A stretch of DNA of 64,000 nucleotides from an uncultured Candidatus Saccharibacteria bacterium (GTDB lineage Bacteria > Patescibacteriota > Saccharimonadia > Saccharimonadales > JAGPDM01). The position numbers and the translations under genes are program-made. Shown here one piece after another: positions 1 to 64,000 of the stretch. The notes under the pieces are model-generated. The model saw only the letters and a list, made by a program, of their open reading frames with translations. It was not told the origin of the DNA and searched no databases. The stretch covers positions 9,360-73,359 of the forward strand of contig CAZUNB010000001.1 of the NCBI GenBank assembly GCA_964622235.1, in the 5' to 3' direction. Positions within the stretch are counted from its first letter, which is position 1. Each line of letters opens with the position of its first letter.

Positions 1-29
1 CACTCGGATATACAATTCTAACTGGTTTC

Positions 30-437
30 ATGATCTTTTTTGGTTTTTTATTTTTTATTATCCCAGGTATCTTTTTGGCTGTAGTATTCAGCCTCGGCAT
101 CCCATTAATGGTATACAAAAAAATTGGTCCAATTGAAGCTATCGGCCAAGCACTGCGAATTGGTAAAACACGTTTTTTTGAGTTGTATGCAATTCTATTT
201 TTTGCTGGAATGATTGGTTCTTTCACGGGTGGAGTTACAAGTCTCGTAGCAAAAACTGCTACGTACTCGAGTATTTTAGCTGATTTTACATACCGAGACG
301 ACAACAATATACAGAGGCCACAGCTGCACTGGACTAATTGGCTGGCTGTTGGAATCTCTATTTTCTTTATTCTGCTATTATTAAGCTTATTCGCATTCTT
401 AATAATCGCATTGATAGCAATTGCAGCTAATTCATGA
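30..437 (+). CDS. Hypothetical small integral membrane protein (about 3 hydrophobic helices)
   Basis: 135-aa ORF with hydrophobic N- and C-terminal segments. Its stop overlaps the next gene's ATG (ATGA). No recognisable motif. Confidence 0.4.
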   Translation: MIFFGFLFFIIPGIFLAVVFSLGIPLMVYKKIGPIEAIGQALRIGKTRFFELYAILFFAGMIGSFTGGVTSLVAKTATYSSILADFTYRDDNNIQRPQLHWTNWLAVGISIFFILLLLSLFAFLIIALIAIAANS

Positions 438-1225
438 TCAACAGAGGTCAATCATGGGCATTAATCACAGGTGCATCAAGCGGATTTGGAGTAGAATTTG
501 CTAAACTTGCTGCAAATGATGGATACAATCTTGTTATTGCTGCTCGTCGCATCGATAAGCTAGAAGAGTTAGCGAAAGAAATTAAAAAATCACACAATGT
601 TGAAGTTGTCGTAGTAGAAATTGATCTAAGTATGGCTGAGAATATTAATAACTTTTATCGGCGGTATCGCCAAAAAAATGGTTTTGATATGGTCATTAAT
701 AACGCAGGCTTTGGTGATAATAATTTTTTTGTTGATAGTAATACAAATCGAAACAGACAGATGATAGAGCTAAATATTACGTCATTAACTGAGTTGTCAC
801 AATTAGCACTAAAAGATTTCGCTCATAAAAAGGCTGGCTATTTGATGAATGTTGCATCAATTGCAGGTTTTTTTTCAGGTCCAGGTATGGCAGTCTACTA
901 TGCTACAAAAAATTACGTTTTATCTCTGACTGAAGCTATTGCTGCTGAAAATAATAATTCTGGGATTAAGATCTCAGCTCTCTGCCCTGGCGCTACACGG
1001 ACTGGTTTTGAGTCAAATGCAAATATAAGAGGCCAATCAATTTTCGACAGCAATAAAAAACTTCCGCATGCTGCTGAAGTTGCTAGCTACGGATATAACA
1101 AACTAAAACAAGGTAAAATCGTCGCAGTATATGGATTGCAAAACAAATTTGTCACCCACGTCGCTCGTCGTTTTATGACAAGAGCAGTTACAAGAAAAAT
1201 CATCAAGAAGATTTCGGAAAAATAA
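434..1225 (+). CDS. Short-chain dehydrogenase/reductase (SDR) family oxidoreductase
   Basis: N-terminal Rossmann TGASSGFG glycine motif, NNAG motif, and a catalytic Y-x3-K (YYATK). Length is 263 aa, typical of classical SDRs. Confidence 0.8.
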   Translation: MINRGQSWALITGASSGFGVEFAKLAANDGYNLVIAARRIDKLEELAKEIKKSHNVEVVVVEIDLSMAENINNFYRRYRQKNGFDMVINNAGFGDNNFFVDSNTNRNRQMIELNITSLTELSQLALKDFAHKKAGYLMNVASIAGFFSGPGMAVYYATKNYVLSLTEAIAAENNNSGIKISALCPGATRTGFESNANIRGQSIFDSNKKLPHAAEVASYGYNKLKQGKIVAVYGLQNKFVTHVARRFMTRAVTRKIIKKISEK

Positions 1226-1328
1226 ATATTAAAATGACTCCCAGATTCCGAAGGTGTATATCGAAACTTGCTGAATTAATAAACGTCGCACAATATTTAA
1301 TTATTTTAACTATTCTCATGAAGCCAAG

Positions 1329-2177
1329 CTACTGGTCTAAACGAAATGGTACCTGTGCTTCATTGGCGAATAATAGCGCTGCATATAGACGTTCCGTCAA
1401 CAGTGGCTGTTCAGAGCTCAATTGCACTAGCCAACGTGAAAATCCAGATTGCAGCTTTTTTTGCTGTAAAACAGCACTGACTGAGACTGTTTCAGAAATG
1501 GTTGCGCCTATATCGAGCTTGATTAACGCCTTCATGACAGCAACCGGGTCTCTAGTGTAAAGCACTGCTAAACGGTCAGCCGACATAATCGCTCGTCGTG
1601 ACCAAAAACCAAACATTGATTCGATAAATGTTCCTATTCCAAAAAATGAGAATGCTTCCGAGAAACGACGGACGAAAGACAGCAATGGTGCCGAACCAAA
1701 AACTATCATTCCTACTTCGCGAGTTAGTAAAATTCTTAACTCAGCATCATCCATGTCTGACAGTAGGCTATCATCAAGCAGTATCAAAAATCGTTTTCCA
1801 CTTCCTAGTGTTTCAATGCGGCGCGTGTCGAGATCATCAGTTACGAATAACTCAATCGGTGGTGATTGTAAATTAATTGAAATTTCTTGTAGAAGATTTT
1901 GGACATTGTAGTGTCGCGTCGCCATGATTGATATCCCGTTAGCAACCACGCGACGCTGTTGAAGTTTAATCTTAATAAAACCAAAAATAATTAATCCGAC
2001 AAACACCGCCAAAGCACGAATGTCAGTTAATAATACTACTGTGAGGATAAATAACCCAAGCGCAAGCATTGTCATAAGCAGGACAGTAGTATCCACCGAT
2101 TTTTTAGCGGTAGCAATTGACTGCAGAAAGTATTGCTGGACGTTTCGCTCCTTGCTTACTTCTGCTTGAGGCTGCAT
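1329..2177 (-). CDS. Membrane protein, M48 (HtpX/Ste24)-like fold with degenerate zinc motif (putative pseudo-peptidase)
   Basis: Two N-terminal TM helices followed by a C-terminal ADRLAV...DPVAVMKALIKL segment resembling the M48 C-terminal helix. The position expected for HExxH reads T-R-E-V-G-M (RExxM), so both zinc-ligand histidines are missing. Confidence 0.4.
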   Translation of the reverse strand: MQPQAEVSKERNVQQYFLQSIATAKKSVDTTVLLMTMLALGLFILTVVLLTDIRALAVFVGLIIFGFIKIKLQQRRVVANGISIMATRHYNVQNLLQEISINLQSPPIELFVTDDLDTRRIETLGSGKRFLILLDDSLLSDMDDAELRILLTREVGMIVFGSAPLLSFVRRFSEAFSFFGIGTFIESMFGFWSRRAIMSADRLAVLYTRDPVAVMKALIKLDIGATISETVSVSAVLQQKKLQSGFSRWLVQLSSEQPLLTERLYAALLFANEAQVPFRLDQ

Positions 2178-2179
2178 GA

Positions 2180-3433
2180 CTAATTAAAAATCTTTAGTTT
2201 ATCAAAAATTGATTGATCAGCACTATCAAAATCAAATTTTTTGTACTCATCAAAGACTGCCTTTTGAGCTGGGCTATCGTAACAAATTTTGTTTATATTG
2301 TTATAGAAAGATTTCGTTTTTTCTACATCACTCTGATCGAAATACGAACCAGAATCGAACAAGACATCCCCTAGTTTTGAGTTAGCACTGCTATAACTTG
2401 TACCACTAGAGTCAGCACCATCTATGGCAGACTGTATTGACACTATATCTGCAGTAAATCTATCTACATAGAACTTACGTAGCTCTACGAGGTCAGTATC
2501 TTTTAGTGATAATTTAGCTAAATCATCTTTGAACTTTGTTAGTTCACTTATATATTGTTTGCCAGCTACTATATTAGAATTAACTTCGTAATCAGCATTT
2601 TTTCGATCATTATAAATTTTCGTCATAGCCTTTGAGTGCGGCCTAGTAACATCTCCAAGCAGAGCAAGATCTGCTTGTGCAACTGTTAGCTTACCAATGC
2701 ATTGGCTCTGAGAAGCATCGAATGCAGCAATATTTTTACCGAACTCATCATTGTGGATTGTAGTATATGGCTTAGCAAGCTTATGAAACTCTTGATAATT
2801 GTTACCAGCACGCTGGAGCGCAGATGTGATATCTTCGTTTAAACTTGCGCTTGGTTCTAGTAGTTCCTCACCACCGCCCGTATAGACTATACTATCACTC
2901 AGATGCCCATAAATCATTAAATCAGTTACGTCATTAATGCTTGATGATGATTGACTGGCCGCCTGTAGAACCTCAGGTTTTTTATCTTTGAAGTAGGTAG
3001 AGTAAAGATAACCGCTCAGACCAACTACCGCAAAAATTGCTAGACCTGCCACGATCACAAACCACTTTTTCTCGAGTAGCTTATCGAACCAACTCTTACG
3101 TTGTTGTTGCAACACTGTGTTATTAACGGTTAAATTATCAAGCCCCTCCGGAATGAAAACGTTTTGTGTCATATTATTCGGTATATTTGGTGGTTGAACA
3201 GGGGCTTGGTGTGGCTGCATTTGAGGTTGGTTAGTTTCATAAGTTGTTTGTGCTGGCTGAGCTGTCTGAGTTATTGTTTGATTAAACTGATTGTTATCGC
3301 TATCAATTGCTGTGAACTGTTGGAGTGTAGACGCAGCGGGCTGAGGGTTCGCCGGTGGACCTACGTTAACTTGGACCGGTATTGAACCATCAGTATTAAC
3401 ATCCCCACCACTCTGCTGATTTTGATCATCCAT
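2180..3433 (-). CDS. Hypothetical type II membrane protein: Q/P/N-rich disordered N-terminus, single TM helix, about 260-aa extracytoplasmic domain
   Basis: Low-complexity Gln/Pro-rich first about 130 aa, then a KKWFVIVAGLAIFAVVGLSGYLY hydrophobic helix, then a non-repetitive domain. No catalytic motifs recognised. Confidence 0.45.
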   Translation of the reverse strand: MDDQNQQSGGDVNTDGSIPVQVNVGPPANPQPAASTLQQFTAIDSDNNQFNQTITQTAQPAQTTYETNQPQMQPHQAPVQPPNIPNNMTQNVFIPEGLDNLTVNNTVLQQQRKSWFDKLLEKKWFVIVAGLAIFAVVGLSGYLYSTYFKDKKPEVLQAASQSSSSINDVTDLMIYGHLSDSIVYTGGGEELLEPSASLNEDITSALQRAGNNYQEFHKLAKPYTTIHNDEFGKNIAAFDASQSQCIGKLTVAQADLALLGDVTRPHSKAMTKIYNDRKNADYEVNSNIVAGKQYISELTKFKDDLAKLSLKDTDLVELRKFYVDRFTADIVSIQSAIDGADSSGTSYSSANSKLGDVLFDSGSYFDQSDVEKTKSFYNNINKICYDSPAQKAVFDEYKKFDFDSADQSIFDKLKIFN

Positions 3434-3478
3434 CGTTAAACTTTAGTATATCATAAGCAGTTTAGGCTTTCGCTCGTT

Positions 3479-4249
3479 TTAAGCCTTTAGGGTTGGTAAG
3501 ATATCGGCAAGCTCACTTGCTAGTGCGCCGAACTTGAGTTTTTGACCAGCCTTCGAGTGAAGTTGAACCGCTTGCTTAGCAATATCAAATGCCAACGAAT
3601 TCGGTGTCTGCGCCCAAAGCCCAGCGATTATACCGGCCAAAACATCACCACTGCCAGCAACCGCAAGTTTTCGGTTTGGTTTATTAATTTTCCAAGATTT
3701 ATCATCACAAAAAATCATCGTTGTACTACCCTTTTCTATAATTGTCGCTTCGGTTGTTTTGGCAAGGTCAGACATATTGACCTCTCCGCGCGACTCAAGC
3801 AAGCGTTTAGCTTCGCCACCATGTGGCGTTAAAATACACTTCTCGTGCAGCATACTCCAAAGATCATCATTGCTGGCAATAAGATCAATAACAGCCGCAT
3901 CAATGACAAATGGGTGTTTTGATAACAGTAGCTTATCTAATAAATTTTTAGCTAAAAGAGCACTGTTTCCAACAAACCAACCTGGTCCACAAACCAACAC
4001 GCCTTTTCCCTTAAGAAAATTATCTACCTGTTCAAAATTACCGACAACGACTTCAGGCAAAACAATACTTTGAGCTATTGGTAATAGCTTCTCATCAACA
4101 CATAAAAAGATTATGCCTGCTCCAACTCGAAAAGATGCTAGGCTAACGAGTGAAGTTGCACCCAATCCAGTATCGGGTTGGTCTGGGTCGGACAAAATCA
4201 TTACGCTTCCACGCTGATATTTGTGTACAGATTGATCGTTCATATACAT
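3479..4249 (-). CDS. ADP-dependent NAD(P)H-hydrate dehydratase (YjeF C-terminal / carbohydrate-kinase-like family)
   Basis: HKYQRGSV...GATSLVSLASFRVGAGII start matches the YjeF-C HKGxxG...GA...AAlraGaGlv signature. PHGGE and the GSGDVLAGIIAGL glycine-rich ATP motif are present. Confidence 0.65.
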   Translation of the reverse strand: MYMNDQSVHKYQRGSVMILSDPDQPDTGLGATSLVSLASFRVGAGIIFLCVDEKLLPIAQSIVLPEVVVGNFEQVDNFLKGKGVLVCGPGWFVGNSALLAKNLLDKLLLSKHPFVIDAAVIDLIASNDDLWSMLHEKCILTPHGGEAKRLLESRGEVNMSDLAKTTEATIIEKGSTTMIFCDDKSWKINKPNRKLAVAGSGDVLAGIIAGLWAQTPNSLAFDIAKQAVQLHSKAGQKLKFGALASELADILPTLKA

Positions 4250-4264
4250 TTACGATAGCACAAC

Positions 4265-6055
4265 TCAATCTTCAAGAAAGTCACCAGACTGATGTTTCCA
4301 CAACTCCTGATATAGTCCACTTTTTTCAATCAACTCATCGTGAGTTCCCTGTTCGATAATTGAGCCATTATCAACCACAACAATCCGATCGAGCTTCCGA
4401 ATCGTGCTTAATCGGTGCGCGATGACGATGGTTGTGCGCTCGCGCATCAGATTATCGAGTGCCTCAATAATAAGTTTTTCACTTTTGCTATCGAGTGCCG
4501 ACGTCGCTTCATCAAGTAGCAGAATCGGTGCTTCAACTAGCATTGCTCGTGCAATTGCCACGCGCTGCTTCTGACCACCGCTGAGCTTGATTCCCCGCTC
4601 ACCCACCAGCGTGTTATAGCCGTCAGGCAACTTGTCGATGAACTCAGCGGCATAGGCAAGCTTTGCAGCCTGCTTCATGTCAATATCACTGGCAGATGGC
4701 TTACCATAGCGAATATTCTCTTCCAGAGTTCGGTGAAACAAGATTGGCTCTTGTGACACATAAGCAATCTTACGACGTAATTCTTCTTGTGATACTCTCG
4801 AAATATCCTGACCATCAATTGAGATCGTACCACTTTTAATATCTGCAAAGCGTAGAAGTAATCGTGTTAATGTTGTTTTCCCGCCTCCGCTAGGGCCGAC
4901 TAGCCCGACTTTCTCACCAGCTTTAATACCGAGATTAAGCCCCGAAAAAACTGCCTCGTCTGTATCATCATAGGAAAATGTAACATCATTGAATGAGATA
5001 CTTCCTTCTGAAAATCTAACTGGCTCTGGGTTTTCACTATCTAGAACACCATGATCTTGAGCAAGTATTTCTGTCATCTCTGCAGCTTCAGAAACTAATA
5101 TCTCGGCTCTCTCCACTGTTTGGTTGAAATTAAATAAGTTCTGATAAATAGAAATCATATACAGTTGTGCAGCCAAAACTACTCCTACGCCGACCAACCC
5201 GTTAACAATTAAATAAACCGATATGAAAACATACGATGCTACGAAGAGGACTACCATAGCCCATCGAAAACTTCGAATATGTGCGCCAAAAGTCCAGGCC
5301 TTGCGACGCTTATCGGATCGCTCTTGGCTAATCTTTATAAACTCATTTTTTTCAAATTCGCTACGTCCGAAAGTTTTTACCGTCATAATATTTGCTAAAA
5401 CATCTGCTACGCGCCCAGTAACCTTCGAATCTGCTTCGGCTTCAATCCGTGTATACTTTGATTTTTTACGCGTTAAATAAATAACACTAATCAAAAAAAC
5501 AACAACCCAAGCGATGAGATAGTATGCTAATTCAGGTGCAATGAATAATAAAACAATTATCGAGCTTAGAATATTAATAACCAGCGTATAAGTTTCAAAC
5601 AAAATCACTTTTTCGAGCTCTTGATAGCTTCGCAAAAATCGGTTGAATTGAGTAACGAGCGATCCAGAAAAACTATTACTAAAAAACTCATAACTATGAC
5701 CAATCAAACGGCCAAAAACTCTTCTTTCAAGTTGCTTAAGACTCTCGCGAGACCGAAAGATAAATGTAAAATCATTCGCTCGCCACATTGCCATTTCGAA
5801 TACGGTGAGACCGACTACAAGCAGGGCAAGCCTATATAACACATCGGAGTCTTGTCCAGGAGTAAATTCAGCTAAAGCTTGGAATAGTTGAGCTAGATAA
5901 TACCTAACAGCTGCACCACCCGCCAAAACTGCAAAAAAAATAACAACAAAATGAAGCGAAAATAGCCACTTATACAACTTAGCTATATCTAGGTAAAATC
6001 TCATCGTTTTACGGAAAGTATTTTTATCAACTTTTATCACTTCGTTCTCATTCAT
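4265..6055 (-). CDS. ABC exporter, fused permease + ATPase (type I exporter, MsbA/MdlB-like), subunit B of a heterodimeric pair
   Basis: Six N-terminal TM helices. Walker A GPSGGGKTT, ABC signature [15 protein letters not shown], Walker B ILLLDEATSALD, H-loop IAHRLST. Confidence 0.85.
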   Translation of the reverse strand: MNENEVIKVDKNTFRKTMRFYLDIAKLYKWLFSLHFVVIFFAVLAGGAAVRYYLAQLFQALAEFTPGQDSDVLYRLALLVVGLTVFEMAMWRANDFTFIFRSRESLKQLERRVFGRLIGHSYEFFSNSFSGSLVTQFNRFLRSYQELEKVILFETYTLVINILSSIIVLLFIAPELAYYLIAWVVVFLISVIYLTRKKSKYTRIEAEADSKVTGRVADVLANIMTVKTFGRSEFEKNEFIKISQERSDKRRKAWTFGAHIRSFRWAMVVLFVASYVFISVYLIVNGLVGVGVVLAAQLYMISIYQNLFNFNQTVERAEILVSEAAEMTEILAQDHGVLDSENPEPVRFSEGSISFNDVTFSYDDTDEAVFSGLNLGIKAGEKVGLVGPSGGGKTTLTRLLLRFADIKSGTISIDGQDISRVSQEELRRKIAYVSQEPILFHRTLEENIRYGKPSASDIDMKQAAKLAYAAEFIDKLPDGYNTLVGERGIKLSGGQKQRVAIARAMLVEAPILLLDEATSALDSKSEKLIIEALDNLMRERTTIVIAHRLSTIRKLDRIVVVDNGSIIEQGTHDELIEKSGLYQELWKHQSGDFLED

Positions 6056-7829
6056 CTAGAAAATCTCCTGACTGATGGCTCCAAAGTTTAGCATAGAGAC
6101 CTTTTTCGGCAAGAAGATCATCGTGGCTACCCTGCTCGACAATCTTACCGTCGTTCATGACAATAATCCGATCGAGTTTCCGAATGGTACTTAATCGGTG
6201 GGCAATTACGATTGTAGTTCGTTCTTCCATCAAGGTATCAAGTGCATCGGCAATCAAAGCCTCACTCTCGCTATCGAGTGCAGAGGTAGCTTCGTCGAGT
6301 AAAAGAATCGGTGCTTCGACTAACATGGCACGCGCGATTGCCACACGTTGCTTCTGACCACCACTAAGCTTCATACCACGTTCGCCTACCAAAGTTTCAT
6401 AACCTTTGGGTAGTTTGTCGATAAATTCCGCAGCGTGCGCGAGCTTGGCGACTCTTTTAATCTCATCCAGGCTAGCATCAGGATTTCCGTAAGCAATATT
6501 TTCACGAATACTACGGTGAAATAGTATCGGCTCTTGGCTAACGAACGCAATATTTCGACGTAGCTCGTCTTGGACAAGCTCTGATATATCTTGGTCATCA
6601 ATCAAGATTTTCCCAGAATTAATATCCATGAATCGTAGCAAGAGTTTTGTTATGGTTGTTTTCCCGCCTCCGCTAGGGCCAACCAGCCCGACTTTCTCAC
6701 CAGCCTTAATATCAATTGATAGATTTGAGAAGAGATTGCTATTTGCTTCATCATATTGAAATGAGACATTATCAAATTGAATTTTTCCCTTCGCAAAGTT
6801 TGGTGATATTGCATCTTTGTCATCCTCTAAGTCAGGAGAAGTTCGTAAAATTTTTGTCATTTCAACAGCATCACTAATCGCCTTTTCTAATCGTCTTGTG
6901 ATATTTCCAATTTCCCAAAAATCACCAAATAAACGAAATAAATAGTAGGTTGTTAGCAGTAAGACCCCAACACTAACTGTGCCGGCAATTGCTGATTTAA
7001 TTGACCAATATATAACAAAAAACTCTAGAGATATCATTAGAATACTTTGAATGAAGCGTAGATGTTCATCCCAAAACCAGCTTGTTGAGCGTTTTTTATA
7101 TCTATCTTGGCTAACTGATTCATAGCGTTTTTGTTCAAACTTCCTACGACCGAAAATTTTAATATTGGCTGTGTTTGTGATTGCATCGGCGAGCTCTGCT
7201 GTGACCGAACTATCAGCAATCGCCGCGATGCGCGAGAACTTGCTCTTATACGAACTAAGGGCAACGATTACAGACACGAATACGATAGCCCAGACAAGCA
7301 AAGTGAATCCAACAACAGGGAAGATTACTAATAAAATAATAATAAAACTAACACCTCGAATAACCATAGGCGCCAGATCCCAAAAGAATATATCTTGAAC
7401 TGATTCGAGGCTGTTAACGAACCGATTGGTCTGCGTAACTAGCGCTCCACCAAAACGATTTGAGAAAAACGAGTATGAACGTTTCTGTAATTCCGAAAAT
7501 GTTTTCTGCTCTAAATCTCTCATTGCTTTTGCCTGGAATGCAATATACGTATACGTAACAATTCTCCATAGAGCAAAAATCGCAAACAGTGATATTCCAA
7601 TATAAATTAGTAGCTGCCATAATTCATCCGCCAGTCCTGGGTTAGCGGCAAGCTGTGAAATCTTATCGAATACCTGACTATATAAATATGGTAACAGTAC
7701 TCCTTGAATTAGCACTGTGACTACCATGAGCCCTACAGATAGATAGAATGCCAGTTTATACTTATTAGCTGCATTCAAATAGTAGCGCATGGTTTCAGCT
7801 GTAATTCGTCGATTTGTTATTTTTTTCAT
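6048..7829 (-). CDS. ABC exporter, fused permease + ATPase, subunit A of a heterodimeric pair
   Basis: Same architecture and motifs as the neighbour ([35 protein letters not shown]). The two genes overlap by 8 nt, suggesting co-translation. No N-terminal C39 peptidase domain. Confidence 0.85.
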   Translation of the reverse strand: MKKITNRRITAETMRYYLNAANKYKLAFYLSVGLMVVTVLIQGVLLPYLYSQVFDKISQLAANPGLADELWQLLIYIGISLFAIFALWRIVTYTYIAFQAKAMRDLEQKTFSELQKRSYSFFSNRFGGALVTQTNRFVNSLESVQDIFFWDLAPMVIRGVSFIIILLVIFPVVGFTLLVWAIVFVSVIVALSSYKSKFSRIAAIADSSVTAELADAITNTANIKIFGRRKFEQKRYESVSQDRYKKRSTSWFWDEHLRFIQSILMISLEFFVIYWSIKSAIAGTVSVGVLLLTTYYLFRLFGDFWEIGNITRRLEKAISDAVEMTKILRTSPDLEDDKDAISPNFAKGKIQFDNVSFQYDEANSNLFSNLSIDIKAGEKVGLVGPSGGGKTTITKLLLRFMDINSGKILIDDQDISELVQDELRRNIAFVSQEPILFHRSIRENIAYGNPDASLDEIKRVAKLAHAAEFIDKLPKGYETLVGERGMKLSGGQKQRVAIARAMLVEAPILLLDEATSALDSESEALIADALDTLMEERTTIVIAHRLSTIRKLDRIIVMNDGKIVEQGSHDDLLAEKGLYAKLWSHQSGDFLDE

Positions 7830-8093
7830 ATTTCCTTCTTTTTATCGTACTACTTTTTCTGAGGATTTTTCGCCTCTGTTACAAAAAATCTATATGTTAT
7901 TGTATTTAGGCGAATAGCGCTGTTTGAACACAATTGTGCAACGACCTACTAGCTCCTGTGTTTTTTATTTTTGTTATTTTAATCATAATATAAATATTTT
8001 ATCACAATAAGTAATTTTATGCAAAATATTTTTTATTAGATATGAACACTTGTGTTAAAAAATACACTACCGCAAATTAAAATTCTGTACTTA

Positions 8094-8747
8094 TTATTTA
8101 ATGCTCTTTTTATTTTTTTTAGTTTGTTTAGTCTTTTGAGTAGTGGCTGGTGCAAGATACTGTGCCAGTGCAATGCCGATGATACCACCAATCATTGGGC
8201 TCAGGATGTAAACAACTGAAAAACTATTCGCGGCATATGCTACGGCCGGATTAAGCATACCGTTGGAAGCAACCGCCATACTTAGACCAACCAAAAGTCC
8301 AAAACCTATAACCACACCAGATAGTTCTGAACGAACCGTTTCAAATACAACTGAGCCAACCGCAAATGCAAAAATACCGGTACCGAGAATTTCACTGACA
8401 ATTACTGGCCATTGTGTCATCAGTGGAAGATCGACTGCTGGGTTGACCAACAGATAGCTTGCCATCGCAAGCGCGGCAATTCCACCAAGCATTTGGGCGA
8501 TCACATAAAAAATAGCTTTTTTCAAACCTATTTTTCGAGCTACAAATAATCCAGTCGTAATTGCAGGATTAAGGTGTGCTCCAGAAATAGGACCAACCGC
8601 ATAGACCATAACCATAAGAACAATACCTGCCATCAATGGTGTTGCTATCGGGAATACTTGACTAGATAATGTTAAAACAACAACAGCAGCCAGTGCGAAC
8701 GTACCGATAAATTCTGCAATTACTGCTTTAAAGTCTTTACTGTCCAT
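8094..8747 (-). CDS. Aquaporin / MIP-family channel
   Basis: Two NPA boxes (SGAHLNPAIT and NGMLNPAVAYA) in a 217-aa protein with six hydrophobic helices. Confidence 0.85.
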   Translation of the reverse strand: MDSKDFKAVIAEFIGTFALAAVVVLTLSSQVFPIATPLMAGIVLMVMVYAVGPISGAHLNPAITTGLFVARKIGLKKAIFYVIAQMLGGIAALAMASYLLVNPAVDLPLMTQWPVIVSEILGTGIFAFAVGSVVFETVRSELSGVVIGFGLLVGLSMAVASNGMLNPAVAYAANSFSVVYILSPMIGGIIGIALAQYLAPATTQKTKQTKKNKKSIK

Positions 8748-8830
8748 TTTTCAACTCCTATTAGTTACGCTAAGCATAACCTATTTATAGCAACTTTTTC
8801 AAGAGAAACTATGATTAGAAGCTAAACTTA

Positions 8831-11389
8831 CTACTCACGTGAAAACAGTTTTGCAACTATCTGTGCTAGAGATACACCAGCACTAAGCGTAAGTAGGGCT
8901 GATGATAAAACTATGAATATCTCTTGGTTACTACCTGTTTTTGCAAGCGAGGATGTCGAGTTCGAAAGATTTTTCACTTCACTTAGGTTATTAATACTAA
9001 GACCTACTGGATCAACAATTGTACCATTTGCTAAGTTGTCTTCATCACCGTCGCCACCATCTTGAACAGAGTATTGGAGCAGCAATGCAGGCACTCCACC
9101 GACAGTACTTTCAGTGATGACTGAACCCGGTAAATCTGAATATTTGCTAGTATTAGATTCGAACTTACGTGCAGTAAAACCGTCTTTTGCTAGATCAGTG
9201 AAGAAGTAAGCCTGCATCTCAACCATTTCCCCTGACATAACTCCTTCTACCGTGAAGCTGAGCAGGCCAAAAGGATAATTCTTCCCGATATCTTCAAAAG
9301 CTGCCGCTGCAACTGAAGTTGAAATGATCGTCGTTCCGGCAGGAGAAACCAGTGTGACATACTTATTTGTCTGCGTATTAACAAAGCTAGTAACATTGCT
9401 TTGAGTTGAATCTTTAGCACCATCATCATTACCGTCTCCAGCATTAGGCGCAGCGTCTTCAACTCCGCTCACTATGCCGTCGCCATCAGTGTCGACATTT
9501 GTATACGAGAAAACCTGTATACGATTATTGGCCTGATCAGTAACATAGAATTTTGAGCCGTCATTATTGATAGTGATAGACACCGGAACGTTGAACTCTC
9601 CGTTCCTAGAGCCGAACCGGCCAAATTTGCCGACATAGCTGTAATCGCTCGTATTGAATGCCTGAATACGATTGTTATCCCTTTCAGTAACATAGATTGT
9701 CGAACCATCGGGACTCGTCGCGAGACCACGTGGGTTGCTAAGTTGACCATTGGCGCTACCAATCCCACCAAATTGACCGAGATAGGTATTATCCGCAGCG
9801 TCGAAAACCTGCACACGATTATTGCCAGTATCTGACACAAATATTTTTCCACCTGATATCAGAATTGCTCGCGGAGTACTTAGCTGGCCATCACCAGCAC
9901 CTGCTGAGCCAAATTTGCCAACATAGCTGTTGTCACTAGTGTTGAATATTTGAATGCGGTTGTTGGATAAATCTACAACATAGAATTTCGACCCATCTTC
10001 CGAAAACGTGACACCATAGGGATTGCTGAACTGCCCATTGCCACTACCAGTTACACCCAAGGAACTAACAAAACTATTATCAGAAGTATTAAATATCTGG
10101 ATGCGGTTGTTGGATAAATCGGCTACATATAATTTTGTACCATCTGGCGAGACGGTTAGCGCGTAGGGAGTACTGAATTGTCCAGGAGCACTACCGAGTG
10201 AACCAAACTCACCAACATAGCTGTTGTCACTAGTGTTGAATATCTGAATGCGGTGATTTCCAGAATCTGCAACATATAGTTTAGTATTGTCTTTACTAAG
10301 TGCAGTTTGGTAAGGATTTAAAAACCCTCCAGATTGTTGGCTAGAGCTACCAAATTTAGCCTGGAAGCTGTTGTCACTGGTGTTGAATATTTGGATACGG
10401 TTGTTATAGGTATCCGCGACATATAATTTACTACCGTCAGGACTCACCGCAATACCTTGGGGGTCTTTAAACTGCCCATCACCTGTGCCGTATTCACCAA
10501 TTACAGGTGGAAGCTCTACACCGTCTAAGCCAAACTTTTTCACTTGAGCAAAGCTTCTAGTTGGCCGGACGTTCATCACATGAATTATGTCATTATTATC
10601 GATAACAACATCTGTCGGATATCGCAGCTGATTCAATCCGCCACCCCAATTGCCTATTTGCTTGACATAAGATCCATTGCTATCAAAGACGAGGACTCTT
10701 GCTACCTCTTCTTGAACGTATATATTGTCACTAGAATCAACGGCTACTCCAGTTAGGGAGTGGAAGTCGGGGTCTGGGTTAGAAGCATTTGATACAAACT
10801 GCAAAATATAATTACCTGCGCTGTCAAACTTTTGTATTCTAATATTAGGGTCATCAGCAACAATCACATTACCTTGGCTATCAACGACAATCGCTTTTGG
10901 AAAACAAAAGTTACCGTCTGTTATAGTCTCCTCAGACTTACAGCTGCGTTCGCCAAATTGTCCAATATAAGAATTATTTGTTCCGTTAAAAATCTGAACT
11001 CGGCTGTTTCCAGTATCAGCAACGTAGAGCTTTGAGCCGTCATTATTAAAAGCTAAGTCACTTGGATTAGCAAACTGACCATTTCCACTACCCGAAGTTC
11101 CGAATTTTCCGATATATGAGTTATCCGATGTTTTAAAAATTTGAATTTGGTTGTTGCCTGTGTCCAGTACGTAGAGTTTGGATCCATCTGGCGAAACAGT
11201 AGTCGCCATCGGTTTATCAAATTTCCTATTTTCAGTAACGCCACTCTTTCCGACGACACTATCGAACTCAGGCATAGCCAAAGACGCGTTAGCTGATGAT
11301 GAGTTAATTGACACCACGATAACAACTACTAGAAGTATGACACTGAAAAACGCAATCCTGTAGTTATTTAATAGGGACTTCAGATTCAT
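8831..11389 (-). CDS. Cell-wall-anchored NHL-repeat (beta-propeller) surface protein with LPxTG-type sorting signal (LAKTG)
   Basis: Signal peptide, then at least 12 copies of an NHL-type repeat (GxxGxGxGQFxxPxGvAvxxDGskLYVADtgNNRIQIF). C-terminal LAKTGS motif followed by a hydrophobic stretch and a charged tail (KLFSRE). Confidence 0.75.
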   Translation of the reverse strand: MNLKSLLNNYRIAFFSVILLVVVIVVSINSSSANASLAMPEFDSVVGKSGVTENRKFDKPMATTVSPDGSKLYVLDTGNNQIQIFKTSDNSYIGKFGTSGSGNGQFANPSDLAFNNDGSKLYVADTGNSRVQIFNGTNNSYIGQFGERSCKSEETITDGNFCFPKAIVVDSQGNVIVADDPNIRIQKFDSAGNYILQFVSNASNPDPDFHSLTGVAVDSSDNIYVQEEVARVLVFDSNGSYVKQIGNWGGGLNQLRYPTDVVIDNNDIIHVMNVRPTRSFAQVKKFGLDGVELPPVIGEYGTGDGQFKDPQGIAVSPDGSKLYVADTYNNRIQIFNTSDNSFQAKFGSSSQQSGGFLNPYQTALSKDNTKLYVADSGNHRIQIFNTSDNSYVGEFGSLGSAPGQFSTPYALTVSPDGTKLYVADLSNNRIQIFNTSDNSFVSSLGVTGSGNGQFSNPYGVTFSEDGSKFYVVDLSNNRIQIFNTSDNSYVGKFGSAGAGDGQLSTPRAILISGGKIFVSDTGNNRVQVFDAADNTYLGQFGGIGSANGQLSNPRGLATSPDGSTIYVTERDNNRIQAFNTSDYSYVGKFGRFGSRNGEFNVPVSITINNDGSKFYVTDQANNRIQVFSYTNVDTDGDGIVSGVEDAAPNAGDGNDDGAKDSTQSNVTSFVNTQTNKYVTLVSPAGTTIISTSVAAAAFEDIGKNYPFGLLSFTVEGVMSGEMVEMQAYFFTDLAKDGFTARKFESNTSKYSDLPGSVITESTVGGVPALLLQYSVQDGGDGDEDNLANGTIVDPVGLSINNLSEVKNLSNSTSSLAKTGSNQEIFIVLSSALLTLSAGVSLAQIVAKLFSRE

Positions 11390-11529
11390 AATTTCTTGCC
11401 TTTCTTGGCTATTATTGACTTTGTTAAATTCGTTTTTTTGTTTTTTGTTTGGTAACTACATTATATCACAAAAAAACATGAGCATTATCTATTTTAATAT
11501 CAACTCAAACGAAAAAAGATACAAAAATA

Positions 11530-12639
11530 TTACTCCCAGCGGAAGACGCGGAAGGCGATGACGTAGATAATTACTAGCCAGATGCCAATTAGTCCAAGCT
11601 GCGGACCAATTTCCCAGAGATGCTTGCCCTCGGTAGCAATCAAACGAATACCATCGATAATCGGAGTTAGAGGAATAAACGCCGAGATATTCTGTAGCCA
11701 TTCTGGCATTAGGAACCGCGGGAAAAATGTGCCTGACAAGAACATCATCGGAAAAACGATTATGTTACCGAGCGGAGCGACCTGGCGCTCATTCTTTGCC
11801 CAGCCACCGAGGGCTAGACCAATACCGAGAATTGTTACCGTTCCAAGTACTAGGAATAAAGCTAATTCAAATGGGTTACCAACTACCTTCAAATTAAAAA
11901 CAAGAATTGCTACAGCAAACTGAATCGCAAAAGCTACTAATCCGATGATCCCTTGAGAAATAACGTTCGACAAAAAGTACTGCCAAACACGGAGGGTAGT
12001 TGTGTGGAATCGCCGTAGTATTCCTTGTTTTTTTAATTCAGGGAAGACATTCATAGGACCAAAAATACCGATACCGATAATAGAAAATCCAAGCAAGCCA
12101 GAGAATATGTAGTCGAACGAAGATAGTCCTCGATCGTTAGTCTGCTTTGCTTTGACTGAAAAAGGTGTTTGCTGCTGCACAAACGAAGCGTTTATAGCCT
12201 GGAATTGACCAGTCAAAATTGAGCTTAATGTCTGGCCAGCTTGCTGGTTATTTTGTGAGTAAATTACTTCAGCTTTTCCTGTGGGATAGCCTTTTGTTTG
12301 ATCAATCTCACCAAAGCCTTTAGGTAAGATAATTGCGGCATCTAGTTCGCCTCTATTCATAGCGTCTTTAGCCGCATCGATAGTTTTAATGTTCTCATCA
12401 ACTTTCAAAGAATCGCTTTTCTTGGTTTCTTTGACGTACTTTTGAGAGAACTCAGATTTTGACTGGTTAATTAATCCTACATTAAAGTTGGCATCACCTG
12501 AGTTTCCAAAAATTCCACCAAAAACGAATAAAAAAATCAGTGGAAAGGCAATCGTGAAAAATATTGCTAGCTTATCGCGGAAGAATCGTCTGGTATTAAT
12601 TTTTGTAAAAATAAAAACCGTAAATAATTTTTTGCGCAT
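11530..12639 (-). CDS. ABC-2 family transporter permease
   Basis: 369 aa with an N-terminal TM helix, a large extracytoplasmic loop and five C-terminal TM helices. Sits immediately downstream of an ABC ATPase with a 1-nt gap. Confidence 0.7.
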   Translation of the reverse strand: MRKKLFTVFIFTKINTRRFFRDKLAIFFTIAFPLIFLFVFGGIFGNSGDANFNVGLINQSKSEFSQKYVKETKKSDSLKVDENIKTIDAAKDAMNRGELDAAIILPKGFGEIDQTKGYPTGKAEVIYSQNNQQAGQTLSSILTGQFQAINASFVQQQTPFSVKAKQTNDRGLSSFDYIFSGLLGFSIIGIGIFGPMNVFPELKKQGILRRFHTTTLRVWQYFLSNVISQGIIGLVAFAIQFAVAILVFNLKVVGNPFELALFLVLGTVTILGIGLALGGWAKNERQVAPLGNIIVFPMMFLSGTFFPRFLMPEWLQNISAFIPLTPIIDGIRLIATEGKHLWEIGPQLGLIGIWLVIIYVIAFRVFRWE

Positions 12640-12640
12640 A

Positions 12641-13423
12641 TTAAACTCTCAGCTCTTTTCCAGTTAGATCGATAAATACGTCCTCAAGATTTGCCTGCTC
12701 TACATGTTGTTCCTTCTTAAACCCACGATCAAGCAATTGTTTAATTAAATTCTTTGGTGTGTCGAGCGCAATAATCTTACCCTCGTCCATAACTGCAACT
12801 CGGTCACAGAGGATTTCTGCTTCATCCATGTAGTGAGTTGTAATGATTACGGTAACACCACGATCGCGTACCTGACGTACCAAATCCCAAAGGTTTCGAC
12901 GAGCTTGTGGGTCCAATCCTGTGGTTGGCTCATCTAGGAAAAAGACAGTCGGATCATGGACGAGCGCAGCAGCTATCGAAAACCGTTGTTTTTGACCTCC
13001 AGATAGATTCTCAACAAAACTATTTTTCTTTTGGAGCAGGTCAACATCTTCAAGAAATGTATCGACATCGACTTTTTCACCATAAGCGGCCGCAAATAAC
13101 TCTATCAATTCAGATAACTTAGTCTTGTCCTGAAAACTTGGACTCTGCGGTTGCACTCCGATAATCTTACGGATTTCATACGGATTTTTTGAAACATCAA
13201 TTCCGTCAATCGTCGCACTACCACCATCGATTGGCCGCAGAGCTTCGAGCATTTCCAGGGTTGTGGTTTTACCGGCACCATTTGGACCCAAGATTCCGAA
13301 GACTTCACCTTTTTTAACAGCAAAGCTAATGCTTTTAACGGTCTTCTCACCATCATAAACTTTCTCAAGATTTTTGACCGTAACAATATTCTTTTTAGCA
13401 ATAACTTTCGTTTTTTTAATCAT
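12641..13423 (-). CDS. ABC transporter ATP-binding protein (ABC-2 type partner)
   Basis: Walker A GPNGAGKTT, signature [15 protein letters not shown], Walker B FFLDEPTTGLD, H-loop TTHYM. Confidence 0.85.
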   Translation of the reverse strand: MIKKTKVIAKKNIVTVKNLEKVYDGEKTVKSISFAVKKGEVFGILGPNGAGKTTTLEMLEALRPIDGGSATIDGIDVSKNPYEIRKIIGVQPQSPSFQDKTKLSELIELFAAAYGEKVDVDTFLEDVDLLQKKNSFVENLSGGQKQRFSIAAALVHDPTVFFLDEPTTGLDPQARRNLWDLVRQVRDRGVTVIITTHYMDEAEILCDRVAVMDEGKIIALDTPKNLIKQLLDRGFKKEQHVEQANLEDVFIDLTGKELRV

Positions 13424-13470
13424 AGGAATATATTATACGCCTGTCAAAAATTGGTGTCGATAGACTTTGG

Positions 13471-15000
13471 CTATTTGATTAACCGTAAACGACGAACCAA
13501 AAATATTGATGTGGCAACTGACACAAGTGAGATAGCGATGAGCACTGTCTCTGATTGTCCTGTCTTTGGTAGCGTATTAGCTGCTCCAGAAATACCCAAG
13601 CTATTCACCGCCGTCGTGAACGGTGATTCGTAAGCACCAGAATCATAGGCTAGGCCTTGAGGGCGAACAGAGCCTCTGGCGTCTTGCGTCAGACCAGCTA
13701 TAGTGACACCTGAGTCTATAGCGGGAGAACCAGACATAAGAGCCATGGTTGGAACGTAGCCACCGTTGTTTTGGAGTGGGCCGAGAGTGGAGCCAAGGGC
13801 TGTGAGGTTGTTTTGGTCTTTAACGTGATTAAAATATGTTGAGCAAGTAGTATCGTCACTTAAATTCCCACCGCCACTGGTTAAAGAGCCGTTGAATCCA
13901 CCGCTACCACCAAAAAGTGGCGTGTAGTCGAAGAAACCCTCACAAGCATTAGGCACGCCTAAGCTTTTAATATCAGCGAGTAGTAGATTATCAGTCTCTA
14001 ACGATACGTTTGCAGTACCGCTCACTCCACCACCAGCGACGACTAAACTCGTCGAACCAAAACCGGAGGCTTGTGAACTTTCACCTCCTGCAATATCCGT
14101 AATAGTGGAGTTATTAATCTTGGCAGTTGTGGTAGAATCTTCTGCCCCGGTGTAACTTATTAAGCCGAGACCGATTGCAATTGAGGAAGTCCTGATATTG
14201 GAAATCGTTACATTTTCAAAGTTAGCATTAAGCGTGCTTGGACTTCCACCCGCTATAATGCCCCCCATAACCATAATCCCACTAGCCGTGGCTTCGCTGT
14301 CGGTGTTTTCGATATCGCTCACTGTCGTATTAGAGACAGATAGATTAAGTATGGCCTTATTATTTGTGTATACAAGAATCCCAGGTAATCCTATGCCTGC
14401 AGCTGAACTATTAAATCGGTGCACATAAGAGTTGTTTATCGAAATAGAGGTCATCACGCCGTCTACTCCATTTTCTACTCCGAAACCCGAAAGAGCCAGC
14501 GAAGCCCCCACACTAGTAGCGTTCAAGCCGTCTATCTCAATTCGATCAGCGTCTAGGTTAGCATCTTGAACACCGATACCAAACCCTCTAAAACCCGTCA
14601 CAGTGAAATCAGAAACAGTCAGCATCTCACTGGCAGTCGCTGTTATTTGAATAGTCTGATACTGGCCGTCTCCATCGATAATCGATTGCCCCGCACCAGC
14701 ACCCTTGAATGTTGCAGTTTTAGTCAGTACTGGTAGATCGGCTACCAGCGTTATCGTCCCAGCCGGAAGGTTGATAGTATCATTTACACCATCGCCAGCA
14801 GGACAATCACTACTTGTAGCAGCTTGGTCGTTAATGTTCTGGATAGCTTCACTCAGTGAGCAAGAGCTGTTTGTAGTTGTCTCGTCGTTGCCGACAGCAA
14901 CGTTGAAGCTAGCTGCGTGAGCAGGTGCTGACTGAGCAACTGAAATAATTACAGTGGCGAGCACAGCTAACGGCAAACGTACGAGATTGATATTTTTCAT
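13471..15000 (-). CDS. Secreted right-handed beta-helix surface protein with CSLREA-like N-terminal motif and LPKTG sortase anchor
   Basis: Signal peptide (AHAASF). CSLSEAIQNIN...CPAGDG motif resembles the CSLREA N-terminal domain. Gly/Ser/Thr/Asn-rich repeats typical of parallel beta-helices. C-terminal NNGGYVPT...DQRG...R..G.DSGAYES (choice-of-anchor-type segment). LPKTG plus hydrophobic helix plus RRLRLIK tail. Confidence 0.6.
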   Translation of the reverse strand: MKNINLVRLPLAVLATVIISVAQSAPAHAASFNVAVGNDETTTNSSCSLSEAIQNINDQAATSSDCPAGDGVNDTINLPAGTITLVADLPVLTKTATFKGAGAGQSIIDGDGQYQTIQITATASEMLTVSDFTVTGFRGFGIGVQDANLDADRIEIDGLNATSVGASLALSGFGVENGVDGVMTSISINNSYVHRFNSSAAGIGLPGILVYTNNKAILNLSVSNTTVSDIENTDSEATASGIMVMGGIIAGGSPSTLNANFENVTISNIRTSSIAIGLGLISYTGAEDSTTTAKINNSTITDIAGGESSQASGFGSTSLVVAGGGVSGTANVSLETDNLLLADIKSLGVPNACEGFFDYTPLFGGSGGFNGSLTSGGGNLSDDTTCSTYFNHVKDQNNLTALGSTLGPLQNNGGYVPTMALMSGSPAIDSGVTIAGLTQDARGSVRPQGLAYDSGAYESPFTTAVNSLGISGAANTLPKTGQSETVLIAISLVSVATSIFLVRRLRLIK

Positions 15001-15133
15001 AGATAGACTTTCGTATTTTGGTTAGAGGAAAATGTTTTTTTACATATTTTTGCTTTGATTATGAGTATACATGAGCATATTGAAGAAATATATAGCTAGT
15101 ACTGCTCCTCGGGTGACTATATCTAGGAATTTA

Positions 15134-15292
15134 CTATTTAAGCTTCAAACCAAGCCAAATACCTAAAATTCCGCCGATAAAGCCACCAATCACTGTCCAA
15201 CCAGACATACTAGCCGAGCCAAACAAAACTGGAATGTAGCCACCAATATAAGTTCCTGCGATTGACGTTAATAGAACTGGTTTATTGCCCAT
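15134..15292 (-). CDS. GlsB/YeaQ/YmgE-family small membrane protein (start re-assigned to the internal Met)
   Basis: MGNKPVLLTSIAGTYIGGYIPVLFGSASMSGWTVIGGFIGGILGIWLGLKL matches the Gly-rich two-helix pattern of the transglycosylase-associated (YeaQ/YmgE) family. The upstream 34 codons of the predicted ORF look non-coding. Confidence 0.45.
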   Translation of the reverse strand: MGNKPVLLTSIAGTYIGGYIPVLFGSASMSGWTVIGGFIGGILGIWLGLKLK

Positions 15293-15416
15293 ATTACATA
15301 TTCTAAACCCATATTCCTCACAGCACAAAGCTCTTTTCAGATTCAGCAAATCATAAATATGATGCATAATTTTGTAGCTAAAAAGACAATCCACGGATCA
15401 GCTGGATTTTCTATTT

Positions 15417-15534
15417 GGCTGAGAAAGGGATGAACACTCAACGATAGACTAGCTAACGCTATTCCGTCATCTCGCTAGAAGCTGTCAAATCATAGATTAT
15501 GACAACTATCTAAACCCTCTGTCGGGTTCGCATC
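15417..15534 (-). pseudogene. Degenerate tRNA-Ser-derived repeat, copy 2 (pseudo-tRNA fragment)
   Basis: Minus-strand reading ends ...GTTCATCCCTTTCTCAGCCA, mimicking the T-arm, acceptor and CCA of the adjacent tRNA-Ser. It shares the GGGATGA...CTATTCCGTC core with copies at 15591-15695 and 52022-52118, plus a CTAAACCCTCTnnCGGGTTCG motif also at 52223-52241. No 5' acceptor strand, so it cannot fold as a tRNA. Confidence 0.4.
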
Positions 15535-15590
15535 TTTTTCTCAGAAAAGAGAAAAACGCCCAAAGTCTAAAGACTTGGAAGCTCTTCTCC

Positions 15591-15695
15591 TGGCGGAGAG
15601 AGAGAGAGAGGGATGACGCTCGCTTCGTTCACTATTCCGTCGCTAAGCTCCTTACGAACCCTTTTTGCTTCGCAAAAGTCGGGTTCGAACGCTCA
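15591..15695 (-). pseudogene. Degenerate tRNA-Ser pseudogene fragment, copy 1 (3' half with (CT)n-expanded acceptor)
   Basis: Minus-strand reading is ...CAAAAAGGGTTCGTAAGG-AGCTTAGCGACGGAATAGTGAACGAAGC-GAGCGTCATCCCTC-TCTCTCTCTCTCC-GCCA. It aligns to the tRNA-Ser(CGA) segments ...TCGTGTAAGG-variable arm-GAGGGTTCGAATCCCTC-TCTCTCC-GCCA with a corrupted T-loop. It lies about 35 nt downstream of the intact tRNA. Confidence 0.5.
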
Positions 15696-15731
15696 ACAAA
15701 CTAAAAACAGCCCAAAGGGCTGCGTTTAGTT

Positions 15732-15825
15732 TGGCGGAGAGAGAGGGATTCGAACCCTCGAAGATGATTACTCACCTTACACGATTTCGAGTCGTGCGCC
15801 TTCAACCAGGCTCGGCCACCTCTCC
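15732..15825 (-). tRNA. tRNA-Ser (anticodon CGA), type II with long variable arm
   Basis: Reverse complement folds as acceptor GGAGAGG/CCTCTCC, D-arm, anticodon stem CACGA/TCGTG with loop CTCGAAA (anticodon CGA), a 20-nt variable arm, T-arm GAGGG-TTCGAAT-CCCTC, discriminator G, encoded CCA. It is followed by a CCA-rooted bipartite hairpin at 15690-15734. Confidence 0.8.
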
Positions 15826-15890
15826 ATAGCTTATGAAATTATATCAGCCTATTTCATTCACGACTATCTTGGAATCTATCGAACAAAAGC

Positions 15891-16895
15891 CTATTTATTC
15901 GAATGCCGATGTGGTAAAAACAATTTTGCGCTCAGGCCGATTCCAATAAGTGCTGGAAACCAAAATGACAAAATCCGAAAAGCTAGCACAGCGGCTAATA
16001 TCGTCGACAAAGGATGCCCGTAACTGACAAAAAATGAAGCCGTGATCGTCTCGCTCTCACCTACGCCACCAGGTATTAATGGTACAAATACTGCTAATCG
16101 CGAGAAAAAGTAACCATAGAGGCCTAGTAGATAACTAATGTCTAAATCAAATGCTCGTAAGATAAACCACAATGCTGTCCCTTCAAATATCCAAGTAGCT
16201 GAGAAAAAGAATGCCAACTGCAAAATGTCTCTAGTTTTATAACCTGACTTTTTAACCAGTTGCCAAGGCGCTAAACTAGTTTCACCGACGAACCGTTCAG
16301 AAAATTTCTGAACTTTTTCTTGTACAAAACGAGAATTCCGAGCGAGGAAAATGATTATCACACCAATAGCTAAAATAATCGGTAGAAATCCGATAATACG
16401 ACTGACAGGACTATCTCCGGGTAGTCCGTAAAATATTGTGCTTATAAGTACTGCAAATAAGAACAGTATATTCAGTGTTACAATTGCGACCGAGTAAAGA
16501 ACAACTAGAAATTTTCCAGCCAATTCAACTTGTCGATTTTCTTGCCTCATAATTCGACGCCAAACTAACAGATCACCGAGGATGATAATTTTACTAACGC
16601 CAAGCCCAGCTAGTGATTCAACCAAAGACTGCCAAAAACTGATGTGGATATCTTGGCGTTTAAAAAATTTTTGATATGGAATTACTAGCGTTGAGATTGC
16701 TAGAAGTTCACTTACGATTGCCGCAAGTAAGTAATCAAGTCTGATACTAGCTAAAATCTGGCGATTGTTGGAAAAAAACCATGCTTGATAAGCAATCGTA
16801 ATAATACCGAAAAAAATCAGGGTTATTGTCGCGCCCCGCGTGAAAAATTGTTTTTTGGACGTTGCTTTTTTGGCTTTAAGCATACCTTCTATCAT
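15891..16895 (-). CDS. Polytopic membrane protein (about 8 TM), possibly UPF0104 / lysylphosphatidylglycerol-synthase-TM-like flippase-type domain
   Basis: 334 aa and almost entirely hydrophobic helices separated by short basic loops. No soluble domain. The family call rests on topology only. Confidence 0.4.
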   Translation of the reverse strand: MIEGMLKAKKATSKKQFFTRGATITLIFFGIITIAYQAWFFSNNRQILASIRLDYLLAAIVSELLAISTLVIPYQKFFKRQDIHISFWQSLVESLAGLGVSKIIILGDLLVWRRIMRQENRQVELAGKFLVVLYSVAIVTLNILFLFAVLISTIFYGLPGDSPVSRIIGFLPIILAIGVIIIFLARNSRFVQEKVQKFSERFVGETSLAPWQLVKKSGYKTRDILQLAFFFSATWIFEGTALWFILRAFDLDISYLLGLYGYFFSRLAVFVPLIPGGVGESETITASFFVSYGHPLSTILAAVLAFRILSFWFPALIGIGLSAKLFLPHRHSNK

Positions 16896-16926
16896 ACGCT
16901 AGTTTTTTGAATGCTATACTCCATAT

Positions 16927-17316
16927 ATGAGTGAACAATCCTATCAACCTGGAGTCTGCAATATCAACACCGATGAAATTACCTATCGACGTAAGGCTGG
17001 CTATATAAGCCTTGGAATTACTATTATAATTTTTGTAACTGCAGTTTTATTGAGAAACACTACTATCGCTGGAGCTGTCGCCATTTTTGCTTCAATTTCT
17101 GCTATCAGTTTCCTGCAAGCTCAAAATAAATTCTGCGTGGCATATGCTGGCAGCGGCAAACAAAATGCCACCGAAGGTGAAAAAGAAGCTACGGAGATTA
17201 AAAGTGCTAAAAATCGCGCACTCGATAAAGCCAAAGCCAACAAAATGTATCTTCAAGCCGCGGCTGTCGGCATCCTCGCCGGTGGTATGAGCTTCACATT
17301 AGTCACTCTGCTCTAA
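16927..17316 (+). CDS. Hypothetical small membrane protein (2 TM)
   Basis: 129 aa with two hydrophobic helices (res about 28-60 and about 108-128) and a Lys/Ala-rich soluble middle. Confidence 0.35.
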   Translation: MSEQSYQPGVCNINTDEITYRRKAGYISLGITIIIFVTAVLLRNTTIAGAVAIFASISAISFLQAQNKFCVAYAGSGKQNATEGEKEATEIKSAKNRALDKAKANKMYLQAAAVGILAGGMSFTLVTLL

Positions 17317-17332
17317 AATCGCTTAAGAGTTC

Positions 17333-18430
17333 CTACCTGAGCTGGAGAGTTTCGGCAGAAAAGGTGATATTGAGTGGTTTGATCTCGACCGCTCGTTCGC
17401 CTTCGGCCACGTAACCCGCATCGTAAGCTTTAATTCCATGCTTTTCGCTGGTCTCGATAACTATCTTGGCATGTTCAGCAGGAACGTAAACCGCAAAGCC
17501 AGCGCCCATATTGAACGTGCCGTAGGCTTCTTCGTCGCTGTATTCATTTTGCTCTTGAATAAATGATAGCACCTCCGGGACAGGCGGAAGCTTTTCAATG
17601 ACATATCGTAAATCTTTAGTGTGTCGCATAATTTTGCGCCAACCGTGTCCAGTAATGTGTGCCATGTAGTGGATTGGAACGTTTTGCTCGAACAACTCTG
17701 CGACAACACTAGGATACAAATGTGAAGCTGCCAATAATCCTTGGCCAAAAGTCTGTCCACTTGGAAGCTTAGTTTGATAACCTTCCGGCAACCCCGCAGC
17801 AATTTCACGTGCCAATGAAATTCCATTGGTTTGAATACCAGTTGATTCTAAAAAGACAATTCGATCACCAGAACTGAGCTCATCACCTAAAACCAGTCGA
17901 GATTTTGGTTCTATTAAACCAACACCCGAACCAGCTAACTCGAGTGCACCATCTACAACCATATCTTTTAAGCTTTGGGTCTCGCCCCCTCCCCAAGTTG
18001 CACCAACCAATTCGCAGGCCTGTTGCCAGCCATTAATAAGATCACTGGCTAACTTGTTATCTTCCAACCAATCGTAGCTACTGCTCGACCAATAAGCATT
18101 AATTATCGTTGGTAGCGCACCCACAGTCACCAGGTCATTAGCAATCGTCGAAACAGTGTCAATTGCCGTCTGGCGGAAAAAAGACTCTCCTGTCTGCTCA
18201 TATACGGCCTGAGTAATTAGGCTTTTTGTTCCCAAACCTTCCTGGGTCAAAGCGATATAACCTGTTGATGTCTCAGCTAAAAAGGCACTCTCACCCCGGC
18301 TAGCCGCCATTGCGCTCCAGCCGTGTTTATCGAGTTGTCCAGAAGTTGCTGCAGCAGCTTTTTGTGCCAAAACTTTAACAGGGTCAGCTGCATCGTAATT
18401 TACTGCCTTGTGATAATCATACTTTGCCAT
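17333..18430 (-). CDS. purM: AIR synthase-related (PurM-like) protein, likely phosphoribosylformylglycinamidine cyclo-ligase
   Basis: PurM-superfamily pattern: GLGTKSLI, ANDLVTVGALP (compare CVNDLVVQGAEP), GGGETQSLKD, LAGSGVGLIEPKSRL, SSGDRIVFLESTGIQTNGISLARE (compare SSGPHSNGYSLVRK). purD also lies in the window. It could instead be another PurM-fold enzyme. Confidence 0.6.
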   Translation of the reverse strand: MAKYDYHKAVNYDAADPVKVLAQKAAAATSGQLDKHGWSAMAASRGESAFLAETSTGYIALTQEGLGTKSLITQAVYEQTGESFFRQTAIDTVSTIANDLVTVGALPTIINAYWSSSSYDWLEDNKLASDLINGWQQACELVGATWGGGETQSLKDMVVDGALELAGSGVGLIEPKSRLVLGDELSSGDRIVFLESTGIQTNGISLAREIAAGLPEGYQTKLPSGQTFGQGLLAASHLYPSVVAELFEQNVPIHYMAHITGHGWRKIMRHTKDLRYVIEKLPPVPEVLSFIQEQNEYSDEEAYGTFNMGAGFAVYVPAEHAKIVIETSEKHGIKAYDAGYVAEGERAVEIKPLNITFSAETLQLR

Positions 18431-18468
18431 TTCAGTACTAGTATACCAGATTAAACTAGTATTCTAAG

Positions 18469-18708
18469 TCAGACAATTGGTCGACGCCAGAGACCAATCC
18501 CGAAATTTTTCCCAGCACACAGACTTGGTCCAATAAAATAGCGCTGAGGATTCATTTGTAACAAATTCCGAATACGGGGTGATTTTTGACATTCCTCTCT
18601 ACTTACCCCATACATTGACTCAATACAAACACAGCCTTGTTCTTTCAATTGTTTAATTACAACCTTGGCATCATTTTCAACCGTACTGATGGTAGCTGTT
18701 GCAGACAT
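18469..18708 (-). CDS. Hypothetical small protein
   Basis: 79-aa ORF upstream of, and on the same strand as, the purM-like gene. No motif recognised, so it may not be a real gene. Confidence 0.3.
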   Translation of the reverse strand: MSATATISTVENDAKVVIKQLKEQGCVCIESMYGVSREECQKSPRIRNLLQMNPQRYFIGPSLCAGKNFGIGLWRRPIV

Positions 18709-18816
18709 CTGCTTCTCCTTACTTAACTAGTTCTGGTACTATATCGCAGAAGAATACAAAAATGAAAAATATATAAGAAAACGTCAAATACATATAGTTT
18801 ATGTTATATTTATAAC

Positions 18817-19476
18817 ATGATCAGTGTTTCCCAAGCTTTGGAAGACGTTCTTGAACGCTCGCCTAACCTCAAAGGTTCTCTGATTGGTGGTATCTTGAAC
18901 GTGACAGCCTTAGCCCGCAGGATACAGCCAGAACTCGTCGCTAGCCTACAGAAACCTGTCAGTGTCGCTAGTATTGTTATGGCTCTGAATCGGCTAGAGA
19001 AGAAGCACAAGGACTATAATATGGCCGATGTGCGCGATTATATCGGTGATATGACAATCAAAAGTTTAGTTACAGTAGCGAAATTCCCAAACAGTAAATA
19101 CAGCCTAAATATTTCCGCAAACATTATGCAAGAAGCCCAGGATATCGGTGCATACCTTTCGTTAGTGAAGGGCGTTCGAGAAACGACCATTATAACCGAC
19201 CCAATGATGCGTTCGATGATCGATGATCAGCTTGCAACGATTGAAGACAAGCATTTTATCGAAGGTCTGGGTGCATTAATGATTCGACTAATTGGAAAAC
19301 ACCATAGAACTCCAGGAATTTTTCAGTTTATGGTGCAATTACTAGCATGGCGCGGAATTTCAATTGTTGAGATGCTTTATATCGAAGAAGACGTGGTCTT
19401 AATCGTCGATCAAACAGAGGTAGATAAAGCTTTTGAAGCCTTACGTCGTGCTAGCCAGAGCAAAGTCAACTATTGA
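18817..19476 (+). CDS. Hypothetical protein
   Basis: 219-aa ORF directly upstream of the HIT gene and on the same strand. Soluble with mixed alpha/beta character. No family recognised. Confidence 0.4.
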   Translation: MISVSQALEDVLERSPNLKGSLIGGILNVTALARRIQPELVASLQKPVSVASIVMALNRLEKKHKDYNMADVRDYIGDMTIKSLVTVAKFPNSKYSLNISANIMQEAQDIGAYLSLVKGVRETTIITDPMMRSMIDDQLATIEDKHFIEGLGALMIRLIGKHHRTPGIFQFMVQLLAWRGISIVEMLYIEEDVVLIVDQTEVDKAFEALRRASQSKVNY

Positions 19477-19511
19477 AGTTAACCAATATAATCGTTAGGC
19501 TATAAAGTGAT

Positions 19512-19901
19512 ATGGCAACAATTTTTGAAAAAATAATTGCACGTGAAATCCTAGCACAGATTGTTTACGAAGACGAGAGAACTATCGCATTCCTCGACAT
19601 AGCTCCGGTGAGCCGCGGCCACACACTGGTCGTACCAAAGACAGTTGTTGATCAGATTGATGATCTATCAGAAAATGATTATCAGAACCTCATGCTCGTC
19701 AGCCGAAGAATTGCTCGTAATTTGCGAGTAAAACTAGCTCCATTGCGAATTGGCCGTTTAGTGTACGGCCTCGACGTTCCACACGTCCATATTCATTTGA
19801 TTCCACTTTATACTGGAAAAGAGATGCAACTTGAGAACAAGGGAGAGCCTGTCGAGAGCACCGAACTTTTAGCAACGCTTCAAGAGGTAAAAATCTCGTA
19901 G
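19512..19901 (+). CDS. HIT-family (histidine triad) nucleotide hydrolase
   Basis: N-terminal IFxKII motif and the histidine triad HVHIHLIP. Confidence 0.8.
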   Translation: MATIFEKIIAREILAQIVYEDERTIAFLDIAPVSRGHTLVVPKTVVDQIDDLSENDYQNLMLVSRRIARNLRVKLAPLRIGRLVYGLDVPHVHIHLIPLYTGKEMQLENKGEPVESTELLATLQEVKIS

Positions 19902-20073
19902 GATTAATATTCTTCCGTCATTTTAAATCTATCCCAACTTTGGCAGCAAGCTCAAAGAAAAACTAGATTTTATTATTATAAAAACTCATAAGAAAGTTAG
20001 ACCAGATTATATAAGTCTGATTTTATACTATTTGATAGAAGGTTTTGATTAAGGATGGAGTCGTCAAGAAGCC

Positions 20074-22713
20074 TTATTCTTCAATTTTAACTAAACTGCC
20101 TTCGATAGATTCAATTTGCTTAGTAAGACGTTCAATCTGGGTGACTAGCTCAGCTAACTGAGTGCGGCTCTCTTCTATTAGTTGTGGTGGCGCCTTCTCT
20201 AAGTATTTCTTGTTCTCAAGTCTAATAGCGATATTTTTGTGCTGTTTGCTAATCTCCGACTTTTTCGTAATTAGACCAAAAAGATACTGTTTCGTCACAC
20301 CAGTCGCAACATCGAGCCAACAGTTGATATCAGTCGATACTAAATGAAGTCCATGACCATCTCGAACTTCTACGACATCAGAGACCAGGGTCATACCAAT
20401 AACAACATCTTTATACTCATCCAGAAACCGACTACCTTTATGATAAAGAGTATTATCTTCGAGCTGCAACTCACTGCGAAGGTTGCGAATTTCGGAAACA
20501 ATATTTATGATTTGTTCAAAACCACTAGCAGCTTGCTGATCAAAATTAACTGGAGCAACTGGCCACTGACTTGAAATTAGCAACTTGTCAGCTTGAGCTT
20601 GATTAAGGTAGCTCCACAAAGTTTCGGTCACAAAAGGCGCTAGTGGATGTGCAAGTTGTAGTACTTGACGGAAAACAGCAATTAACAGAGGTGGATTTGA
20701 TTGTATCTTGCTAACCTCAACATACCAGTCAGCCAAATCATCCCACAAAAACCGATATAATTCTGCGCCAGCATCACTCAGTCTATGGTTCTCGAATGAT
20801 GCGGTAATAAGTTCAGTTGTTTGTGCTAGTTTATGCAAAATCCAGTGATCTGCTGAAGACTGAGCAACTGCCACAGTTTGATAATCCTCACGCTGAGCCT
20901 TATTAGCGATGTAGCGTCCGACATTCCAAAGCTTGTTGCAGAAATTACGATAGCCAGCAATCTTCTCTTCATAAAGTCGACTATCGTTACCAGGTGTTTG
21001 CCCAATCAACATTGACAAACGCAGCGCATCAGCACCAAACTTATCAATCATCTCAATCGGATCAATCGTACCCTTTGGGTTACTTTTACTCATTTTTTTG
21101 CCATCGCGACTACGCACTAAGCCATGGAAGTAAACTGTTTTGAACGGTACTTGGCCTGTAGCATAGGTTGTCATCAATATCATCCTAGCGACCCAGAAAA
21201 AGATAATGTCGTAGCCAGTTTCAAGCAAAGTCGCTGGGTGAAACCGCTGGTAGTCGGGGCTTTTCTCGAGTAATTCTTGCAAGCTAACGTCTGGGTTGCG
21301 AGCTAGATCTTTGTCAAGCAAGGTTGCAAACGTCCATAGCCCTGAACTGAACCACGTATCGAGAGTATCCTCGTCTTGATGCCAATTCTCAGGGTCGTCC
21401 GGACCGCTAACTGAAACATGCGTCTCGCCGCCCTTGTACCACACAGGAATTCTGTGGCCCCACCAAATCTGGCGACTAATGCACCAGTCGTGCAGGTTAT
21501 CAATCCAGTTGTAATACGTTTTATCCATCCGCTCAGGCAATAGAGCAATTTCTTTTTCTGCAACTACAGCTTTCATGACTTGTTTCAAGCTCATCAACTT
21601 GTCATTCCATTTGACGACCTCTTTATTGACATCGACCCACCACTGGTTCATGATCTGTGGCTCGATAATACCTTTGCCACGTTCATTCAGACTAAGGTTA
21701 TGGACATAGTCGCTTTTAGTTTCAAGTAATAATCCCATATCACTGAGTTTTTGAACGATTTGTGGCCGTGCTTCTTCGATGCGCATGCCTGCAAATTCTT
21801 TAGCTATTGGTAAAAGCTTGCCAGTTTCGTCGATAATTTGCTGTTTATCGAGGTTGTGCCTCTCGGCAATCTCGAAATCGGTGGCATCATGCCACGGGGT
21901 GATAGTCATAGCACCGGTACCGAACTCAGGATCAGCTGCTTTGTCTTTGATCACCGTACCGGTTATTGGACCGTTAAGCCACTCCAGCTCAAAGGTTTGC
22001 CCATGTTCAAACTGTTTATAGCGCTCATCATCTGGATGAACTACTACATATTTATCGCCAAATTTCGTCTCTGGCCGAGCCGTACTTATCTGGAATGGAC
22101 CGTATTGAAGTGTATAAAGATTAGTCGTTTCTTCGCGTCTTTCGACTTCATCGTCTGATACAGTTGTCTGGAGATTTGGGTCCCAGTTAACGATTCGGTT
22201 CCCGCGGTAGATTAAGCCATCATTAAACATCTGAACAAAGACATCGTTAACCACTCGATTCATCTCTGGCTCCATAGTGTAGCGCTCACGACTCCAGTCA
22301 ACAGATGAGCCCATAGCCCTTATTTGGTTTCGAATTTGGTCACGACTTGACTCGACGAAGCTTTGAATTTCCTCGAGAAGTTTTTCACGGCCGAGCTGCT
22401 CGCGCGGGTTTACAATACCTCGCTCCTCGATCAGTTTCTTAATAACCACACTTTCAGTAGCAATAGCGGCGTGATCGGTACCTGGTAGCCAGAGTGCTGC
22501 CTTGCCATTCATCCGGGCATAGCGGGTGAATGCGTCTTGAACAGCAGCACCGATACTATGGCCAACGTGTAGCACGCCGGTAGCATTGGGTGGTGGAAGC
22601 GGGATATAGAAGGTCTCGGCACCATCTCCAGGTTGAAAGGCACCAGATTCTTCCCAGCGGCGGTAAATATCTTCTTCATACTGGGCAGGATTATAGGTTT
22701 TTGGTAAATTCAT
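20074..22713 (-). CDS. valS: Valine--tRNA ligase
   Basis: Class I HIGH motif (LHVGHSIGA), KMSKS motif (KKMSKSNPKG), the ValRS-specific DWCISRQIWWGHRIP segment, and a C-terminal coiled-coil. Length is 879 aa. Confidence 0.9.
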   Translation of the reverse strand: MNLPKTYNPAQYEEDIYRRWEESGAFQPGDGAETFYIPLPPPNATGVLHVGHSIGAAVQDAFTRYARMNGKAALWLPGTDHAAIATESVVIKKLIEERGIVNPREQLGREKLLEEIQSFVESSRDQIRNQIRAMGSSVDWSRERYTMEPEMNRVVNDVFVQMFNDGLIYRGNRIVNWDPNLQTTVSDDEVERREETTNLYTLQYGPFQISTARPETKFGDKYVVVHPDDERYKQFEHGQTFELEWLNGPITGTVIKDKAADPEFGTGAMTITPWHDATDFEIAERHNLDKQQIIDETGKLLPIAKEFAGMRIEEARPQIVQKLSDMGLLLETKSDYVHNLSLNERGKGIIEPQIMNQWWVDVNKEVVKWNDKLMSLKQVMKAVVAEKEIALLPERMDKTYYNWIDNLHDWCISRQIWWGHRIPVWYKGGETHVSVSGPDDPENWHQDEDTLDTWFSSGLWTFATLLDKDLARNPDVSLQELLEKSPDYQRFHPATLLETGYDIIFFWVARMILMTTYATGQVPFKTVYFHGLVRSRDGKKMSKSNPKGTIDPIEMIDKFGADALRLSMLIGQTPGNDSRLYEEKIAGYRNFCNKLWNVGRYIANKAQREDYQTVAVAQSSADHWILHKLAQTTELITASFENHRLSDAGAELYRFLWDDLADWYVEVSKIQSNPPLLIAVFRQVLQLAHPLAPFVTETLWSYLNQAQADKLLISSQWPVAPVNFDQQAASGFEQIINIVSEIRNLRSELQLEDNTLYHKGSRFLDEYKDVVIGMTLVSDVVEVRDGHGLHLVSTDINCWLDVATGVTKQYLFGLITKKSEISKQHKNIAIRLENKKYLEKAPPQLIEESRTQLAELVTQIERLTKQIESIEGSLVKIEE

Positions 22714-22938
22714 GATTATTAGACCTCAGACTTGTCAAACTGACATAATTATATTAAAAGAAATTATAAATCAAAAAACTTCACGTGAATTGATTTTTCC
22801 GTGATTCTTGCATCCCACAACTGTTATTTATTTGAACAAAACTTGAACAAATAGTTTCTAACATTTTTGTTTTCATGTGCAATTATACCCGACGATTCAC
22901 TAAATTACCAGAAACGTGTTCGGAGCCTACTCAGGTGT

Positions 22939-24021
22939 TTATAATGCCCAATTTGGTTTAATAATTATCGAATCCTCTGAGGTGGGTGAAATATTTAACG
23001 ATAAAGCAGCGGCGGCGATCATAGCCGCGTTGTCAGTGCAATAATGAGGATCGATGAACTGTACGCTGGTGGAAATATTTCGCATCATTTCTTCTCTCAG
23101 TAGCTTATTTGCAGCAACACCACCACCGATAATTACGCTCTTTGGTTTAAATTCCTTTTCTGCTTTTTGCATTTTTCTGATCAATATTTTAATGGCTGTC
23201 ATTTGAAAGCTAGCAGCCATATCGTTAATTTGTTGTTGGTTAAGTCTTGTCGCTAACTGGTAGCTTGGAAATGTATAATCTTCCCCGATGGCTTTTTGTA
23301 GTAGTCGCAGAACGGCAGTTTTTAATCCAGAAAAGCTAAAGTCATATGGAGTATCAACTTTTGGAATTGGCAACTTGAAAGTGTCAGAATTACCGTGCTC
23401 TGCGGCTTTTGTTATTGAAGGACCGCCCGGATAAGCAAGCCCTAGCATCTTGGCAACTTTATCAAAAGCCTCACCAACAGCATCATCTCGGGTTTGTCCC
23501 AGTAGCTTAAAATTATCTACCGACTGAAACAACATAATATTGCTATGGCCACCACTAACAACGAGTGCCAAACAAGGAAACTCTGGTGGTTTTCCTTCCT
23601 TCAGCCACTGCGCTGAGGCGTGACCGATAATATGATGAACCGGAATGATAGGCTTATCGATTACCGTGGCCAGCGTTCTGGCGCTCAGTGTACCCATCAA
23701 CAAGCTACCAGACAAACCAGGTCCTTTTGTAACCGCAATTGCGTCGATTTTCCGCCAAACAGGGTGCTGAGAGTCAAGCAACTCGAGAAGGGATTTATTT
23801 GTTGGTTCATCTGGAAAGGCTTTGTGTAGACTCTCGGCAATTGTGGGTAAAATTGCTTCAAGGTGGGAACGGGAAGCTATCTCTGGAACAACACCACCAT
23901 ACTGTTTCTGAATATCTATCTGACTCGAAACAGCCGAGCTAAGCACTGTTGGCAGCGAATCATCACGTACAACCGCTGCAGCAGTATCGTCACAACTAGT
24001 CTCTATACCTAAAATCGTCAT
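22939..24021 (-). CDS. tsaD: tRNA N6-adenosine threonylcarbamoyltransferase TsaD (Kae1/Gcp family); start set at MTILGIETSCDD
   Basis: MTILGIETSCDDTAAAVV N-terminus, the HxxGH metal-binding motif (HHIIGHA), and the GGVAAN segment. The 23 codons upstream in the ORF track look like a non-coding extension. Confidence 0.85.
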   Translation of the reverse strand: MTILGIETSCDDTAAAVVRDDSLPTVLSSAVSSQIDIQKQYGGVVPEIASRSHLEAILPTIAESLHKAFPDEPTNKSLLELLDSQHPVWRKIDAIAVTKGPGLSGSLLMGTLSARTLATVIDKPIIPVHHIIGHASAQWLKEGKPPEFPCLALVVSGGHSNIMLFQSVDNFKLLGQTRDDAVGEAFDKVAKMLGLAYPGGPSITKAAEHGNSDTFKLPIPKVDTPYDFSFSGLKTAVLRLLQKAIGEDYTFPSYQLATRLNQQQINDMAASFQMTAIKILIRKMQKAEKEFKPKSVIIGGGVAANKLLREEMMRNISTSVQFIDPHYCTDNAAMIAAAALSLNISPTSEDSIIIKPNWAL

Positions 24022-24063
24022 TGATGATAGTATAACCGATGGAAGATTAAACAAGGAAAAACT

Positions 24064-24381
24064 ATGGATCCATCTCAACAACAGCCACAACTTTCAGCAG
24101 AGCAAGTGCAGAGCCAACAACTAGGATTGATTATAAGTGAGTTGGCACAGCTCAAACAAATATCTACAGCAATCTGGGGCAAGGTCGATAGTGAGATTGA
24201 TCAGATCCGGGCTGACCTTTCTCGGGTGAGTAGCGAAGTCAACCAACTTGGAACTGGCATTCGAAATGTCGAAGTTAAACTCCGTGAAACTGATGGACAA
24301 ATCGACCGCATCGAACGTTTCGAGACAATGCTTCGAAATATCGAGAAGCAAATCAACAATGTCTACTCTAAAATCCGTTAG
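24064..24381 (+). CDS. Hypothetical small coiled-coil protein
   Basis: 105 aa with a Gln-rich start and heptad-like hydrophobic spacing throughout. Confidence 0.35.
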   Translation: MDPSQQQPQLSAEQVQSQQLGLIISELAQLKQISTAIWGKVDSEIDQIRADLSRVSSEVNQLGTGIRNVEVKLRETDGQIDRIERFETMLRNIEKQINNVYSKIR

Positions 24382-25394
24382 CGCCGAAGCCTCTTATAGA
24401 AATTAAAGACCGAATACGATGGTCTGTCAAAAACCATATCTAGCATAGGATTATGCACTTTAATCTCACCGCCGAAGCCTTGCTTATACTTGGTAACTTT
24501 TTTAATAGTTGGGTAATCATCATCTGATGAACTAGCGCCGCCAATACTGTAATATTTAAGGTCCCTGCGCATGGCCTCTCTCATTGACTCCCACTGTACA
24601 AAGCTTGGCACTCGGAGCTTACGACCTTCGTCGTCTGTTCCTGAGAGGAGGGAGTGGGCGATTGGGCCGTAACTAACAATTAACTTACTACTGATTACCT
24701 TATCCTCTTTGCGAGCTTCGACAAGATAGGCATGCTTGAGCTTATCTGAAATATCGAACAAATTCTGATAATAATCCTTTTTAAAAATCGCAAAACCTTG
24801 TTTCTGTGCGGTAAATTCGAGTAACCGAAAAAAATCATCCAAGCCGGATTTTATATCTGGCTGGATGCTAACTTCAACGCCTTTTTTTGCGCCGTAACGA
24901 ACTGAATAGCGGGTGTTTTTATCAAAACGTGCAAACACCTCATCTTCATTGCTCAAAGGAACGATCATCTCACCACGCGGTCGAAAAGAAGCTTCGGATG
25001 TTACAAACTTTGGTACATCGCGCCAACCACCATCACTCATCATTGAGAAATCGCCATCAACGTCTAGGCGTGAAAAAACAACTTTTCTTTGACTGTTCTT
25101 TGCGTAAAATTCTTTCAGTTTTTTACTGATAAAATTTTGTTGCTGTCTATTTGGAGCTTGTTTAAAAACTTGACAGAAAGGAATATACAGTTAGCTTCGT
25201 CTAGATGGCAGAGGGTGAGATATTGCTTGAAAACAACTCAAGACCTCATCATCTTCACGGAAAACAAACCGATGAACTTCAGATTTATACGACTGCCACT
25301 GCCCATAAAACCAGGCCTGGGTAAACATAGTGCGATCATAAATTTCAAGAGGTCGATAGTCCTGTTCGTTTGTAATTTCATCGAGATAATACAT
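24378..25394 (-). pseudogene. FemAB-family (peptidoglycan interpeptide-bridge aminoacyltransferase) paralogue interrupted by one in-frame TAA
   Basis: The 67-aa ORF at 25191-25394 and the 221-aa ORF at 24378-25043 are in the same frame. They are separated only by a TAA at 25191-25193 (...PSRRS*LYIPFCQVFK...). The combined length is about 339 codons. Fem-like motifs include QAWFYGQW and SYGPIAHSLLSGTDDEGRKLRVPSFVQWESMREAMRRDLKYYSIGG. Confidence 0.55.
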
Positions 25395-25437
25395 CGAATG
25401 AATACTAGCAAAAAAACCATGCTACTGATAGTCAGCA

Positions 25438-26484
25438 GTGATTTATGGCATACTAAAGCGCATGAGCTCGACACAGACAATTGATCAAATCGGTAAGGAA
25501 GATTGGAATCAGTTTGTCGCATCTACGGATAACGGCTCAATTCACCAGACAACTATGTGGGCAGACTTTCAAAAAACTTTAAAAAACCGCGGCGAAGTTA
25601 TTGGGGTTGGCTTATTAAAAAATGACAAAGTAGTCGCAACAGCATTGGCGGTTCGGATGCAAACGCGGCTGCCTAACCTATATTGGTACTACTGTGCGCG
25701 TGGGCCAGTCTATACCAGTACAGATGAAGGTAGTGAGATTTTAGCAGCACTTGAAAAAACTGTAGCTCAAAAGAGAGGAGCGTTCCTGCGCTATGACCCC
25801 TATGTTCTGAGCGATGACGAGTTTGATTACAAGACCAGTAAAACCCAGATTGCTGACAAACAAAACTTTCACCCACTCGACAGCTTACTGCTCGATATTT
25901 CACCACCAACAAACGAGATCTTTGCAAGCATGAAGAAAAGAACCAGGTACAACATTCGCATGTCAGAAAAACACGGAGTCACGGTAAAAAGCTACGATGG
26001 TGAAAGCGCTCAGCCAAAACAAATTGATAGTTTCTATAAGCTACTAACCAGAACTGCTGATCGTGATAATTTCACTTCACACAGTAAAAGTTATTATGCT
26101 AATTTTATGAGCTCACTTGGCGCTAATGCGCAGCTATTTATCGCATCACTTGATGATCAGCCAATTGCAGCTAGCATCTTAACGACTTTCGGTGATACTG
26201 CAATCTACTATTTTGCAGCTTCGTCTGATAAGCCTGAACATCGTAAGATTATGCCGAATTATTTACTTCAAGCCGAAATGATACGACACGCAAAAATGAA
26301 GAATTGCACAGACTATGACCTATTTGGCATTGCGCCGGAGAATGAGCCAAATCATAAATATGCTGGCATTGGTCACTTTAAAATGATGTTTGGTGGTCGG
26401 CGAGTCAAGTATCAAGCAGGCAAAGATATCATACTAAGCAAAGCTAAAACTAAGCTGTACTGGGCTGCAAAGCGTATACTGTAA
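25438..26484 (+). CDS. FemAB-family aminoacyltransferase (FemX/MurM-like, peptidoglycan bridge formation)
   Basis: 348 aa. QTTMWADFQK N-terminal motif, AIYYFAASSDKPEHRKIMPNYLLQAEMIRHAKMKNCTDYDLFGI core (compare YYGGSDDEYRNLMPNYLLHWEAI...YDFGG). Transcribed divergently from the interrupted paralogue. Confidence 0.75.
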   Translation: MIYGILKRMSSTQTIDQIGKEDWNQFVASTDNGSIHQTTMWADFQKTLKNRGEVIGVGLLKNDKVVATALAVRMQTRLPNLYWYYCARGPVYTSTDEGSEILAALEKTVAQKRGAFLRYDPYVLSDDEFDYKTSKTQIADKQNFHPLDSLLLDISPPTNEIFASMKKRTRYNIRMSEKHGVTVKSYDGESAQPKQIDSFYKLLTRTADRDNFTSHSKSYYANFMSSLGANAQLFIASLDDQPIAASILTTFGDTAIYYFAASSDKPEHRKIMPNYLLQAEMIRHAKMKNCTDYDLFGIAPENEPNHKYAGIGHFKMMFGGRRVKYQAGKDIILSKAKTKLYWAAKRIL

Positions 26485-26486
26485 CT

Positions 26487-27794
26487 ATGGAAAGTCTGAA
26501 GAAAAACTTAAAAAAAGTACTACCAAGATCGCTCATCCAGCTCCTGGTCAATCCTTTTCACTTGCTTGAGGCAATAGTTGCAACGATTGTCTATGGTTAT
26601 CCAGCACGAAATCTTGAATTTATAGGTATTACCGGAACTAAAGGAAAAACAACCACTGCAAATATGCTGTCAGAGATTCTAGTTAAAGCCGGCCATAAAG
26701 TGGGGCTGAATTCAACGGCAGTTTTGCGTGTCGATGATGAGGTTTGGGAGAATGACCTCGGCTTAACTACTGCTAACGCCTTTAAACTACAAAAACTTCT
26801 CGCCAGAATGAAAAGAAGCCATTGCGATATTGTAGTTATGGAGGTCAGTAGCCATGCCCTAATTCAACATCGAGTGCTTGGGCTACGGTTTGACACTGTA
26901 GTTTGGACGAATCTTCAGCGGGACCACCTCGACTACCACCACACGATGGAGAAATACGCCAAAGCTAAGGCAAAGCTATTCTCAAAAAACCCGCGACTTG
27001 CTGTAATGAATGCTGATGATTCCTGGGTTGACTACTTTTCTTCAAAACGAGCTGACTCTCAATTATTCTTCGGGTTAGAGCCCGGTAAAGATTCGACAAT
27101 CGTTAAAGCCAAGCTCGGTGCCAGTGGCAGTGCTGCCACCCTAAGAATCGCCGAGCATGAACTAGATATAAGACTTAATTTGCCAGGCAAATTTAATGTT
27201 ATCAATGCTCTGGCAGCCGCCACAACCGCTTATGGAATGGGAGTCAGCCTAGAACACATCAAAGCGGGTATAGAGGCCGTCAAAGCTGTCCCCGGACGCA
27301 TGGAGGTCATCGATGAAGGGCAGGACGCAACGGTGATCGTAGATTTCGCCCACACTGAAGAAAGTCTACGAAATGTGTTAGAAACTATTCGCACAACGCT
27401 GCAAGGACGTTTAATCACTGTACTAGGAGGAGATGGGCAGCGTGATGCCGGCAAAAGAACACCGCTTGGCGAAGTTACAGCGGAGCTTAGTGAGATGGTG
27501 GTCGTTTGCGACCAGGAGCCGTATGATGATGATCCAGATGAGATCCGTGAGCACATATTAGCCGGCGTCAAAAAAGCCCAGACAAAGAAACCCGGCGTTA
27601 TCTACAAGACAATTTTAAATCGTCGTGAAGCGATCCGAGAAGCGCTCAAGTATGGCAAAAAAGGCGACGTTATCGTTGTGACTGGTCTCGGCTGTCAGCC
27701 ATATAGGCAAATGGCTGGCGGTAAGATTGATTGGGACGAACGAAAAGTCGTGCGTGAAGAGCTCCAGAAACTGCAAAAGACGAGAGATAAATAA
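26487..27794 (+). CDS. murE: Mur ligase family protein, MurE-like (UDP-MurNAc-L-Ala-D-Glu:diamino acid ligase) with short N-terminal domain
   Basis: GITGTKGKTTT P-loop at residue about 48, MEVSSHAL, the DHLDYH motif and KAKLF. Only about 35 aa precede the P-loop where MurE normally has about 100. Starts 3 nt after the Fem gene. Confidence 0.7.
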   Translation: MESLKKNLKKVLPRSLIQLLVNPFHLLEAIVATIVYGYPARNLEFIGITGTKGKTTTANMLSEILVKAGHKVGLNSTAVLRVDDEVWENDLGLTTANAFKLQKLLARMKRSHCDIVVMEVSSHALIQHRVLGLRFDTVVWTNLQRDHLDYHHTMEKYAKAKAKLFSKNPRLAVMNADDSWVDYFSSKRADSQLFFGLEPGKDSTIVKAKLGASGSAATLRIAEHELDIRLNLPGKFNVINALAAATTAYGMGVSLEHIKAGIEAVKAVPGRMEVIDEGQDATVIVDFAHTEESLRNVLETIRTTLQGRLITVLGGDGQRDAGKRTPLGEVTAELSEMVVVCDQEPYDDDPDEIREHILAGVKKAQTKKPGVIYKTILNRREAIREALKYGKKGDVIVVTGLGCQPYRQMAGGKIDWDERKVVREELQKLQKTRDK

Positions 27795-27827
27795 CAGCTC
27801 AGCCGATGAGAGGCCGGTGGCGAGAGT

Positions 27828-29129
27828 TTAACCTCTCTTATTTGTTCGGCTGCCACCACGAGCCCTAGGGACACCAACCCCTCCTCTGTTGTTGCCATTT
27901 CTATAATTATTCGGCTGTTTTATCCGCTGCGTTACACTAGGATCGGCTGGCAACTCGCGGCCGTGAAATGGATACGAATGACGTTGTCTTGATTGTATTA
28001 CCCCTCTGTATCGCTTTTCAGAAGGCAAGTAAGCTACAAGATCAATCGACGGAGTTATCGGGGCGGGCAACTCTACTGTTATGGTTTTAGTGGTAACACC
28101 AGTCTCTTGTTTTACATCTGGCACCTCAAATGTTACTTCAGCCCTCTGGCCCCTTTTGTCGCCACCAATCACTCTATCTAGAACCCCAGATTGAACATCA
28201 CCATTATTATAGGATTCTACCAGTCGCTGTATAGTAGTTTTTTGATTCTCTGCCTCTCTAGAAACTGCCATGTAGTCTGGTTGAGATAAGACGTCACCTT
28301 CTGGTGCAGTAATCGTAAATTTTTCAGGAAGATCTTTTAAGACACCTTCGCCGTGTAGTTCAGCGATATCTGTCAGCAACACGGCAGCTAACGCGTCTGC
28401 TCTTTCCATTCCAAGATCCTGGTTGGACTCACTTTCTTTTAGTAGTCCTGCGTCTGGGTTTAACTCATCTTCGGCAGAAACAAGTCCTGTTATTGTGATC
28501 TCTTTTATCGAACCGCCTTCTTTGATAGTTTCGACAATTCTTGATAACAATTCAGCATAACCCTCAGGGTTAACAAACCGACTTTCGGCTGAATCACTAA
28601 ATTCTTCAGCATACTCACCAACTGGTAGCTGCGTCTCAACTCGTTCTTCTGTGACGATCCGCTCAACAGGTTGGGATATCGGTACATTACGTTCGACTGT
28701 TGTGATGGTGTTACCAACACCTGGCAAGCGAGCGAAGACGGGGTTTAAGGCCAACCCAGCCGCGACTGCTCCCATTCGTCTCCTTATCTTGTCGGTAACT
28801 CTTACGCGAGGTAAATTCTCGAGTTTACCATCTTCATCTCGATCTGGTCCGACAATACCTTTGTGCTCTCTTTCTGTTCTTGCTTGCTCGACAGAAAAGT
28901 CTGGCAACCTGCCACTATAGGCATCTCGCTGAAAAGTCACACTACCTTCTCCCGCGCTCAAAACCGAATATCCTGCTTTAGCTAGAAGTTCAATAGGCGC
29001 ACCGAAATCTACTGCAAGCTTTTCAACCAAGTGATGTTCACCGTCGCCACCGTTCAACTGATCGTGTGTCATAGCTGGGTCAACTTTAAAGTGTGCCGTA
29101 TCTTCGTGGCTAAGATTTTCTGTTGACAT
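27828..29129 (-). CDS. Hypothetical acidic protein with C-terminal Arg/Gly-rich tail
   Basis: 433 aa, Glu/Asp-rich, with no TM helix or signal peptide. The C-terminus is NGNNRGGVGVPRARGGSRTNKRG. Convergent with the murE-like gene. Confidence 0.45.
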   Translation of the reverse strand: MSTENLSHEDTAHFKVDPAMTHDQLNGGDGEHHLVEKLAVDFGAPIELLAKAGYSVLSAGEGSVTFQRDAYSGRLPDFSVEQARTEREHKGIVGPDRDEDGKLENLPRVRVTDKIRRRMGAVAAGLALNPVFARLPGVGNTITTVERNVPISQPVERIVTEERVETQLPVGEYAEEFSDSAESRFVNPEGYAELLSRIVETIKEGGSIKEITITGLVSAEDELNPDAGLLKESESNQDLGMERADALAAVLLTDIAELHGEGVLKDLPEKFTITAPEGDVLSQPDYMAVSREAENQKTTIQRLVESYNNGDVQSGVLDRVIGGDKRGQRAEVTFEVPDVKQETGVTTKTITVELPAPITPSIDLVAYLPSEKRYRGVIQSRQRHSYPFHGRELPADPSVTQRIKQPNNYRNGNNRGGVGVPRARGGSRTNKRG

Positions 29130-29287
29130 TTTTTGATTCCTTTTTGTTGTGAATTTTTGTTTATTTTATGTAATATATATGTTTAACATTAACACTAAGT
29201 TTATTATTTGTCAATAATATTCATCAAGAATTTGCCATGATTGTTTATAGCCTGTTGATCTAAACATATAAAATAGGGGGTTTCGTA

Positions 29288-29623
29288 ATGAACACTAGAT
29301 CATTAGCAATCAATTTACTAAACTTTTTCACTTCACTTGTAGAGGGGTTTTTGGCGCTTCGTTTTGCAACTAAACTAATGGGTGCAAACCCTAACAATGG
29401 CTTTATAGCATGGCTCTACGAGATGAGCGGCGTTCTACTCGATCCATTTCAAGGTATTTTCCCAGCTACAGTCTTTGAAAATCGATTTGTGAATGAATTC
29501 TCAACTCTATTCGCTATGTTGATTTATGCCATTATTGCAGTTTTAATAGTTACACCAATTGATACTGTGACCCCATCTAAAAAAGTCTTCTCGCAAATAA
29601 TCGTTGGAGATAAACGAATGTAG
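29288..29623 (+). CDS. Hypothetical small membrane protein (2 TM; YggT-like topology)
   Basis: 111 aa with hydrophobic helices at about 10-30 and about 75-97. The YggT call is tentative. Confidence 0.3.
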   Translation: MNTRSLAINLLNFFTSLVEGFLALRFATKLMGANPNNGFIAWLYEMSGVLLDPFQGIFPATVFENRFVNEFSTLFAMLIYAIIAVLIVTPIDTVTPSKKVFSQIIVGDKRM

Positions 29624-29783
29624 CGAATCATTCTTTCTCGTCTATTTTATTCTAAAATGAAGCTTTAATGATACGACATTAGTAAAGATTATATGAATAG
29701 AAATCAAATTATATATTTACATTTGCATTTACATTATATATTTATATTACATTTTAGTATATAATATGATATAATATAGTATT

Positions 29784-32207
29784 ATGACTACCAGAGAACT
29801 AGGGCATGATACAGACCCACAGCTTGAAAATATTGGAGACAAATTAGTTTTTGACCTTGAAAAAGATCTTGAATCTAAACGTGGCTTCGTGGCTCACAAA
29901 GACCGAATGCTCGGAATCCTAACTAATTTTCCAAGAATAGATACAGAGGGTATGCGACTGGCGATTGCACTACATGATGTTGTTTCTCATTCCATAATCA
30001 ATGCAGCAAACGAAGATATAGCCGATGCTACAAACGTAGGGCTCAATAGTATATATGCCCAACTGGAGGAACCCGATTCAAAGCATTTATTTACGTACTC
30101 ACTTGGGATTGGTACTTCGGTTGAACGATGGGAACAAGTTGCAGAGCGGTGGAGGGAACCTACTAAAAATGAGGTCCAGAGTTTTATTACCTCACTCGAA
30201 AGTATTGATTCAACTGCCGAAATAGTAGGCATAACTACTAAACATATTAAAGATGTTGCAGAAGAGCACAATGTTGAAATGGAGGTAGTTGCAGAGCAGT
30301 TACTGGCGGCCCTAACAAAGGATGAAACAGTTAGCGTTGACCCATCATTGCTTACTAAATTACGCCCTCGAGTAATTTCTCTGGATGACTTCCTGGAGGC
30401 GTCCGAAAGTCTCGACGTTGAAGGTTTGATTATAAAAACCATCGAGACTGTCGACAACCTACAGAACCCGAAACCAGGAGCTAAAGCTTCTGCTTGGCGT
30501 GATTCTATTGAGGTCCTTTCTTTCTATGGACCAGCCTTAGAGCTGTTTGGTTTTGAAGATTTAGCAGCAACTGCGAGAGGCGTTGCTTTAGAATATGTTT
30601 ACTCAGCAGATGAATATGATGATGTCCGAGATAAGGCTCGGGCAATCAATGAAGATGCTAAAAAACGCATAGACTCCATCGGTGAAAAAGCCCGCATAGC
30701 AATTGCTACAGTTGTGAAGGATACTGACTTTCTCGAAGAGGATGACATAAAGGATATAAGCATTAAGGGCAGGCCAAAATCTGTCGGTGGAATCATGGAA
30801 AAAATGATTACTAAATACAAATCTTCTCTTGATATTTCTGACGCCATAGGCCTACGCTTGACCATCAGCGATACGTTGATGCAGAGAATCATAAATGACG
30901 TTACAAGAAACCTGGGTCCTGATGTTGATCAAGAGTTTATTGACCATAAAGTAAAGCTTAGGGTTGAATCAATTTCTGAAAAACTACACACTGCAATTGG
31001 TTCTTCTACGGATGTATCGTATCTTAACACTAAAAGTGAATCTATAGATCTTACAGTTATTCAGCCTCGAAGATCTGGATATAAAGCTGTTCACCTCAAC
31101 TATGAATTGAATTGGAGCGATGATGAAGAAGGAACTACACCTTTTGAAGTTCAGGTCACCACCGATAAATATCATAAGAACAATACTTACGGTCAGCCAT
31201 CTCACTATATCTACAAAATGTTCGGAGGGAAAGAACCTACCCGAGACCAGCTAGCAGCACTAGACAAACTCGGCAAAAAATCAGAATACCTCATTGAAAG
31301 CCCCGACCGACCAGTCCTTGCCCCACAAGCTTGGTTCGATATCCTTCACTATATGCCGGAGCTTCCAACAGAATTTCATAGGACCCACCATTATGTTTCT
31401 CTCAATGATGGGGATACCGAGCTAGCAATACCACACAATCTAACACCAGACTTATTAGAAGGTGTTGAATTCCAAGGATCTGCAATTCTGCCGGCCTACC
31501 AAGCAGAGCTATCTAACTTCCTCCATCTGCTAAAACATCTTGTACCAGATATCAATATAGAAACCTTTGGAGACGTAGGTGAGGTCGCAGAATACGCAGC
31601 TATGAAGCACAGTGGACAAACTCGCAGGAGCTCGGGTAATAAGTATTTTTCAGGGCATATATTACCCACCACCCAGTTTCTTTTATTAAATTTACACCAA
31701 GATGGTTGGCTACACGACAAATCAAAAGATGGCAGTACAAGCAAACATGATGACGCAATCATTCTACTGAAGGCATCGTTGTTACATGACACGGTTGAAG
31801 ATACACCAACAAGTATTGAAGAAATCCGACGCATTCACGGTGATAAAGTTGCCGATCTGGTTAAAATACTCTCCAAGAACCCAAAGCCAGAATCAGGAGA
31901 GACAAAGGCCGAGAGAGACTTACATGAGAGTGAGTATTTAGAACAAGTAATGAAAAGCCCTGATGCATTACGGATTAAGTTTGCCGATAGGATACAGAAC
32001 ACATTGACTGATATCGTTGACGGACTAGAAGGTAGACTAAGCAGTGGAGTCCTAGAAAAGGCAATCAAATCATGGCAAGAGACAATCAAATTCTTAATTA
32101 AACCAATGATTGTTCAGGGCAAAATCAGCGATAATCAACTAAAAACAGCACTTGCAACAGATGGATTGATGAAGCTACTTCAACAAAAAAATGAGCAAGC
32201 AGTATAG
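29784..32207 (+). CDS. RelA/SpoT-homologue (RSH) with non-canonical domain order: N-terminal HD-like remnant, (p)ppGpp synthetase (NTase) domain, then complete C-terminal HD hydrolase domain; no TGS/ACT
   Basis: Synthetase motifs at res about 325-470: KGRPKSVGGIMEKM (compare GRxKxxxSIxxKM), DISDAIGLRLTI (DxxDxxGxRxI), SGYKAVHLNY (GYxSxH), FEVQVTTDKYHK...GQPSHYIYK (ExQIRTxxMH...AxHWxYK). HD domain at res about 590-740: AMKHSGQTRRSSGNKYFSGHILPT, LLHDTVEDTPTSIEEIRRIHGDKVADLV, ALRIKFADRIQNTLT. The N-terminus carries a weaker H...(26 aa)...HD pair (VAHKDR...IALHDVVS). Confidence 0.6.
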   Translation: MTTRELGHDTDPQLENIGDKLVFDLEKDLESKRGFVAHKDRMLGILTNFPRIDTEGMRLAIALHDVVSHSIINAANEDIADATNVGLNSIYAQLEEPDSKHLFTYSLGIGTSVERWEQVAERWREPTKNEVQSFITSLESIDSTAEIVGITTKHIKDVAEEHNVEMEVVAEQLLAALTKDETVSVDPSLLTKLRPRVISLDDFLEASESLDVEGLIIKTIETVDNLQNPKPGAKASAWRDSIEVLSFYGPALELFGFEDLAATARGVALEYVYSADEYDDVRDKARAINEDAKKRIDSIGEKARIAIATVVKDTDFLEEDDIKDISIKGRPKSVGGIMEKMITKYKSSLDISDAIGLRLTISDTLMQRIINDVTRNLGPDVDQEFIDHKVKLRVESISEKLHTAIGSSTDVSYLNTKSESIDLTVIQPRRSGYKAVHLNYELNWSDDEEGTTPFEVQVTTDKYHKNNTYGQPSHYIYKMFGGKEPTRDQLAALDKLGKKSEYLIESPDRPVLAPQAWFDILHYMPELPTEFHRTHHYVSLNDGDTELAIPHNLTPDLLEGVEFQGSAILPAYQAELSNFLHLLKHLVPDINIETFGDVGEVAEYAAMKHSGQTRRSSGNKYFSGHILPTTQFLLLNLHQDGWLHDKSKDGSTSKHDDAIILLKASLLHDTVEDTPTSIEEIRRIHGDKVADLVKILSKNPKPESGETKAERDLHESEYLEQVMKSPDALRIKFADRIQNTLTDIVDGLEGRLSSGVLEKAIKSWQETIKFLIKPMIVQGKISDNQLKTALATDGLMKLLQQKNEQAV

Positions 32208-32462
32208 TACAAGTCTGTTAACTTTGCTAAAACTACACGTGAATAATTTATTGTAAAAAGTATTTCTTTTGTCGTTTTTTTATACTCAAAAATTATTTTA
32301 TGATGAATTCAGTTTATGAATTCGAGCTAGAGTGGCGATCTTCTCAATATATAAAAGATTGCTTAGCTCTTTGATTTCGATCATTATTTCATTAACTATT
32401 CTGAAAAAGAGAAATCGAATATTGTGGCGCACACAATTCGTACCATGATGCAGTAGTCTATG

Positions 32463-32487
32463 CTTATCTTATCTTATCTTATCTTAT
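32463..32487. repeat. Pentanucleotide microsatellite (CTTAT)x5
   Basis: Perfect tandem cttat x5 in the 300-nt gap between the convergent RSH and histidine-phosphatase genes. Confidence 0.9.
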
Positions 32488-32511
32488 CTCATAAATCAGT
32501 CAGCGCCAAAG

Positions 32512-33189
32512 CTACCAGTCAGATTGAGGCACAGGCAACCATAAACTATCATTTGGATTGTTGTGCCATGGAGTTATCGTTCTTCGATCGACCGGCGAGT
32601 TAGCATCGCGATAATCATCAGAGAATCTATACATCAACAGAGAAGCATTGTTAAAATGCAGCTCTCCACTGGCTACTTGATGATTGAAGTCGTCGTCCGG
32701 AATTCTTTCAACCCTTGCTGCAAAGGCAAGCATTGTGTCGTGATGAGTAATAATCTTTATACTTTGTCGAAGGGGAAGTATCCCTGATAGAAACTCAGCA
32801 ACTCTACCATCCCTCATCTCGCGTATAGTCTCACCACCCTGAGGCCTCCAATCAAGTGCATCTTGTTTGCGTTTAATTTTAGAGGCGGCATCATATTCTA
32901 TCCCTTCCAAATCTCCGTTATCTCTTTCGACGAGTCGAGAGTCGATTTGCCAATTACTTTGCTGTGAACCGCTATGTTCTGCCGACTGAATAGTTCGACG
33001 CATAGAAGATACACACACAAGCCCATAGCTAAATCCCTGATCTCGCTCCCATTCAGATGTAGCTTCTACCTGCACGATACCGTCAGGGTGTAATTTGGCA
33101 TCTACAATATCATCATCTTCTACTCGCTCGCCATCGAAAAATGCGTTTTGGTTGCTCCTACCATGCCGCATTATTGTTAAGGTGTACAT
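32512..33189 (-). CDS. Histidine phosphatase superfamily protein (phosphoglycerate-mutase-like)
   Basis: N-terminal LTIMRHGRS (RHG catalytic motif), a second conserved His in ITHHDTM, and a 225-aa length. Confidence 0.7.
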   Translation of the reverse strand: MYTLTIMRHGRSNQNAFFDGERVEDDDIVDAKLHPDGIVQVEATSEWERDQGFSYGLVCVSSMRRTIQSAEHSGSQQSNWQIDSRLVERDNGDLEGIEYDAASKIKRKQDALDWRPQGGETIREMRDGRVAEFLSGILPLRQSIKIITHHDTMLAFAARVERIPDDDFNHQVASGELHFNNASLLMYRFSDDYRDANSPVDRRTITPWHNNPNDSLWLPVPQSDW

Positions 33190-33210
33190 GATAATATATT
33201 ATCTTAAAAA

Positions 33211-34290
33211 CTATTTTTCTTTAGGTTTTTCTAGCGTAAGAATTGACGAGTTGCCAAAAACAGCTGCAGGATTTGACTCATAGCCTAACAGCCCGCGCTG
33301 AACAATTTCAGCAACGTCGTCACTGATTCTTAAATCCGCAATACATACTAGCATTTGATCTATTGCATCGTTCCGTTGCGTAATTCCTGTTCCAGGCGAA
33401 TAAAGAGCGTCCTCGTATGCAGCAGCAAATTCTTTCATGTCAACAGCCATCAATGATCTCCATAGCGCATCTAGAACATCAGTTTGCGCAGGAAGCGCTC
33501 TGTCTATTTCACGATCATGTATCCCAATGGTTTTTTTAGCTAGCTTGTGCACCTTCGAGGCTTCATTTGTTTCACCATCCTGGCCGATTTGACTACGGGG
33601 AGTTATAAACTGACCATCTAACCATAGAACATAACTTAAGCCTGAACCAATTGCTAATGGCTTTACACCATCATGATCCATGGTAAATCCACTTGCTTCG
33701 GCTATTTGATACCACTCATCTGGCAAGAGCTTGTTGACATGACTTGACCGTCGAATCGCATCAACGTGTGGTAGGTCTAATGCATCAAGTTTATACAAAG
33801 TGGGCACAACAACTGTAAATTTTCCGCCAGGTTTAAGGGCCTGGAAAGCACCGTCAAACACTCTCCCTGGATCAGGAATGTGCTCGATAACGTCAGCGCA
33901 AAGAAAGCGATCAATGGCGTCCTCTCGAAAAGGCATTACAGCACCATCTGCAACAACTCCTCTTGCTTCAGCATACGTATTTAGACTTGGGTTAGCTCGG
34001 TGCGCTATTTCATTTGAGAAATAAGCGGTTGATAAATCTAGTCCTACATATTCGGCACTATGTTCAGCAAATTCATGTCGTAATGAGCCCGGTTCATCCA
34101 CAACTGCATTTACGTTCCCCCCAATATCTACAACCATCCCATTTCCATCTTCCGACATAAGCTCCGCTAGTCTACGGTTTTTGTAAGCCGTGTAGCCACC
34201 TTGTTGAGTCGTACTGAAAAATCGTTCTGCGTAGTCTTCATCGTAAACTGCAGCCACATCTGGTCCACCAGAAATACCTAATCCACTCAT
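33211..34290 (-). CDS. Class I SAM-dependent methyltransferase with C-terminal extension
   Basis: Motif I MVVDIGGN, acidic motif II ending D-V, post-II ADVIEHIPDP, and LKPGGKFTVVVP (type-11 methyltransferase pattern). About 150 extra C-terminal residues of unknown function. Confidence 0.6.
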   Translation of the reverse strand: MSGLGISGGPDVAAVYDEDYAERFFSTTQQGGYTAYKNRRLAELMSEDGNGMVVDIGGNVNAVVDEPGSLRHEFAEHSAEYVGLDLSTAYFSNEIAHRANPSLNTYAEARGVVADGAVMPFREDAIDRFLCADVIEHIPDPGRVFDGAFQALKPGGKFTVVVPTLYKLDALDLPHVDAIRRSSHVNKLLPDEWYQIAEASGFTMDHDGVKPLAIGSGLSYVLWLDGQFITPRSQIGQDGETNEASKVHKLAKKTIGIHDREIDRALPAQTDVLDALWRSLMAVDMKEFAAAYEDALYSPGTGITQRNDAIDQMLVCIADLRISDDVAEIVQRGLLGYESNPAAVFGNSSILTLEKPKEK

Positions 34291-34432
34291 AGACTCAGCG
34301 CTTTTTTATCTTTAACAAATATAACTAAGCAATTCATTAGTATACAATAACATACCTTTGTAATAATAGCTATACTAAGTATTGAAGTAATTAAGTGTAA
34401 TAATTCCTATAATTTCTTTATACTTTAAATGT

Positions 34433-35704
34433 ATGAATATTCTAATCATTGGTTCCGGCGGACGTGAACATGCCCTGGGGTGGAAGCTTTCTCAGTCGCC
34501 AGAAGTGAGTAAAGTTTTTTTTGCTCCTGGGAATGGTGGCACAAGCTTAGTCGGGGAGAATGTCGATATCGGTGTGTTGGAAATTGATAGGCTTCGCGAA
34601 TTCGCAATCGAAAATGGAATTGGATTTACAGTTGTTGGCCAAGAAGCTTCGTTAGAAGTTGGGATTGTCGATAGCTTCACTCGAGCTGGACTGGCTATTT
34701 TCGGCCCAACTAAATCGGCCGCTCAACTAGAAACCTCAAAAGTATTCATCGACCAGCTACTGGAAAAACATGACATTCCACGGCCGGAAAGCGTAGCGGT
34801 CGACAATATCGAGGATGGATTACGCTATATTAAAAATCGTGAACCAAGTAGCTACGTCATTAAAGCCGACGGGTTGGCCACCGGCAAAGGCGTAATTTTA
34901 CCAGACAGTGAAGAGGAAGCCTTGCGCGAATTAACGCGGATGATGAGTGGTGAGTCATTTGGAAAAGCGGGTGAGTCTGTCGTATTCCAGGAAAAGCTAG
35001 TTGGTCAAGAAGTTAGTGCTTTTGCCCTAAGTGATGGTGCCGACATCATTATGCTGCCATTCTTCCAGGACCACAAACAAGCTTACGACGGCGACACCGG
35101 ACCAAACACCGGTGGAATGGGCGCCTACACACCAGTTCCATTTTTAACAGATGAAATCAAACAGAAAATCCAAACCGAAATTATGCAAAAAACCGTCAAC
35201 GGAATGAAGACTGATGGCCACGAGTATCGCGGAGTTGTCTATGCTGGACTGTTCGTGAACGGGGAAGACGTCAAAGTAATTGAGTTCAATGCTCGTTTTG
35301 GTGACCCTGAGTGTCAACCGATGATGATGTCACTCGAGGAAGATCTTCTACCACTCCTACAGCAAGCTGCAGCTGGCAAATTCACTCAAACTGAGATTAA
35401 AACCAGTAGCGAAGCGATTGCGACAGTTTGCCTCGCTAGCGGCGGCTATCCATATGAGTATGAAAAAGGTAAAGAGATTTTTGGTCTTGATGGCGTCAGC
35501 AACACTGATATTGTCATCTTTCATGCTGGAACGAAGTTTGAAAATGATAAGTTTTATACCAATGGTGGGCGAGTGCTCAACGTAACTGCTCGAGCCGACT
35601 CAATGAAAGCCGCACTCAACAAAGCCTATTCGAAAATCGGTGAAAACGGTATCCATTTTGACCAAATGCATTTCCGATCTGACATCGGCTTCCGCGTTTT
35701 ATAA
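34433..35704 (+). CDS. purD: Phosphoribosylamine--glycine ligase (GAR synthetase)
   Basis: MNILIIGSGGREHALGWKL N-terminus, ATP-grasp core (IKADGLATGKGV...EFNARFGDPECQ) and a 423-aa length. Confidence 0.9.
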   Translation: MNILIIGSGGREHALGWKLSQSPEVSKVFFAPGNGGTSLVGENVDIGVLEIDRLREFAIENGIGFTVVGQEASLEVGIVDSFTRAGLAIFGPTKSAAQLETSKVFIDQLLEKHDIPRPESVAVDNIEDGLRYIKNREPSSYVIKADGLATGKGVILPDSEEEALRELTRMMSGESFGKAGESVVFQEKLVGQEVSAFALSDGADIIMLPFFQDHKQAYDGDTGPNTGGMGAYTPVPFLTDEIKQKIQTEIMQKTVNGMKTDGHEYRGVVYAGLFVNGEDVKVIEFNARFGDPECQPMMMSLEEDLLPLLQQAAAGKFTQTEIKTSSEAIATVCLASGGYPYEYEKGKEIFGLDGVSNTDIVIFHAGTKFENDKFYTNGGRVLNVTARADSMKAALNKAYSKIGENGIHFDQMHFRSDIGFRVL

Positions 35705-35772
35705 TCTGACAAGATATTGACAAATATGCATTTTTAATATATTGTTTACATAGTTTATAAACAAAAATAAAA

Positions 35773-38700
35773 ATGCAAACAATCGAACAAAATCAACCTG
35801 AGACTATGCAACACCCTGACCACAGTGGTATCACTGCTGAAATCATCGCAGGAATCGGAGCCCTTGCCAGTCTTGATTTAGCAGTCAATAAACCTGGGTG
35901 GATTCGAAACATATCACCGCAGGATGTTATTGCTGGAGACTCTTTATCAGAATCTCTCGGTTTGCCCGGCGAGAGAGAGCCGCATACAGACGACTGGCTA
36001 ACGGACGAGGACCGAACTGCAACTCAGGCAGCAATTAAGCGCATAACTAAGGAACAAAAAGAACACCAGAAAAAGCGGTTAGCCGAAGCCGAGCAAGAAG
36101 AAAACCCGGAAGCAAGAAGGGCACTAGTTCTAGACGCGTGGACACACAACCCAGACACAGCTAAAAGAGTGGTGGGTTTTTTAAACGAAAGAGCAAAGCG
36201 AACACCTTCAAGCCGCCCATACTCAAGTCCAGACAATCCGGTAATGTCTGACGATGAAATTATTGAAGCAAGCGAATCTTCAAAAGGATTTCAAAGAGCG
36301 GTTGAATGGTGTACGACTCTTCGACCTCGTTTAATTCTAGAACGCGGGACGAAAGAAATCCTTGAGAGTATGGTTGATAAAAATGCTCTCACCCAGTCTG
36401 TTGTTAGTATGGCTGATGCCGATCCTGATTCTTTTGTATATCACCTCGAAGATATCCGAGACATAATTGATGACCCAGAGGCATTCGAAGGTGCCGTCCA
36501 AAAGGCGGAGAGAAACCTACCAGAACAAACGCTAGAACGACTTACTCAAATGGTTATTGACGAAAAAGCAGCAGGCAAGCCATCAAGCCAAATGGAGGAT
36601 CTTGCAAGATCAATGCTTGTACGCATGCGTGATAAACCATTAAATGCAGAGACGCTAGCAAACATTATTCAAGCCAAAATATGGACAAAAGAGGAGGTAA
36701 CTAAGCAAGTTTCTGGCGTTGCATCAACAGCACACGGTATTAGCTACTATAACGACTTCGGCTACGACAGACTATCCAAAGTAATTTCACCAGAGATGGC
36801 TGAAACAGCTAAACAGGCAGCCATAACCGCGATTGAAGACAACCCCAAAATGCTTTGCAGAGTGGCAGAAATAGATAGCAACCAGTTTCATAACGATGAA
36901 CTGGTTACTAATGGCGGGGTCATGAGCCCTGAACTACTCAACAAAACTGCAGAAAAACTACTGACCGATCCAACGCAATCATTTGGATTTTTCACTGGAG
37001 AATATCTCTCAGAACTAACCCCCGAAATAGGAAGCAGGGTAATTGATCGAATTATCGAGCTCAGCACCGACTACTATCCGTCAGAAGAAATCATGGAAAA
37101 AGCAAGCGATGAACAGCTCGGTTCAATTCTTGGTAACTTTACCCAGCATAAGCCCGGATTTTTACTTTCAGTGGTGGAAAATAATGAACGAGCGCTGGCG
37201 ATAGTCTGTGCAATGCCGCCGGACAATAAGCTAGAAATAATGGGTAGATTAAGCACGTATAACTTAATTAAATCGTCTGAAACATTGGAAACAATTGGGG
37301 TCCCAGCTGAAATAGTCGCTCAACAAATCAAATACTCATTTGACCGTAGCCCAGACATGAGTAGCCTGGTCTCAATTACAGATAAAGGCTTGCTCCCTCC
37401 TGACGACATTAGTGGGATGCGCGATCGACTAGTCGAAGCAGTAGCATCCGGCGAGACACGACCAGAGCAGTTTGTTGCAAACCGCGACCTCGATATTGAG
37501 GTTTTTAGCGATGAAGAATTAACGGCAGCAATAGCTGCAATAGGTGAAGCTAATCCTGCGGCTGGTTTTGCTTGCGCACTTAAGAACCGGGGATATTATT
37601 CAAAAACTGAGATTGAAAAGATTATCAGTACCGCAATATCTGATCATCTCGATGATGATTTATTGTTAAGTGAAGTCTTTGCGAATGTCTACAGCGGTAA
37701 AGAACCTATAGTCAGCATTGTTGGTGGTTCTCGAGTTGCAGATTTCGTCCAAGGACTATCAAGCAAGCAGCTTGACGGCATAGCCTACCGCCAAAACAAG
37801 ATCGCTGCGACGATAGGGGTAGAGGGAACGAAAGCCTTAGCTCATAAAATTGTACAAGAAAATCCAGCTAGCTTACTACTTGAAGAGTTCCGTGATTTCT
37901 ATGCGTCATTTTATCCTGATTTTGACCCAGATAGTTTTAAGGTAGAAGATTTACCAGAAAACACCGAAGTAAAAGATCTAGGTGGAAAATATCTAGTCGA
38001 TAAATGGAAGAAATTACAAAGTTCAACTTCCGAAATTAGGAGGTCAGAGATAGCAACTGAACTATCCTCATTGTATCAAAAAATTAATGACATAAAACTT
38101 AATGGCAATGCAGAAGGCGCCCAAAAAATAGTTGACTCGCTTAATGGCACCAAGGTAAGCCGGAGAGAAGTAATTGGATCTCTTTGGCTGTTTACTGAGC
38201 TGGGTGAAAATATGCCAGAATCAGTTGAAGCTTACAGTGATTTAGAAGAAATGCTAGTTGTCTCACTTGCAGATAAACTCGGTATGGAGGAGCCCAATAA
38301 AGAGCAGGTCAAACTATTAGTTGAAAGTGGTTTCCGCGTGTATAGCTTTGGTGTTTACGCCAACGAACACATGAACCCAGCACATAAAGAGGTGCTAGGT
38401 GCAATCCTAAAGTCTAGCTTGGATGAGAATTTTACAGAATGGAAATACGGTGGGGATACTGAAGACGATCTTGAGCATCTTAAGTCTAGCGGTCTCGTAC
38501 CCGAGAGTTTAACGTTAGACCAGTACCTAGCTTGGCAACATGACGAAACCACCGAAACGAGCATCGGGCTAGAACTTGGAGCATCAACAGCGCTTGCAGC
38601 CATCTCAGACACCATGACCGGCTACCAACCAGAACTCTTAATGACAGCTGCAGAAACAGACTATCAAGAGATAAAAGGTGAACTGCAAAGTATGGGGAAA

Positions 38701-39576
38701 ACTTTTGGACAAGTCCACGGAAAGCTTAAAAGGCTAAGAGTACTGAGAGATGATGCTCTAGAGGGAAGCAGAGAATACTCAAGAATTTCACTTAGTATAG
38801 ACGAACTTGACGAAGAGATTAAAGACCTCAACCAAGAAAAGTCTCAACTGCAACAATTGTTTGACGTGAAAACTTTACTAGATTTGTCGCTTAATCAGAT
38901 AAATGCAGGGAAAGTACAGGATGAAAAGGGAAGAGACAGAGACATTGGCGACCTACTAAATCGTTTATCAAAAAATACGCCGAAGTCTTACGCATTTATT
39001 ATCGGGTCCGTCGAAGATACCCTGGAGAACTTTAGAAAACAAAATAGCGGTGTAATGAATGTCTCCGTGGTAGACACTGCTGATTTATCAACAACCATCG
39101 AAATTGGGGCCTATCCTGCCGCATCGTGTCAACACTTTGATGGTGGTGTGGTAAATGAAGCCCTACTTGGATACACGGAGCCAACAACAAAACTATTGGT
39201 CGCCAAGAACGACAAAGGCACCCCAGTAGCAAGATCCGTCTTTAGGCTCATGACCAACAGTGAAGGCCAAACGTCTCTTCATCTTGAAAATGTGTATGCG
39301 GCGGAGCTAAGTGATGGAGTAATTTCCGCCATACTTATGGCAGCACATGCAAAAGCACAGGCAATGGGAGTCTCTCTTTTCGTCTCTTCAAAATCACAAG
39401 ATGCGGCCGGGAATATGATTCCAAATATTTTTGCGACATCTCCGATCCCACAAAAATCTACCGATACAAAGCTACGATCTACGGCAAGTATTCGCGCTCC
39501 ATCTATCTATGTAGACTCGAACGGAGGCTCAACGCAAAGACAGTACACATTAAATAAACTAGCTCTAATAGAGTAA
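35773..39576 (+). CDS. Large (1267 aa) soluble hypothetical protein, predominantly alpha-helical, no recognisable catalytic motif
   Basis: Uninterrupted 3.8-kb ORF with no TM helix, signal peptide or P-loop. It is acidic with a coiled-coil stretch around res 1020-1060 (EIKDLNQEKSQLQQLFD). Flanked by AT-rich promoter-like DNA upstream. Confidence 0.5.
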   Translation: MQTIEQNQPETMQHPDHSGITAEIIAGIGALASLDLAVNKPGWIRNISPQDVIAGDSLSESLGLPGEREPHTDDWLTDEDRTATQAAIKRITKEQKEHQKKRLAEAEQEENPEARRALVLDAWTHNPDTAKRVVGFLNERAKRTPSSRPYSSPDNPVMSDDEIIEASESSKGFQRAVEWCTTLRPRLILERGTKEILESMVDKNALTQSVVSMADADPDSFVYHLEDIRDIIDDPEAFEGAVQKAERNLPEQTLERLTQMVIDEKAAGKPSSQMEDLARSMLVRMRDKPLNAETLANIIQAKIWTKEEVTKQVSGVASTAHGISYYNDFGYDRLSKVISPEMAETAKQAAITAIEDNPKMLCRVAEIDSNQFHNDELVTNGGVMSPELLNKTAEKLLTDPTQSFGFFTGEYLSELTPEIGSRVIDRIIELSTDYYPSEEIMEKASDEQLGSILGNFTQHKPGFLLSVVENNERALAIVCAMPPDNKLEIMGRLSTYNLIKSSETLETIGVPAEIVAQQIKYSFDRSPDMSSLVSITDKGLLPPDDISGMRDRLVEAVASGETRPEQFVANRDLDIEVFSDEELTAAIAAIGEANPAAGFACALKNRGYYSKTEIEKIISTAISDHLDDDLLLSEVFANVYSGKEPIVSIVGGSRVADFVQGLSSKQLDGIAYRQNKIAATIGVEGTKALAHKIVQENPASLLLEEFRDFYASFYPDFDPDSFKVEDLPENTEVKDLGGKYLVDKWKKLQSSTSEIRRSEIATELSSLYQKINDIKLNGNAEGAQKIVDSLNGTKVSRREVIGSLWLFTELGENMPESVEAYSDLEEMLVVSLADKLGMEEPNKEQVKLLVESGFRVYSFGVYANEHMNPAHKEVLGAILKSSLDENFTEWKYGGDTEDDLEHLKSSGLVPESLTLDQYLAWQHDETTETSIGLELGASTALAAISDTMTGYQPELLMTAAETDYQEIKGELQSMGKTFGQVHGKLKRLRVLRDDALEGSREYSRISLSIDELDEEIKDLNQEKSQLQQLFDVKTLLDLSLNQINAGKVQDEKGRDRDIGDLLNRLSKNTPKSYAFIIGSVEDTLENFRKQNSGVMNVSVVDTADLSTTIEIGAYPAASCQHFDGGVVNEALLGYTEPTTKLLVAKNDKGTPVARSVFRLMTNSEGQTSLHLENVYAAELSDGVISAILMAAHAKAQAMGVSLFVSSKSQDAAGNMIPNIFATSPIPQKSTDTKLRSTASIRAPSIYVDSNGGSTQRQYTLNKLALIE

Positions 39577-39645
39577 GGGTTATGGGATCTAGTAGATTGA
39601 TGCATTTGCTATACTTTTATAAACAGTAAATTAAACGGGGAAAAT

Positions 39646-40401
39646 ATGAAAAAATTTATTGCATTTGATATTGATGACACTTTGGCGGTCAGTAAACAGC
39701 CGATTAGCGAGCAGATGAACGGACTGCTTGATAAATTAATGGAAAAATATGAGGTTTGCGTAATTTCTGGCGGGATTTTCAGCGTCCACAAACAGCAAAT
39801 CATTGATCCTATGACGTCGGCAGGCACAGGTAATCTCGGAAAACTACACGTTTTATCTACTTGCGGAACACAGTACTTCAAACAGCAAGATGATAAGTCC
39901 TGGGACACAATCTATAAACAAGCTATCCCCGAAACAGACCGCAAGAAAATTGCCGAAACGCTCGAAAGTGTCGCTCGTGAGCTCGGCTATTGGGAAGAAA
40001 ATCCAGCTGGTGAGATTATCGAAGACCGTGAAACTCAAGTAACTTTCAGCGCACTTGGTCAAAAAGCCAGCCCCGAAGATAAATACGCCTGGGACCCAGA
40101 CCATATCAAGAAATATGCACTCCGAGACAAAGCTCAAGAACTAGTGCCAGAATACGAATTCCGCGCAGGTGGCACGACTAGCATTGACGTGACACAGAAG
40201 GGTGTTGATAAAGCTTTTGGCATGAGAGAACTAATGCAATTAAATAACCTCGATAAATCTGACATCTTGTTCATCGGCGATAACCTCAAACCAGGTGGTA
40301 ATGATTATCCGGTCAAAGAAATGGGGATCGATACAATTGCGGTTGAGCGCTGGGAAGACACCGCATTAGTTATAGAAACTATTTTAAAGATTACAAACTA
40401 A
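39646..40401 (+). CDS. HAD-superfamily hydrolase, subfamily IIB (Cof/phosphomannomutase-like phosphatase fold)
   Basis: Motif I FDIDDTL at the N-terminus, motif III/IV LFIGDNLKPGGNDYPV, a cap region between them, and a 251-aa length. Confidence 0.65.
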   Translation: MKKFIAFDIDDTLAVSKQPISEQMNGLLDKLMEKYEVCVISGGIFSVHKQQIIDPMTSAGTGNLGKLHVLSTCGTQYFKQQDDKSWDTIYKQAIPETDRKKIAETLESVARELGYWEENPAGEIIEDRETQVTFSALGQKASPEDKYAWDPDHIKKYALRDKAQELVPEYEFRAGGTTSIDVTQKGVDKAFGMRELMQLNNLDKSDILFIGDNLKPGGNDYPVKEMGIDTIAVERWEDTALVIETILKITN

Positions 40402-40979
40402 TGAATGATCCATTTTCCCACAAAAGCTTTACTGTTCGCCGTAAGTTTTGGCAGTTTCTAGGTGCCACTATTCATATCCGTAGTTTTGACGGACAACTGA
40501 TTGGCAACGCCAAGCTCAAAGCGTTTAAGCTACGCGAGGCTATCACCTTGTTCGCCGACGATGCTCGGACTATCCCACTGCTAAGTATAAAGGCGCGAAC
40601 TATTCTCGATTTTGGCACAGTTTATGATGTTTTAGATCTTGATAATAAACGAATTGGTAGCCTAAAACGACAGGGATGGAAAAGTATAGTATCTGACCAA
40701 TGGCAAATTTGGGATGCAGACGAGCAAGTTATTGGAGAAATCAATGAAGATAACGTTGCACTCGCACTAGTACGACGGTTTTTAACTAACCTTATACCGC
40801 AAAAATTTACTCTTACGGATAAGTCTGGAAAAGTGTATGGAAATGTTTCACAACGATTCAACCCCCTTATCGTTGAGCTAGATGTAAAGCTCGAATCAGA
40901 AATCGAGACTGGAATAGACCCTCGCTTAACCATGGTCGCAACACTAATGCTTGCCGCTATAGAAGGCAGACAGGGCTAA
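40401..40979 (+). CDS. Hypothetical protein, LURP-one-related / tubby C-terminal-like (scramblase-fold) candidate
   Basis: 192 aa. Alternating beta-strand-like pattern FTVRRKFWQ...IHIRSFDGQLIGNAKLKAFKL...GTVYDVLDLDNKRIGSLKRQGW...WQIWDADEQVIGEINED resembles LOR/DUF567 family spacing. Start overlaps the upstream stop (TAATG). The call is weak. Confidence 0.35.
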   Translation: MNDPFSHKSFTVRRKFWQFLGATIHIRSFDGQLIGNAKLKAFKLREAITLFADDARTIPLLSIKARTILDFGTVYDVLDLDNKRIGSLKRQGWKSIVSDQWQIWDADEQVIGEINEDNVALALVRRFLTNLIPQKFTLTDKSGKVYGNVSQRFNPLIVELDVKLESEIETGIDPRLTMVATLMLAAIEGRQG

Positions 40980-41340
40980 AGCCCTAGTTTATTATTAAAA
41001 AATTCATTTTTCTAACCTATTACTTTGCACCAGCAAAGCAGTACAAAGCTCTCTCTCACCCTCAAAAGCTACTGCCCGATGCAGCAGTCGATTTGCAGGC
41101 TTTTGGGTCTGGGCATAAGAAAACCAAAGCCTGGGTGTGAATGTAAAATAAACAATCTCAGGATAGGTGTGTTTGAGTGAGTGGAGCGAACGAGTTCGCC
41201 TATCCATTGTTTATCTTTACAATGAGCACGCCAAGCGACGTGACAGCCCAGCACTTTGCTCAACCTTGGTGACAAAGTTGAATGGGGTAAAAAAGGAATA
41301 TAGTGCTTTGTTACTTTTGACAGCAAAAGTAAGGGAAGAT

Positions 41341-41592
41341 TTATTTTTTGAAAATAGCTTTATAGATAGCAATAACGATTACTGCGCCAACCGTAGCAAC
41401 CATAAGGCTGTAGAGGTTGAAGCCAGTTACCGGTGTGCCTCCAAAGAAGTTGAAAACTGCGCCACCAACGACTGCACCTAGGACACCAGCGATAATATTA
41501 CCGATTATTCCTTGTGATTCGTTTGTTTTTGCGATCATCGAAGCTATCCAGCCTGCGATTCCACCTAGAATTATTGTTGCTAAAATGCCCAT
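41341..41592 (-). CDS. GlsB/YeaQ/YmgE-family small membrane protein
   Basis: 83 aa: GILATIILGGIAGWIASMI...GIIGNIIAGVLGAVVGGAVFNFFG...LMVATVGAVIVIAIYK. Gly-zipper helices typical of the family and a paralogue of the 15134-15292 gene. Confidence 0.7.
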   Translation of the reverse strand: MGILATIILGGIAGWIASMIAKTNESQGIIGNIIAGVLGAVVGGAVFNFFGGTPVTGFNLYSLMVATVGAVIVIAIYKAIFKK

Positions 41593-41654
41593 AAAAAAAC
41601 TCCTTTTATTAGTTAGGATGTATTTTTATTATACACGATTAAAATATTTGTCTA

Positions 41655-41682
41655 TTGAATTTATATATGTTTATGTTATAAT
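41655..41682 (+). promoter_or_regulatory. Sigma-70-like promoter candidate (TTGAAT-16 nt-TATAAT) upstream of the 41749 gene
   Basis: TTGAAT at 41655-41660, a 16-nt spacer, TATAAT at 41677-41682, sitting about 65 nt upstream of the ATG in an AT-rich gap. Confidence 0.3.
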
Positions 41683-41748
41683 ATAATTATAAGTATCGAG
41701 AATGAACTTAATTTTGATAGTAGTGACAGTAGATTTTGTTCGTTACAA

Positions 41749-42051
41749 ATGCCTATAGACATGGCACTAAAAAGAAACCCTCCTATTAGCGAAGAAGTTG
41801 TTGTTGATGCGGATATAACTGTAGAAGGGGAAAATTTTTCCGCCTACTTTGTAAACTTAAACGAACTAGGCTGTTCCGAGTTAAAAGGATCTCAAGAGAC
41901 GCTGGCAATTGACTCCTCGCCACAAGATGGTGGAAGAATGTGTATTGTTATCGAAACCCCTAAAGTAAGCGGCATTGATACGACTTTCAAGGAAATAGAT
42001 GCGAAAAAAGCAACAGAAATCGGTGCGTTGATACGCAACTTCAAGATATAA
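41749..42051 (+). CDS. Hypothetical small acidic protein
   Basis: 100-aa ORF with a promoter-like element upstream. No motif recognised. Confidence 0.35.
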   Translation: MPIDMALKRNPPISEEVVVDADITVEGENFSAYFVNLNELGCSELKGSQETLAIDSSPQDGGRMCIVIETPKVSGIDTTFKEIDAKKATEIGALIRNFKI

Positions 42052-42070
42052 CAACTAACACCGAGATTTT

Positions 42071-42946
42071 TTATTTTGATTCAAGTCTTTTTTTGCTGAA
42101 TGCAATGAACACTATTGATAAAAATGCTAATCCAGCACTAGCTAGGTAGAGATGAGCAATGTTTGAACCAGTGGCTGGTAGCTGGGCGGAGGTTGGAGCG
42201 TTTCCCTCTGGTGCAGAAGAAGTAGTTTGGCTAGCAGATGCTTGACTAGCACAGCCAGCATCATCGTAAGTTAGCTCGGCAGTTTCGATTGTTGTTTGGG
42301 CGGTTGTGGTTTGACCACCAATCCATTGTTGAATGTAAATTCCAATGTCGTCCTGATTGTAGCCCGTAATATCCCAAGTTGCGTCAAGTCGACCTGCGTA
42401 GCCAAGACTGGCTGGGAAAAAATTAACACCATCACCTAAACCACGATCAACAGTAGCAAATGATGATTGGCCAAAGGCCACTGGAAGCCAAGTGTTTCCA
42501 TCCTCGCCAGTGGCAATCGTATAGTTATTAAGTAAAACCAAATCATTTGTGTTGTATAGACCCAGAAAAACACCTCCAACTGCTGCTTCATTTTGAGCTA
42601 TTGTGTTTGTTGTTAGCCGAATATTTTGTATTTGTGCTCCAGTGCAAAGAGAGGAGAGGTCGGCCCTCCAGCTATATCCAGCAGGAGGTTCAGCTGAGCT
42701 ACGGTCATCTAGATTTGTCGCTATATTGTTAGACGGATCTGTGATTACCACGCCAAGTTCAGAGACCAATTGCGAGCTTTCATCTGCAATGTGGATATCG
42801 TCATTGGCGGTAGTCGTATTAAGCTGAAGAGTCTGAGTAGCTGCCGAAACATTGATACCGCTTATACTGAAAATCAATAAAATACTTACAAACACTACAC
42901 CGCTAAGTTGTTTGATTCTTGTTGTTGAATGGTTTTCCACGCCCAT
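42071..42946 (-). CDS. LPxTG (LPATG) cell-wall-anchored surface protein
   Basis: N-terminal signal-anchor, then a Thr/Asn/Gly-rich beta-rich domain. C-terminal LPATGS plus hydrophobic helix plus KKRLESK tail. Confidence 0.6.
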   Translation of the reverse strand: MGVENHSTTRIKQLSGVVFVSILLIFSISGINVSAATQTLQLNTTTANDDIHIADESSQLVSELGVVITDPSNNIATNLDDRSSAEPPAGYSWRADLSSLCTGAQIQNIRLTTNTIAQNEAAVGGVFLGLYNTNDLVLLNNYTIATGEDGNTWLPVAFGQSSFATVDRGLGDGVNFFPASLGYAGRLDATWDITGYNQDDIGIYIQQWIGGQTTTAQTTIETAELTYDDAGCASQASASQTTSSAPEGNAPTSAQLPATGSNIAHLYLASAGLAFLSIVFIAFSKKRLESK

Positions 42947-43033
42947 ATAGATGACCTCACTTATTAATATAATTAATTTGCAAAAATCATAACATATGAT
43001 GACGCTTAAGGCAATGTATTAAAGTAGATAAAA

Positions 43034-43060
43034 CTAGCACTTGCATGGTGAGAGTGCCAA
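43034..43060 (+). promoter_or_regulatory. CIRCE (HrcA operator) inverted repeat upstream of groES
   Basis: cTAGCACTt-N9-GAGTGCcAA versus consensus TTAGCACTC-N9-GAGTGCTAA (15/18 matches with correct 9-nt spacing), about 45 nt upstream of the groES ATG. Confidence 0.6.
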
Positions 43061-43104
43061 TGCTATGATTTTAAGTACCAATAATTAGCAAACAAAGGAG
43101 GAGA

Positions 43105-43374
43105 GTGCCAATGGCCAAAATTACACCATTGAAGGATCGCGTAGTCGCTGTTCGCGAAGTAGCGGAGAGCAAGACTAAGTCGGGGCTATATCTGCCAGAC
43201 AACGCCAAAGAATCACCAAAAACAGCGGTGATAGAGTCTGTCGGTAAAGAAGTGAAGTCAGTTAAAAAAGGCGAGAAAATCGTCTTTAAAGAATACACTG
43301 CAACTGAACTCAAAATCGACGGAACTGAATATCTTGTCATTAAAGAAGAGGATATTTTAGCTACGGTTGCGTAG
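43105..43374 (+). CDS. groES: Co-chaperonin GroES
   Basis: MAKITPLKDRVVAV...GLYLPDNAKE...GEKIVFKEY...DGTEYLVIKEEDILA over 89 aa. Strong SD (AAGGAGG) upstream. Confidence 0.9.
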   Translation: MPMAKITPLKDRVVAVREVAESKTKSGLYLPDNAKESPKTAVIESVGKEVKSVKKGEKIVFKEYTATELKIDGTEYLVIKEEDILATVA

Positions 43375-43401
43375 TTAAAATTTATAGAAAGGAAATTATT
43401 T

Positions 43402-45039
43402 ATGGCTAAAAAAATGTTTTACGATGACGAAGCTCGACGACGAGTTTTGGCTGGAGCACAGAAACTGTATGATGCAGTAAAAGTAACGATGGGACCAAAA
43501 GGTCGCAACGTTGTAATCAGCAAAAGCTTCGGCAACCCAACCGTTACACACGATGGTGTTACCGTCGCTAAAGCGGTTGATCTTCCCGAAGACAATGATG
43601 AAAACCTTGGTGAAAAGGTTGGCGCAGAGCTAATCAAGCAAGCTGCGAGCAAGATGAACGACGTCGCCGGTGATGGTACAACTACTGTTACTGTTCTGAC
43701 TTACCACATCCTAGCTGAAGCTAACCGTCTTATCGCGGCTGGCCATAACCCAATGGATCTCCGTAAGGGTGTTGAAAAAGCTGGACAAGAAGCCCTCGAA
43801 GCTCTTTCAAGTATGCGCGTCGATATCGCCGCTAAAGCAGACAAGGTTGCTCAAGTTGCAACAATTAGTGCAGGTGACGAAGAAATTGGGGAAATGATTG
43901 CTGATGTTATCGGCAAAGTTGGCAAAGATGGTGTTGTTACTGTCGAAGAGGGCCAAAGTCTTGGCTTAGAGAGTGAAGTTGTTGAAGGTTTCAATATGGA
44001 CCGTGGATTTGTCAGCCCCTACATGGTTACCGACAGCGCTCGCATGGAAGCAAGCTACGATAAGCCAGCAATTCTCGTTACAACTCAAAAAGTCAGTAGC
44101 ATCCAAGAATTCCTACCACTACTTGAGAAACTAGCTCAATCTGGCAAAAAAGATCTCGTGATTATCGCTGAAGATATCGATGGTGAAGCACTCGCGACAC
44201 TAGTGTTAAACAAGCTGAAAGGTACGTTCAACACTCTCGCACTGAAGGCTCCAGCTTTCGGTGATCGTCGAAAAGCTATTCTCGAAGACATTGCTATCCT
44301 AACCGGTGCAACTGTTATCGACGAAGAGCGCGGCTACACCTTCGAAAATGCTGAGCTCGATATGCTCGGGTCAGCTCGAAGAGTGATTGCCGACAAAGAT
44401 CAGACAACTATCATCGAAGGCGCCGGAAGTGCAGCTGATGTGGCTTCACGAATTGATCAAATTCGTACTCACATCGACAATGCTACTAGCGAATATGACA
44501 AAGAGAACCTAGAGAAACGACAAGCTGCCCTTAGTGGTAAAGTCGCCGTTATTAAAGTCGGCGGCGCAACTGAAACTGAAATCGAAGAGAAGAAATTCCG
44601 AGTCGATGACGCAGTTGCTGCTACAAAGGCTGCTCTCGACGAAGGTATCGTCCCAGGTGGTGGCATCACACTGATTAACATCGCCAACAAGATCAGTGAT
44701 GAAAACAGTGCTGGGTATCAGCTGCTTAAGAACGCACTGGTCCAACCGTTTAAACACCTGATGGCAAATGCTGGGCTTAACCCAGACGAGAAGCTACCTC
44801 AGGTTCGTAGCGCTGCTAAAGCCGGACAAGGCTTCAACGTTAACAGCCCTGAAGAATTGGTCGACATGATCAAAGCTGGAGTCATTGACCCAGCTCGTGT
44901 GACCAAAGAAGTTATTCAGAATGCAGTTTCGATAGCTGCAACTGCTATGACAATGGGCGGCCTTGTGGTCGAAATCCCAGAAGCTGAAGCTCCAATGCCA
45001 GGTGGTGGTATGGGCGGCGGCATGCCTGGAATGATGTAG
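43402..45039 (+). CDS. groEL: Chaperonin GroEL
   Basis: Canonical GroEL throughout (AGDGTTTATVL, GGGxxLI equatorial motifs) with a C-terminal GGM repeat tail ([12 protein letters not shown]). Length 545 aa. Confidence 0.95.
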
Positions 45040-45046
45040 TTTATAA

Positions 45047-45075
45047 GGGGAGAGAACAACTCCCTCTCCCCTTAA
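45047..45075 (+). terminator. Rho-independent terminator-like hairpin after groEL
   Basis: GGGGAGAG-loop-CTCTCCCC GC-rich stem immediately after the TAG stop, followed by a T-containing tract (TTAATT). Confidence 0.5.
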
Positions 45076-45343
45076 TTAGTTACACTCAGAGCCCTTCTCA
45101 AATAAGGCCAAACAGACCAGCAAGCAATTGCTGGTCTGTTTGTATATGTGGCAGATTTTGTCTGTTATTTTAAAAATAGATGAGTAGTTTTCTCATTGTC
45201 CGCTTTTTGGACTGCCCATCTGTCAAACTATAAAAAAGATGCCTGGGTTACTCAGACATCTTTTTTGTTATTACCTCACCATATTCAAAAGTCTTTTTAC
45301 GAAAAATATGGTTTGGAACTGTGATACGTGCATCTTTTAAGTA

Positions 45344-46043
45344 TTATTTTATCGATACGGTGTAGTCGGTACCATTACGACTAAAACTTACTACCCAAGT
45401 TCCCTGGTCGTAAAGTTCTTTGCTTACTTCAAAAACTTTTGCACCCTGTACTTTGATTCCTGGGTTTAGATCACTCAAAATTTTATCGTTCGGGTCAATC
45501 TCCGTTGAGTAGGTACTAGATGCATCTATGTCAGAATCATATTTAACATCGTTTTTTTGTATCAACCAGGTTAAAGGTTGTTGTAGAAAATGAGCTTATC
45601 GGTTCCTTGCTAGTATTTTTAAGCGAATACTTCACGGCAACGAAGACACCGCCATCAGCAGGAGTTTTTTCAACGTACTGTCCGCCCACAACTGTCTTTT
45701 CCTCTACTGAGTCAATGGTTACTTCTAGCCCGTCTGCATCTATTGCTTCACCAAGGCCAAACTTTTTACTTTCTTCGACCTTTGTCGTTGGAGTTTTATT
45801 TAGCTCTTTATTCACTGCATCACCAGCTGCAAACAAGCCACCAAGGAGCATCAATACAGTCAAAATCCCTAGTATTGAAATAATCATGGCAGTTATAGCC
45901 AGTCCTTTACTTTGTTTTTTACTTAAAGCAACTATACTGAGTATGAATCCAACTGGCGCAAACAAAAATGCAAAAACTAGCGCTAAGACTGCAATAGTAT
46001 TACTACCTGACTGCTGTTTATCGTTACTAATATTATTTTCCAT
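45344..46043 (-). pseudogene. DUF4352-like (N-terminal TM anchor + Ig-like fold) lipoprotein-type gene split by a frameshift at an A7 homopolymer
   Basis: The 166-aa ORF (TM anchor, then ...KFGLGEAIDADGLEVTIDSVEEKT...FVAVKYSLKNTSKEP...FNLVD) ends TKKRC*. The overlapping 73-aa ORF continues the same domain in another frame (...KYDSDIDASSTYSTEIDPND...PGIKVQGAKVFEVSKELYDQGTWVVSF). The two frames rejoin if the aaaaaaa run at 45553-45559 (minus strand) loses one A. Confidence 0.55.
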
Positions 46044-46227
46044 ATAAAACTCCTCATTTTAATACTGCTTAAACTTAACTATAATACCAACAAACCACTA
46101 TGCCTCCATAAGGATAAATCTCTTAATTATCAACGATATTAACTTACACAAAGAAATCAGTTTGTTTTTTTATGATTTTTTTTCTATACTAGCCCCATAA
46201 GCACAAGCATAAAAGGGTGGAAACTAT

Positions 46228-46740
46228 ATGGCAAATGAACAGAATACTAATGAACCGTTGATTCAGGCCCCGGCTGGTATGGCACCACCGCCGGCACAAT
46301 CTCCTTTGAACACAACACCAAGCATTATAAAAAAACCTGAGAACGCACGAGCAGGATCAGTCACGGATAACAATAATGTAGCAACCCCTCCACGACCTAC
46401 CTTTAACCCACCAAAGAACGACACTACTACTGTTACCGTAAACACCAATACTCCTAATAGCGTGGCTAGTTCTGGTGGTGATGACAATGGTGGCTTAGCT
46501 AATCTTCGAGAACAAGCACTTGAGCAGCTCCGTCCACTCCTCGATGAAGCTACTCTCGATGCAACTGAGAAGTTTGACATCTACATGCGCCTAATTCACA
46601 CCTCAAACGACTCAGGTCTACTGGCTAAAGCTCACGAAGTTGCCGCCCAAATTGAAGATAATGATGAGCGCGCTAGAGCCTTGTTTGACGTGGTAACCGA
46701 AATTGATTTCCAGTTGCACGACCAAAACCAACCTGAGTAA
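46228..46740 (+). CDS. Hypothetical protein with Pro/Thr/Asn-rich disordered N-terminus and helical C-terminus
   Basis: 170 aa. The N-terminal about 90 aa are low-complexity (PPPAQSP, TPPRPTFNPP, TTTVTVNTNTP). The C-terminal about 70 aa are helical. Confidence 0.4.
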   Translation: MANEQNTNEPLIQAPAGMAPPPAQSPLNTTPSIIKKPENARAGSVTDNNNVATPPRPTFNPPKNDTTTVTVNTNTPNSVASSGGDDNGGLANLREQALEQLRPLLDEATLDATEKFDIYMRLIHTSNDSGLLAKAHEVAAQIEDNDERARALFDVVTEIDFQLHDQNQPE

Positions 46741-46771
46741 GCCTATAATTTAATCAAGCTTATATTGGTGA

Positions 46772-48277
46772 TTATATGTTTTTAGCTAGTTCTTTACCAA
46801 GCTCAACACCAAACTGATCGAAACTATTTATATTCCACAGTGCTCCAAGGCAGAAAATTTTGTGTTCATATAAGGCAACAATACTGCCAAGAATCTTTGG
46901 TGTAAGCTTGTCGGCTGTAATTGTTGTGCTCGGCCGGTCTCCTGAAATCTCACGAAACACCGCTAAACTATCTTCGCTCAAAGCCTCAAGTGGTCGACCA
47001 ATCGTCAGTGCTTCAGCTTGAGCCTTCATATTTGCTAATAAGAGTTTATGCTGCGACTGGTTAGCCGACGTGCTCTGCTCAAAACCAATAAAATCAACTG
47101 GGACCACCGTTGTTCCTTGATGTAGGAGCTGTATAAATGAATGTTGCGCGTCAGTCCCTGCCGCACCCCACAAGACGGGCGCAGTATCGTAGTCAACAGC
47201 ATGGCCGTCACGGCTAACGTGCTTGCCATTACTCTCCATACTCAGCTGCTGCAGATATGAGGGTAGTAGTTTTAGTTCATAGCTGTATGGCAAGACTGCT
47301 TCGGTTTGTAGTCCTTGGACGTTTCGATACAGGATTGATAACATCGACAAAAGCAGGGGAGCATTCAAATTGTCTGGAGAAGTTGAGAAGTGCTCGTCCA
47401 TCTCGTGAGCACCGGCAAGCATTTCAGAGAAGTTTTCCACACCGATAGCAAGCATAACGGATAGTCCAATCGAGCTCATCAGACTAAAGCGGCCGCCCAC
47501 CCAATCCCAGAATCCGAAGATGTTCTCCCCGGGGATACCGAAGTCTTTTGCAGTGATTACGTTCGTGGTGACCGCTACAAAGTGCTGTGCAAGGCTAGCC
47601 TCAACACCAAGGCTATCTCTAACCCAGGCTTGGGCTAGACTAGCATTAGTCATTGTTTCTTGAGTAGTAAAGGTTTTGCTAGCGACAACAAACAGTGTCG
47701 AAAGAGGGCTGAGTGGCTTAACTACATTTTCAAATTCAGTTGGATCTACATTGCTAATAAAATGGACGTTAATGCCCTTCTGACGATAAGCTGACAGTGC
47801 TTGCACTGCCATACGAGGACCGAGGTCTGAACCGCCAATACCAATGTTTACAATATCAGTAATTCTCTCCCCGTTGCTGCCAGTGAAGCTCCTGTCATGT
47901 ACGGTCCTCACAAACTGTTTCATTTTCTCGAGTTCAGCTTGAATTAAAGGAGCAATATTTTCACCATTTACAAATATTGGTTTTTCGGCAGGTGAGCGTA
48001 GTGCAGTATGCAATACAGCGCGATCCTCGGTGTTATTAATCACATCACCTTTAAAAAGGTTATCCCTCAATTCTGAAAACCGGCTCTTATCAACAAGATC
48101 GAGCAATTGGCTATAGGTATTTAGATCTAGCCAGCTATGACGAGCATCCACGATTAGCCCAGCAGCATTGATCGTCAACTGATTGTTCCTGTCGACATCC
48201 CTTATGAGTTCAACAATTGGTCTATGCGAGGAATCGATAGCTGAAATTCTTTGACCGATAGCAGTTTTGTTTTCCAT
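46772..48277 (-). CDS. pgi: Glucose-6-phosphate isomerase; start set at MENKTAIGQRI
   Basis: PGI signatures GIGGSDLGP, FWDWVGGRFSLMSSIGLS (compare DWVGGRYSLWSAIG) and GxVxYD...QH. The 22 upstream codons in the ORF track overlap the divergent neighbour and look non-coding. Confidence 0.85.
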   Translation of the reverse strand: MENKTAIGQRISAIDSSHRPIVELIRDVDRNNQLTINAAGLIVDARHSWLDLNTYSQLLDLVDKSRFSELRDNLFKGDVINNTEDRAVLHTALRSPAEKPIFVNGENIAPLIQAELEKMKQFVRTVHDRSFTGSNGERITDIVNIGIGGSDLGPRMAVQALSAYRQKGINVHFISNVDPTEFENVVKPLSPLSTLFVVASKTFTTQETMTNASLAQAWVRDSLGVEASLAQHFVAVTTNVITAKDFGIPGENIFGFWDWVGGRFSLMSSIGLSVMLAIGVENFSEMLAGAHEMDEHFSTSPDNLNAPLLLSMLSILYRNVQGLQTEAVLPYSYELKLLPSYLQQLSMESNGKHVSRDGHAVDYDTAPVLWGAAGTDAQHSFIQLLHQGTTVVPVDFIGFEQSTSANQSQHKLLLANMKAQAEALTIGRPLEALSEDSLAVFREISGDRPSTTITADKLTPKILGSIVALYEHKIFCLGALWNINSFDQFGVELGKELAKNI

Positions 48278-48324
48278 ACTACTAACGCTATCATAGTAGG
48301 AGACTAAATGGGAGCAGCAACAAC

Positions 48325-48795
48325 ATGACAGATGAAGAAACAAAGATATATGAAGACCTACGAGCGCAAATTAATGTATCAGATTTTAGTACTCAGAGTT
48401 ATGTTAGAAAAGTTGAGAAACCTTGGGGATATGAGCTACATTTCCTGCCCGACAATCTTCCATATATGGGGAAAATGCATCATATCTACGCCGGCAAACG
48501 ACTTAGTCTACAGGCGCATGACCAAAAGCAGGAATCATATATATTACTCGATGGTGACGGTTGGGTCTTACTAGAAGATTCAGACGGCAAAATGCAGAAA
48601 GTAAAACTATTAAAAAATGAAGGAATAACCACTTTACTCGGACAAAAGCATCGTTTGTTCGCCGGTGAAAGCGATGCGAATATTATCGAATTTTCATCGC
48701 AAGAAATCGGAAATACCTTCCGACTGGAGGACGATTACGGTCGTGAGACCGAGACCGAGCAAGCACGAGCTGAGCGGAACGATTCAGCCAAGTAA
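48325..48795 (+). CDS. Cupin-domain protein (type II mannose-6-phosphate-isomerase-like small cupin)
   Basis: KPWGYELHF...GKRLSLQAHDQKQESYILLDGDGWV fits the cupin G(X)5HxH...E...G / PMI-type beta-barrel pattern. Divergent from pgi with about 47 nt between starts. Confidence 0.55.
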   Translation: MTDEETKIYEDLRAQINVSDFSTQSYVRKVEKPWGYELHFLPDNLPYMGKMHHIYAGKRLSLQAHDQKQESYILLDGDGWVLLEDSDGKMQKVKLLKNEGITTLLGQKHRLFAGESDANIIEFSSQEIGNTFRLEDDYGRETETEQARAERNDSAK

Positions 48796-48804
48796 ACAAT
48801 TAGC

Positions 48805-50046
48805 TTACTTTCCTTCGAAACGAAGTGCATCGATTGGGTGCTTACGGGAGGCTTTCAAAGCCGGCCAGAGACCACTAACAACTCCTATCAACCCAGACCC
48901 AACCATGGCCGTGACCGCCACCACAATAGTTATCTTTGGCTCAATATCAAAGTAATAGCCACCAACAAAACTGACCAACCAAGCTAACCCGAGGCCGATA
49001 CCCCCGCCGACTAGACTCAAAACGACGGCTTCTATTAGAAACTGAGTCAAAATGTGGAACTCGGTTGCTCCGATAGCTTTACGAAGCCCAATCTCCTGCG
49101 TGCGCTCAGTAACGCTCAAAAGCATAACGTTCATTATCCCGATACTACCAACTACAACTGAGATCATGGCAACAAGAGCCACGAAGCCGGTTAGATAATT
49201 GAAGACACTGTTAGTTACATCTAGTATCTCGTCCTGCTTAATAACCGTAAAATCTTGTTGTCCCTTATGATTATTTTTAATAGTCGCATTGATTTTATCG
49301 CTAATCATCGCAACATCAACGCCCTCTTTGATAATTACATCGATTTCGGCTATCTGAACGTTGTCGTTGTTGAGTTTCTTAGCTTGTGGAAGTGAAATAA
49401 ATATCGCATTATTAACAGCTGCGCCCAGATCGACACCGCCGCTACCAAGTTGCTTGTCGTTCATCACGCCAGTGACAACAAATTTTTCTCCTTTAATTGT
49501 AATTGGTCGACCAATCGGGTTTTCTCCACGGAAATATTTCTGATTGACGCTCTGACCAATGGTGGCAATTTTAGCGTTTTTGTCATCGTCACTAAAGAAA
49601 CTGCCACTCTGAACTTTATGTTGCAATGCCTTTTGGTAGTCTTCTGAAGTTGCAATAATAAAGCTATTATCGACTTTCTGGTCTTTGATCTCGGCATTTC
49701 CAGTCAAAATCATAATTGGGGCAGCACCAGACACCTCTGGTAATTTTTTAATACTATCGACATCTTTTTCGCTTAAGGTCGACGCGCCATACGAGGCAAG
49801 TAGGTTGTAGCCTGCAATGTTGCCACTCTTGTCTTTCTTGACAGTTTCACCGGGACTAATGTTGACTAGCCGGCTACCGAGATCATCGACACTACCCGAG
49901 ACCGAGCGTTTAACACCTTCACCGAAGGCGACAATTGTCACGACCGAAAAAACTCCGATGATAATACCGAGCAAAGTCAATAAACTACGAGTTTTTGCCC
50001 GTGAGATCGAAAGCAGGGCGATGCGAGTATTCTCGAGGATCATCAT
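48805..50046 (-). CDS. ABC transporter permease, MacB/FtsX family (periplasmic core domain + 4 TM)
   Basis: N-terminal TM, an extracytoplasmic MacB-PCD-like domain of about 230 aa, then a C-terminal FtsX-type 3-TM bundle (...SVTERTQEIGLRKAIGA...). Overlaps the upstream ATPase by 4 nt. Confidence 0.8.
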   Translation of the reverse strand: MMILENTRIALLSISRAKTRSLLTLLGIIIGVFSVVTIVAFGEGVKRSVSGSVDDLGSRLVNISPGETVKKDKSGNIAGYNLLASYGASTLSEKDVDSIKKLPEVSGAAPIMILTGNAEIKDQKVDNSFIIATSEDYQKALQHKVQSGSFFSDDDKNAKIATIGQSVNQKYFRGENPIGRPITIKGEKFVVTGVMNDKQLGSGGVDLGAAVNNAIFISLPQAKKLNNDNVQIAEIDVIIKEGVDVAMISDKINATIKNNHKGQQDFTVIKQDEILDVTNSVFNYLTGFVALVAMISVVVGSIGIMNVMLLSVTERTQEIGLRKAIGATEFHILTQFLIEAVVLSLVGGGIGLGLAWLVSFVGGYYFDIEPKITIVVAVTAMVGSGLIGVVSGLWPALKASRKHPIDALRFEGK

Positions 50047-51197
50047 GATATTGCTTTCTTCTTATTTGTGCTATTTTTTTTCTTAGTAGCCGGATTTTTT
50101 TTCTTAGTTGAAGTTGTGACACCTCGGCGATTCTTGCGCGACAGCTCGCGGACAGTCTTTGACTTACGATAAGTACGGACTTTTTTTGCAACAGAACTAG
50201 TCTGATGCACCGGTATGGCAATTCGGTCTATAGAGTCGTCTATTTCGGTAGGTGCTGCTGGTAACGCAGCCATATTTTCTGAGTCTGAATCGACATGAAT
50301 AACTAGTGGCGCAATTGGTGCTGGCACTTGCGCGAGCTGTAAGACATTGAGTTCTGTATCACGTGTTCCTGCCACAAAGTCCTCGTGGATATTCGCCTGG
50401 TACTCAATTGCATCGATGGCTGGCATAGTTCGCTCTTGATCACTCTCAACTAGTATCTTCGCAGCTGGCTCATTCGAGCGGTACGCTTGGCGATTAGTCC
50501 GAAAGTCATAATTATTCGTTTGACTTTTGTCGCTAACCAACTCACCGTCAACGATATGAATTGTACGCTGAGCTTGTTTTGCGATCACCTCGTTATGTGT
50601 CACGATGATCACTGTATGACCTTTCTTGTTTAGCTCACGTAATAAATCAATAATCTGTTGGCCAGTCTCCTGATCGAGATTACCAGTTGGCTCGTCAGCT
50701 AAAATTAAACTCGGGTTATTAGCCAGCGCTCGTGCCACCGCTACCCGCTGTTTTTGGCCACCAGAAAGTTGGCTAGGCATGTAGTACCCGCGATCAGTTA
50801 GACCAACCTGCTCGAGTAATTCATGAGCTCGTTTTTCGCGCTGGATTTTTGATGTCCCGAAATACACCATTGGTAAGATGATGTTATCAATAACATGTTG
50901 ACGGGGAAGCAGATTAAAGCTCTGAAAGATAAAACCAATTTTTTGACGACGAATCTTTGCGGCCCTTCGGCTACTAAGACTAGCTGTATCGATATCGTCA
51001 AGTATATACTCACCATTAGTGGGTACATCAAGCAGACCCAACAAATTCATAAGTGTGGATTTGCCTGAACCACTCGGGCCAGTCACTGCTAAGAATTCAC
51101 CGTGCTCAACACTAAAATTAACGCCACGAAGCACGGGCGTGGCACCATTACCACTACCGTAGATTTTATGAATACGCTTAATTTCAATTTCAGCCAT
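50043..51197 (-). CDS. ABC transporter ATP-binding protein (MacB/LolD-like) with about 170-aa C-terminal extension ending in a Lys-rich tail; start set at MAEIEIKRI
   Basis: Walker [10 protein letters not shown], signature [15 protein letters not shown], Walker [13 protein letters not shown]-loop VTHN. Beyond the NBD is a non-conserved segment terminating in [20 protein letters not shown]. Confidence 0.8.
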
Positions 51198-51259
51198 CAC
51201 CCTATAATATAGCCGAGAAGTAACAGACATGGAAGTGCTTAAGGTAAAAAAACCAAAAG

Positions 51260-51931
51260 CTACAGCTTACCGAGCAAGTCCTCTAGTGCACTTACGTTCT
51301 CGATAATGTGTTTTACTCTCAATTTTTCGGCTTCATGTGTGTTTAAGTGGCCAGTTAGAACAACAACCGCCTCAACTCCTGCAGCTTGAGCCATAAGTAC
51401 ATCATTTTTTGCATCACCAACCATAACAGTCTCTTCTGGTAAAATATTCTGTTCTTTTAAAATTCGATTTATACCTTCAGGGTGCGGCTTGGCATAAAGT
51501 GCGCTGCTGAGATCATGTGGTGTAACTATTTGAGAGAATACCTGTGGTATATTAAAATTTGGAAAAATTATTTCTCGTAGTAGCTTTGAACTAGCACCAG
51601 TTGCAATCGCAATCTTGTATTTTCTAGATAGACGCTTTAAGACTCCAATAGAGCCTGGAACTAGCGTCAAACAATCTACAAAGCTGTTTCCAAAGAGGTG
51701 CTCCTCGTAGATAACGATTGCCTCGGCTAGTAGTTCAGGACTGTCTTTAAGCAGCTCGGCCAACTCTTCTTGGTGTGAAGATCCCCACTTTGCCTCAATC
51801 CGTTTTTTCTCTTCTTTTTGAGATAAATGTATACCCACACTTAGCAAAGCTTGGTGGTAACACTTATAATATCCCTCGGTTGAGCCAAGTGTGAAGACAT
51901 CATCCCAGTCAAAAATTATTAGTTTAATCAT
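51260..51931 (-). CDS. HAD-superfamily hydrolase, subfamily IA (phosphoglycolate-phosphatase-like)
   Basis: Motif I IIFDWDDVFT, motif II ATGAS, motif IV VMVGDAKNDVLMAQAAG. Length 223 aa. Confidence 0.7.
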   Translation of the reverse strand: MIKLIIFDWDDVFTLGSTEGYYKCYHQALLSVGIHLSQKEEKKRIEAKWGSSHQEELAELLKDSPELLAEAIVIYEEHLFGNSFVDCLTLVPGSIGVLKRLSRKYKIAIATGASSKLLREIIFPNFNIPQVFSQIVTPHDLSSALYAKPHPEGINRILKEQNILPEETVMVGDAKNDVLMAQAAGVEAVVVLTGHLNTHEAEKLRVKHIIENVSALEDLLGKL

Positions 51932-52021
51932 TTATCCAATAATATCACGCAACTAACATTGATATGTCTCCTGAGAAGGGTTGTACTTTTAACGGATGAA
52001 TAGAATACAGATTTTTAACAA

Positions 52022-52241
52022 AGGAGAGAGGGATGACGCTCGATTCGCTCACTATTCCGTCGGCCCGAGTCTCACAAGTAAACTTGCTCGATTATCCTTC
52101 CTTGCGAACCCTTTTTTGACTTTGTTAAATGAGAGGTATAACACTGCGATGTTAGACTATGGCTCATCGCCATATTCCAACATCTTCGCTATGCTGCTCA
52201 AATCAAATAGATTTGAGCTAGTCTAAACCCTCTCGGGTTCG
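52022..52241 (-). pseudogene. tRNA-Ser-derived degenerate repeat (same family as 15417-15695)
   Basis: GAGAGAGGGATGACGCTCGaTTCGcTCACTATTCCGTCG...CTTgCGAACCCTTTTTTG (52022-52118) is about 85% identical to 15601-15675. CTAAACCCTCTCGGGTTCG at 52223-52241 matches 15510-15530. It lies 3' of tRNA-Ser(GCT) on the same strand. The ORF-track hit 51996-52226 (+) lies over it and is regarded as spurious. Confidence 0.45.
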
Positions 52242-52296
52242 TAGCCTGAACAATCCCAACCAATGTAAAAGCCCACCATTTGGTGGGTTTTTACAT

Positions 52297-52389
52297 TGGC
52301 GGAGAGAGAGGGATTCGAACCCTCGCGGGGCCGTGAAGCCCCCTACAGCTTTAGCAAAGCCGCCCCTTCAGCCACTTGGGTACCTCTCC
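52297..52389 (-). tRNA. tRNA-Ser (anticodon GCT), type II
   Basis: Reverse complement: GGAGAGG-TA-CCC...GGG-G-CGGCT-TTGCTAA-AGCTG-(21-nt variable arm)-GAGGG-TTCGAAT-CCCTC-TCTCTCC-G-CCA. Followed in minus orientation by the hairpin CCAATGTAAAAaCCCACCaaatGGTGGGcTTTTACATTGG (52259-52299). Confidence 0.8.
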
Positions 52390-52507
52390 TCGTCGTCACA
52401 TCAAGCTTCTGTGGTTTCGTTTTAGTCGTCGACTAAAAACTACTCCGCTGATGCTCCTCTTGAATTTTCAAACAGCTTCGCTTGGTTTGAAAATTCATGG
52501 CTGTACG

Positions 52508-52584
52508 TGGTGTACCCGGGGGGATTCGAACCTCCGACCTCTTGTACCGCAAACAAACGCTCTATCCAGCTGAGCTACGGGTAC
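52508..52584 (-). tRNA. tRNA-Arg (anticodon GCG), 77 nt
   Basis: Reverse complement: GTACCCG-TA-GCTC-AGCTGGATA-GAGC-G-TTTGT-TTGCGGT-ACAAG-AGGTC-GGAGG-TTCGAAT-CCCCC-CGGGTAC-A-CCA. The T-stem has one A-C mismatch (GGAGG/CCCCC) and GCG is an uncommon bacterial Arg anticodon, so confidence is moderate. Confidence 0.6.
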
Positions 52585-52645
52585 ACGCAAGCGTAGCAAC
52601 TATTGTAGCGCTAAACTACTGATAATAAAAGCAATCTGCGCATAT

Positions 52646-53260
52646 TTAGAGGTGTAGTTGGTTGATGGTTTTATCAATAAAATTCATTTCACGCTCTTCA
52701 AGTGGCAGATGGCGTTGTAAAATCGCGACAACTAGATCAACCTCTGCCTTCGTCATGTAAGCTTCGGTAGGCAAGCCAAAGCGTTTCAAAGGCCGGAAAG
52801 TTAGCAAATACAATCCACGCTCAGCTTGAATTGAAAATGAACGAAATGTTTCGAACGGAAACAAGGCATCGCCGATGGAGATCCCATCATCGTCGATGAT
52901 ATATGTTCGACTATTCGGCTTAGCATTGATAAAATACAATAAACCACCACTTAAGAGTAGTAAAACAACGACACTAAAGATGTCACGTTGCCAGTAAATT
53001 ATACCCGCGCTGATTGCAAAAACCACTGACACGAAGCCTGCGTACCACCCTATACCTCGTTGATGTGAAATATACTCGCTGGCTTGCCAGCTAACTTCTT
53101 GCGGTTGATCCGGCCCCTTGACATCTGGCATTTCTGTTTGCAAATTGTCGTTACTGTTGTCATCATCTTCAGCTTCAAAACTCCAGCCAGCAGAATCATC
53201 CTGTTGATTGTCGGCAACTTTTGCATCCTCAGCTTGGTTGTTTGTCTTTTCCTCTGCCAT
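52646..53260 (-). CDS. Hypothetical membrane protein (acidic disordered N-terminus, 2 TM, C-terminal soluble domain)
   Basis: 204 aa. Asp/Glu/Gln-rich first about 60 aa, two hydrophobic helices (GWYAGFVSVVFAISAGIIYW, FSVVVLLLLSGGLLYF), and a C-terminal about 90 aa with possible bacterial-PH-like character. Confidence 0.4.
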   Translation of the reverse strand: MAEEKTNNQAEDAKVADNQQDDSAGWSFEAEDDDNSNDNLQTEMPDVKGPDQPQEVSWQASEYISHQRGIGWYAGFVSVVFAISAGIIYWQRDIFSVVVLLLLSGGLLYFINAKPNSRTYIIDDDGISIGDALFPFETFRSFSIQAERGLYLLTFRPLKRFGLPTEAYMTKAEVDLVVAILQRHLPLEEREMNFIDKTINQLHL

Positions 53261-53475
53261 ATCATAAGCAGTATAACAAAACTAGACAAAAACCACACTA
53301 GCAAGAGTACCGTTATATCCTTTGAGATGATATAATCCAATGTACGTTTCGTTCGAGCGAAATACATCAAACTGAAAAGGTGACCAGACTAGTGTCAGGT
53401 AAAACTTGATCTAAATAGCGAACTGGTATACTTAACCAGTGAGTGTCGCGGAGCGAGGTCAACTCGCAACAACGT

Positions 53476-53566
53476 GGAGAGGTGACCGAGCGGTTGAAGG
53501 TACCGGTCTTGAAAACCGGCAAGGCGTAACCCGTCTTCGAGGGTTCGAATCCCTCCCTCTCCGCCA
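53476..53566 (+). tRNA. tRNA-Ser (anticodon TGA), type II
   Basis: GGAGAGG-TG-ACC-GAGCGGTTGAA-GGT-A-CCGGT-CTTGAAA-ACCGG-(19-nt variable arm)-GAGGG-TTCGAAT-CCCTC-CCTCTCC-G-CCA. ORF-track entries 53367-53567 and 53395-53580 (-) overlap it and are spurious. Confidence 0.85.
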
Positions 53567-53605
53567 ATTAGATAGCCCACCGCTTAGGTGGGTTCTCTAA
53601 TTGGC
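53564..53605 (+). terminator. CCA-rooted bipartite hairpin (terminator-like) after tRNA-Ser(TGA), followed by a truncated pseudo-tRNA-Ser repeat (53606-53675)
   Basis: CCAATTAGAtagCCCACCgcttaGGTGGGttcTCTAATTGG: an outer 9-bp stem beginning with the tRNA CCA, plus an inner GC stem CCCACC/GGTGGG. The same architecture follows the other two tRNA-Ser genes. Downstream GCGCAGCAAAAAGGGTTCGgtgg matches the CAAAAAGGGTTCG core of the pseudo-tRNA family. Confidence 0.45.
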
Positions 53606-53721
53606 GTTTAGCAATCCGAGAACCCGTATTTTGCGCAGCAAAAAGGGTTCGGTGGAGTGATCAGAATCGAGAGACAAAAAAAGTTTACTTTTTCCAGAGA
53701 TGATTGAATGAAAGTTCGTAG

Positions 53722-54165
53722 GTGCAAGCCGAAGAATCAACACCTCATGTATTAATACCGTATACTAAACCAATGCCAAAAAAACCAATCCAAAAGCGCT
53801 ATGTTGCGCTAGCCTGGGGAACAGTACTATTACACACAGCAATCATGACTTGGTTTTGGATCGGGGCATTCTTGGTCTTTAACGGCTATCCCGAATTTGC
53901 ACTACAGCAAGTCGCCTACGTTGTCATAGTCGTTGGGGTTCATGAACTGTATGGCAGCTGCCCGTTCACAGTACTCGAGATTTGGGCACGTAAAAAATCA
54001 GGTATCAAAGACCGAGAAGTAGAGACATACTACGGATACTACATCTTCTGGAAGTTGTTTCACTATAAAGCCAGTATCCCGTTTCTAAGGCGATTCGTCA
54101 TCTTGTTCAAAATTTTACCTGGTATTTCACCACTTGTTCTAATAATCCAGCAAATATTGAACTAG
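53722..54165 (+). CDS. Hypothetical integral membrane protein (3-4 TM)
   Basis: 147 aa with hydrophobic helices at about 30-55, 62-82 and 120-145. No motif recognised. Confidence 0.4.
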   Translation: MQAEESTPHVLIPYTKPMPKKPIQKRYVALAWGTVLLHTAIMTWFWIGAFLVFNGYPEFALQQVAYVVIVVGVHELYGSCPFTVLEIWARKKSGIKDREVETYYGYYIFWKLFHYKASIPFLRRFVILFKILPGISPLVLIIQQILN

Positions 54166-54169
54166 AACG

Positions 54170-54832
54170 TTACGGACGAGCAAATACAGCTGCCTCAACA
54201 CGCTTTGCACCGGCTCCATCTAAAACGGCAGCGGCGGCTTCAAGTGTAGCGCCGGTACTGATTACATCATCAATCAGAAGGATTTTTTTATTTTCGATCT
54301 TTCTAGGATGCCTGGAATAAAAAGCATTTGCGAGTTGCTGTCGGCGCTTTTTGGCAGACTGGCCGACTTGTCGTTTATGACCTTGTTTTCCAAGCAGCTC
54401 AGCGTAGGGAATTTTTAACTGACGAGCAACGTGCTTAGCAATAATGCCAGGCGGGTTATATCCGCGCATGCGGTAGCGCTGCGAATCAGGTGGAATAGGG
54501 CAGACAACATCATAATCATCAGAAAGAATCACGTCTGCCAACTGTTTACCTAAAACTTTACCAGCGGCACAAGCACGTTCAAACTTATATTTACGTATTA
54601 GCTCCTTACCCAAACCTTCGTAGCGAGCTGCCACCCAGACACGTTTAACTGAGCTTTTACGACGACAAGTCGGACAAGTGGCATAATCATCACTCAGCGC
54701 CTTGCAGCGATAACAAGCCGATACGGGATGATGTAAAAAACTCAACAGACAAACTTCACAAACAATTGCACCTTCTGCACCACAACCAACACAGGTGTGT
54801 GGCGCAACAACAGAGATGATTGACTCAAACAT
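54170..54832 (-). CDS. comFC: ComF family protein (ComFC-like: N-terminal Cys4 zinc finger + phosphoribosyltransferase domain)
   Basis: N-terminal CxxC...CxxC pairs (CVGCG...CEVC...CYRC...CPTC), a C-terminal PRTase PRPP-binding motif (KKILLIDDVISTGATL), and a 220-aa length. Confidence 0.75.
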   Translation of the reverse strand: MFESIISVVAPHTCVGCGAEGAIVCEVCLLSFLHHPVSACYRCKALSDDYATCPTCRRKSSVKRVWVAARYEGLGKELIRKYKFERACAAGKVLGKQLADVILSDDYDVVCPIPPDSQRYRMRGYNPPGIIAKHVARQLKIPYAELLGKQGHKRQVGQSAKKRRQQLANAFYSRHPRKIENKKILLIDDVISTGATLEAAAAVLDGAGAKRVEAAVFARP

Positions 54833-54874
54833 AACCTTATCGTAGCAAAACCAGTTGTAGTTTTACCAACACCC

Positions 54875-54904
54875 TTGAGTTAGGTGATAGTTTTTGTGTA
54901 TACT
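54875..54904 (+). promoter_or_regulatory. Sigma-70-like promoter candidate for the Hsp20 gene (TTGAGT-18 nt-TATACT)
   Basis: TTGAGT at 54875-54880, an 18-nt spacer, TATACT at 54899-54904, about 65 nt upstream of the ATG at 54971. No CIRCE element is present here. Confidence 0.25.
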
Positions 54905-54970
54905 ACTGATAATACAAAGACCAAAAAACTTTTCAGGTGGAAAAACAAGACAACTAATGGGGGAGAGTGC

Positions 54971-55423
54971 ATGGCACGTAAACAACAGAATGATGATTTA
55001 TTAATCGATGATGAGCTAACAGCAGCTTTTCTGGGTGATGATCAGTCAGTAACCGCTGACGACAATAGTACAAACGATGACTGGAATGAAGAAGAAAGTA
55101 TTCCGGGGCAACTAGCCGTTGACGTTTATGAGACTCGTGAGAAGGTTTTTGTGATTGCGCCGATTGCTGGCGTTAACAAAGGTGATCTCGACGTTAGTAT
55201 CTCTGACAATACGCTGACTATCCAGGGAACTCGTTCGGTCAATACTGACGGGGCAGAGAACTTTTACCTGCAGGAAAGTTACTGGGGAGATTTTTCGCGA
55301 AGCATCACAATGCCAGTACCGGTTAAAGAGGACGAAATCGATGCAGTCCTCAAGGACGGTGTCTTGACAATTAGCTTTACCAAAGTCAAACAAGACACAA
55401 TTAAGAAGATTGAGATTAAGTAA
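54971..55423 (+). CDS. Hsp20/alpha-crystallin family small heat-shock protein; start set at MARKQQ
   Basis: Alpha-crystallin domain (LAVDVYETREKVFVIAPIAGVNKGDLDVSISDNTLTIQG...FSRSITMPVPVKEDEIDAVLKDGVLTISFTK). GGGGGA-type SD 8 nt upstream of the ATG at 54971. The 29 codons upstream in the ORF track lack an RBS. Confidence 0.85.
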   Translation: MARKQQNDDLLIDDELTAAFLGDDQSVTADDNSTNDDWNEEESIPGQLAVDVYETREKVFVIAPIAGVNKGDLDVSISDNTLTIQGTRSVNTDGAENFYLQESYWGDFSRSITMPVPVKEDEIDAVLKDGVLTISFTKVKQDTIKKIEIK

Positions 55424-55450
55424 AACTACTTATTTCGATTCAGTATTTAA

Positions 55451-55486
55451 TGTAAATAATCTGCTCAATCGAGCAGATTATTTACA
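55451..55486 (+). terminator. Rho-independent terminator after the Hsp20 gene (perfect 16-bp stem)
   Basis: TGTAAATAATCTGCTC-aatc-GAGCAGATTATTTACA followed by TTAATAACAGTTTTTTT. Confidence 0.55.
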
Positions 55487-55564
55487 TTAATAACAGTTTT
55501 TTTATTTGCGAAAAAGAAAATAAGAGTAGAATTTATACTATTATCAAACTAAATTTGACTCTAC

Positions 55565-56005
55565 TTATGATTGAGGAGCAAGGCTTGATGTCAGGAAGTT
55601 GACAGCACCAAAAGCTATGAAAGAAATGATAAGGCCGATAATCGCATACAAAATTGTATTCTTAGCTCCGGTAACTGCATTTTGGTCGCCGGCACTGATA
55701 ACATAACGGAAACCACCAACAATCAACATGATGACACTAACAGCGCCAACCAAAAAGAGCAAAATATTGACTACCTTGTTGAAAATACCATCCGCCCCGA
55801 AAAGTGTGTTCGCGTCTTGACCGGCTCTAGTGCTACCAATCGTGCATTTGGTTCCATTCACTAGTGGGTTTGTGTCGGTACCGATGCTAAGACATTCATC
55901 AGCTGCGGCAGCAGGAACAACGTATGTCATAAAACCAACAAACCCCATAGTTGTAGCTAGGCTAATCTTGCCAGTGGTTGATTGATAAAGTGTTTGTATA
56001 GTCAT
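55565..56005 (-). CDS. Secreted protein ending in a two-helix pilin-like module (TrbC/VirB2-type topology), paralogue 6 of 6
   Basis: Signal peptide (…VVPAAAADEC), a Cys-containing 55-aa segment, then VVNILLFLVGAVSVIMLIVGGFRYVISAGDQNAVTGAKNTILYAIIGLIISFIAFGAVNFLTS (helix-loop-helix). The loop GDQNAVTGAKN is shared across paralogues. Confidence 0.5.
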   Translation of the reverse strand: MTIQTLYQSTTGKISLATTMGFVGFMTYVVPAAAADECLSIGTDTNPLVNGTKCTIGSTRAGQDANTLFGADGIFNKVVNILLFLVGAVSVIMLIVGGFRYVISAGDQNAVTGAKNTILYAIIGLIISFIAFGAVNFLTSSLAPQS

Positions 56006-56089
56006 TAAATTTTTTCCTGTTTATGCTTATTGTTAAATGTATCAAAAATTCATACTGGGTGCAAGAGATATATAGGCGGGCGCCTGATT

Positions 56090-56497
56090 TTATAGACTGC
56101 TAACTATAAAGCTCACAGCGGCACGACCAAGGAAAGCAATTACTAATCCGATTACTGCATACAAAATTGTATTCTTAGCTCCGGTAACTGCATTTTGATC
56201 ACCAGCACTAGCAACATAGCGAAAACCACCAAGAACAATCATGATAACTGAGACTGCACCGACTAAGAACAGTAAGATATTGATAATACTCTGCATGATA
56301 GTCCCTATGTTGCGGCTGTCTCCTGAAGTACAAGTTCCTCCGGAGTATGTCCCGCCCGTTCCCTTACAGAGCTGCTCCTTAGAGTCGGCAGCACTTACTA
56401 TGCTGTGCTGACCGCTGGGGGTAGTGACTGGAAGAATAACCGATGCTATTAATAGAGAAAATGCGAACATAAATGTAAATAATGATATTTTTTTCAT
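56090..56497 (-). CDS. Secreted protein with C-terminal pilin-like module (TrbC/VirB2-type), paralogue 5
   Basis: Signal peptide, CKGTGGTYSGGTCTSGD Cys/Gly segment, then IINILLFLVGAVSVIMIVLGGFRYVASAGDQNAVTGAKNTILYAVIGLVIAFLGRAAVSFIVSSL. Nearly identical to the module of paralogue 6. Confidence 0.5.
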   Translation of the reverse strand: MKKISLFTFMFAFSLLIASVILPVTTPSGQHSIVSAADSKEQLCKGTGGTYSGGTCTSGDSRNIGTIMQSIINILLFLVGAVSVIMIVLGGFRYVASAGDQNAVTGAKNTILYAVIGLVIAFLGRAAVSFIVSSL

Positions 56498-56509
56498 CTC
56501 TTATCCTTT

Positions 56510-56899
56510 TTATATGTTACTTAATACGAATGATACGATAGCTTGAGCTAGAAGCGCAACCACTAAACCGACTACAGCATACAGAATAGTGTCTTTGCTC
56601 TGTTTGACGGCATTCTGATCACCATTACTAATCACAAAACGAAACCCACCGTATATCATGGCGATGACCGATACACTACCAACAATGAAGGCGAGGGCAC
56701 TAATTACCTTGTCGCGAAGTGGGGTAACGGCAGTTTCAACGGTATCGCTACAGGTTGCATCAGGATCTACCAGCTGCAATTTAGCACACGCATCATCTGT
56801 AGCAGCACTTGCAAACACGGCAGGAGCGGGTGCGACTGCTAGAAGAGCCAACTGCGCCAGCATCACAAACCCTAGCAATAAAAATGTCGGTGTTTTCAT
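56510..56899 (-). CDS. Secreted protein with C-terminal pilin-like module (TrbC/VirB2-type), paralogue 4
   Basis: Signal peptide (…AVFASAATDDAC), then VISALAFIVGSVSVIAMIYGGFRFVISNGDQNAVKQSKDTILYAVVGLVVALLAQAIVSFVLSNI. A 4-nt ATGA overlap with the upstream gene. Confidence 0.5.
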   Translation of the reverse strand: MKTPTFLLLGFVMLAQLALLAVAPAPAVFASAATDDACAKLQLVDPDATCSDTVETAVTPLRDKVISALAFIVGSVSVIAMIYGGFRFVISNGDQNAVKQSKDTILYAVVGLVVALLAQAIVSFVLSNI

Positions 56900-57699
56900 C
56901 CAAAGACTCCCTTCATAAATCCTATAACTACTCGAATAATAAAAGGCACAAGGAAGACAAGCGCAAGACCGATTGAACCATAAATGATAGTGTTTTTAGC
57001 GGCAACTATCTTTTCTGGGTTGCCGGCCGACAACACATAGCGCAGCCCACCCGAGAGAACGATGATAACACCAATGCTGCCAGCCAAAAGATAAACAACC
57101 GGTATAACCTTGCCGAGGAATGTTTTGTCGTCTACATTGGGTAGACTTAACTCATCAGCCGTTCCAAGCTTAACAATACCAGCAGGCGGTGCTTTCTTTG
57201 CAGGGGTTTTCGGGGTAGGAGAGGTGGGAGCCTCCGGAGCAGCACCGCCACCCCCGCCACCAACCGATTTTTTACAAACATCAACCTTAGTCTTGCCTGT
57301 TAGTTTCTCGCATTTTACATATTCTTCCGCAACACACGTAAGTTTTTTACTGTCGGTATCGAACGGTGGATTCTTCGTGCAATCTCGTGGCTTATACTCA
57401 CTGCCGACAGTGAATGGCTTACCAACAGTAAGAGATTTGCAGTCCTCAGTTTTTACCCCGGCACCTCCAGCAGTTGCAAACAGAACATAGCACTTTTTTG
57501 GATCTTGTTTACCTTTGTCTTTGAAGTAGGATTTAAAGACAGCGTTATTACAATCTCCAGCCGTAACTTTATCACCAGATAGATAGCAACCAGGTGATGA
57601 TGCTGCGGATACCTTTACTCCGCTAGCAAAAAGTGAAAGTGTGGCAATCGCCACTACCATCAATAGCAGCATGCTGCTTAGGCGTGAAATATTTTTCAT
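56896..57699 (-). CDS. Pilin-module fusion protein: signal peptide + Cys-rich ectodomain + poly-Gly/Pro linker + C-terminal pilin-like module (start set at MKNISRL)
   Basis: 267 aa. About 10 Cys in the ectodomain, a GGGGGAAPEAPTSPTPKTPAKKAPPAG linker, then VIPVVYLLAGSIGVIIVLSGGLRYVLSAGNPEKIVAAKNTIIYGSIGLALVFLVPFII. The ATG at 57699 forms an ATGA overlap with the stop of the upstream gene. Confidence 0.5.
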   Translation of the reverse strand: MKNISRLSSMLLLMVVAIATLSLFASGVKVSAASSPGCYLSGDKVTAGDCNNAVFKSYFKDKGKQDPKKCYVLFATAGGAGVKTEDCKSLTVGKPFTVGSEYKPRDCTKNPPFDTDSKKLTCVAEEYVKCEKLTGKTKVDVCKKSVGGGGGGAAPEAPTSPTPKTPAKKAPPAGIVKLGTADELSLPNVDDKTFLGKVIPVVYLLAGSIGVIIVLSGGLRYVLSAGNPEKIVAAKNTIIYGSIGLALVFLVPFIIRVVIGFMKGVFG

Positions 57700-58067
57700 T
57701 TGAAGGTCCCGAGAATCGTACCGACGGCAAAAGTGGCGCCAACACAAATCACCAAGCCAATCACCGCATTGACGATGGTGTCCTTGCCGCTCTTGACTCG
57801 CTCTGGGCTTCCGCTACTAATAAGAATTAGAAACGCGCCATAAAATGTAAAGCCAATCGCAACATATATGCCAGCACCGAGCAATGCCTGAACTATATTG
57901 CCGGCTATCCGCCAAATATTGTCAAAGTCTTCGATGATTACGCCGCACGGGTTCGATCCACCAGAGTCCCGCGGCAATCCATTATGCCATGCAGGAAGTA
58001 ACAAGAAGGTATTGTCGCACGCGTCAGCGGCGAACAAAGATAGTTTAGTTAATACGACGTGCATCAT
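57696..58067 (-). CDS. Small protein with C-terminal pilin-like module (divergent paralogue 2)
   Basis: 123 aa: ...IVQALLGAGIYVAIGFTFYGAFLILISSGSPERVKSGKDTIVNAVIGLVICVGATFAVGTIL. Same helix-(S/A)G(D/N/S)P/Q...K(N/D/T)TI-helix logic. ATGA overlaps on both sides. Confidence 0.45.
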   Translation of the reverse strand: MMHVVLTKLSLFAADACDNTFLLLPAWHNGLPRDSGGSNPCGVIIEDFDNIWRIAGNIVQALLGAGIYVAIGFTFYGAFLILISSGSPERVKSGKDTIVNAVIGLVICVGATFAVGTILGTFK

Positions 58068-59095
58068 CCGATTATACCCCCTGGTATTAGGAAGTTCACC
58101 AGCGCAGCGAACAATAAGTAGATTGCCAGTCCGCCGAGAGCAGCTAATATTTTAGTTTTTGCACCAGCAATCGCCTGAGGGTTACCACGAGCTGAAGCGT
58201 ACTGGATTCCCGCTATACCGAGCACCCCAGAGATGATGATGCCAACACCAACTGCAGTGACTTTAACGGCAAGTTTAAGCATTTTAACGATACTATTTCC
58301 CTCAAGCCCCGCGTCTGGGTCGCTACAAGTAAGATCTTTTAACGGCCCAAAAGCCGCTTGAGCACACTTATCTTGTTCAAGCTTGCGCGCACAACTTTGT
58401 TCATCGCCAGCAGCTAAGCTCCCGTCTTTGTCTTTATCACAAACGCTATGTTGTTTAGTTAACGGATGCACAGCCTTCTCGCCTTCATCTTCTGGCCCAG
58501 CAGGGTCATCACCCTCAGGTGTCGTTGCACCTCCGCCGCTGTCTTCACCACCGCCGCCGGGGGTGGGTGAAGTGATCGGATCAGTGGTGCCAGGACCAAC
58601 GCCGGTTGACGCTAAGCAGGCCGAAATTAAAACTTTCGAGACCTGCTTCATGCACGTAACATTAGAAGCCGCGACACAGCCGGCACTTGATCCTCTATCG
58701 CTGGTACATTTTTCAACACCAAAAAGCTGATGGTAGCAGCTCTCGGTTTGAATTGAGCCTTTACTGACATTGGGTATGTTCGTACAGTAAGCAATAAGCT
58801 TCCATGCGCAGGTTTCATATTTTTTTGCATCGTCTTTTTTAGGCTTTTGAGCTAAAAGCCTACTGCGTATCGCGCGACAATCATTTGCGGTCTTTTCACC
58901 AACACCAAAGTTCTTATCAACCTTGCCGCTTGGCCCTGAAGTTGTGGGGGTACTTGTATCACCACTGCCATTGCTACCACCGCCGAAAGAAACTCCCGGA
59001 ACTTGTGCAGAAACTTGTGCAGCTAAAAAGAACATCCAAAATAAAGATATCAAAAAAACCGATACAAAAACTGATTTACGCAATGAGCCCATCAT
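58064..59095 (-). CDS. Pilin-module fusion protein: signal peptide + Cys-rich / Gly-Pro-rich ectodomain + C-terminal pilin-like module (paralogue 1)
   Basis: 343 aa. Signal peptide (…AAQVSAQVPG), about 12 Cys, the TSPTPGGGGEDSGGGATTPEGDDPAGPEDEGE acidic/Gly linker, then VTAVGVGIIISGVLGIAGIQYASARGNPQAIAGAKTKILAALGGLAIYLLFAALVNFLIPGG. Confidence 0.5.
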   Translation of the reverse strand: MMGSLRKSVFVSVFLISLFWMFFLAAQVSAQVPGVSFGGGSNGSGDTSTPTTSGPSGKVDKNFGVGEKTANDCRAIRSRLLAQKPKKDDAKKYETCAWKLIAYCTNIPNVSKGSIQTESCYHQLFGVEKCTSDRGSSAGCVAASNVTCMKQVSKVLISACLASTGVGPGTTDPITSPTPGGGGEDSGGGATTPEGDDPAGPEDEGEKAVHPLTKQHSVCDKDKDGSLAAGDEQSCARKLEQDKCAQAAFGPLKDLTCSDPDAGLEGNSIVKMLKLAVKVTAVGVGIIISGVLGIAGIQYASARGNPQAIAGAKTKILAALGGLAIYLLFAALVNFLIPGGIIG

Positions 59096-59634
59096 CTGTA
59101 TCCTACTTTCTGACCATCTTCATCAGTGAAATACATAGCTTTGATCTTTTTTGGACTCGAAAACTCCATCGTAATCAGCTGATTATCAGCATCCTCGAAT
59201 ACATTAGAGTTCGAACAGAAAATCTGAACTGTTTGTCTGTCCGCTGCCGGCTCACTGCAGTCTTCAAGGTTAAATCTACCGAGGAGCGTAGACAGAAAAT
59301 ATGCTGGCTGATAAAAGGGAATATCTTCACCGATTTCAAATTCAGGATTATAGTTCATGGTCGAGTAGTCGTTAATGCGCGCAGTGTCTAGATTCACAAT
59401 TGCATCGATCATTTCTTTTGATGTGTTTATTTGATCAAGCTCCTGAAGCGCTAAACTATCCTCGATTTTGGCTTGTTTAGCTTCAGCGGCGAGCTCAGCT
59501 TTAGTCGGCTGCTGTAAATACCAAGCTAAAAAACCGATTCCTCCAACCAAAATGATTGCCAATAAGATAAAAGGCCAACGAGGGACCTTCTGCGATGTCA
59601 TCAGTGCTTGTGAGTTATTTTTATTTTTGAACAT
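59092..59634 (-). CDS. Hypothetical bitopic membrane protein (first gene of the coupled pilin-module operon)
   Basis: 180 aa. N-terminal basic segment, one TM helix (WPFILLAIILVGGIGFLAWYL), then an about 130-aa extracytoplasmic domain. VirB8-like topology but smaller, with no motif. Confidence 0.4.
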   Translation of the reverse strand: MFKNKNNSQALMTSQKVPRWPFILLAIILVGGIGFLAWYLQQPTKAELAAEAKQAKIEDSLALQELDQINTSKEMIDAIVNLDTARINDYSTMNYNPEFEIGEDIPFYQPAYFLSTLLGRFNLEDCSEPAADRQTVQIFCSNSNVFEDADNQLITMEFSSPKKIKAMYFTDEDGQKVGYR

Positions 59635-59711
59635 TTTTATAATTCAACCATGAATTTAGTGCTATTGTAGCGCTTGTGGTATAAAGCCGCAAGCTAGAAA
59701 AAATTTAGCAC

Positions 59712-59740
59712 TTGACAATACTGAACTAATGTAAGATAAT
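59712..59740 (+). promoter_or_regulatory. Sigma-70-like promoter candidate (TTGACA-17 nt-GATAAT) in the divergent region between the pilin operon and the 59770 gene
   Basis: TTGACA at 59712-59717, an exact 17-nt spacer, GATAAT at 59735-59740, 30 nt upstream of the ATG at 59770. Confidence 0.35.
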
Positions 59741-59769
59741 GCATAGATTAAACAGGAATAACCATAGCT

Positions 59770-60711
59770 ATGACAATCACTCCAACAGACATACCACTAT
59801 CTGGAGAAGGCGGCGAAGAGCAAGTGCCACCTATAGGTGAACAAGGGCAGCAGCCTGACGGACAACCATTTGATGGCATGGGTGATGCGCTGGATGGTGA
59901 TGCTGCCGAGCTACGAACCGATAGTGTGAGTGAGCAGCCGCCAGACGATTCAGCTGAAGAGATTGTCGTTAGCCCAAGCAATAGAAGGATGTCTCGTCGA
60001 GGATTCTTAGGAGCTGGAGCTGCGATCGTTGGTCTGACAGTAATTTTTGGCCCTAAAGTCGTCGACTCCTTTTCCCAGCCATCCGAACCAATCGCCCCAA
60101 CTGATGGATCTGATACAGACAATAGCCCGACTGACACGAGCGACACAGCGAAAGACACCTTACCCCAAATGGAAGAGTGGGACGGCACAAAAGAAGATCT
60201 GTGGGAGGTTGCTCCGGGGGATGCAAATAGGAACTTCTTCCTAGATCCATACGCCCCAAATTCATTCGACGCGGAGCAAGTTACTAAGAGAAACTTTGTT
60301 CGGTCCTTCGACCATATCGTTCTTGGGCTTCTTTACCAAGATAAACTAGGCAAAGACCCTAATGAATACGCAACTTTTTTCGCCAGTTCAGACGTAGCGA
60401 ATCAAGCTCGTGAATTTTTCGGTGACGGTGAAGGCACACATTCGGGTGCATACATCAGGGGCTTTAATGAAAATGTCGAGACGAAGGGTGAAGACCCGAA
60501 CGGTTTAGAAAAGTTAATGCTTGATGTTGTTCCGCCCCCTGGGAAAGAGGGCGCTGTTCAAATTGGGCTATTCGATCCAAAAAATGGAGAGAGATACAAA
60601 CCAGCTTGGGCTACTTTTGGTTATAGCAATAAAGGCCACTATGTCCTAACAGGCATTTTCGACCATGATCCAACAGATGAAGACTTTCTGTCTACGCCAC
60701 CGCTAGAGTAG
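59770..60711 (+). CDS. Hypothetical exported/membrane-anchored protein with internal twin-Arg motif (SRRGFLGAGAAIVGL)
   Basis: 313 aa. Acidic 73-aa N-terminus, then RRMSRRGFLGAGAAIVGLTVIFG (Tat-like S-R-R-x-F-L-G plus hydrophobic core), then an about 220-aa Asp/Thr-rich domain. An alternative start at ATG 59989 (MSRRGFLG, GAAGGA SD) would make the RR motif N-terminal. Confidence 0.45.
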   Translation: MTITPTDIPLSGEGGEEQVPPIGEQGQQPDGQPFDGMGDALDGDAAELRTDSVSEQPPDDSAEEIVVSPSNRRMSRRGFLGAGAAIVGLTVIFGPKVVDSFSQPSEPIAPTDGSDTDNSPTDTSDTAKDTLPQMEEWDGTKEDLWEVAPGDANRNFFLDPYAPNSFDAEQVTKRNFVRSFDHIVLGLLYQDKLGKDPNEYATFFASSDVANQAREFFGDGEGTHSGAYIRGFNENVETKGEDPNGLEKLMLDVVPPPGKEGAVQIGLFDPKNGERYKPAWATFGYSNKGHYVLTGIFDHDPTDEDFLSTPPLE

Positions 60712-60959
60712 AAAGCTCAAAGTTCATCCTTAGCGCTAGATCGGCATAGGCGTCAACGCACACAACTACCCTGAAAAAGAACCATGAAGTGAATCTATGT
60801 TCAGCTGTTTAATCTAGCGCAAGTTACAGTAGCCCTCCAAGCCCATACTTTAATATAGAGCTACAACTATTATGTCCATAGCCCAAACCAACACATTATA
60901 TTAGTTATTGCTTTTTATATTCTGACGATGTTATCATTTGTCCATAAGCATAATGAATT

Positions 60960-62276
60960 ATGTTAGGTGAAATGAAAAAAATAAAAAAGATTATCTTTAC
61001 TGGTCTTGGAACATTTGTCGTATTGTTTTCTACAATCGTAGCTCCTTTGAGTCCATTGATAATAACGATTGATGCCGCGCCATATGATGATGCTATTGAT
61101 ATAACCACTAAAGAATACAAAGCATGGCGATCATGGCTAGTACTTGAAAAGTGCATAAACTTTAGTGGCAACAAGGGTGGCGACAAGGTCAAAAATGCTA
61201 TATTTGAGCACCCGAACTCAGGAACGATTCCGGCCAACTCGTTCGGTTGGCATAACACGAACTCGCTCGGTGGTGGAAATGGCGCGACGGATGGAGTTGG
61301 GAGATTTATCGATAAAAAGGACGGTGAGATTGACTGCAACACTGAGGCAGATCTTGAGATTGCCATGGCGAACCTCGGTTACAAGAAATATGGGGACTTC
61401 ATGAAAGCAATAACTTCTGATCAAAGACTCCCTGATGATATGTTTAAGCTTAAGTACTCTTCCGAAAAAGCTATTGGCGCGGCAGTAGCTAAACACGCTA
61501 AAGAAGAAGGCTTAATTAGGAGTGAAAGCAATCTCTTTACACTACCGGCCGAGTCAGTTTGGGTTTATTGGGCGTCACTCGCAATTGCAAAGGTTGAGAA
61601 CTCTGCATTTGGCAACACCGAAGGAACCTGTAAAGGAAAATTTGGTACTGAAGCGGACTTAAAAAAAGACAAGACCAGTGAGTCAAGTATTGTAAGGCCC
61701 GGCTTAATCGACAAGGACGCCAAAGAGATCGATGGCTGGAGCGATAAAGCTACAGAAAAAGGCTGGGAGTACCTTCTGCTGCCAGAGAAAAAAGCTAATG
61801 CTGCAGCTAATGCAATTGACGGAAGAATGACATCAGGCAAGTCGACATCATGCACCGAGATAGCCAAAGAAGCAACCAAGGATTTTCGGGTTGCAGCCTT
61901 CGCAAACTTGGTTAAAAAAATCAAAATAGAGTGTGAAAAAGATCCAAATGCCGACTGTGAAAGTAGTATCAAAGATTCCTCAGATGCCGCACTTCAAGAA
62001 GATGGGGCTGGTGACGATGACGTAGAGAGCTGCGAAGTTGGTTCGGGGTTATTTGCGAAAGCACTTGGTTTCGTTGTCTGCGCCGTTGTTGATATCACCT
62101 TCAGTATCGTTGACTGGGCAGAGAACAATATCATCATCCCATATCTTATCGTTTCTCCTCTAGAACAAGGCTCAGATTCGCCAGCCTATACAATGTGGGG
62201 CTATATGCGCGATATCTCTAATGTGATGCTGGTACTAGCCTTGCTATACTTAGCCTACTTAAAGGCGATGTCGTAA
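60960..62276 (+). CDS. Hypothetical membrane protein: signal/anchor + Cys-containing Lys-rich ectodomain + 2 C-terminal TM helices
   Basis: 438 aa. N-terminal hydrophobic helix (IIFTGLGTFVVLFSTIVAPL), an about 330-aa ectodomain with about 10 Cys, and C-terminal helices (LFAKALGFVVCAVVDITFSIV and MLVLALLYLAYL). The stop overlaps the next start (TAATG). Confidence 0.45.
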   Translation: MLGEMKKIKKIIFTGLGTFVVLFSTIVAPLSPLIITIDAAPYDDAIDITTKEYKAWRSWLVLEKCINFSGNKGGDKVKNAIFEHPNSGTIPANSFGWHNTNSLGGGNGATDGVGRFIDKKDGEIDCNTEADLEIAMANLGYKKYGDFMKAITSDQRLPDDMFKLKYSSEKAIGAAVAKHAKEEGLIRSESNLFTLPAESVWVYWASLAIAKVENSAFGNTEGTCKGKFGTEADLKKDKTSESSIVRPGLIDKDAKEIDGWSDKATEKGWEYLLLPEKKANAAANAIDGRMTSGKSTSCTEIAKEATKDFRVAAFANLVKKIKIECEKDPNADCESSIKDSSDAALQEDGAGDDDVESCEVGSGLFAKALGFVVCAVVDITFSIVDWAENNIIIPYLIVSPLEQGSDSPAYTMWGYMRDISNVMLVLALLYLAYLKAMS

Positions 62277-64000
62277 TGGGTGGCGGAAACGCAGCATACA
62301 ATCTTAGAAAGATGGCTCCGAGAATCTTGATTGCATTTATCGGGGTGCAATTGTCATTCTTTTTATCTTCACTAATGATCGATATTTTCAATGGGCTTGG
62401 TAGTGGTGTTGCCAACCTTTTTTACCAAATCGCTGACGCCAACAACATTCCGATTGTTGACACCACCGCAATACAAGGCGGTCAGCTCGGTCAAGGAGCG
62501 GCAATTTTGGGTCTGGGAACAGCGGCGGCGGCTGGAATCTTGACTACAGCCGCCGCGGGCGGTGGCATCATACCAGCCATGGTTGGGTTTGGCGTTATGG
62601 CCTTGATTGTTGTTATCGTGGCTGGCTTAACGTTGGTCCTGCGCCAAATCCTTATTATCGGATTAGTCATTGTATCCCCACTAGCATTTGTGGCCTACCT
62701 CATACCAAACCTCGAGCAATACTTCAAAAAATGGTGGTCATCCTACCTAAAACTACTGATGATGTATCCGCTAATCGTTGGGCTTTTTGGTGTTGGTAAG
62801 ATTGCCGGACAAATTGCCAGCATCACAGCCGCAAACGCACAAGGCACACCAGGTAATGGCGGTATTGCTAGCAGTCCTACGATGATTTTAATGGCGTTCT
62901 TAGCCAATGTTATTCCGCTCGGTCTCGTTCCATATACCCTCAAGTTCGGAGGGGGAATTATGGCTGCTGGAGGTAACATCGGCCGACAGCTCGGATCGAA
63001 AACAGGCAAGACTTTGCGCGATCCAAACAGCCGATTCTTAAGAAGCTCAAAAGACAATGCCGCTAAAAAAGGACAGCTCAAAAGAGACAGGCGGGTTCAG
63101 GGCCAACAATCCGAGGACGCCACAAACTATGGGCTTGGTCGAGCGCTAAAGAAGCTGCCAGGTAAGGGCGGAATAGCTAACGCGTATGCGGGTGCGCACA
63201 AAGCCGTAACAGGCAAAGAGGGTTTACTCTCCAATTTCCGAAGCGCCACCGCTAAACAAGCGCGACACGAGCGCCTCGAGGCAGGCAACGATGAGGCAAT
63301 AAAGCGCAGAGACGAAGCTGCAGCAGCAGCATATCGACCAGAGAAAGCCGTTGGAGCTGGTATATTTGCGCAAACTGGCGGCGACCATGATCTTATAAAA
63401 AAGAAGAGAAATGAACTAGAGGCAGCTGTTGAAGCAGGCGAGCAAGATCAAGTAGTTTTGGATGGGTTCAACGAAATGGCGCAGTATGAAGGTAACGATG
63501 AGGCAGTCTTTGCGGCAGCTCGCTTTGCAATGCAACACGACAAAGCTGGATCCAACATGACGGAAAGAGGAGAATTCTTAAATAATGTCATTCAGAATGT
63601 TGATACTTCAACCGAGGGAGGCAAGGCACGAGCAGCGGCCTTTGTCGCTTCGACAGCAGGCATCGGACACCCATACAGTAAAGACATTGGCATGACCTTC
63701 GACGGAGAAGGCCCTGACGCCAAACCTGTTATTAACTTCGGCTCTAAGGCCGGCAAGGGCTATAACGCAGAACAAGGCTTCGCCTATGCAATGTCTAAAC
63801 ACCAAAGCTACAATCTTAGCAACCTCAACGATGGCCAGGTTACAGAACTGCTTGATCATAACGTACGCCTGGCGACAGACAGCTCCTATGCCACTATGGA
63901 GTCACTACGAACTGGCAAGTCAGTTAAAGCAGTTCAAGGGAATGCCGAGAAGAATATTCGGGATATGTACAGTTACAACGCCCAGTCTAGAGCTGGTCTC
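62276..64000 (+). CDS. Polytopic Gly-rich membrane protein with long hydrophilic C-terminal region, TrbL/VirB6-like candidate (partial, runs off the window end)
   Basis: My own translation from ATG 62276 stays open to the window end (at least 574 codons). The ORF track does not list it because there is no stop. N-terminal about 250 aa form 5-6 hydrophobic helices with Gly-rich loops (GGQLGQGAAILGLGTAAAAGILTTAAAGGGIIPAMVGFGVMALIVVIVAGL). The rest is charged and Ala/Lys-rich. Confidence 0.45.
   Translation, partial: MGGGNAAYNLRKMAPRILIAFIGVQLSFFLSSLMIDIFNGLGSGVANLFYQIADANNIPIVDTTAIQGGQLGQGAAILGLGTAAAAGILTTAAAGGGIIPAMVGFGVMALIVVIVAGLTLVLRQILIIGLVIVSPLAFVAYLIPNLEQYFKKWWSSYLKLLMMYPLIVGLFGVGKIAGQIASITAANAQGTPGNGGIASSPTMILMAFLANVIPLGLVPYTLKFGGGIMAAGGNIGRQLGSKTGKTLRDPNSRFLRSSKDNAAKKGQLKRDRRVQGQQSEDATNYGLGRALKKLPGKGGIANAYAGAHKAVTGKEGLLSNFRSATAKQARHERLEAGNDEAIKRRDEAAAAAYRPEKAVGAGIFAQTGGDHDLIKKKRNELEAAVEAGEQDQVVLDGFNEMAQYEGNDEAVFAAARFAMQHDKAGSNMTERGEFLNNVIQNVDTSTEGGKARAAAFVASTAGIGHPYSKDIGMTFDGEGPDAKPVINFGSKAGKGYNAEQGFAYAMSKHQSYNLSNLNDGQVTELLDHNVRLATDSSYATMESLRTGKSVKAVQGNAEKNIRDMYSYNAQSRAGL

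Follow-up and report, generated by a model that had tools for sequence, protein, structure and literature searches.

The window, by which we mean the whole stretch of 64,000 nucleotides analyzed here, contains an operon whose six tandem pilin-like genes quite probably constitute a VirB2-like pilin array, with differentiated subunits, of the chromosomal monoderm-type type IV secretion system (T4SS) of Saccharibacteria. The pilin array is real and was read correctly in the original prediction, but it has already been described for Saccharibacteria. In the ORF listing, seven minus-strand genes occupy positions 55565-59634, as had been predicted; these genes and the divergent genes next to them are as follows.

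59092..59634, minus strand: 180 aa, the operon's first gene, a single-pass membrane protein without the pilin module
58064..59095, minus strand: 343 aa, position-1 pilin-like protein with signal peptide, ectodomain and divergent C-terminal two-helix module
57696..58067, minus strand: 123 aa, position-2 pilin with atypical short N-terminus and two-helix module
56896..57699, minus strand: 267 aa (from ATG), position-3 pilin with signal peptide, ectodomain, linker and two-helix module
56510..56899, minus strand: 129 aa, core pilin, PF18895
56090..56497, minus strand: 135 aa, core pilin chosen for structure prediction, PF18895 and AF2 model
55565..56005, minus strand: 146 aa, core pilin and last gene of the array, PF18895
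59770..62276, plus strand: 313-aa and 438-aa genes, divergent from the array and leading to T4SS channel genes
62276..64000, plus strand: VirB6/TrbL-like polytopic membrane protein, 632 aa in full, the gene being cut by the window end

The length of 267 aa is counted from an ATG, and the ORF listing has a TTG-started version of 283 aa. Five genes had been described as chained by ATGA stop-start overlaps, and the four junctions concerned were verified on the minus strand (59092, 58064, 57696 and 56896), including that at which the stop of the 180-aa gene overlaps the start of the 343-aa gene; the two remaining junctions are gaps of 12 nt and 84 nt, the latter between the 135- and 146-aa genes. 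In related arrays -4 overlaps are frequent, but the junctions concerned differ from array to array, and the overlaps do not imply the fixed stoichiometry that had been argued from them. Among promoter-like sites in this region, the best (11/12 matches) is located at 59712-59740 on the plus strand.

Two C-terminal hydrophobic segments are found in each of the six proteins, and the six C-terminal modules align along approximately 70 residues, slightly more than the 60 aa first proposed for this common two-helix module. When an HMM constructed from five modules was compared with 602 ORF fragments from all six frames of the window, the module of the 343-aa gene was the sole further match (26.1 bits, E 2.7e-7) and the runner-up scored 6.5 bits; the paralogy of the six modules is therefore far above chance. 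The predicted motif GG(F/L)R(Y/F)V...K(N/D/T)(T/K)I holds strictly in four genes, and the fit is loose in the genes of 123 aa (GAFLILISSGSPERVKSGKDTI) and 343 aa (AGIQYASARGNPQAIAGAKTKI). For signal-peptide cleavage and topology we relied on visual inspection of the sequences alone. Signal-peptide-like N-termini with A-x-A-type sites, which had been described for all six proteins, are evident in the 135-, 129-, 267- and 343-aa proteins, weaker in the 146-aa protein and very short in the 123-aa protein (MMHVVLTKLSLFAA/D).

Profile searches upheld the assignment to T4SS pilins of the TrbC/VirB2 type. Five of the six genes exceed the gathering score of PF18895 (T4SS_pilin, 26.6 bits) with scores of 35.6-43.2 bits (43.2, 41.7, 36.4 and 35.7 bits for the 123-, 135-, 129- and 146-aa proteins, and 35.6 bits for residues 193-258 of the 267-aa protein), and the 343-aa gene is sub-threshold at 15.6 bits. 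All 61 sequences of an alignment composed of 57 database homologues and four window pilins match PF18895, as does every listed match among the 834 homologues of the 135-aa protein. Similarity to TrbC/VirB2 (PF04956) is weak but recurrent; it is sub-threshold in two window proteins (17.4 bits for 129 aa and 16.1 bits for 123 aa), and 31 of the 61 aligned sequences also match this family, with a best E of 5.5e-8. In the AF2 model of the 135-aa protein (pLDDT about 90), helices 64-96 and 101-134 form a helical hairpin as proposed, and a small N-terminal helix/beta-hairpin unit contains the nearly invariant Cys44 and Cys56. The model of the 343-aa protein is poor (pLDDT 51.7), with helices predicted at 268-301 and 306-336.

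The two-helix module of the 343-aa protein terminates in IPGGIIG, the motif GIQYA..NPQA..AK.KI...IPGG is conserved between this protein and its homologues, and two of the homologues (P0128 and P0130) have PF18895; these similarities point to a divergent member of the pilin family. Its ectodomain of about 240 aa is Cys-rich (12 Cys) and Gly/Pro-rich, and appears to be fast-evolving because it is matched in only three close relatives. The 267-aa protein has an ectodomain with 8 Cys, followed by a Gly/Pro-rich linker and the two-helix module. For the 180-aa protein, which has a single hydrophobic segment (residues 17-42), no Pfam, NCBIfam or PHROG family was found, and there are just 3 homologues among 5.8 billion proteins; ORFs of similar architecture are present upstream of the array only in three related loci (L010, L017 and L026), and these gave no match to the 180-aa gene in tblastn at E 1e-5.

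The array is transcribed divergently from a cluster of VirB6-like, PrgI/VirB3, TrsD-like and VirB4 genes. The 313- and 438-aa proteins have no Pfam, NCBIfam or PHROG family, save for a TAT-signal-like motif in the former, and the stop of the 438-aa gene overlaps the start of the following, VirB6-like gene. The latter scores 20.7 bits against PF04610 (TrbL), which is sub-threshold, and PF19590 (TrbL_3) is precomputed on the identical gene in five loci (L002-L006). As had been remarked, no VirB4 gene was seen within the window. Other contigs, which match it with 100% identity, extend beyond its end into further T4SS genes, namely a minus-strand 588-aa gene, PrgI/VirB3 (60 bits for PrgI, cutoff 27), a TrsD/TraC-like gene, VirB4 and a VanY-domain giant protein; the VirB4 ATPase of 776 aa starts approximately 3.7 kb past base 64000 and scores 386 bits against NF045971 (cutoff 325). 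A scan covering the majority of ORFs in the window that reach 100 aa, together with 6 genes beyond its end on the identical contigs, detected neither relaxase nor coupling-protein domains, and no VirB5 homologue was recognized.

Pilins of the TrbC/VirB2/TraA family (PF04956; T-pilus, RP4 and F pili) resemble the window proteins in having a leader, two hydrophobic helices and a short basic loop, and in being encoded alongside a VirB4 ATPase. Their hosts are diderm, whereas the window host is monoderm and its T4SS is of the Gram-positive kind (MPF-FATA-like, with a CD1110-type VirB4), which is normally without pilin; furthermore, the mature window proteins have an added N-terminal disulfide-type unit (Cys44, Cys56) or large ectodomains, and six genes are present instead of one major pilin. 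By extension from VirB2/TraA, each precursor would be exported by Sec and its leader then cleaved, leaving a hairpin embedded in the cytoplasmic membrane, its short basic loop (R..K) on the inner side and its two termini on the outer. Subunits would be extracted by the VirB4-powered machine and stacked as a tube whose lumen would be lined by the loop, with the N-terminal extension pointing outward. From the clustering described below we infer a split into bulk subunits, for which the distal genes of 129, 135 and 146 aa, similar to one another, would code, and specialized minor or tip subunits, for which the proximal and divergent genes of 343, 123 and 267 aa would code; the large, fast-evolving Cys-rich ectodomains of two proximal proteins could contact the host bacterium. 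We know of no Patescibacterium in which a pilus of these proteins has been observed, and this counts against a tube. The position of the window proteins below the TrbC gathering score, and the circumstance that monoderm T4SSs are otherwise without VirB2 pilins (PMC12102498), likewise stand against the pilin-array explanation.

We regard it as rather unlikely that the proteins are membrane-resident parts of a T4SS translocon or envelope channel, never extended into an extracellular filament because a monoderm cell has only its own wall to cross. This would accord with the lack of pili in monoderm T4SSs, with the strong hydrophobicity of both helices, and with weak matches of the Mycoplasma ICE pilin-like family NF045849 (cutoff 40) to the 343-aa (23.3 bits, E 3.8e-5) and 267-aa proteins (15.8 bits, E 0.0085). 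That family (Mbov_0395) likewise comprises a small pilin-like two-helix protein of a wall-less/monoderm T4SS, but as a single gene in a mobile element and not as a chromosomal array. However, a buried part does not readily account for the six to nine copies, differentiated and bearing large outward ectodomains, and the homology is to pilus-forming TrbC/VirB2. In addition, cryo-ET of a related Saccharibacterium has found tubes (width 8.6-9.0 nm, length 60-70 nm) emerging from the inner membrane, which the authors did not assign to the T4SS (PMC11880426).

The loci related to the array are all from Candidatus Saccharibacteria genomes (20/20). The six pilins in one operon had been called unusual, but every complete related locus has 6-9 tandem pilin genes with synteny kept, and six is therefore a normal number in Saccharibacteria; such multi-pilin operons have also been published before. 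Depending on the gene, 13-16 of the 20 loci have VirB4, TrsD-like, PrgI and VirB6-like genes on one flank of the array, and 18 have HSP20 on the opposite flank; T4SS genes are missing from most remaining loci because short contigs cut them off. Most related loci are without the 180-, 313- and 438-aa genes, and the nearest species-representative genomes are at most about 70% identical in the best-conserved pilin module.

The best match was in another genome for 130 of 144 modules, and mean identity was higher between genomes at matching positions (49%) than within a genome between non-matching positions (39%). Positions 1, 2 and 3 form clusters with one member per genome. The 343-aa gene has a position-1 gene as its best cross-genome match in 11 of 19 loci, and the 123-aa gene, which clusters with position-2 genes from three other six-gene arrays, has a position-2 gene in 18 of 19 related loci; the 267-aa gene is a cluster of its own. 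The 129-aa gene falls in a big cluster of distal core pilins, and the 146-aa gene finds its best cross-genome matches in the final genes of related arrays (53-79% identity). On these alignments, the first two or three array positions appear as position-specific orthologue classes across genomes.

In a census of Patescibacteria, Quinonero-Coronel et al. (2025) reported 441 arrays of 2-11 VirB2-like genes and read them as possible antigenic or host-range variation (PMC12102498). The window resembles these arrays in that five genes pass the PF18895 threshold, six genes lie within the reported range, and within-array identity is low (23-54% at full length, the maximum being equal to that reported). 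The corresponding reading, in which the six genes are tandemly amplified, diversifying alternative pilins that vary the surface or match host strains and do not co-assemble, seems to us improbable, somewhat more so than a buried channel part. The low identity among paralogues agrees with it, as do the scarcity of homologues of the 343-aa ectodomain and the entire 180-aa gene beyond close relatives, the partial clustering of distal core pilins by lineage, and the resemblance of the 135- and 146-aa genes to recent duplicates (70-72% identical in the module, with the same last gene as best match elsewhere). The conserved orthologue classes and the cross-genome best matches, however, argue for differentiated structural roles, five genes of one operon are translationally coupled, and the pilin series of Southlakia epibionticum is reported to be essential, which is not expected under redundancy (PMC10633639). 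Across the whole array, the contigs of five further samples show 100% identity, and strain-level variation is thus not visible here. Bartonella and Anaplasma phagocytophilum also have several tandem VirB2-like genes with a non-conjugative T4SS in a host-dependent bacterium, and their virB2 paralogues are thought to give antigenic variation; they are diderm intracellular animal pathogens, and the window differs in that its gene order and its classes of paralogue recur from genome to genome.

It is highly improbable that these are unrelated small membrane proteins (holins, bacteriocin-immunity proteins or transporter fragments) merely resembling pilins. In favour of this reading, a two-helix hydrophobic module contains little information, weak matches link family members to membrane families such as DctQ and DUF6112, and structure searches give unspecific hairpins, ATP synthase subunit c for example. 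Against it, the PF18895 scores of five genes and all 61 aligned members, the lack of any holin or other phage family match in a PHROG profile search of the array proteins, and the VirB4, VirB3 and VirB6 linkage kept in 13-16 of 20 loci bring the holin/immunity-protein reading close to refutation.

The VirB2-like pilin array has its closest described counterparts in Candidatus Southlakia epibionticum ML1 (SEML1_0006-0019) and in the "Sec-secreted array" of Nanosynbacter lyticus TM7x, likewise Saccharibacteria, which were compared by description. Both have tandem sequence-divergent VirB2-like pilins in or beside a monoderm-type T4SS cluster with VirB4, TrsD, VirB3 and VirB6 and no linked relaxase or coupling protein; the window differs in its uncultured lineage and in the extra coupled 180-aa and divergent 313- and 438-aa genes. 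In S. epibionticum, for which a 2025 FEMS review lists six VirB2-like pilins and a possible pilus (PMC12857230), Wang et al. (2023) found that the T4SS cluster has an essential pilin series and no linked relaxase or T4CP (PMC10633639), and it is in this organism alone that essentiality has been established. Because of this analogy, the structure probably serves host-dependent epibiotic growth, as a conduit or attachment device, and not conjugation. While the array itself was already described for Saccharibacteria, the contribution of the present analysis is the position-specific orthologue classes, which favour fixed subunit roles over recent amplification.

Seven ORFs were found by ORF calling on the minus strand, six of them forming the pilin-like array.

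55565-59634, minus strand: ORFs of 146, 135, 129, 267, 123, 343 and 180 aa (the 267-aa length is counted from the ATG at 57699)

A coding-strand ATGA is present at each of four junctions (59092, 58064, 57696 and 56896), and at the two other junctions the genes stand 12 and 84 nt apart, so that the seven-gene operon of the original prediction is borne out. The C-terminus of six of the seven proteins consists of two strongly hydrophobic segments with a short polar stretch between them, and these ends, called modules here, can be aligned across about 70 residues. When an HMM made from five modules was compared with 602 six-frame ORF fragments of the window, the 343-aa protein was the only other match (26.1 bits, E 2.7e-7), and the next-best fragment reached 6.5 bits. 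The alignment and this local HMM match confirm that six paralogues share a common module, while the consensus motif first proposed for it fits strictly in four genes and only loosely in the 123- and 343-aa genes. Likewise, the N-terminal signal peptide claimed for all six was, by eye, convincing in four; that of the 146-aa protein is less clear, and the 123-aa protein has a very short one. In the 180-aa protein there is a single membrane segment, at the N-terminus, and the pilin module is absent. Promoter and terminator counts from a scan were not above those for shuffled sequence.

The profile HMM search assigned the array to the T4SS_pilin family PF18895, whose gathering score is 26.6 bits. 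This threshold was passed by five proteins (146 aa, 35.7 bits; 135 aa, 41.7; 129 aa, 36.4; 267 aa, 35.6; 123 aa, 43.2), and the 343-aa protein, at 15.6 bits, is a non-member by that criterion alone. The latter is tied to PF18895 via the window-internal HMM and via homologues carrying PF18895; it falls in a separate subgroup, marked by GIQYA..NPQA..AK.KI and by IPGG at the C-terminus, in which two members carry PF18895. For the 135-aa protein, 834 homologues were found at E up to 0.001, PF18895 was present in 120 of 120 among the matches listed, and some homologues are labelled "pilin" or "Type IV secretion system pilin" by the source databases. The TrbC/VirB2 family PF04956, with a gathering score of 27.9 bits, was not reached by any protein in the window, the best scores being 17.4 bits (129 aa) and 16.1 bits (123 aa). 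In an alignment of 61 pilins (A4; 57 database homologues and four window pilins), PF18895 was found in all 61 and a TrbC/VirB2 match in 31 at E up to 0.01 (best E 5.5e-8). The TrbC/VirB2 architecture of a putative cleavable leader (judged by eye), two hydrophobic helices and a short charged loop is also present. The reading as TrbC/VirB2-type T4SS pilins is thus supported by PF18895 in five of the six proteins, with PF04956 sub-threshold in two, and profile comparison places the link to TrbC/VirB2 at the superfamily level, short of direct membership.

The original prediction had also held that these are not type IV pilins, and three observations agree with this. The class III prepilin motif G/(F,M)xxxE was found in none of the N-termini of the array proteins, the conserved hydrophobic helices are C-terminal in contrast to the single N-terminal helix of T4P and T2SS pilins, and no T4P family appeared in the Pfam search of the array proteins. 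A holin or phage origin was rejected because PHROG families gave zero matches to the array proteins.

An AlphaFold2 model of the 135-aa protein (56090-56497, minus strand), run on the 61-sequence alignment, shows a leader helix at residues 4-20 and the predicted helical hairpin, made of two long helices at residues 64-96 and 101-134 with pLDDT of about 90. Between these parts, a small helix and beta-hairpin unit holds Cys44 and Cys56, which belong to the short N-terminal part of the mature protein and are both at least 90% conserved among the 61 pilins. The model suggests that this unit is a disulfide-stabilised outer knob, which the classical VirB2 lacks. For the 343-aa protein, an alignment of eight sequences gave a mean pLDDT of 51.7, with the ectodomain (the part N-terminal to the module) mostly below 50. 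No pilin was matched in sequence-profile searches of the PDB with the six-module and 61-sequence alignments, the only matches being a MacB helix (E 0.057) and a V-ATPase subunit.

The original prediction had reported no VirB4-type ATPase in the window, and this is correct; the gene is found shortly after the window end. Across the shared stretch, contigs from five other samples match the window at 100% identity, and past base 64000 they supply the remainder of a VirB6/TrbL-like gene (632 aa), an oppositely oriented 588-aa gene, PrgI/VirB3 (PF12666, 60 bits, cutoff 27), a TrsD/TraC-like gene of 288 aa, a VirB4-like ATPase of 776 aa and then a giant VanY-domain protein. The VirB4-like ATPase scored 386.2 bits against NF045971, a CD1110-family VirB4-like model with a cutoff of 325, and also matches P-loop_TraG and AAA_10; on these contigs it starts about 3.7 kb beyond the window end, near 67.7 kb in window coordinates. 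TrsD and VirB4 N-terminal similarity is weak (E 2.5e-5 and 4e-6, far under the cutoffs), and the VirB6 assignment is based on a precomputed TrbL_3 match and a sub-threshold TrbL match of 20.7 bits. These matches indicate TrsD-like, PrgI/VirB3 and VirB6-like partners, firmly for PrgI and more weakly for the other two. The VirB4 machinery just beyond the window end settles the doubt that its absence from the window had raised. Transcription of the pilin operon and of the T4SS cluster runs in opposite directions away from the spacer 59634-59770, and the array products are VirB2-superfamily pilin modules encoded beside a monoderm-type T4SS.

The pilin operon is separated from the VirB6-like gene by a 313-aa gene (59770-60711, plus strand) and a 438-aa gene (60960-62276, plus strand), both without a family, for which space is missing in most related Saccharibacteria loci. 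In the 313-aa protein, an acidic N-terminus of 75 residues precedes a TAT-like motif, RRGFLGAGAA, at residues 75-94, and the stop of the 438-aa gene overlaps the start of the VirB6-like gene. From about 50960 to the end of the 438-aa gene, the metagenome contig L001 matches the window at 100% identity, and identity falls abruptly to 79% inside the VirB6/TrbL-like gene (L001 11317-13206 against window 62276-64000; pN/pS 0.17), where the five other contigs remain identical. Two explanations fit this drop: recombination between strains with a breakpoint at the T4SS channel gene, or a chimeric assembly.

Relatives were searched in one genome per species using a three-module alignment as the query. 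This gave 20 loci with module identity of up to 70%, all in Candidatus Saccharibacteria, Saccharimonadales or Patescibacteria MAGs, which identifies the window as DNA of an uncultured Saccharibacterium. Since the complete loci hold 6-9 tandem pilin genes each on one strand, six genes are the low end of normal in this group, and the description of such an operon as unusual does not stand. Each T4SS gene (VirB4, TrsD-like, PrgI and VirB6-like) lies on one side of the array in 13-16 of the 20 loci and HSP20 on the other side in 18 of 20, usually followed by a phosphoribosyltransferase gene, and most loci without T4SS genes or HSP20 are cut off by short contigs.

The best non-self match was in another genome for 130 of 144 modules. 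In 11 of 19 loci the match of the 343-aa gene (position 1) is the position-1 gene, in 18 of 19 that of the 123-aa gene (position 2) is the position-2 gene, and the 135- and 146-aa genes pair with one of the last two genes of the array. By clustering, positions 1, 2 and 3 (the last being the 267-aa gene) form one-member-per-genome groups and the distal genes one large, more homogeneous group. Modules at the same position in different genomes had a mean identity of 49%, against 39% between positions within one genome and 36% for all other pairs, and the 135- and 146-aa proteins are 70-72% identical in the module. Cross-genome best matches, position groups and identity means together indicate that the array consists of paralogues that differentiated long ago, and that some duplication among the distal core genes is recent.

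Homologues of the large ectodomain of the 343-aa protein and of the whole 180-aa protein were found only in a few close relatives, those of the latter numbering only three in 5.8 billion proteins, so both evolve fast. The 180-aa protein (59092-59634, minus strand) matched no family in Pfam, NCBIfam or PHROGs, and a VirB8-like role for it would be a guess; it is a single-pass membrane protein translationally coupled to the first pilin, and ORFs of similar architecture upstream of the array were seen only in the related loci L010, L017 and L026.

It has been suggested that such genes encode alternative or antigenic-variant pilins (PMC12102498), with which the low identity within the array and the fast evolution of the ectodomains agree. 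Against this stand the conserved positional classes, the translational coupling of the genes and the reported essentiality, and by comparison among genomes the conserved position classes favour fixed roles over variation. The available strain contigs are identical over the whole array and give zero variation for a comparison of diversifying selection. Membrane-resident channel parts forming no filament would be plausible for a monoderm, and a weak match to a Mycoplasma ICE pilin-like family agrees, but 6-9 differentiated copies bearing ectodomains are hard to square with such parts. Unrelated small membrane proteins are effectively excluded.

Most likely the proteins behave as is established for VirB2/TraA pilins: subunits would be exported via Sec and lose the leader, the hairpin would be kept in the membrane, its basic loop on the inner side, and a VirB4-driven machine would pull the subunits out and build a tube with the N-terminal extension on its outer surface. 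By further extension, the three core pilins (129, 135 and 146 aa) would form the shaft, the three divergent proximal genes would supply minor or tip subunits, and Cys-rich ectodomains would contact the host. A bolder reading, less likely than not, is a single heteromeric structure with fixed roles in place of a set of interchangeable variants: the three near-identical core pilins would be the shaft of a tube of about 9 nm pushed by the T4SS into the host, the conserved position-1, -2 and -3 classes the tip or base, the fast-evolving Cys-rich 343- and 267-aa ectodomains the host-specificity determinant, and the "lance with a barb" known from cryo-ET of Mycosynbacter this very structure. Conjugative pili have the same width as the Mycosynbacter tubes, and this match is a lead. 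The tubes of this Saccharibacterium are 8.6-9.0 nm wide and 60-70 nm long, carry a tip barb and arise from the inner membrane, and the authors did not assign them to a T4SS (PMC11880426).

No relaxase or coupling-protein (T4CP) domain was found in most window ORFs of at least 100 aa and six genes of the identical contigs past the window end, several of these ORFs having no family at all. The remaining window is ordinary chromosome, encoding ValRS, GroEL, a Mur ligase, PGI, a RelA/SpoT-like protein, TsaD and ABC transporters. Like other Patescibacteria, Saccharibacteria live attached to bacterial hosts. The T4SS and a pilin series are essential in S. epibionticum, the sole species tested genetically (PMC10633639). 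Because no relaxase or T4CP is linked and because of this essentiality, the system likely serves host-dependent growth and not conjugation.

Several other features of the window were recorded. A tRNA-Ser(GCT), tRNA-Arg(GCG) and tRNA-Ser(TGA) cluster (52297-53566) is located 2 kb from the pilin array, and a fourth tRNA, tRNA-Ser(CGA), is at 15732-15825. PurD (GARS; 34433-35704, plus strand) and an AIR-synthase-related protein (17333-18430, minus strand) are present, in contrast to the usual description of Saccharibacteria as having no de novo nucleotide synthesis. An 852-aa protein (8831-11389, minus strand) consists mostly of NHL and beta-propeller repeats (NHL, 208 bits) and is possibly a surface protein, a 1267-aa ORF (35773-39576, plus strand) has no Pfam family at E up to 1e-5, and a 291-aa protein (42071-42946, minus strand) carries an LPXTG cell-wall anchor motif at its C-terminus (23 bits, cutoff 20). 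The ORFs scanned included no recognisable sortase.

Tandem VirB2-like pilin arrays have already been published by Wang et al., by Quinonero-Coronel et al. (2025) and in a 2025 FEMS review, and the present locus is therefore one more example of a known system. With the same two Pfam models as used here (PF18895 and PF04956), Quinonero-Coronel et al. (2025; PMC12102498) found 1,948 assemblies with VirB2-like genes and 441 arrays, each of 2-11 genes, above all in Saccharimonadia and Microgenomatia, and the review describes six VirB2-like pilins as structurally conserved and sequence-divergent (PMC12857230). The only new element here is the positional orthology of the proximal array genes, which favours fixed roles over variation. 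The locus adds an example of a Gram-positive-type T4SS with VirB2-like pilins. Across the 20 related genomes, the conserved proximal classes and the homogeneous core of distal genes provide a testable model of major and minor subunits, which differs from the published suggestion of antigenic variation.

Follow-up and report, generated by a model that had tools for sequence, protein, structure and literature searches.

The closest described counterparts of the locus treated here are the tandem VirB2 arrays of Patescibacteria (PMC10633639, PMC12102498). The array of Southlakia epibionticum ML1 (SEML1_0014-0019) encodes pilins of 132, 185, 103, 126, 127 and 138 aa, all of which were scored essential, a Tn-seq result (PMC10633639). 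In the single Saccharibacterium tested, the T4SS and the pilin array are essential for epibiotic life, and no adhesin was found (PMC11665869, PMC12102498); a PrgB-like adhesin was not found for the Patescibacterial T4SS (PMC12102498), and pili have so far not been seen with any T4SS of this group (PMC12857230). The main texts of PMC10633639 and PMC12102498 are silent on pilin cysteines or disulfides, and term searches of these texts yielded neither ectodomain-bearing pilins nor a position-specific first pilin.

Classical VirB2/TrbC/TraA pilins (PF04956) share with the proteins described below a leader followed by two hydrophobic helices with a short polar loop, and a T4SS locus, whereas they are small, without an extra domain, cyclised or acetylated, and belong to diderms. 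To our knowledge, the VirB2-type pilins described so far do not include any with a large N-terminal domain.

The window, i.e., the whole stretch of DNA that was analysed, comprises 64,000 nt from an uncultured Candidatus Saccharibacteria bacterium. Positions 55565-59095 are a six-gene, minus-strand VirB2-like pilin array of a Saccharibacterial (Patescibacteria) T4SS, in which p343 is pilin 1 and p267 is pilin 3. The array and its neighbours are as follows.

59770..64000, plus strand: divergent T4SS genes, i.e., a 313-aa Tat-signal protein, a 438-aa exported protein with 8 Cys and the start of TrbL_3 (VirB6-like)
59092..59634, minus strand: p180, membrane-anchored, 180 aa, 2 Cys, ATGA overlap with p343
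58064..59095, minus strand: p343, array gene 1, 343 aa, 12 Cys, 'LIPGG'-type VirB2-like pilin
57696..58067, minus strand: p123, second pilin, no canonical Sec signal, Cys17, Cys41 and one Cys in a membrane helix
56896..57699, minus strand: p267, array gene 3, 267 aa from ATG, 8 Cys, pilin with added ectodomain
56510..56899, minus strand: p129, fourth pilin, signal peptide and C-x11-C loop
56090..56497, minus strand: p135, fifth pilin, signal peptide and C-x11-C loop, own 12-nt spacer and AAGGA ribosome-binding site
55565..56005, minus strand: p146, sixth pilin, signal peptide and C-x15-C loop, 84-nt spacer upstream

The likeness to the described Patescibacterial arrays extends to the six tandem PF18895 genes and to the monoderm MPF-FATA type of T4SS. 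As in S. epibionticum, divergent TrbL/VirB6-like and Tat-signal genes lie upstream, and Hsp20 and a ComF-like gene lie downstream. The TrbL_3 gene continues past the window end; on the same-strain contig L001, the gene table has PrgI (VirB3-like), TraC-like and VirB4 genes beyond it. The array lies beside the TrbL_3, PrgI, TraC-like and VirB4 genes, with Hsp20 and the ComF-like gene afterwards. The VirB6, VirB3 and VirB4 homologues (TrbL_3, PrgI, TraC-like, AAA_10/VirB4) are co-encoded on L001, L006 and L008. Four ATGA overlaps join p180, p343, p123, p267 and p129, and a promoter and terminator scan gave no excess over the shuffle expectation. The difference from S. epibionticum is one of size, its pilins being 103-185 aa long, whereas the first pilin has 343 aa and 12 Cys here and the third 267 aa and 8 Cys. 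As the array and its family assignment are already published, the present analysis refines a known system and does not introduce a new one.

An earlier note, made from the DNA alone, had recognised a pilin-like module at the C-terminus of the two long proteins; this is borne out, the module being of the VirB2-like T4SS type. Five of the six array genes (p267, p146, p135, p129 and p123) pass the gathering score of Pfam PF18895 (T4SS_pilin, 26.6 bits), with p267 scoring 35.6 bits; p343 remains below the threshold (15.6 bits, E 0.018). Its module nevertheless aligns with the other five modules in hhalign (97.4%, E 1.2e-11), and for two distant relatives of that module (P0005 and P0007, 34% identity) matches to PF18895 are precomputed. 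The two-helix C-terminal module is common to p343, p267 and their four short neighbours. AF2 places the helix pairs at residues 268-301 and 306-336 of p343 and 194-224 and 228-266 of p267 (hydropathy segments were also computed), and in both proteins a leader peptide precedes the two hydrophobic helices and the short polar loop between them. Both exceed the single-domain size of about 100-160 aa; the top 120 relatives have 100-158 aa. Regarding PF04956, p129 and p123 gave weak, sub-threshold matches. In NCBIfam, the modules of p343, p123 and p267 were closest to the Mbov_0395 family of Mycoplasma ICEs (NF045849, E 3.8e-5 to 8.5e-3, the p343 module giving 3.8e-5, below the cut-off), which likewise comes from a monoderm conjugation system, whereas its scores reached 15.8-24.4 against the curated 40 bits, with a model of just 80 positions. 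A pilin-module profile yielded nothing significant among PDB sequences.

Assignment to the type IV pilus/T2SS (pseudo)pilins was rejected, the signals being of Sec type I (VSA/A, VSA/Q) and the hydrophobic hairpin C-terminal. The minor pilins of those systems (GspK, PilX/PilY1 group) resemble the array in forming a non-interchangeable set of paralogues, one of them with a large extra domain, whereas they belong to an unrelated superfamily, in which the prepilin signal is of class III (G|F/M-x-x-x-E) and one hydrophobic helix lies at the N-terminus, in place of the Sec type I signal and hairpin found here.

The first pilin, p343, is composed of the following segments.

59006..59095, minus strand: signal peptide, aa 1-30, …AAQVSA/Q, read from the sequence, predicted helix 4-31
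58898..59005, minus strand: Gly/Ser/Thr/Pro-rich N-terminal stretch, aa 31-66, 64% G+P+S+T, AF2 pLDDT <50
58601..58897, minus strand: Cys domain 1, aa 67-165, 8 Cys, orphan, predicted helical
58472..58600, minus strand: acidic Gly/Pro linker, aa 166-208, pI 4.1, 47% identity to the orthologue, pLDDT ~30
58310..58471, minus strand: 4-Cys segment, aa 209-262, 54 aa, ending in a C-x12-C loop directly before helix 1
58067..58309, minus strand: two-helix pilin module, aa 263-343, C-terminus LIPGGIIG, 91% identity to the orthologue

The third pilin, p267, is shorter and simpler.

57604..57699, minus strand: signal peptide, aa 1-32, …VKVSA/A, with the ATG overlapping the p123 stop (ATGA)
57262..57603, minus strand: Cys domain, aa 33-146, 114 aa, 8 Cys, pI 9.0
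57178..57261, minus strand: basic Gly/Pro/Lys linker, aa 147-174
56899..57177, minus strand: pilin module, aa 175-267, third-position motifs GTADELSLPNV…, NPEKIVAAK and …VIGFMKGVFG (set against the third-position pilins of L009, L008, L031 and L038)

These boundaries correct the earlier note in part. It had credited each long protein with about 10-12 cysteines, which is accurate for p343 (12) and too many for p267 (8), and with an ectodomain of 150-250 aa, which agrees with p343 (~232 aa) and not with p267 (114 aa, or 142 aa with the linker). The order of ectodomain, linker and pilin module that it had proposed for both applies to p267, whereas in p343 the 54-aa 4-Cys segment intervenes. The 3-4 Cys ascribed to the short paralogues at 55565 and 56090 were wrong, the translated sequences having 2 Cys apiece.

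The ATG was preferred as the start of p267, since it is used by the orthologue and in the gene calls made on other contigs; the TTG further upstream (57747), with which the protein would contain 10 Cys, was rejected. In the opposite direction, it had been foreseen that the long N-termini might be an artefact of gene calling, translation beginning at a downstream Met and leaving a short pilin only. Two observations lean that way: p343 is broken into pieces of 59 aa and 302 aa on the same-strain contig L004, where the C5 run at 58946-58950, inside the Gly/Ser/Thr/Pro-rich stretch, is a C6, and a 254-aa call of p267 is on record. The frame of p343 is, however, intact on three other same-strain contigs, the start and stop codons overlap as ATGA, and cysteines and signal peptides are kept in orthologues at 55-80% identity. 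Comparison with orthologues gave pN 0.17 and pS 0.89 for Cys domain 1 of p343 and pN 0.08 and pS 0.84 for the Cys domain of p267, which contradicts a downstream start; whole-gene dN/dS was 0.06-0.07, with synonymous sites saturated. The two ectodomains are translated regions that purifying selection maintains, and the artefact can be regarded as practically negligible.

Conservation is uneven along p343. The signal peptide is the least conserved part (37% identity to the orthologue), whereas the 4-Cys segment is nearly invariant across three orthologues (dN/dS 0.08), and all 12 Cys are retained in orthologues at 66% and 55% identity. Regarding p267, the orthologue has an identity of 76% in the BLASTP local alignment and 80% in the MAFFT alignment, with all 8 Cys kept. 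The Cys content is 3.0-3.5%, compared with a window background of ~0.4%, and every Cys is invariant in orthologues at 55-80% identity. An even number of Cys was found in 25 of 27 first-position ectodomains, in 111 of 120 short relatives and in all exported proteins of the window. Among the 120 short relatives, 83 contain 2 Cys and no more, placed in a C-x5-22-C loop ahead of helix 1. Members of the pilin family normally carry a Cys pair, and the even numbers in its exported members argue for disulfides, so that the first-position ectodomain is probably disulfide-bonded. The bonding which the earlier note had expected of Cys-rich ectodomains is accordingly backed by even, conserved counts. No Dsb, VKOR or thioredoxin gene was found in the 64-kb window; an MdbA-like oxidoreductase with VKOR alongside is reported to be enriched in CPR bacteria (bioRxiv 10.1101/335083).

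AF2 predictions were run on shallow alignments of 8 sequences (p343) and 3 sequences (p267) and reached mean pLDDT values of 51.7 and 38.6, which are unusable for Cys pairing or fold and equally no proof of disorder. In Cys domain 1 of p343, helices with pLDDT 75-84 were limited to about aa 57-110. Foldseek against the PDB returned nothing at or below E 5, a weak fold-level test with so poor a model. Given the low pLDDT on shallow alignments and the empty Foldseek result, no fold was assigned, and since no structure was obtained, domain folding and Cys pairing are deduced from conservation and parity.

First pilins were compared across 27 arrays, the majority on unclassified metagenome contigs. 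The first gene encodes a PGG-type ('LIPGG') pilin in all 27, with an ectodomain of 10-304 aa and 0-12 Cys; p343 sits near the upper end of this range, and L034 and L029 have almost no ectodomain at position 1. The p343 module was closest to the first-position pilin in each of 15 other arrays, whereas Cys domain 1 did not resemble any other first-position ectodomain compared. With the p343 ectodomain as query, phmmer was run exhaustively on 1.84 billion representatives and recovered only the cluster to which the query belongs and a fragment of an orthologue with a frameshift; the GTDB genome scans gave no p343 match. Judged from these sequences, position 1 carries an ectodomain cassette that evolves fast and occurs throughout the class. 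The hypervariable and probably disulfide-bonded ectodomain on the first pilin of 27/27 arrays, together with its apparent transfer to another pilin of the array, is what is new here.

The transfer concerns p267. The third pilin has 90-113 aa in 14 of 15 other arrays and is without Cys in 10 of the 15; Sec-type signal peptides are absent from the third-position pilins of L008, L009, L010, L012, L016, L031, L034 and L038, and a 267-aa third pilin occurs only in the present lineage among the surveyed arrays. The Cys domain of p267 matched the first-position ectodomain of L024 (Smith-Waterman score 81, z 8.7, 0 of 1000 shuffles; phmmer 14.8 bits) and, less strongly, that of L008 (z 4.0). An HMM of the motif 'C…C…KCY[VL]…C', built from six first-position ectodomains, was not significant on p267 (E 0.9-3.6), and homology is therefore claimed from pairwise comparison only, for L024 and, more weakly, for L008. 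As this ectodomain resembles the first-position ectodomain of another lineage, domains appear to move between positions: that of p267 appears, from sequence comparison, to be a first-position-type cassette grafted, with signal peptide and linker, onto a normally bare third pilin. The two long pilins differ in evolutionary status. In the GTDB genome scans, p267 matched one distant Saccharibacteria MAG. Recent gene conversion between p267 and p343 was rejected, their protein match covering 18 of 42 residues with the DNA there only ~43% identical.

The cysteine-rich outer domains make p343 and p267 candidates for the host-contact parts of the T4SS, and position-defined candidates for the host-contact surface are thereby provided. 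We consider it somewhat better than an even chance that the array is the counterpart of SEML1_0014-0019 with the p343 and p267 ectodomains as exported, disulfide-bonded subunits for host contact at the surface or tip, the cassette of p267 having been grafted. The N-terminal region would be exported by Sec and its Cys pairs oxidised by an MdbA/VKOR-type system, and the hairpin would then serve as the membrane anchor, its loop facing the cytoplasm. If the T4SS extracts the pilins into a filament (cf. VirB2/TraA), the N-terminus would lie outside and the tethered domains would project from the pilus surface or tip, where they would most likely act as specialised low-copy subunits touching the host bacterium. 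In published F- and T-pilus structures the N-termini face outward. As a domain of 100-230 aa on every subunit may misfit a VirB2-type lattice, the long pilins are assumed to enter it only sparsely or at its end.

A putative tip or adhesin role, proposed in the earlier note, fits this topology. The proposed job, that of a low-copy exposed subunit for target contact, is the one of the VirB5/TraC tip adhesins; VirB5, however, is a separate protein, unfused to a pilin, and a sequence or fold match to it is absent here. Searches of Pfam and NCBIfam and with phmmer gave no match to adhesin, lectin or VirB5 families, and LPXTG sorting signals and adhesin domains (PrgB-like) are absent, the C-termini being LIPGGIIG and GFMKGVFG without any adhesin Pfam match.

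The long pilins may instead stay outside any filament, as hairpin-anchored envelope accessories of the T4SS whose ectodomains span the wall or nucleate assembly, replacing the missing functions of VirB5, VirB7, VirB9 or VirB10 without binding a host. Gram-positive-type T4SSs are normally without pili, a pilus has not been seen with a Patescibacterial T4SS, and the six positions are conserved, non-redundant and all essential in S. epibionticum, which suits fixed structural roles; p343 moreover opens the operon, and its translation is coupled to that of the membrane protein p180. A docking part would, however, be unusual in ranging from 10 to 304 aa with no detectable homology between lineages and in shrinking to nearly zero in arrays such as L034 and L029. 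We rate these accessories as a possible but rather unlikely explanation.

The same rapid turnover between lineages, together with the low-complexity linkers, could be expected of variable coats or spacers without specific host binding, i.e., antigenic or phage-evasion decoys or cross-linkers through intermolecular disulfides; the tandem VirB2 paralogues of Bartonella and Anaplasma have been read as antigenic variation (PMC12102498). The strong purifying selection and invariant Cys within the lineage speak against this, as do the even Cys counts, which favour intramolecular pairs, and the conservation of the paralogues by position and not as interchangeable copies. Such a coat is accordingly judged improbable.

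Beyond host contact by the two long pilins, a broader and distinctly more tentative proposal is that the Saccharibacterial pilin array is a modular host-recognition organelle, in which disulfide-stabilised cassettes are gained, replaced and moved among fixed scaffold positions. If this were true, the present lineage would carry a first-position-type cassette on pilin 3 and a new orphan domain on pilin 1, and the cassettes would set which host bacteria are usable, like the shuffling of receptor-binding domains on phage tail fibres. The adjoining p180 is restricted to the present lineage, its homologues occurring solely in the same-strain loci and L006.

Seven closely packed genes occupy the minus strand of the window at 55565-59634, and six of their products share a C-terminal two-helix module:

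59092-59634, minus: p180, membrane protein of 180 aa
58064-59095, minus: p343, first pilin, 343 aa
57696-58067, minus: p123, second pilin, 123 aa
56896-57699, minus: p267, third pilin, 267 aa
56510-56899, minus: p129, fourth pilin, 129 aa
56090-56497, minus: p135, fifth pilin, 135 aa
55565-56005, minus: p146, sixth pilin, 146 aa

The junctions p180/p343, p343/p123, p123/p267 and p267/p129 are 4-nt ATGA overlaps, and spacers of 12 and 84 nt precede the last two genes. Five of the six pilin-module proteins score above the Pfam gathering threshold for T4SS_pilin (PF18895); p343 falls short of it, and profile-profile comparison matched its module to those of the other five (97.4% probability, E 1.2e-11). 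The module proposed in the earlier note for both long proteins and their short neighbors is thereby borne out. Three modules (58067-58309, 57699-57944 and 56899-57177) had their best NCBIfam match (E 3.8e-5 to 8.5e-3, below cut-off) in the Mbov_0395 family (NF045849), whose members are pilin-like proteins of conjugal transfer in Mycoplasma ICEs; these matches hint that VirB2-like pilins may also occur in other monoderm MPF-FATA systems, against the usual statement that such systems have none.

In same-strain contigs and relatives the array adjoins genes for a Tat-signal protein, a 438-aa exported protein (8 Cys), TrbL_3 (VirB6-like), PrgI (VirB3-like), a TraC-like protein and VirB4, with Hsp20 and then a ComF-like phosphoribosyltransferase on its other side. 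The gene order is that of the T4SS locus of Southlakia epibionticum ML1, whose six PF18895 pilins (SEML1_0014-0019; 132, 185, 103, 126, 127 and 138 aa) are all essential by Tn-seq (PMC10633639). A published catalogue covers VirB2 arrays of 2-11 genes each from 383 Patescibacteria assemblies (PMC12102498), and a 2025 review termed a possible pilus on the monoderm Patescibacterial T4SS remarkable (PMC12857230). Both p343 and p267 are members of the family in a T4SS context and, since the published locus and catalogue make array and family already known, the Cys-rich long pilins are a variant within a known system; a search by term found no description of extended Cys-rich pilins in PMC10633639 or PMC12102498.

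Searching with a profile of the module yielded at least 7,951 relatives, the best 120 of which are all 100-158 aa long. In 83 of these 120 the Cys number exactly two and sit in a C-x5-22-C loop after the signal peptide and before helix 1, and in 111 the Cys count is even, which makes the Cys pair a family hallmark. The Cys of the short paralogues are ordinary for the family: 2 each were counted in those at 55565 and 56090, not 3-4 as previously claimed.

The feature formed by the two long proteins is real, and its description in the earlier note was wrong in some details. Of the roughly 10-12 Cys claimed for each, p343 has 12 and p267 only 8 (positions 38, 50, 70, 87, 107, 122, 130 and 142); a p267 with 10 Cys needs an upstream TTG start, which is unsupported by gene calls on other contigs and by the orthologue. 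Cys make up 3.0% of p267 and 3.5% of p343 (window background about 0.4%) and 7-8% of their Cys domains. The linker strings occur in the sequence as quoted, and the order domain-linker-module was corrected for p343, whose acidic linker (aa 166-208) lies mid-ectodomain, between an 8-Cys domain (aa 67-165) and a highly conserved 4-Cys segment (aa 209-262) abutting the pilin module. The p267 linker (57178-57261; PKTPAKKAPP) is basic (pI 9.7) and that of p343 (58472-58600) acidic (pI 4.1, 10 Asp/Glu); the Cys domains of the two proteins are both basic, with pI about 9.

The N-terminal regions are real, on the evidence of selection, conserved Cys and Sec signal peptides; this answers the refuting condition named in the earlier note, non-translation of these regions. 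Every Cys is kept in the syntenic orthologous array (L006) and in a third orthologue (L007). In the comparison of the window with L006, synonymous sites have reached saturation (pS 0.6-0.9) and whole genes have a dN/dS of 0.06-0.07; the p267 Cys domain shows non-synonymous differences of 0.08, and domain 1 and the 4-Cys segment of p343 each show 0.17. Judged by these substitutions, both ectodomains are under purifying selection. Typical Sec signal peptides ending in VSA open both proteins. In contig L004 (Logan SRR26425196), from the same strain and otherwise identical, C6 replaces C5 in a minus-strand run at 58946-58950 (p343 codons 49-50), breaking p343 into ORFs of 59 and 302 aa (L004, 3430-3700); an assembly error may explain this, or the first pilin may be switched on and off by slipped-strand variation.

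Thirty metagenomic loci chosen by 'GIQYA…NPQA' motifs, together with the other compared loci, were scanned with a local HMM. A pilin with a C-terminal [LIV][IV]PGG motif was first in the array in 27 of 27 non-redundant cases, with ectodomains of 10-304 aa and 0-12 Cys. The ectodomain Cys count is even in 25 of the 27; the two odd-count pilins have no hydrophobic segment at the N-terminus, so that a truncated or mis-called start is probable for both. In all 15 arrays compared, the best match of the p343 module was the first pilin, and p343 and the L006 and L007 members are the three largest at that position among those surveyed. The third pilin is 90-113 aa long in 14 of 15 arrays and without Cys in 10; no Sec-type signal peptide was found in third pilins of the other arrays whose sequences were inspected. 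Third pilins of 267-269 aa occur, among the surveyed arrays, in the window lineage only, and the p267 module keeps the third-position motifs GTADELSLPNV, NPEKIVAAK and …VIGF.KGVFG. At the sequence level, orthology of the array pilins is position-specific. The extreme C-terminus [LIV][IV]PGG(V/I)(F/I) (window 58067-58090; L008, L010-L040), nearly invariant at first position and missing from the other five, might serve as a signal for processing, sorting or docking. Second-position pilins (p123, 57696-58067; L006, L008, L009, L010) have no canonical Sec signal and share the N-terminal motif …FAADAC(D/K)…F…LP.W(H/F/Y)…, which includes a Cys pair, and so may follow a different route of export or processing.

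Searched exhaustively against 1.84 billion representatives, the p343 ectodomain matched nothing beyond its own cluster and a frameshifted fragment of an orthologue, and no resemblance to other first-position ectodomains was detected (all z < 1); by sequence similarity it is an orphan. The p267 ectodomain is clearly similar in sequence to a first-position ectodomain of another lineage, L024 (Smith-Waterman 81, z 8.7, score reached by 0 of 1000 shuffles; phmmer 14.8 bits; common stretch KCYVLFATAGGAGVKTEDC in p267 and KCYVFYASSVGAGFVEASC in L024), and more weakly to that of L008 (z 4.0); a motif profile of the ectodomains stayed below significance. Common to p267 and p343 at the domain-linker junction is a 42-aa stretch (18/42 identical, aligned C-x7-C-x11-C, both with TSPTP), whose score was reached by 1 of 2000 shuffles with linkers and 8 of 2000 without. 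At the DNA level this stretch has about 43% identity, which makes any common origin an old one. On the simplest account, a first-position-type cassette comprising signal peptide, Cys domain and linker was attached to the third pilin in the window lineage.

All exported proteins of the window have even Cys counts, and its cytoplasmic proteins are of mixed parity. Invariance of the Cys in orthologues, and even parity in the family, the first-position pilins and these exported proteins, point to disulfides in the ectodomains. No oxidoreductase gene was found within the 64-kb window; an MdbA-like family adjoining VKOR is reported to be enriched in CPR bacteria (bioRxiv 10.1101/335083), and MdbA and VKOR may oxidize the Cys of p343 and p267. 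AF2 models from shallow alignments were of low confidence (p343, mean pLDDT 51.7, rising to 75-84 in helices over about aa 57-110; p267, mean pLDDT 38.6), values that on such alignments are no evidence of disorder; Foldseek with the low-confidence model gave no match.

Both long pilins have export signals and conserved even Cys counts. In F- and T-pilus structures the pilin N-terminus faces outward, and by analogy those of p343 and p267 would too. The long pilins may be incorporated in a pilus sparsely or at its tip and would there contact the host; the main rival reading makes them non-filament accessory subunits of an envelope complex. The long pilins are candidate host-contact parts of an essential T4SS machine, parts that may be shuffled as modules.

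Among neighboring genes, the 313-aa ORF at 59770-60711 (plus) occupies the position of S. epibionticum SEML1_0012, which encodes a Tat-signal protein whose domain is NTF2-like and possibly VirB8-like. Its twin-arginine signal (TIGR01409, 17.5 bits, cut-off 16.7) lies at residues 75-94, not N-terminally, so translation probably starts from a Met at about position 74. The 438-aa protein (60960-62276, plus; 8 Cys) and p180 (59092-59634, minus; 2 Cys) are exported and have no family match; p180 was seen, among the loci compared, in the window lineage only. Just past the ComF-like gene lie tRNA-Ser(GCT) (52297-52389), tRNA-Arg(GCG) (52508-52584) and tRNA-Ser(TGA) (53476-53566); in S. epibionticum a tRNA-Ser likewise directly follows that gene. 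Other candidate surface proteins of the organism are a 1267-aa ORF with no Pfam match (35773-39576, plus), an exported 852-aa NHL-repeat beta-propeller (8831-11389, minus) and an LPXTG wall-anchored protein of 291 aa (42071-42946, minus).

Follow-up and report, generated by a model that had tools for sequence, protein, structure and literature searches.

Saccharibacteria are very small and live on other bacteria, and in Southlakia epibionticum a type IV secretion system (T4SS) is essential for epibiotic growth (Wang et al. 2023, Cell; PMC10633639). The window analysed here, a stretch of 64,000 nucleotides from an uncultured Candidatus Saccharibacteria bacterium, carries three plus-strand membrane-protein genes (g1, g2 and g3) that diverge from a six-gene operon of VirB2-like pilins, which raises the question of what these three genes encode and whether they belong to the same machine as the pilins. 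A sequence-only reading had described three membrane-associated genes and assigned them, with the pilin array, to one surface-structure island. All three ORFs were found as described, and the island is the membrane-channel end of a Saccharibacterial T4SS locus that has already been described; the secretion system itself is not new. The features on which the argument draws are as follows.

53476 to 55423, no strand assigned: left flank with tRNA-Ser, DUF2784, a ComF-type phosphoribosyltransferase and Hsp20, conserved and common to the S. epibionticum locus
55565 to 59634, minus strand: divergent operon encoding a 180-aa bitopic protein, then six VirB2-like T4SS pilins
59712 to 59740, plus strand: predicted sigma-70-like promoter of the plus-strand operon (TTGACA-17-GATAAT), strong, with 11 of 12 matches
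59770 to 60711, plus strand: g1, a 313-aa bitopic protein, hypervariable between lineages
59992 to 60063, plus strand: twin-arginine-like motif of g1 with its hydrophobic segment (SRRGFLGAGAAIVGLTVIFGPKVV), marked by TIGR01409 and by conservation among alleles
60960 to 62276, plus strand: g2, 438 aa, the N-terminal half of an extended VirB6 that is split here
62028 to 62273, plus strand: conserved C-terminal module of g2, aa 357-438 (SCEVGSG..GFVVCAVV..YTMWGYMRDISNVMLVLALLYLAY)
62274 to 62278, plus strand: TAATG, where the g2 stop and the g3 start overlap, the putative fission point
62276 to 64000, plus strand, continuing to window-equivalent position 64174: g3, the C-terminal half of the split VirB6

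The promoter lies in a 135-bp divergent intergenic region that is identical in the strain variant L001, and on its far side the pilins measure, in operon order, 343, 123, 283, 129, 135 and 146 aa, with five of the six exceeding the gathering score of T4SS_pilin (PF18895). Beyond the window end the locus was extended with contigs L002-L006, which are 100% identical to the window; relatives are Ca. Saccharibacteria MAGs. L012 represents a sister lineage. This extension, proposed earlier as a check, revealed T4SS components downstream of g3, namely, in order, PrgI/VirB3 (PF12666, 60.5 bits on L001, and a precomputed PrgI match on L002-L005), a TrsD/TraC-like protein, the VirB4 ATPase (NF045971, 386 bits against a cut-off of 325; P-loop_TraG, 92 bits) and a VanY-type wall hydrolase.

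The gene order matches the essential T4SS locus SEML1_0006-0021 of S. epibionticum, and this supports both the island and the VirB6 assignment while marking the system as a known one. Strain ML1 (SEML1_0006-0019) and the window share tRNA-Ser, ComF, Hsp20, six VirB2-like pilins, a divergent VirB6, a small protein adjoining VirB6 that bears a twin-arginine-like motif, PrgI, a TrsD-like protein, VirB4 and a DD-peptidase-type hydrolase, although sequence identity between the two is below direct detection. They differ in that the Tat/NTF2 gene of S. epibionticum stands between two VirB6-like genes, each encoding a single chain (1088 and 998 aa), whereas the window has a single VirB6, split into 438 and 632 aa, with the twin-arginine protein g1 placed first in the operon; the window also has the additional 180-aa gene at the head of the pilin operon and, between VirB6 and PrgI, a 588-aa gene in inverted orientation. 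The literature on Patescibacterial T4SSs (PMC12102498, PMC12857230) describes the same overall type: the MPF-FATA-like systems surveyed by Quinonero-Coronel et al. (2025, PMC12102498) likewise combine VirB4 with PrgI, TrsD, VirB6 and an array of 2-11 VirB2 genes on the chromosome, with no relaxase nearby, whereas a split VirB6 and cassette-like hypervariability are not described in that survey. In all, the region is very probably the membrane-platform end of a chromosomal, monoderm-type (MPF-FATA-like) T4SS typical of Saccharibacteria and Patescibacteria.

The product of g1, the first gene of the operon, begins with an acidic disordered N-terminus (aa 1-73), followed by SRRGFLG and a Gly/Ala-rich hydrophobic segment (aa 75-98), an acidic S/T/P-rich linker and, at the C-terminus, an alpha+beta domain some 170 aa long (the AlphaFold model of the ectodomain is of low confidence, pLDDT 35). 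As noted from the sequence, the motif precedes the only predicted hydrophobic segment (about residues 80-98) and lies 73 residues in, with MSRRGFLG beginning at residue 74. The proposal that translation starts internally, at ATG 59989, is not supported: an N-terminal TITP motif is kept in three alleles, the L012 allele lacks any in-frame start codon from codon 1 up to the RR pair, and the GAAGGA put forward as a Shine-Dalgarno sequence (59984-59989) contains the A of that very ATG and cannot serve as one because its spacing is below zero. Translation is most likely to begin at the annotated ATG at 59770.

The motif itself is real. TIGR01409 scores 17.5 bits on g1 against a cut-off of 16.7, the alleles of L012 and L016 also keep the pattern [ST]RRx[FL]L (three alleles in all, otherwise very diverged), and when all six frames of the 64-kb window were scanned, the g1 RR was the only Tat-like motif with a hydrophobic stretch behind it; judged by sequence, the motif exceeds chance expectation. 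One could read g1 as a genuine Tat substrate whose folded C-terminal domain is exported or anchored by TatA/TatC encoded elsewhere, the RR functioning despite its long n-region or through an internal start. The motif agrees with the S/T-R-R-x-F-L-K consensus, it is kept with its Gly/Ala-rich h-region in alleles that have otherwise diverged beyond recognition, PF10518 reaches 17.8 bits on the L012 allele, and Tat is present in some environmental Saccharibacteria and other CPR bacteria (PMC6031116, PMC9166423). We nevertheless consider this reading rather unlikely. Counted from the conserved N-terminus, the RR pair lies 74 residues in for the window allele and 31 for that of L012, where an internal start codon is lacking; PF10518 stays under its gathering score of 22.7 in both alleles (11.1 bits in the window); an AxA cleavage site is not evident; and neither TatA nor TatC turned up in the window or across 272 kb of related loci, which is a weak negative. 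Among the Saccharibacteria that Starr et al. analysed, a single one has Tat (PMC6031116), and TatA/TatC are absent from the full S. epibionticum annotation, yet SEML1_0012 bears the same motif.

Tat signal-anchored proteins exist, such as Rieske proteins whose RR signal is internal or stays uncleaved, and the mildly hydrophobic Gly/Ala-rich segment behind the RR of g1 could likewise remain as a membrane anchor; unlike them, g1 has no cofactor-binding domain. Neither a twin-arginine-like motif nor a long acidic N-terminus is among the known features of VirB8-like proteins. Even so, g1 shares the bitopic layout of the monoderm VirB8-like NTF2-fold proteins (TraM of pIP501, PDB 4EC6; PrgL; TcpC), in which a single TM segment separates a cytoplasmic N-terminus from an extracytoplasmic alpha+beta domain, about 170 aa long; the NTF2 fold is putative in g1 and assigned in the S. 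epibionticum protein SEML1_0012, annotated with a TAT signal and an NTF2-like domain (ECOD e4ec6D1; NTF2/VirB8-like). By position and architecture g1 is most likely the counterpart of SEML1_0012, from which it differs by its 73-aa acidic N-terminal extension; sequence homology between them was not detected. VirB8 homologues are reported to be nearly absent outside class ABY1 (PMC12102498), and among 61 other loci none had a comparable RR-motif protein within 6 kb of its VirB6.

Whether the island might be a conjugative element (ICE) that transfers DNA, and not a host-interaction T4SS of epibionts, is a question raised by its homology to monoderm conjugation machinery (CD1110-type VirB4, PrgI, TrsD), by the tRNA genes directly upstream and by the GC content of g1 and g3, about 2 SD over the window background. 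This is improbable: the ORFs scanned in the window and its extension yielded neither a relaxase nor a coupling protein, relaxases are generally absent in published surveys (PMC12102498), the flanks carry housekeeping genes, and synteny with S. epibionticum extends over the entire arrangement, tRNA-Ser, ComF and Hsp20 included, which speaks for an ancient locus of the chromosome.

As for the membrane platform, the sequence-only reading had taken g2 for a separate protein; the 438-aa Cys-containing ORF exists, but its product is the N-terminal half of a VirB6 that is one chain in most relatives. It comprises an N-terminal signal or anchor (the true start is probably M5 at 60972, where homologues begin), a Cys-containing ectodomain, hypervariable and about 320 aa long, and a membrane module at the C-terminus that is conserved, with eight Cys and two predicted C-terminal hydrophobic segments in all. 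The module is near-identical in the sister lineage and matches the segment directly before the TrbL core in single-chain homologues (E 5e-7). Since the last ~85 residues of g2 together with g3 align with single-chain VirB6 homologues of 845-1086 aa, and the protein is fused in 44 of 48 evaluable metagenomic relatives, g2 and g3 are, on alignment, one 'extended' VirB6 split in two and translationally coupled via TAATG, an overlap already noticed from the sequence, in which ATG 62276 shares a base with the TAA of g2.

The single-chain majority, and the extra frameshifts in error-rich contigs of the clade (L015, L016), could also suggest that the boundary is an inactivating frameshift or assembly error in a former single gene and hence that the locus is decaying. 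We regard this as very improbable: the same TAATG boundary, with no lost residues, recurs in at least five independent window-type assemblies and in at least three assemblies of a lineage at only ~78% nucleotide identity, both genes are full-length open frames, the segments flanking the junction are their best conserved parts, and the adjoining T4SS genes are intact. The split is kept in three lineages; L012, L013, L014 and L016 all have it, the first three with the identical 1-nt overlap. Monoderm VirB6-like subunits of comparable layout include ConG and TcpH. Extended VirB6 proteins and the monoderm VirB6-like PrgH share with the split VirB6 a polytopic core of at least five helices and large hydrophilic domains (PMC12857230, PMC12102498), whereas the two coupled ORFs and the large Cys-containing, hypervariable N-terminal ectodomain set the window apart.

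The frame of g3 is open for 575 codons up to the window end and is missing from the ORF list because it runs off the window; the complete protein has 632 aa and ends 174 nt beyond. Its description as a polytopic, Gly-rich protein of at least 574 aa with a charged tail was accurate: a TrbL-like core (aa 1-235; 29% G+A) has five predicted TM segments within the first ~215 aa, and the predicted cytoplasmic tail, ~400 aa when complete, holds 42 acidic and 49 basic residues in the 340 aa inside the window. The VirB6/TrbL-like assignment is supported by PF04610 (E 3e-4, range 2-4e-4; 174 of 215 profile positions, 33-206; below the gathering score), by precomputed PF19590 TrbL_3 matches on g3 and 11 of 13 homologues, which a local Pfam copy did not reproduce, and by the neighbouring genes; the AlphaFold model is of low confidence (pLDDT 52.5). 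That g3 is part of an unrelated transporter with spurious TrbL similarity is hardly credible, for although the PF04610 score is sub-gathering and a profile built from g3 homologues found no solved VirB6 chain, nearly the whole TrbL profile aligns in three alleles, TrbL_3 matches run throughout the homologue set, g3 adjoins PrgI, TrsD and VirB4 in all related loci, and SEML1_0013, its counterpart in S. epibionticum, carries a TrbL/VirB6 annotation.

In the VirB6 platform so assigned, g2 would contribute a secreted or anchored Cys-containing ectodomain and the first membrane module, and g3 the polytopic core and cytoplasmic tail; the two chains would reassemble in the membrane and, with PrgI/VirB3, the TrsD-like protein and VirB4, form a translocon from which the six pilins of the opposite strand may be assembled, g1 acting as a bitopic accessory subunit whose N-terminus is predicted to be cytoplasmic and whose C-terminal domain would lie outside. 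A further, new point is that g1 and the g2 ectodomain are hypervariable inside otherwise conserved surroundings: orthologues share 73-98% identity in the flanks and core and 37% in g2, while g1 has no significant similarity. As these are the fastest-evolving parts of the locus, they may be surface-exposed, host-facing regions under diversifying selection.

The locus at the window end is an already known system, the Saccharibacteria/Patescibacteria T4SS; we present a correct rediscovery that adds no new system. What is modestly new is the fission of VirB6, the hypervariable, co-diverging pair formed by one neighboring protein and the VirB6 ectodomain, and a twin-arginine-like motif that persists on the protein beside VirB6. 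The T4SS of Southlakia epibionticum was defined as SEML1_0006-0019 by Wang et al. (2023; PMC10633639), who found it to be essential, pilin series included, and the role of the Saccharibacterial T4SS has been described as completely unknown, though essential for epibiotic growth (PMC11665869). Quinonero-Coronel et al. (2025; PMC12102498) recognized an MPF-FATA-like Patescibacteria clade with PrgI, TrsD, and VirB6, in which arrays of 2-11 VirB2 genes occur, usually without a relaxase. The three plus-strand genes at the center of this analysis, here called g1, g2, and g3, are all present in the window with the features that the sequence-only reading had attributed to them, and are listed below with their neighbors.

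Genes of the T4SS locus (window coordinates unless a contig is named; L002 is a metagenomic contig that extends the window)
55565-59634, minus strand: 180-aa bitopic protein and six T4SS_pilin (PF18895, VirB2-like) genes, on the strand opposite to g1-g3
55565-59095, minus strand: the six tandem pilin genes, five of six above the PF18895 gathering score, the sixth at 15.6 bits
59712-59740: near-consensus promoter in the 135-bp divergent intergenic region
59770-60711, plus strand: g1, 313 aa, with MSRRGFLG from residue 74, then its sole hydrophobic segment
60960-62276, plus strand: g2, 438 aa, with 8 Cys, an N-terminal signal/anchor, and two C-terminal hydrophobic segments
62276 (ATG) onward, plus strand: g3, open for 575 codons to the window end, with a TAATG overlap with the g2 stop
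L002:8646-10412 (window-equivalent 64220-65986), minus strand: inverted 588-aa gene without family match, between VirB6 and PrgI
After PrgI: TrsD/TraC-like protein, 288 aa
After the TrsD-like protein: VirB4 ATPase, 776 aa, monoderm CD1110/TraG P-loop type
Last, after VirB4: protein longer than 1000 aa that matches VanY-type peptidases

The gene order in the window (tRNA-Ser at 53476, a ComF-type phosphoribosyltransferase at 54170, Hsp20 at 54884, the pilins, g1, g2, and g3) is shared with S. epibionticum, in which tRNA-Ser, ComF, Hsp20, and six pilins are followed by a divergent VirB6 (1088 aa) and then by SEML1_0012, a VirB6-like protein (998 aa), PrgI, a 293-aa protein, VirB4, a DD-peptidase, and a lysozyme (PMC10633639), a comparison made by annotation and gene order (Tables S1 and S2 of that study) and not by sequence alignment. 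Because this order matches a published T4SS locus, the earlier suggestions of a single surface-structure island and of a VirB6-like protein within it are borne out, and the system is a known one. The nearest relatives of g3 in genome databases, at 31-35% identity, lie in Candidatus Saccharibacteria MAGs that keep the order VirB6, PrgI, TrsD, VirB4, and hydrolase. No relaxase or coupling protein was found among the scanned ORFs of the window and its extension, a scan in which the 588-aa, a 1267-aa, and several other ORFs gave no family match.

Extension of the contig, which the sequence-only reading had proposed, went by way of the exact g2 protein, whose lookup led to 19 contigs; L002-L006 (ENA, Logan, and JGI assemblies) match the window at 100% identity for 4-9.8 kb, run past its end, and carry the T4SS genes downstream, the complete g3 being 632 aa long. 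The inverted gene behind it is 522 aa in L001, a strain variant, and in L012, a contig of a sister lineage, is 42% identical between lineages, and is missing from the arrangements of contig L007 and of S. epibionticum; a lineage-specific role in the T4SS, as accessory protein or as substrate, is possible. The assignment of PrgI (PrgI/VirB3-like) is firm, with PF12666 at 60.5 bits as scored on the L001 variant and a precomputed PrgI match on the window-identical contigs L002-L005, and that of TrsD is weak, with only 24 bits for NF041427 (cut-off 200) and a precomputed PF26593 TraC-like match. VirB4, scored on L003 (100% identical in its overlap with the window), reaches 386 bits for NF045971 against a cut-off of 325, and 92.5 bits for PF19044 (P-loop_TraG).

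Two members of the divergent operon deserve mention in their own right. The 180-aa bitopic protein (59092-59634, minus strand) heads the pilin operon, retains 82% identity to its sister-lineage counterpart, matches no family above threshold, and could be a VirB8-like or pilus-assembly factor. The 343-aa first pilin-like gene (58064-59095, minus strand) carries, ahead of its VirB2-like hairpin, a long N-terminal domain rich in Cys, Gly, and Pro, scores only 15.6 bits for PF18895, and has sister-lineage counterparts of different length, 170 aa in L012 and 358 aa in L013.

That g3 encodes a VirB6-like protein can be held with high confidence on the strength of its family matches together with the invariant genomic context. 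In a local Pfam scan, three alleles cover profile positions 33-206 of 215 of TrbL (PF04610) at 20.7-21.5 bits (E 2-4e-4), and g3 thus falls short of the gathering score of 25.9; the VirB6/TrbL proposal stands through profile coverage, precomputed TrbL_3 matches, and context, and fails at the strict PF04610 threshold. The precomputed TrbL_3 (PF19590) matches comprise g3 and 11 of 13 homologues (unmarked, E at most 1e-5), and a local Pfam-A scan gave no PF19590 match for g3 or its homologues P0001-P0014 even at E up to 1, a discrepancy that seems to reflect two differing Pfam versions or libraries. Beside virB3/virB4 there are at least five predicted membrane helices: five in the Gly/Ala-rich first ~235 residues of g3, which are followed by a highly charged tail, and two at the g2 C-terminus. 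A profile of the g3 family searched against PDB chains did not match a solved VirB6 chain, and the AF2 model of g3 from a 14-sequence alignment (pLDDT 52.5, pTM 0.28) is too poor for fold comparison.

The 438-aa product of g2, which had been described as a separate Cys-containing protein, is better reinterpreted as one half of VirB6, since its C-terminus aligns into single-chain homologues of g3. Its last ~85 residues, with a Cys...G-[WF]-x-V-C motif and a W-x2-[FM]-R...N...L-[AL]-L helix, align just ahead of the TrbL core of these homologues (E 5e-7 to 7e-7), among which P0003 has 845 aa, P0006 1019 aa, P0008 1086 aa, and P0012 630 aa. At the junction the window reads '...LYLAYLKAMS*' and then 'MGGGNAAYNLRKMAPRILIAFIGVQLSFF', and P0003 runs unbroken across the same place as 'MYLVFTQTTSLNSDAYAVKRMAPRLILVTIGIQLSFF', a seamless junction; the start of g2 probably lies four codons later, at 60972, the starting point of its homologues. 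Searches with g2 itself returned only g2 and one further protein, P0019, and sequence and profile searches of PDB chains with g2 gave nothing meaningful. Among the evaluable metagenomic relatives, 44 of 48 have 145-584 open codons upstream of the position of g3 residue 1 and are therefore fused. One 3-kb contig (L026:1-400) is broken at the same junction, perhaps through a separate fission event, perhaps through a frameshift, and another (L044, 5900-5920) has one in-frame stop, within the conserved module. The sister-lineage contigs L012, L013, and L014, whose flanks have ~78% nucleotide identity to the window, share the same 1-nt overlap (429 + 629 aa), and on L016, a further relative, the g3 ORF begins MGGGNAAYNL and g2 is broken by frameshifts. 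A programmed frameshift that joins g2 and g3 into one chain is unlikely, because no slippery heptamer is present and the open frame of g3 extends just 18 codons back beyond its ATG. An error in the window sequence is rejected, as the split recurs in the sister lineage with the same overlap. With the variable ectodomain and the channel core on separate chains, such a natural two-chain VirB6 lends itself to structural and genetic dissection.

The first gene, g1, is nearly an orphan: a word-indexed search and a full phmmer search of 1.84 billion representatives recovered only pieces of g1 itself and a single distant fragment, P0017. Three alleles (window, L012, and L016) have M-(x)-TITP at the annotated N-terminus in common and keep [ST]-R-R-x-[FL]-L ahead of a hydrophobic segment rich in Gly/Ala, and in the L012 homologue codon 1 is the sole in-frame start before the RR, with AGGAG-N7 ahead of it. 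The conserved N-terminus and the single L012 start argue for the annotated start at 59770 and speak against the internal ATG at 59989, which had been put forward as the start of a true N-terminal Tat signal; the 'GAAGGA' Shine-Dalgarno sequence claimed for it spans 59984-59989 and includes the A of that very ATG. Just upstream of the sister g1 (L012:8800-8860), an 18-nt unit, ATTTAGGAGTATACCATG, which holds an SD and a start codon, is tandemly duplicated.

Hydropathy predicts g1 to be bitopic, its N-terminus cytoplasmic and its C-terminal domain extracytoplasmic, with a single hydrophobic segment at residues 80-98 after the RR/R residues. Its C-terminal domain gave no Pfam or PDB sequence match, nor did a three-allele profile match PDB chains, and a single-sequence AF2 model of the ectodomain (pLDDT 35) has helices and then four strands, an arrangement compatible with NTF2 but not diagnostic of it. 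In S. epibionticum, SEML1_0012 (278 aa) adjoins VirB6, is non-essential in Tn-seq, and is annotated with a PF10518 signal at residues 11-33 and an NTF2-like domain, ECOD e4ec6D1 (PMC10633639). It has the same PF10518-type signal as g1, likewise beside VirB6, and e4ec6D1 is, by its name, derived from PDB entry 4EC6. The protein in 4EC6 is TraM of pIP501, which is VirB8-like. The best reading of g1 is as the counterpart of SEML1_0012, a bitopic and possibly VirB8-like accessory subunit with a putative fold of this kind. No RR-motif bitopic protein was found near VirB6 in 61 other loci, and loci of this kind thus do not generally carry such a gene.

The window g1 and two further alleles have an S/T-R-R-x-F-L-K motif with a mildly hydrophobic h-region, as the following segments show.

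Twin-arginine motif segments of three g1 alleles
Window: SRRGFLGAGAAIVGLTVIFG
L012: TRRNFLFGGAGLAAVAFGVLA
L016: SRRNLLRAGVGVALLASAA

The profile TIGR01409 matches g1 marginally (17.5 bits, cut-off 16.7), and PF10518, at 11.1 bits for g1 and 17.8 bits for the L012 allele, lies below its gathering score of 22.7; the RR itself falls at residues 76-77 of 313, not within an N-terminal signal peptide, and the motif may act mainly within the signal anchor. A Pfam scan of the polytopic ORFs of the window found no Tat component, and tblastn with the E. coli proteins found no TatA or TatC in 272 kb of related loci; the part of the genome covered, 64 kb plus ~8 kb, says little on the genome as a whole. 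The full annotation table of S. epibionticum lists no TatA, TatC, PF00902, or PF02416 (PMC10633639), and just one of the Saccharibacteria analyzed by Starr et al. (PMC6031116) was found to have Tat. The protein next to VirB6 carries a conserved twin-arginine-like motif here and also in S. epibionticum, an organism without an annotated Tat translocase.

Orthologues of the window lineage and L012 are in general 73-98% identical, with VirB4 at 85%, PrgI at 88%, the TrsD-like protein at 90%, the pilins at 74-93%, the 180-aa protein at 82%, and g3 at 76%. The product of g1, in contrast, is not significantly similar to the 302-aa homologue that occupies its position in L012, g2 is 37% identical overall with a nearly identical C-terminal module, and blastn of the window against L012 finds no match over 59752-62008. 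A third, intermediate g1 allele on L016 has ~41% identity over 76 aligned residues, and the L016 g2 fragment is, by visual estimate and not by computation, clearly closer to the window g2 than is that of L012. These orthologue, blastn, and allele comparisons show that g1 and the g2 ectodomain diverge jointly and far faster than the surrounding machine. The fast-varying parts are g1, the g2 ectodomain, the g3 tail, and the inverted 588-aa gene, and such a map of fast-evolving machine parts supplies candidate determinants of host specificity.

Two contigs are mosaics. In a comparison with positions 61900-70000 of the window plus its extension, L001 is made up of alternating blocks, some 100% identical to the window type and others, also at 100%, to the ~80%-diverged L012 type, with switches near window-equivalent 62,450, 66,450, and 69,550; its g1 and g2 are identical to those of the window, and synonymous changes in the g1 N-terminus are accordingly absent. 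The second mosaic, L015, is error-rich, with many indels. Either recent recombination within the T4SS locus or chimeric metagenome assembly would account for both. One may go further and picture g1 together with the split-VirB6 ectodomain as a host-recognition cassette, hypervariable and exchangeable, that sits at the T4SS tip or base and is swapped by recombination between co-occurring strains (as in L001 and L015, if these are genuine), with the split at the membrane module letting the variable half change while the channel half is undisturbed, and with the conserved twin-arginine motif working in a lineage that may lack Tat; we consider it unlikely that all of these elements hold together. 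If the last were true, the motif would have a Tat-independent role.

In base composition, g1 (GC 0.488, and 0.53 in its N-terminal 73 codons) and g3 (0.496) stand ~2 SD over the background of the window (0.422, SD 0.03 per kb). The remainder of the window is ordinary chromosome, with ValRS, GroEL, PGI, TsaD, a Mur ligase, FemAB, a RelA/SpoT-like protein, ABC transporters, and tRNAs. A 1267-aa ORF (35773-39576, plus strand) matches no Pfam family at E up to 0.001 and has a single hydrophobic segment, at its N-terminus. The window also encodes PurD (GARS_N, GARS_A, and GARS_C domains; 34433-35704, plus strand) and an AIR-synthase-related PurM-like protein (17333-18430, minus strand), noteworthy in that de novo nucleotide synthesis is usually said to be absent from Saccharibacteria. 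Three predicted surface proteins, all with a signal at the N-terminus and an anchor at the C-terminus, may be epibiont adhesins.

Predicted surface proteins elsewhere in the window
8831-11389, minus strand: 852-aa NHL-repeat beta-propeller
13471-15000, minus strand: 509-aa protein without family match
42071-42946, minus strand: 291-aa LPXTG-type protein
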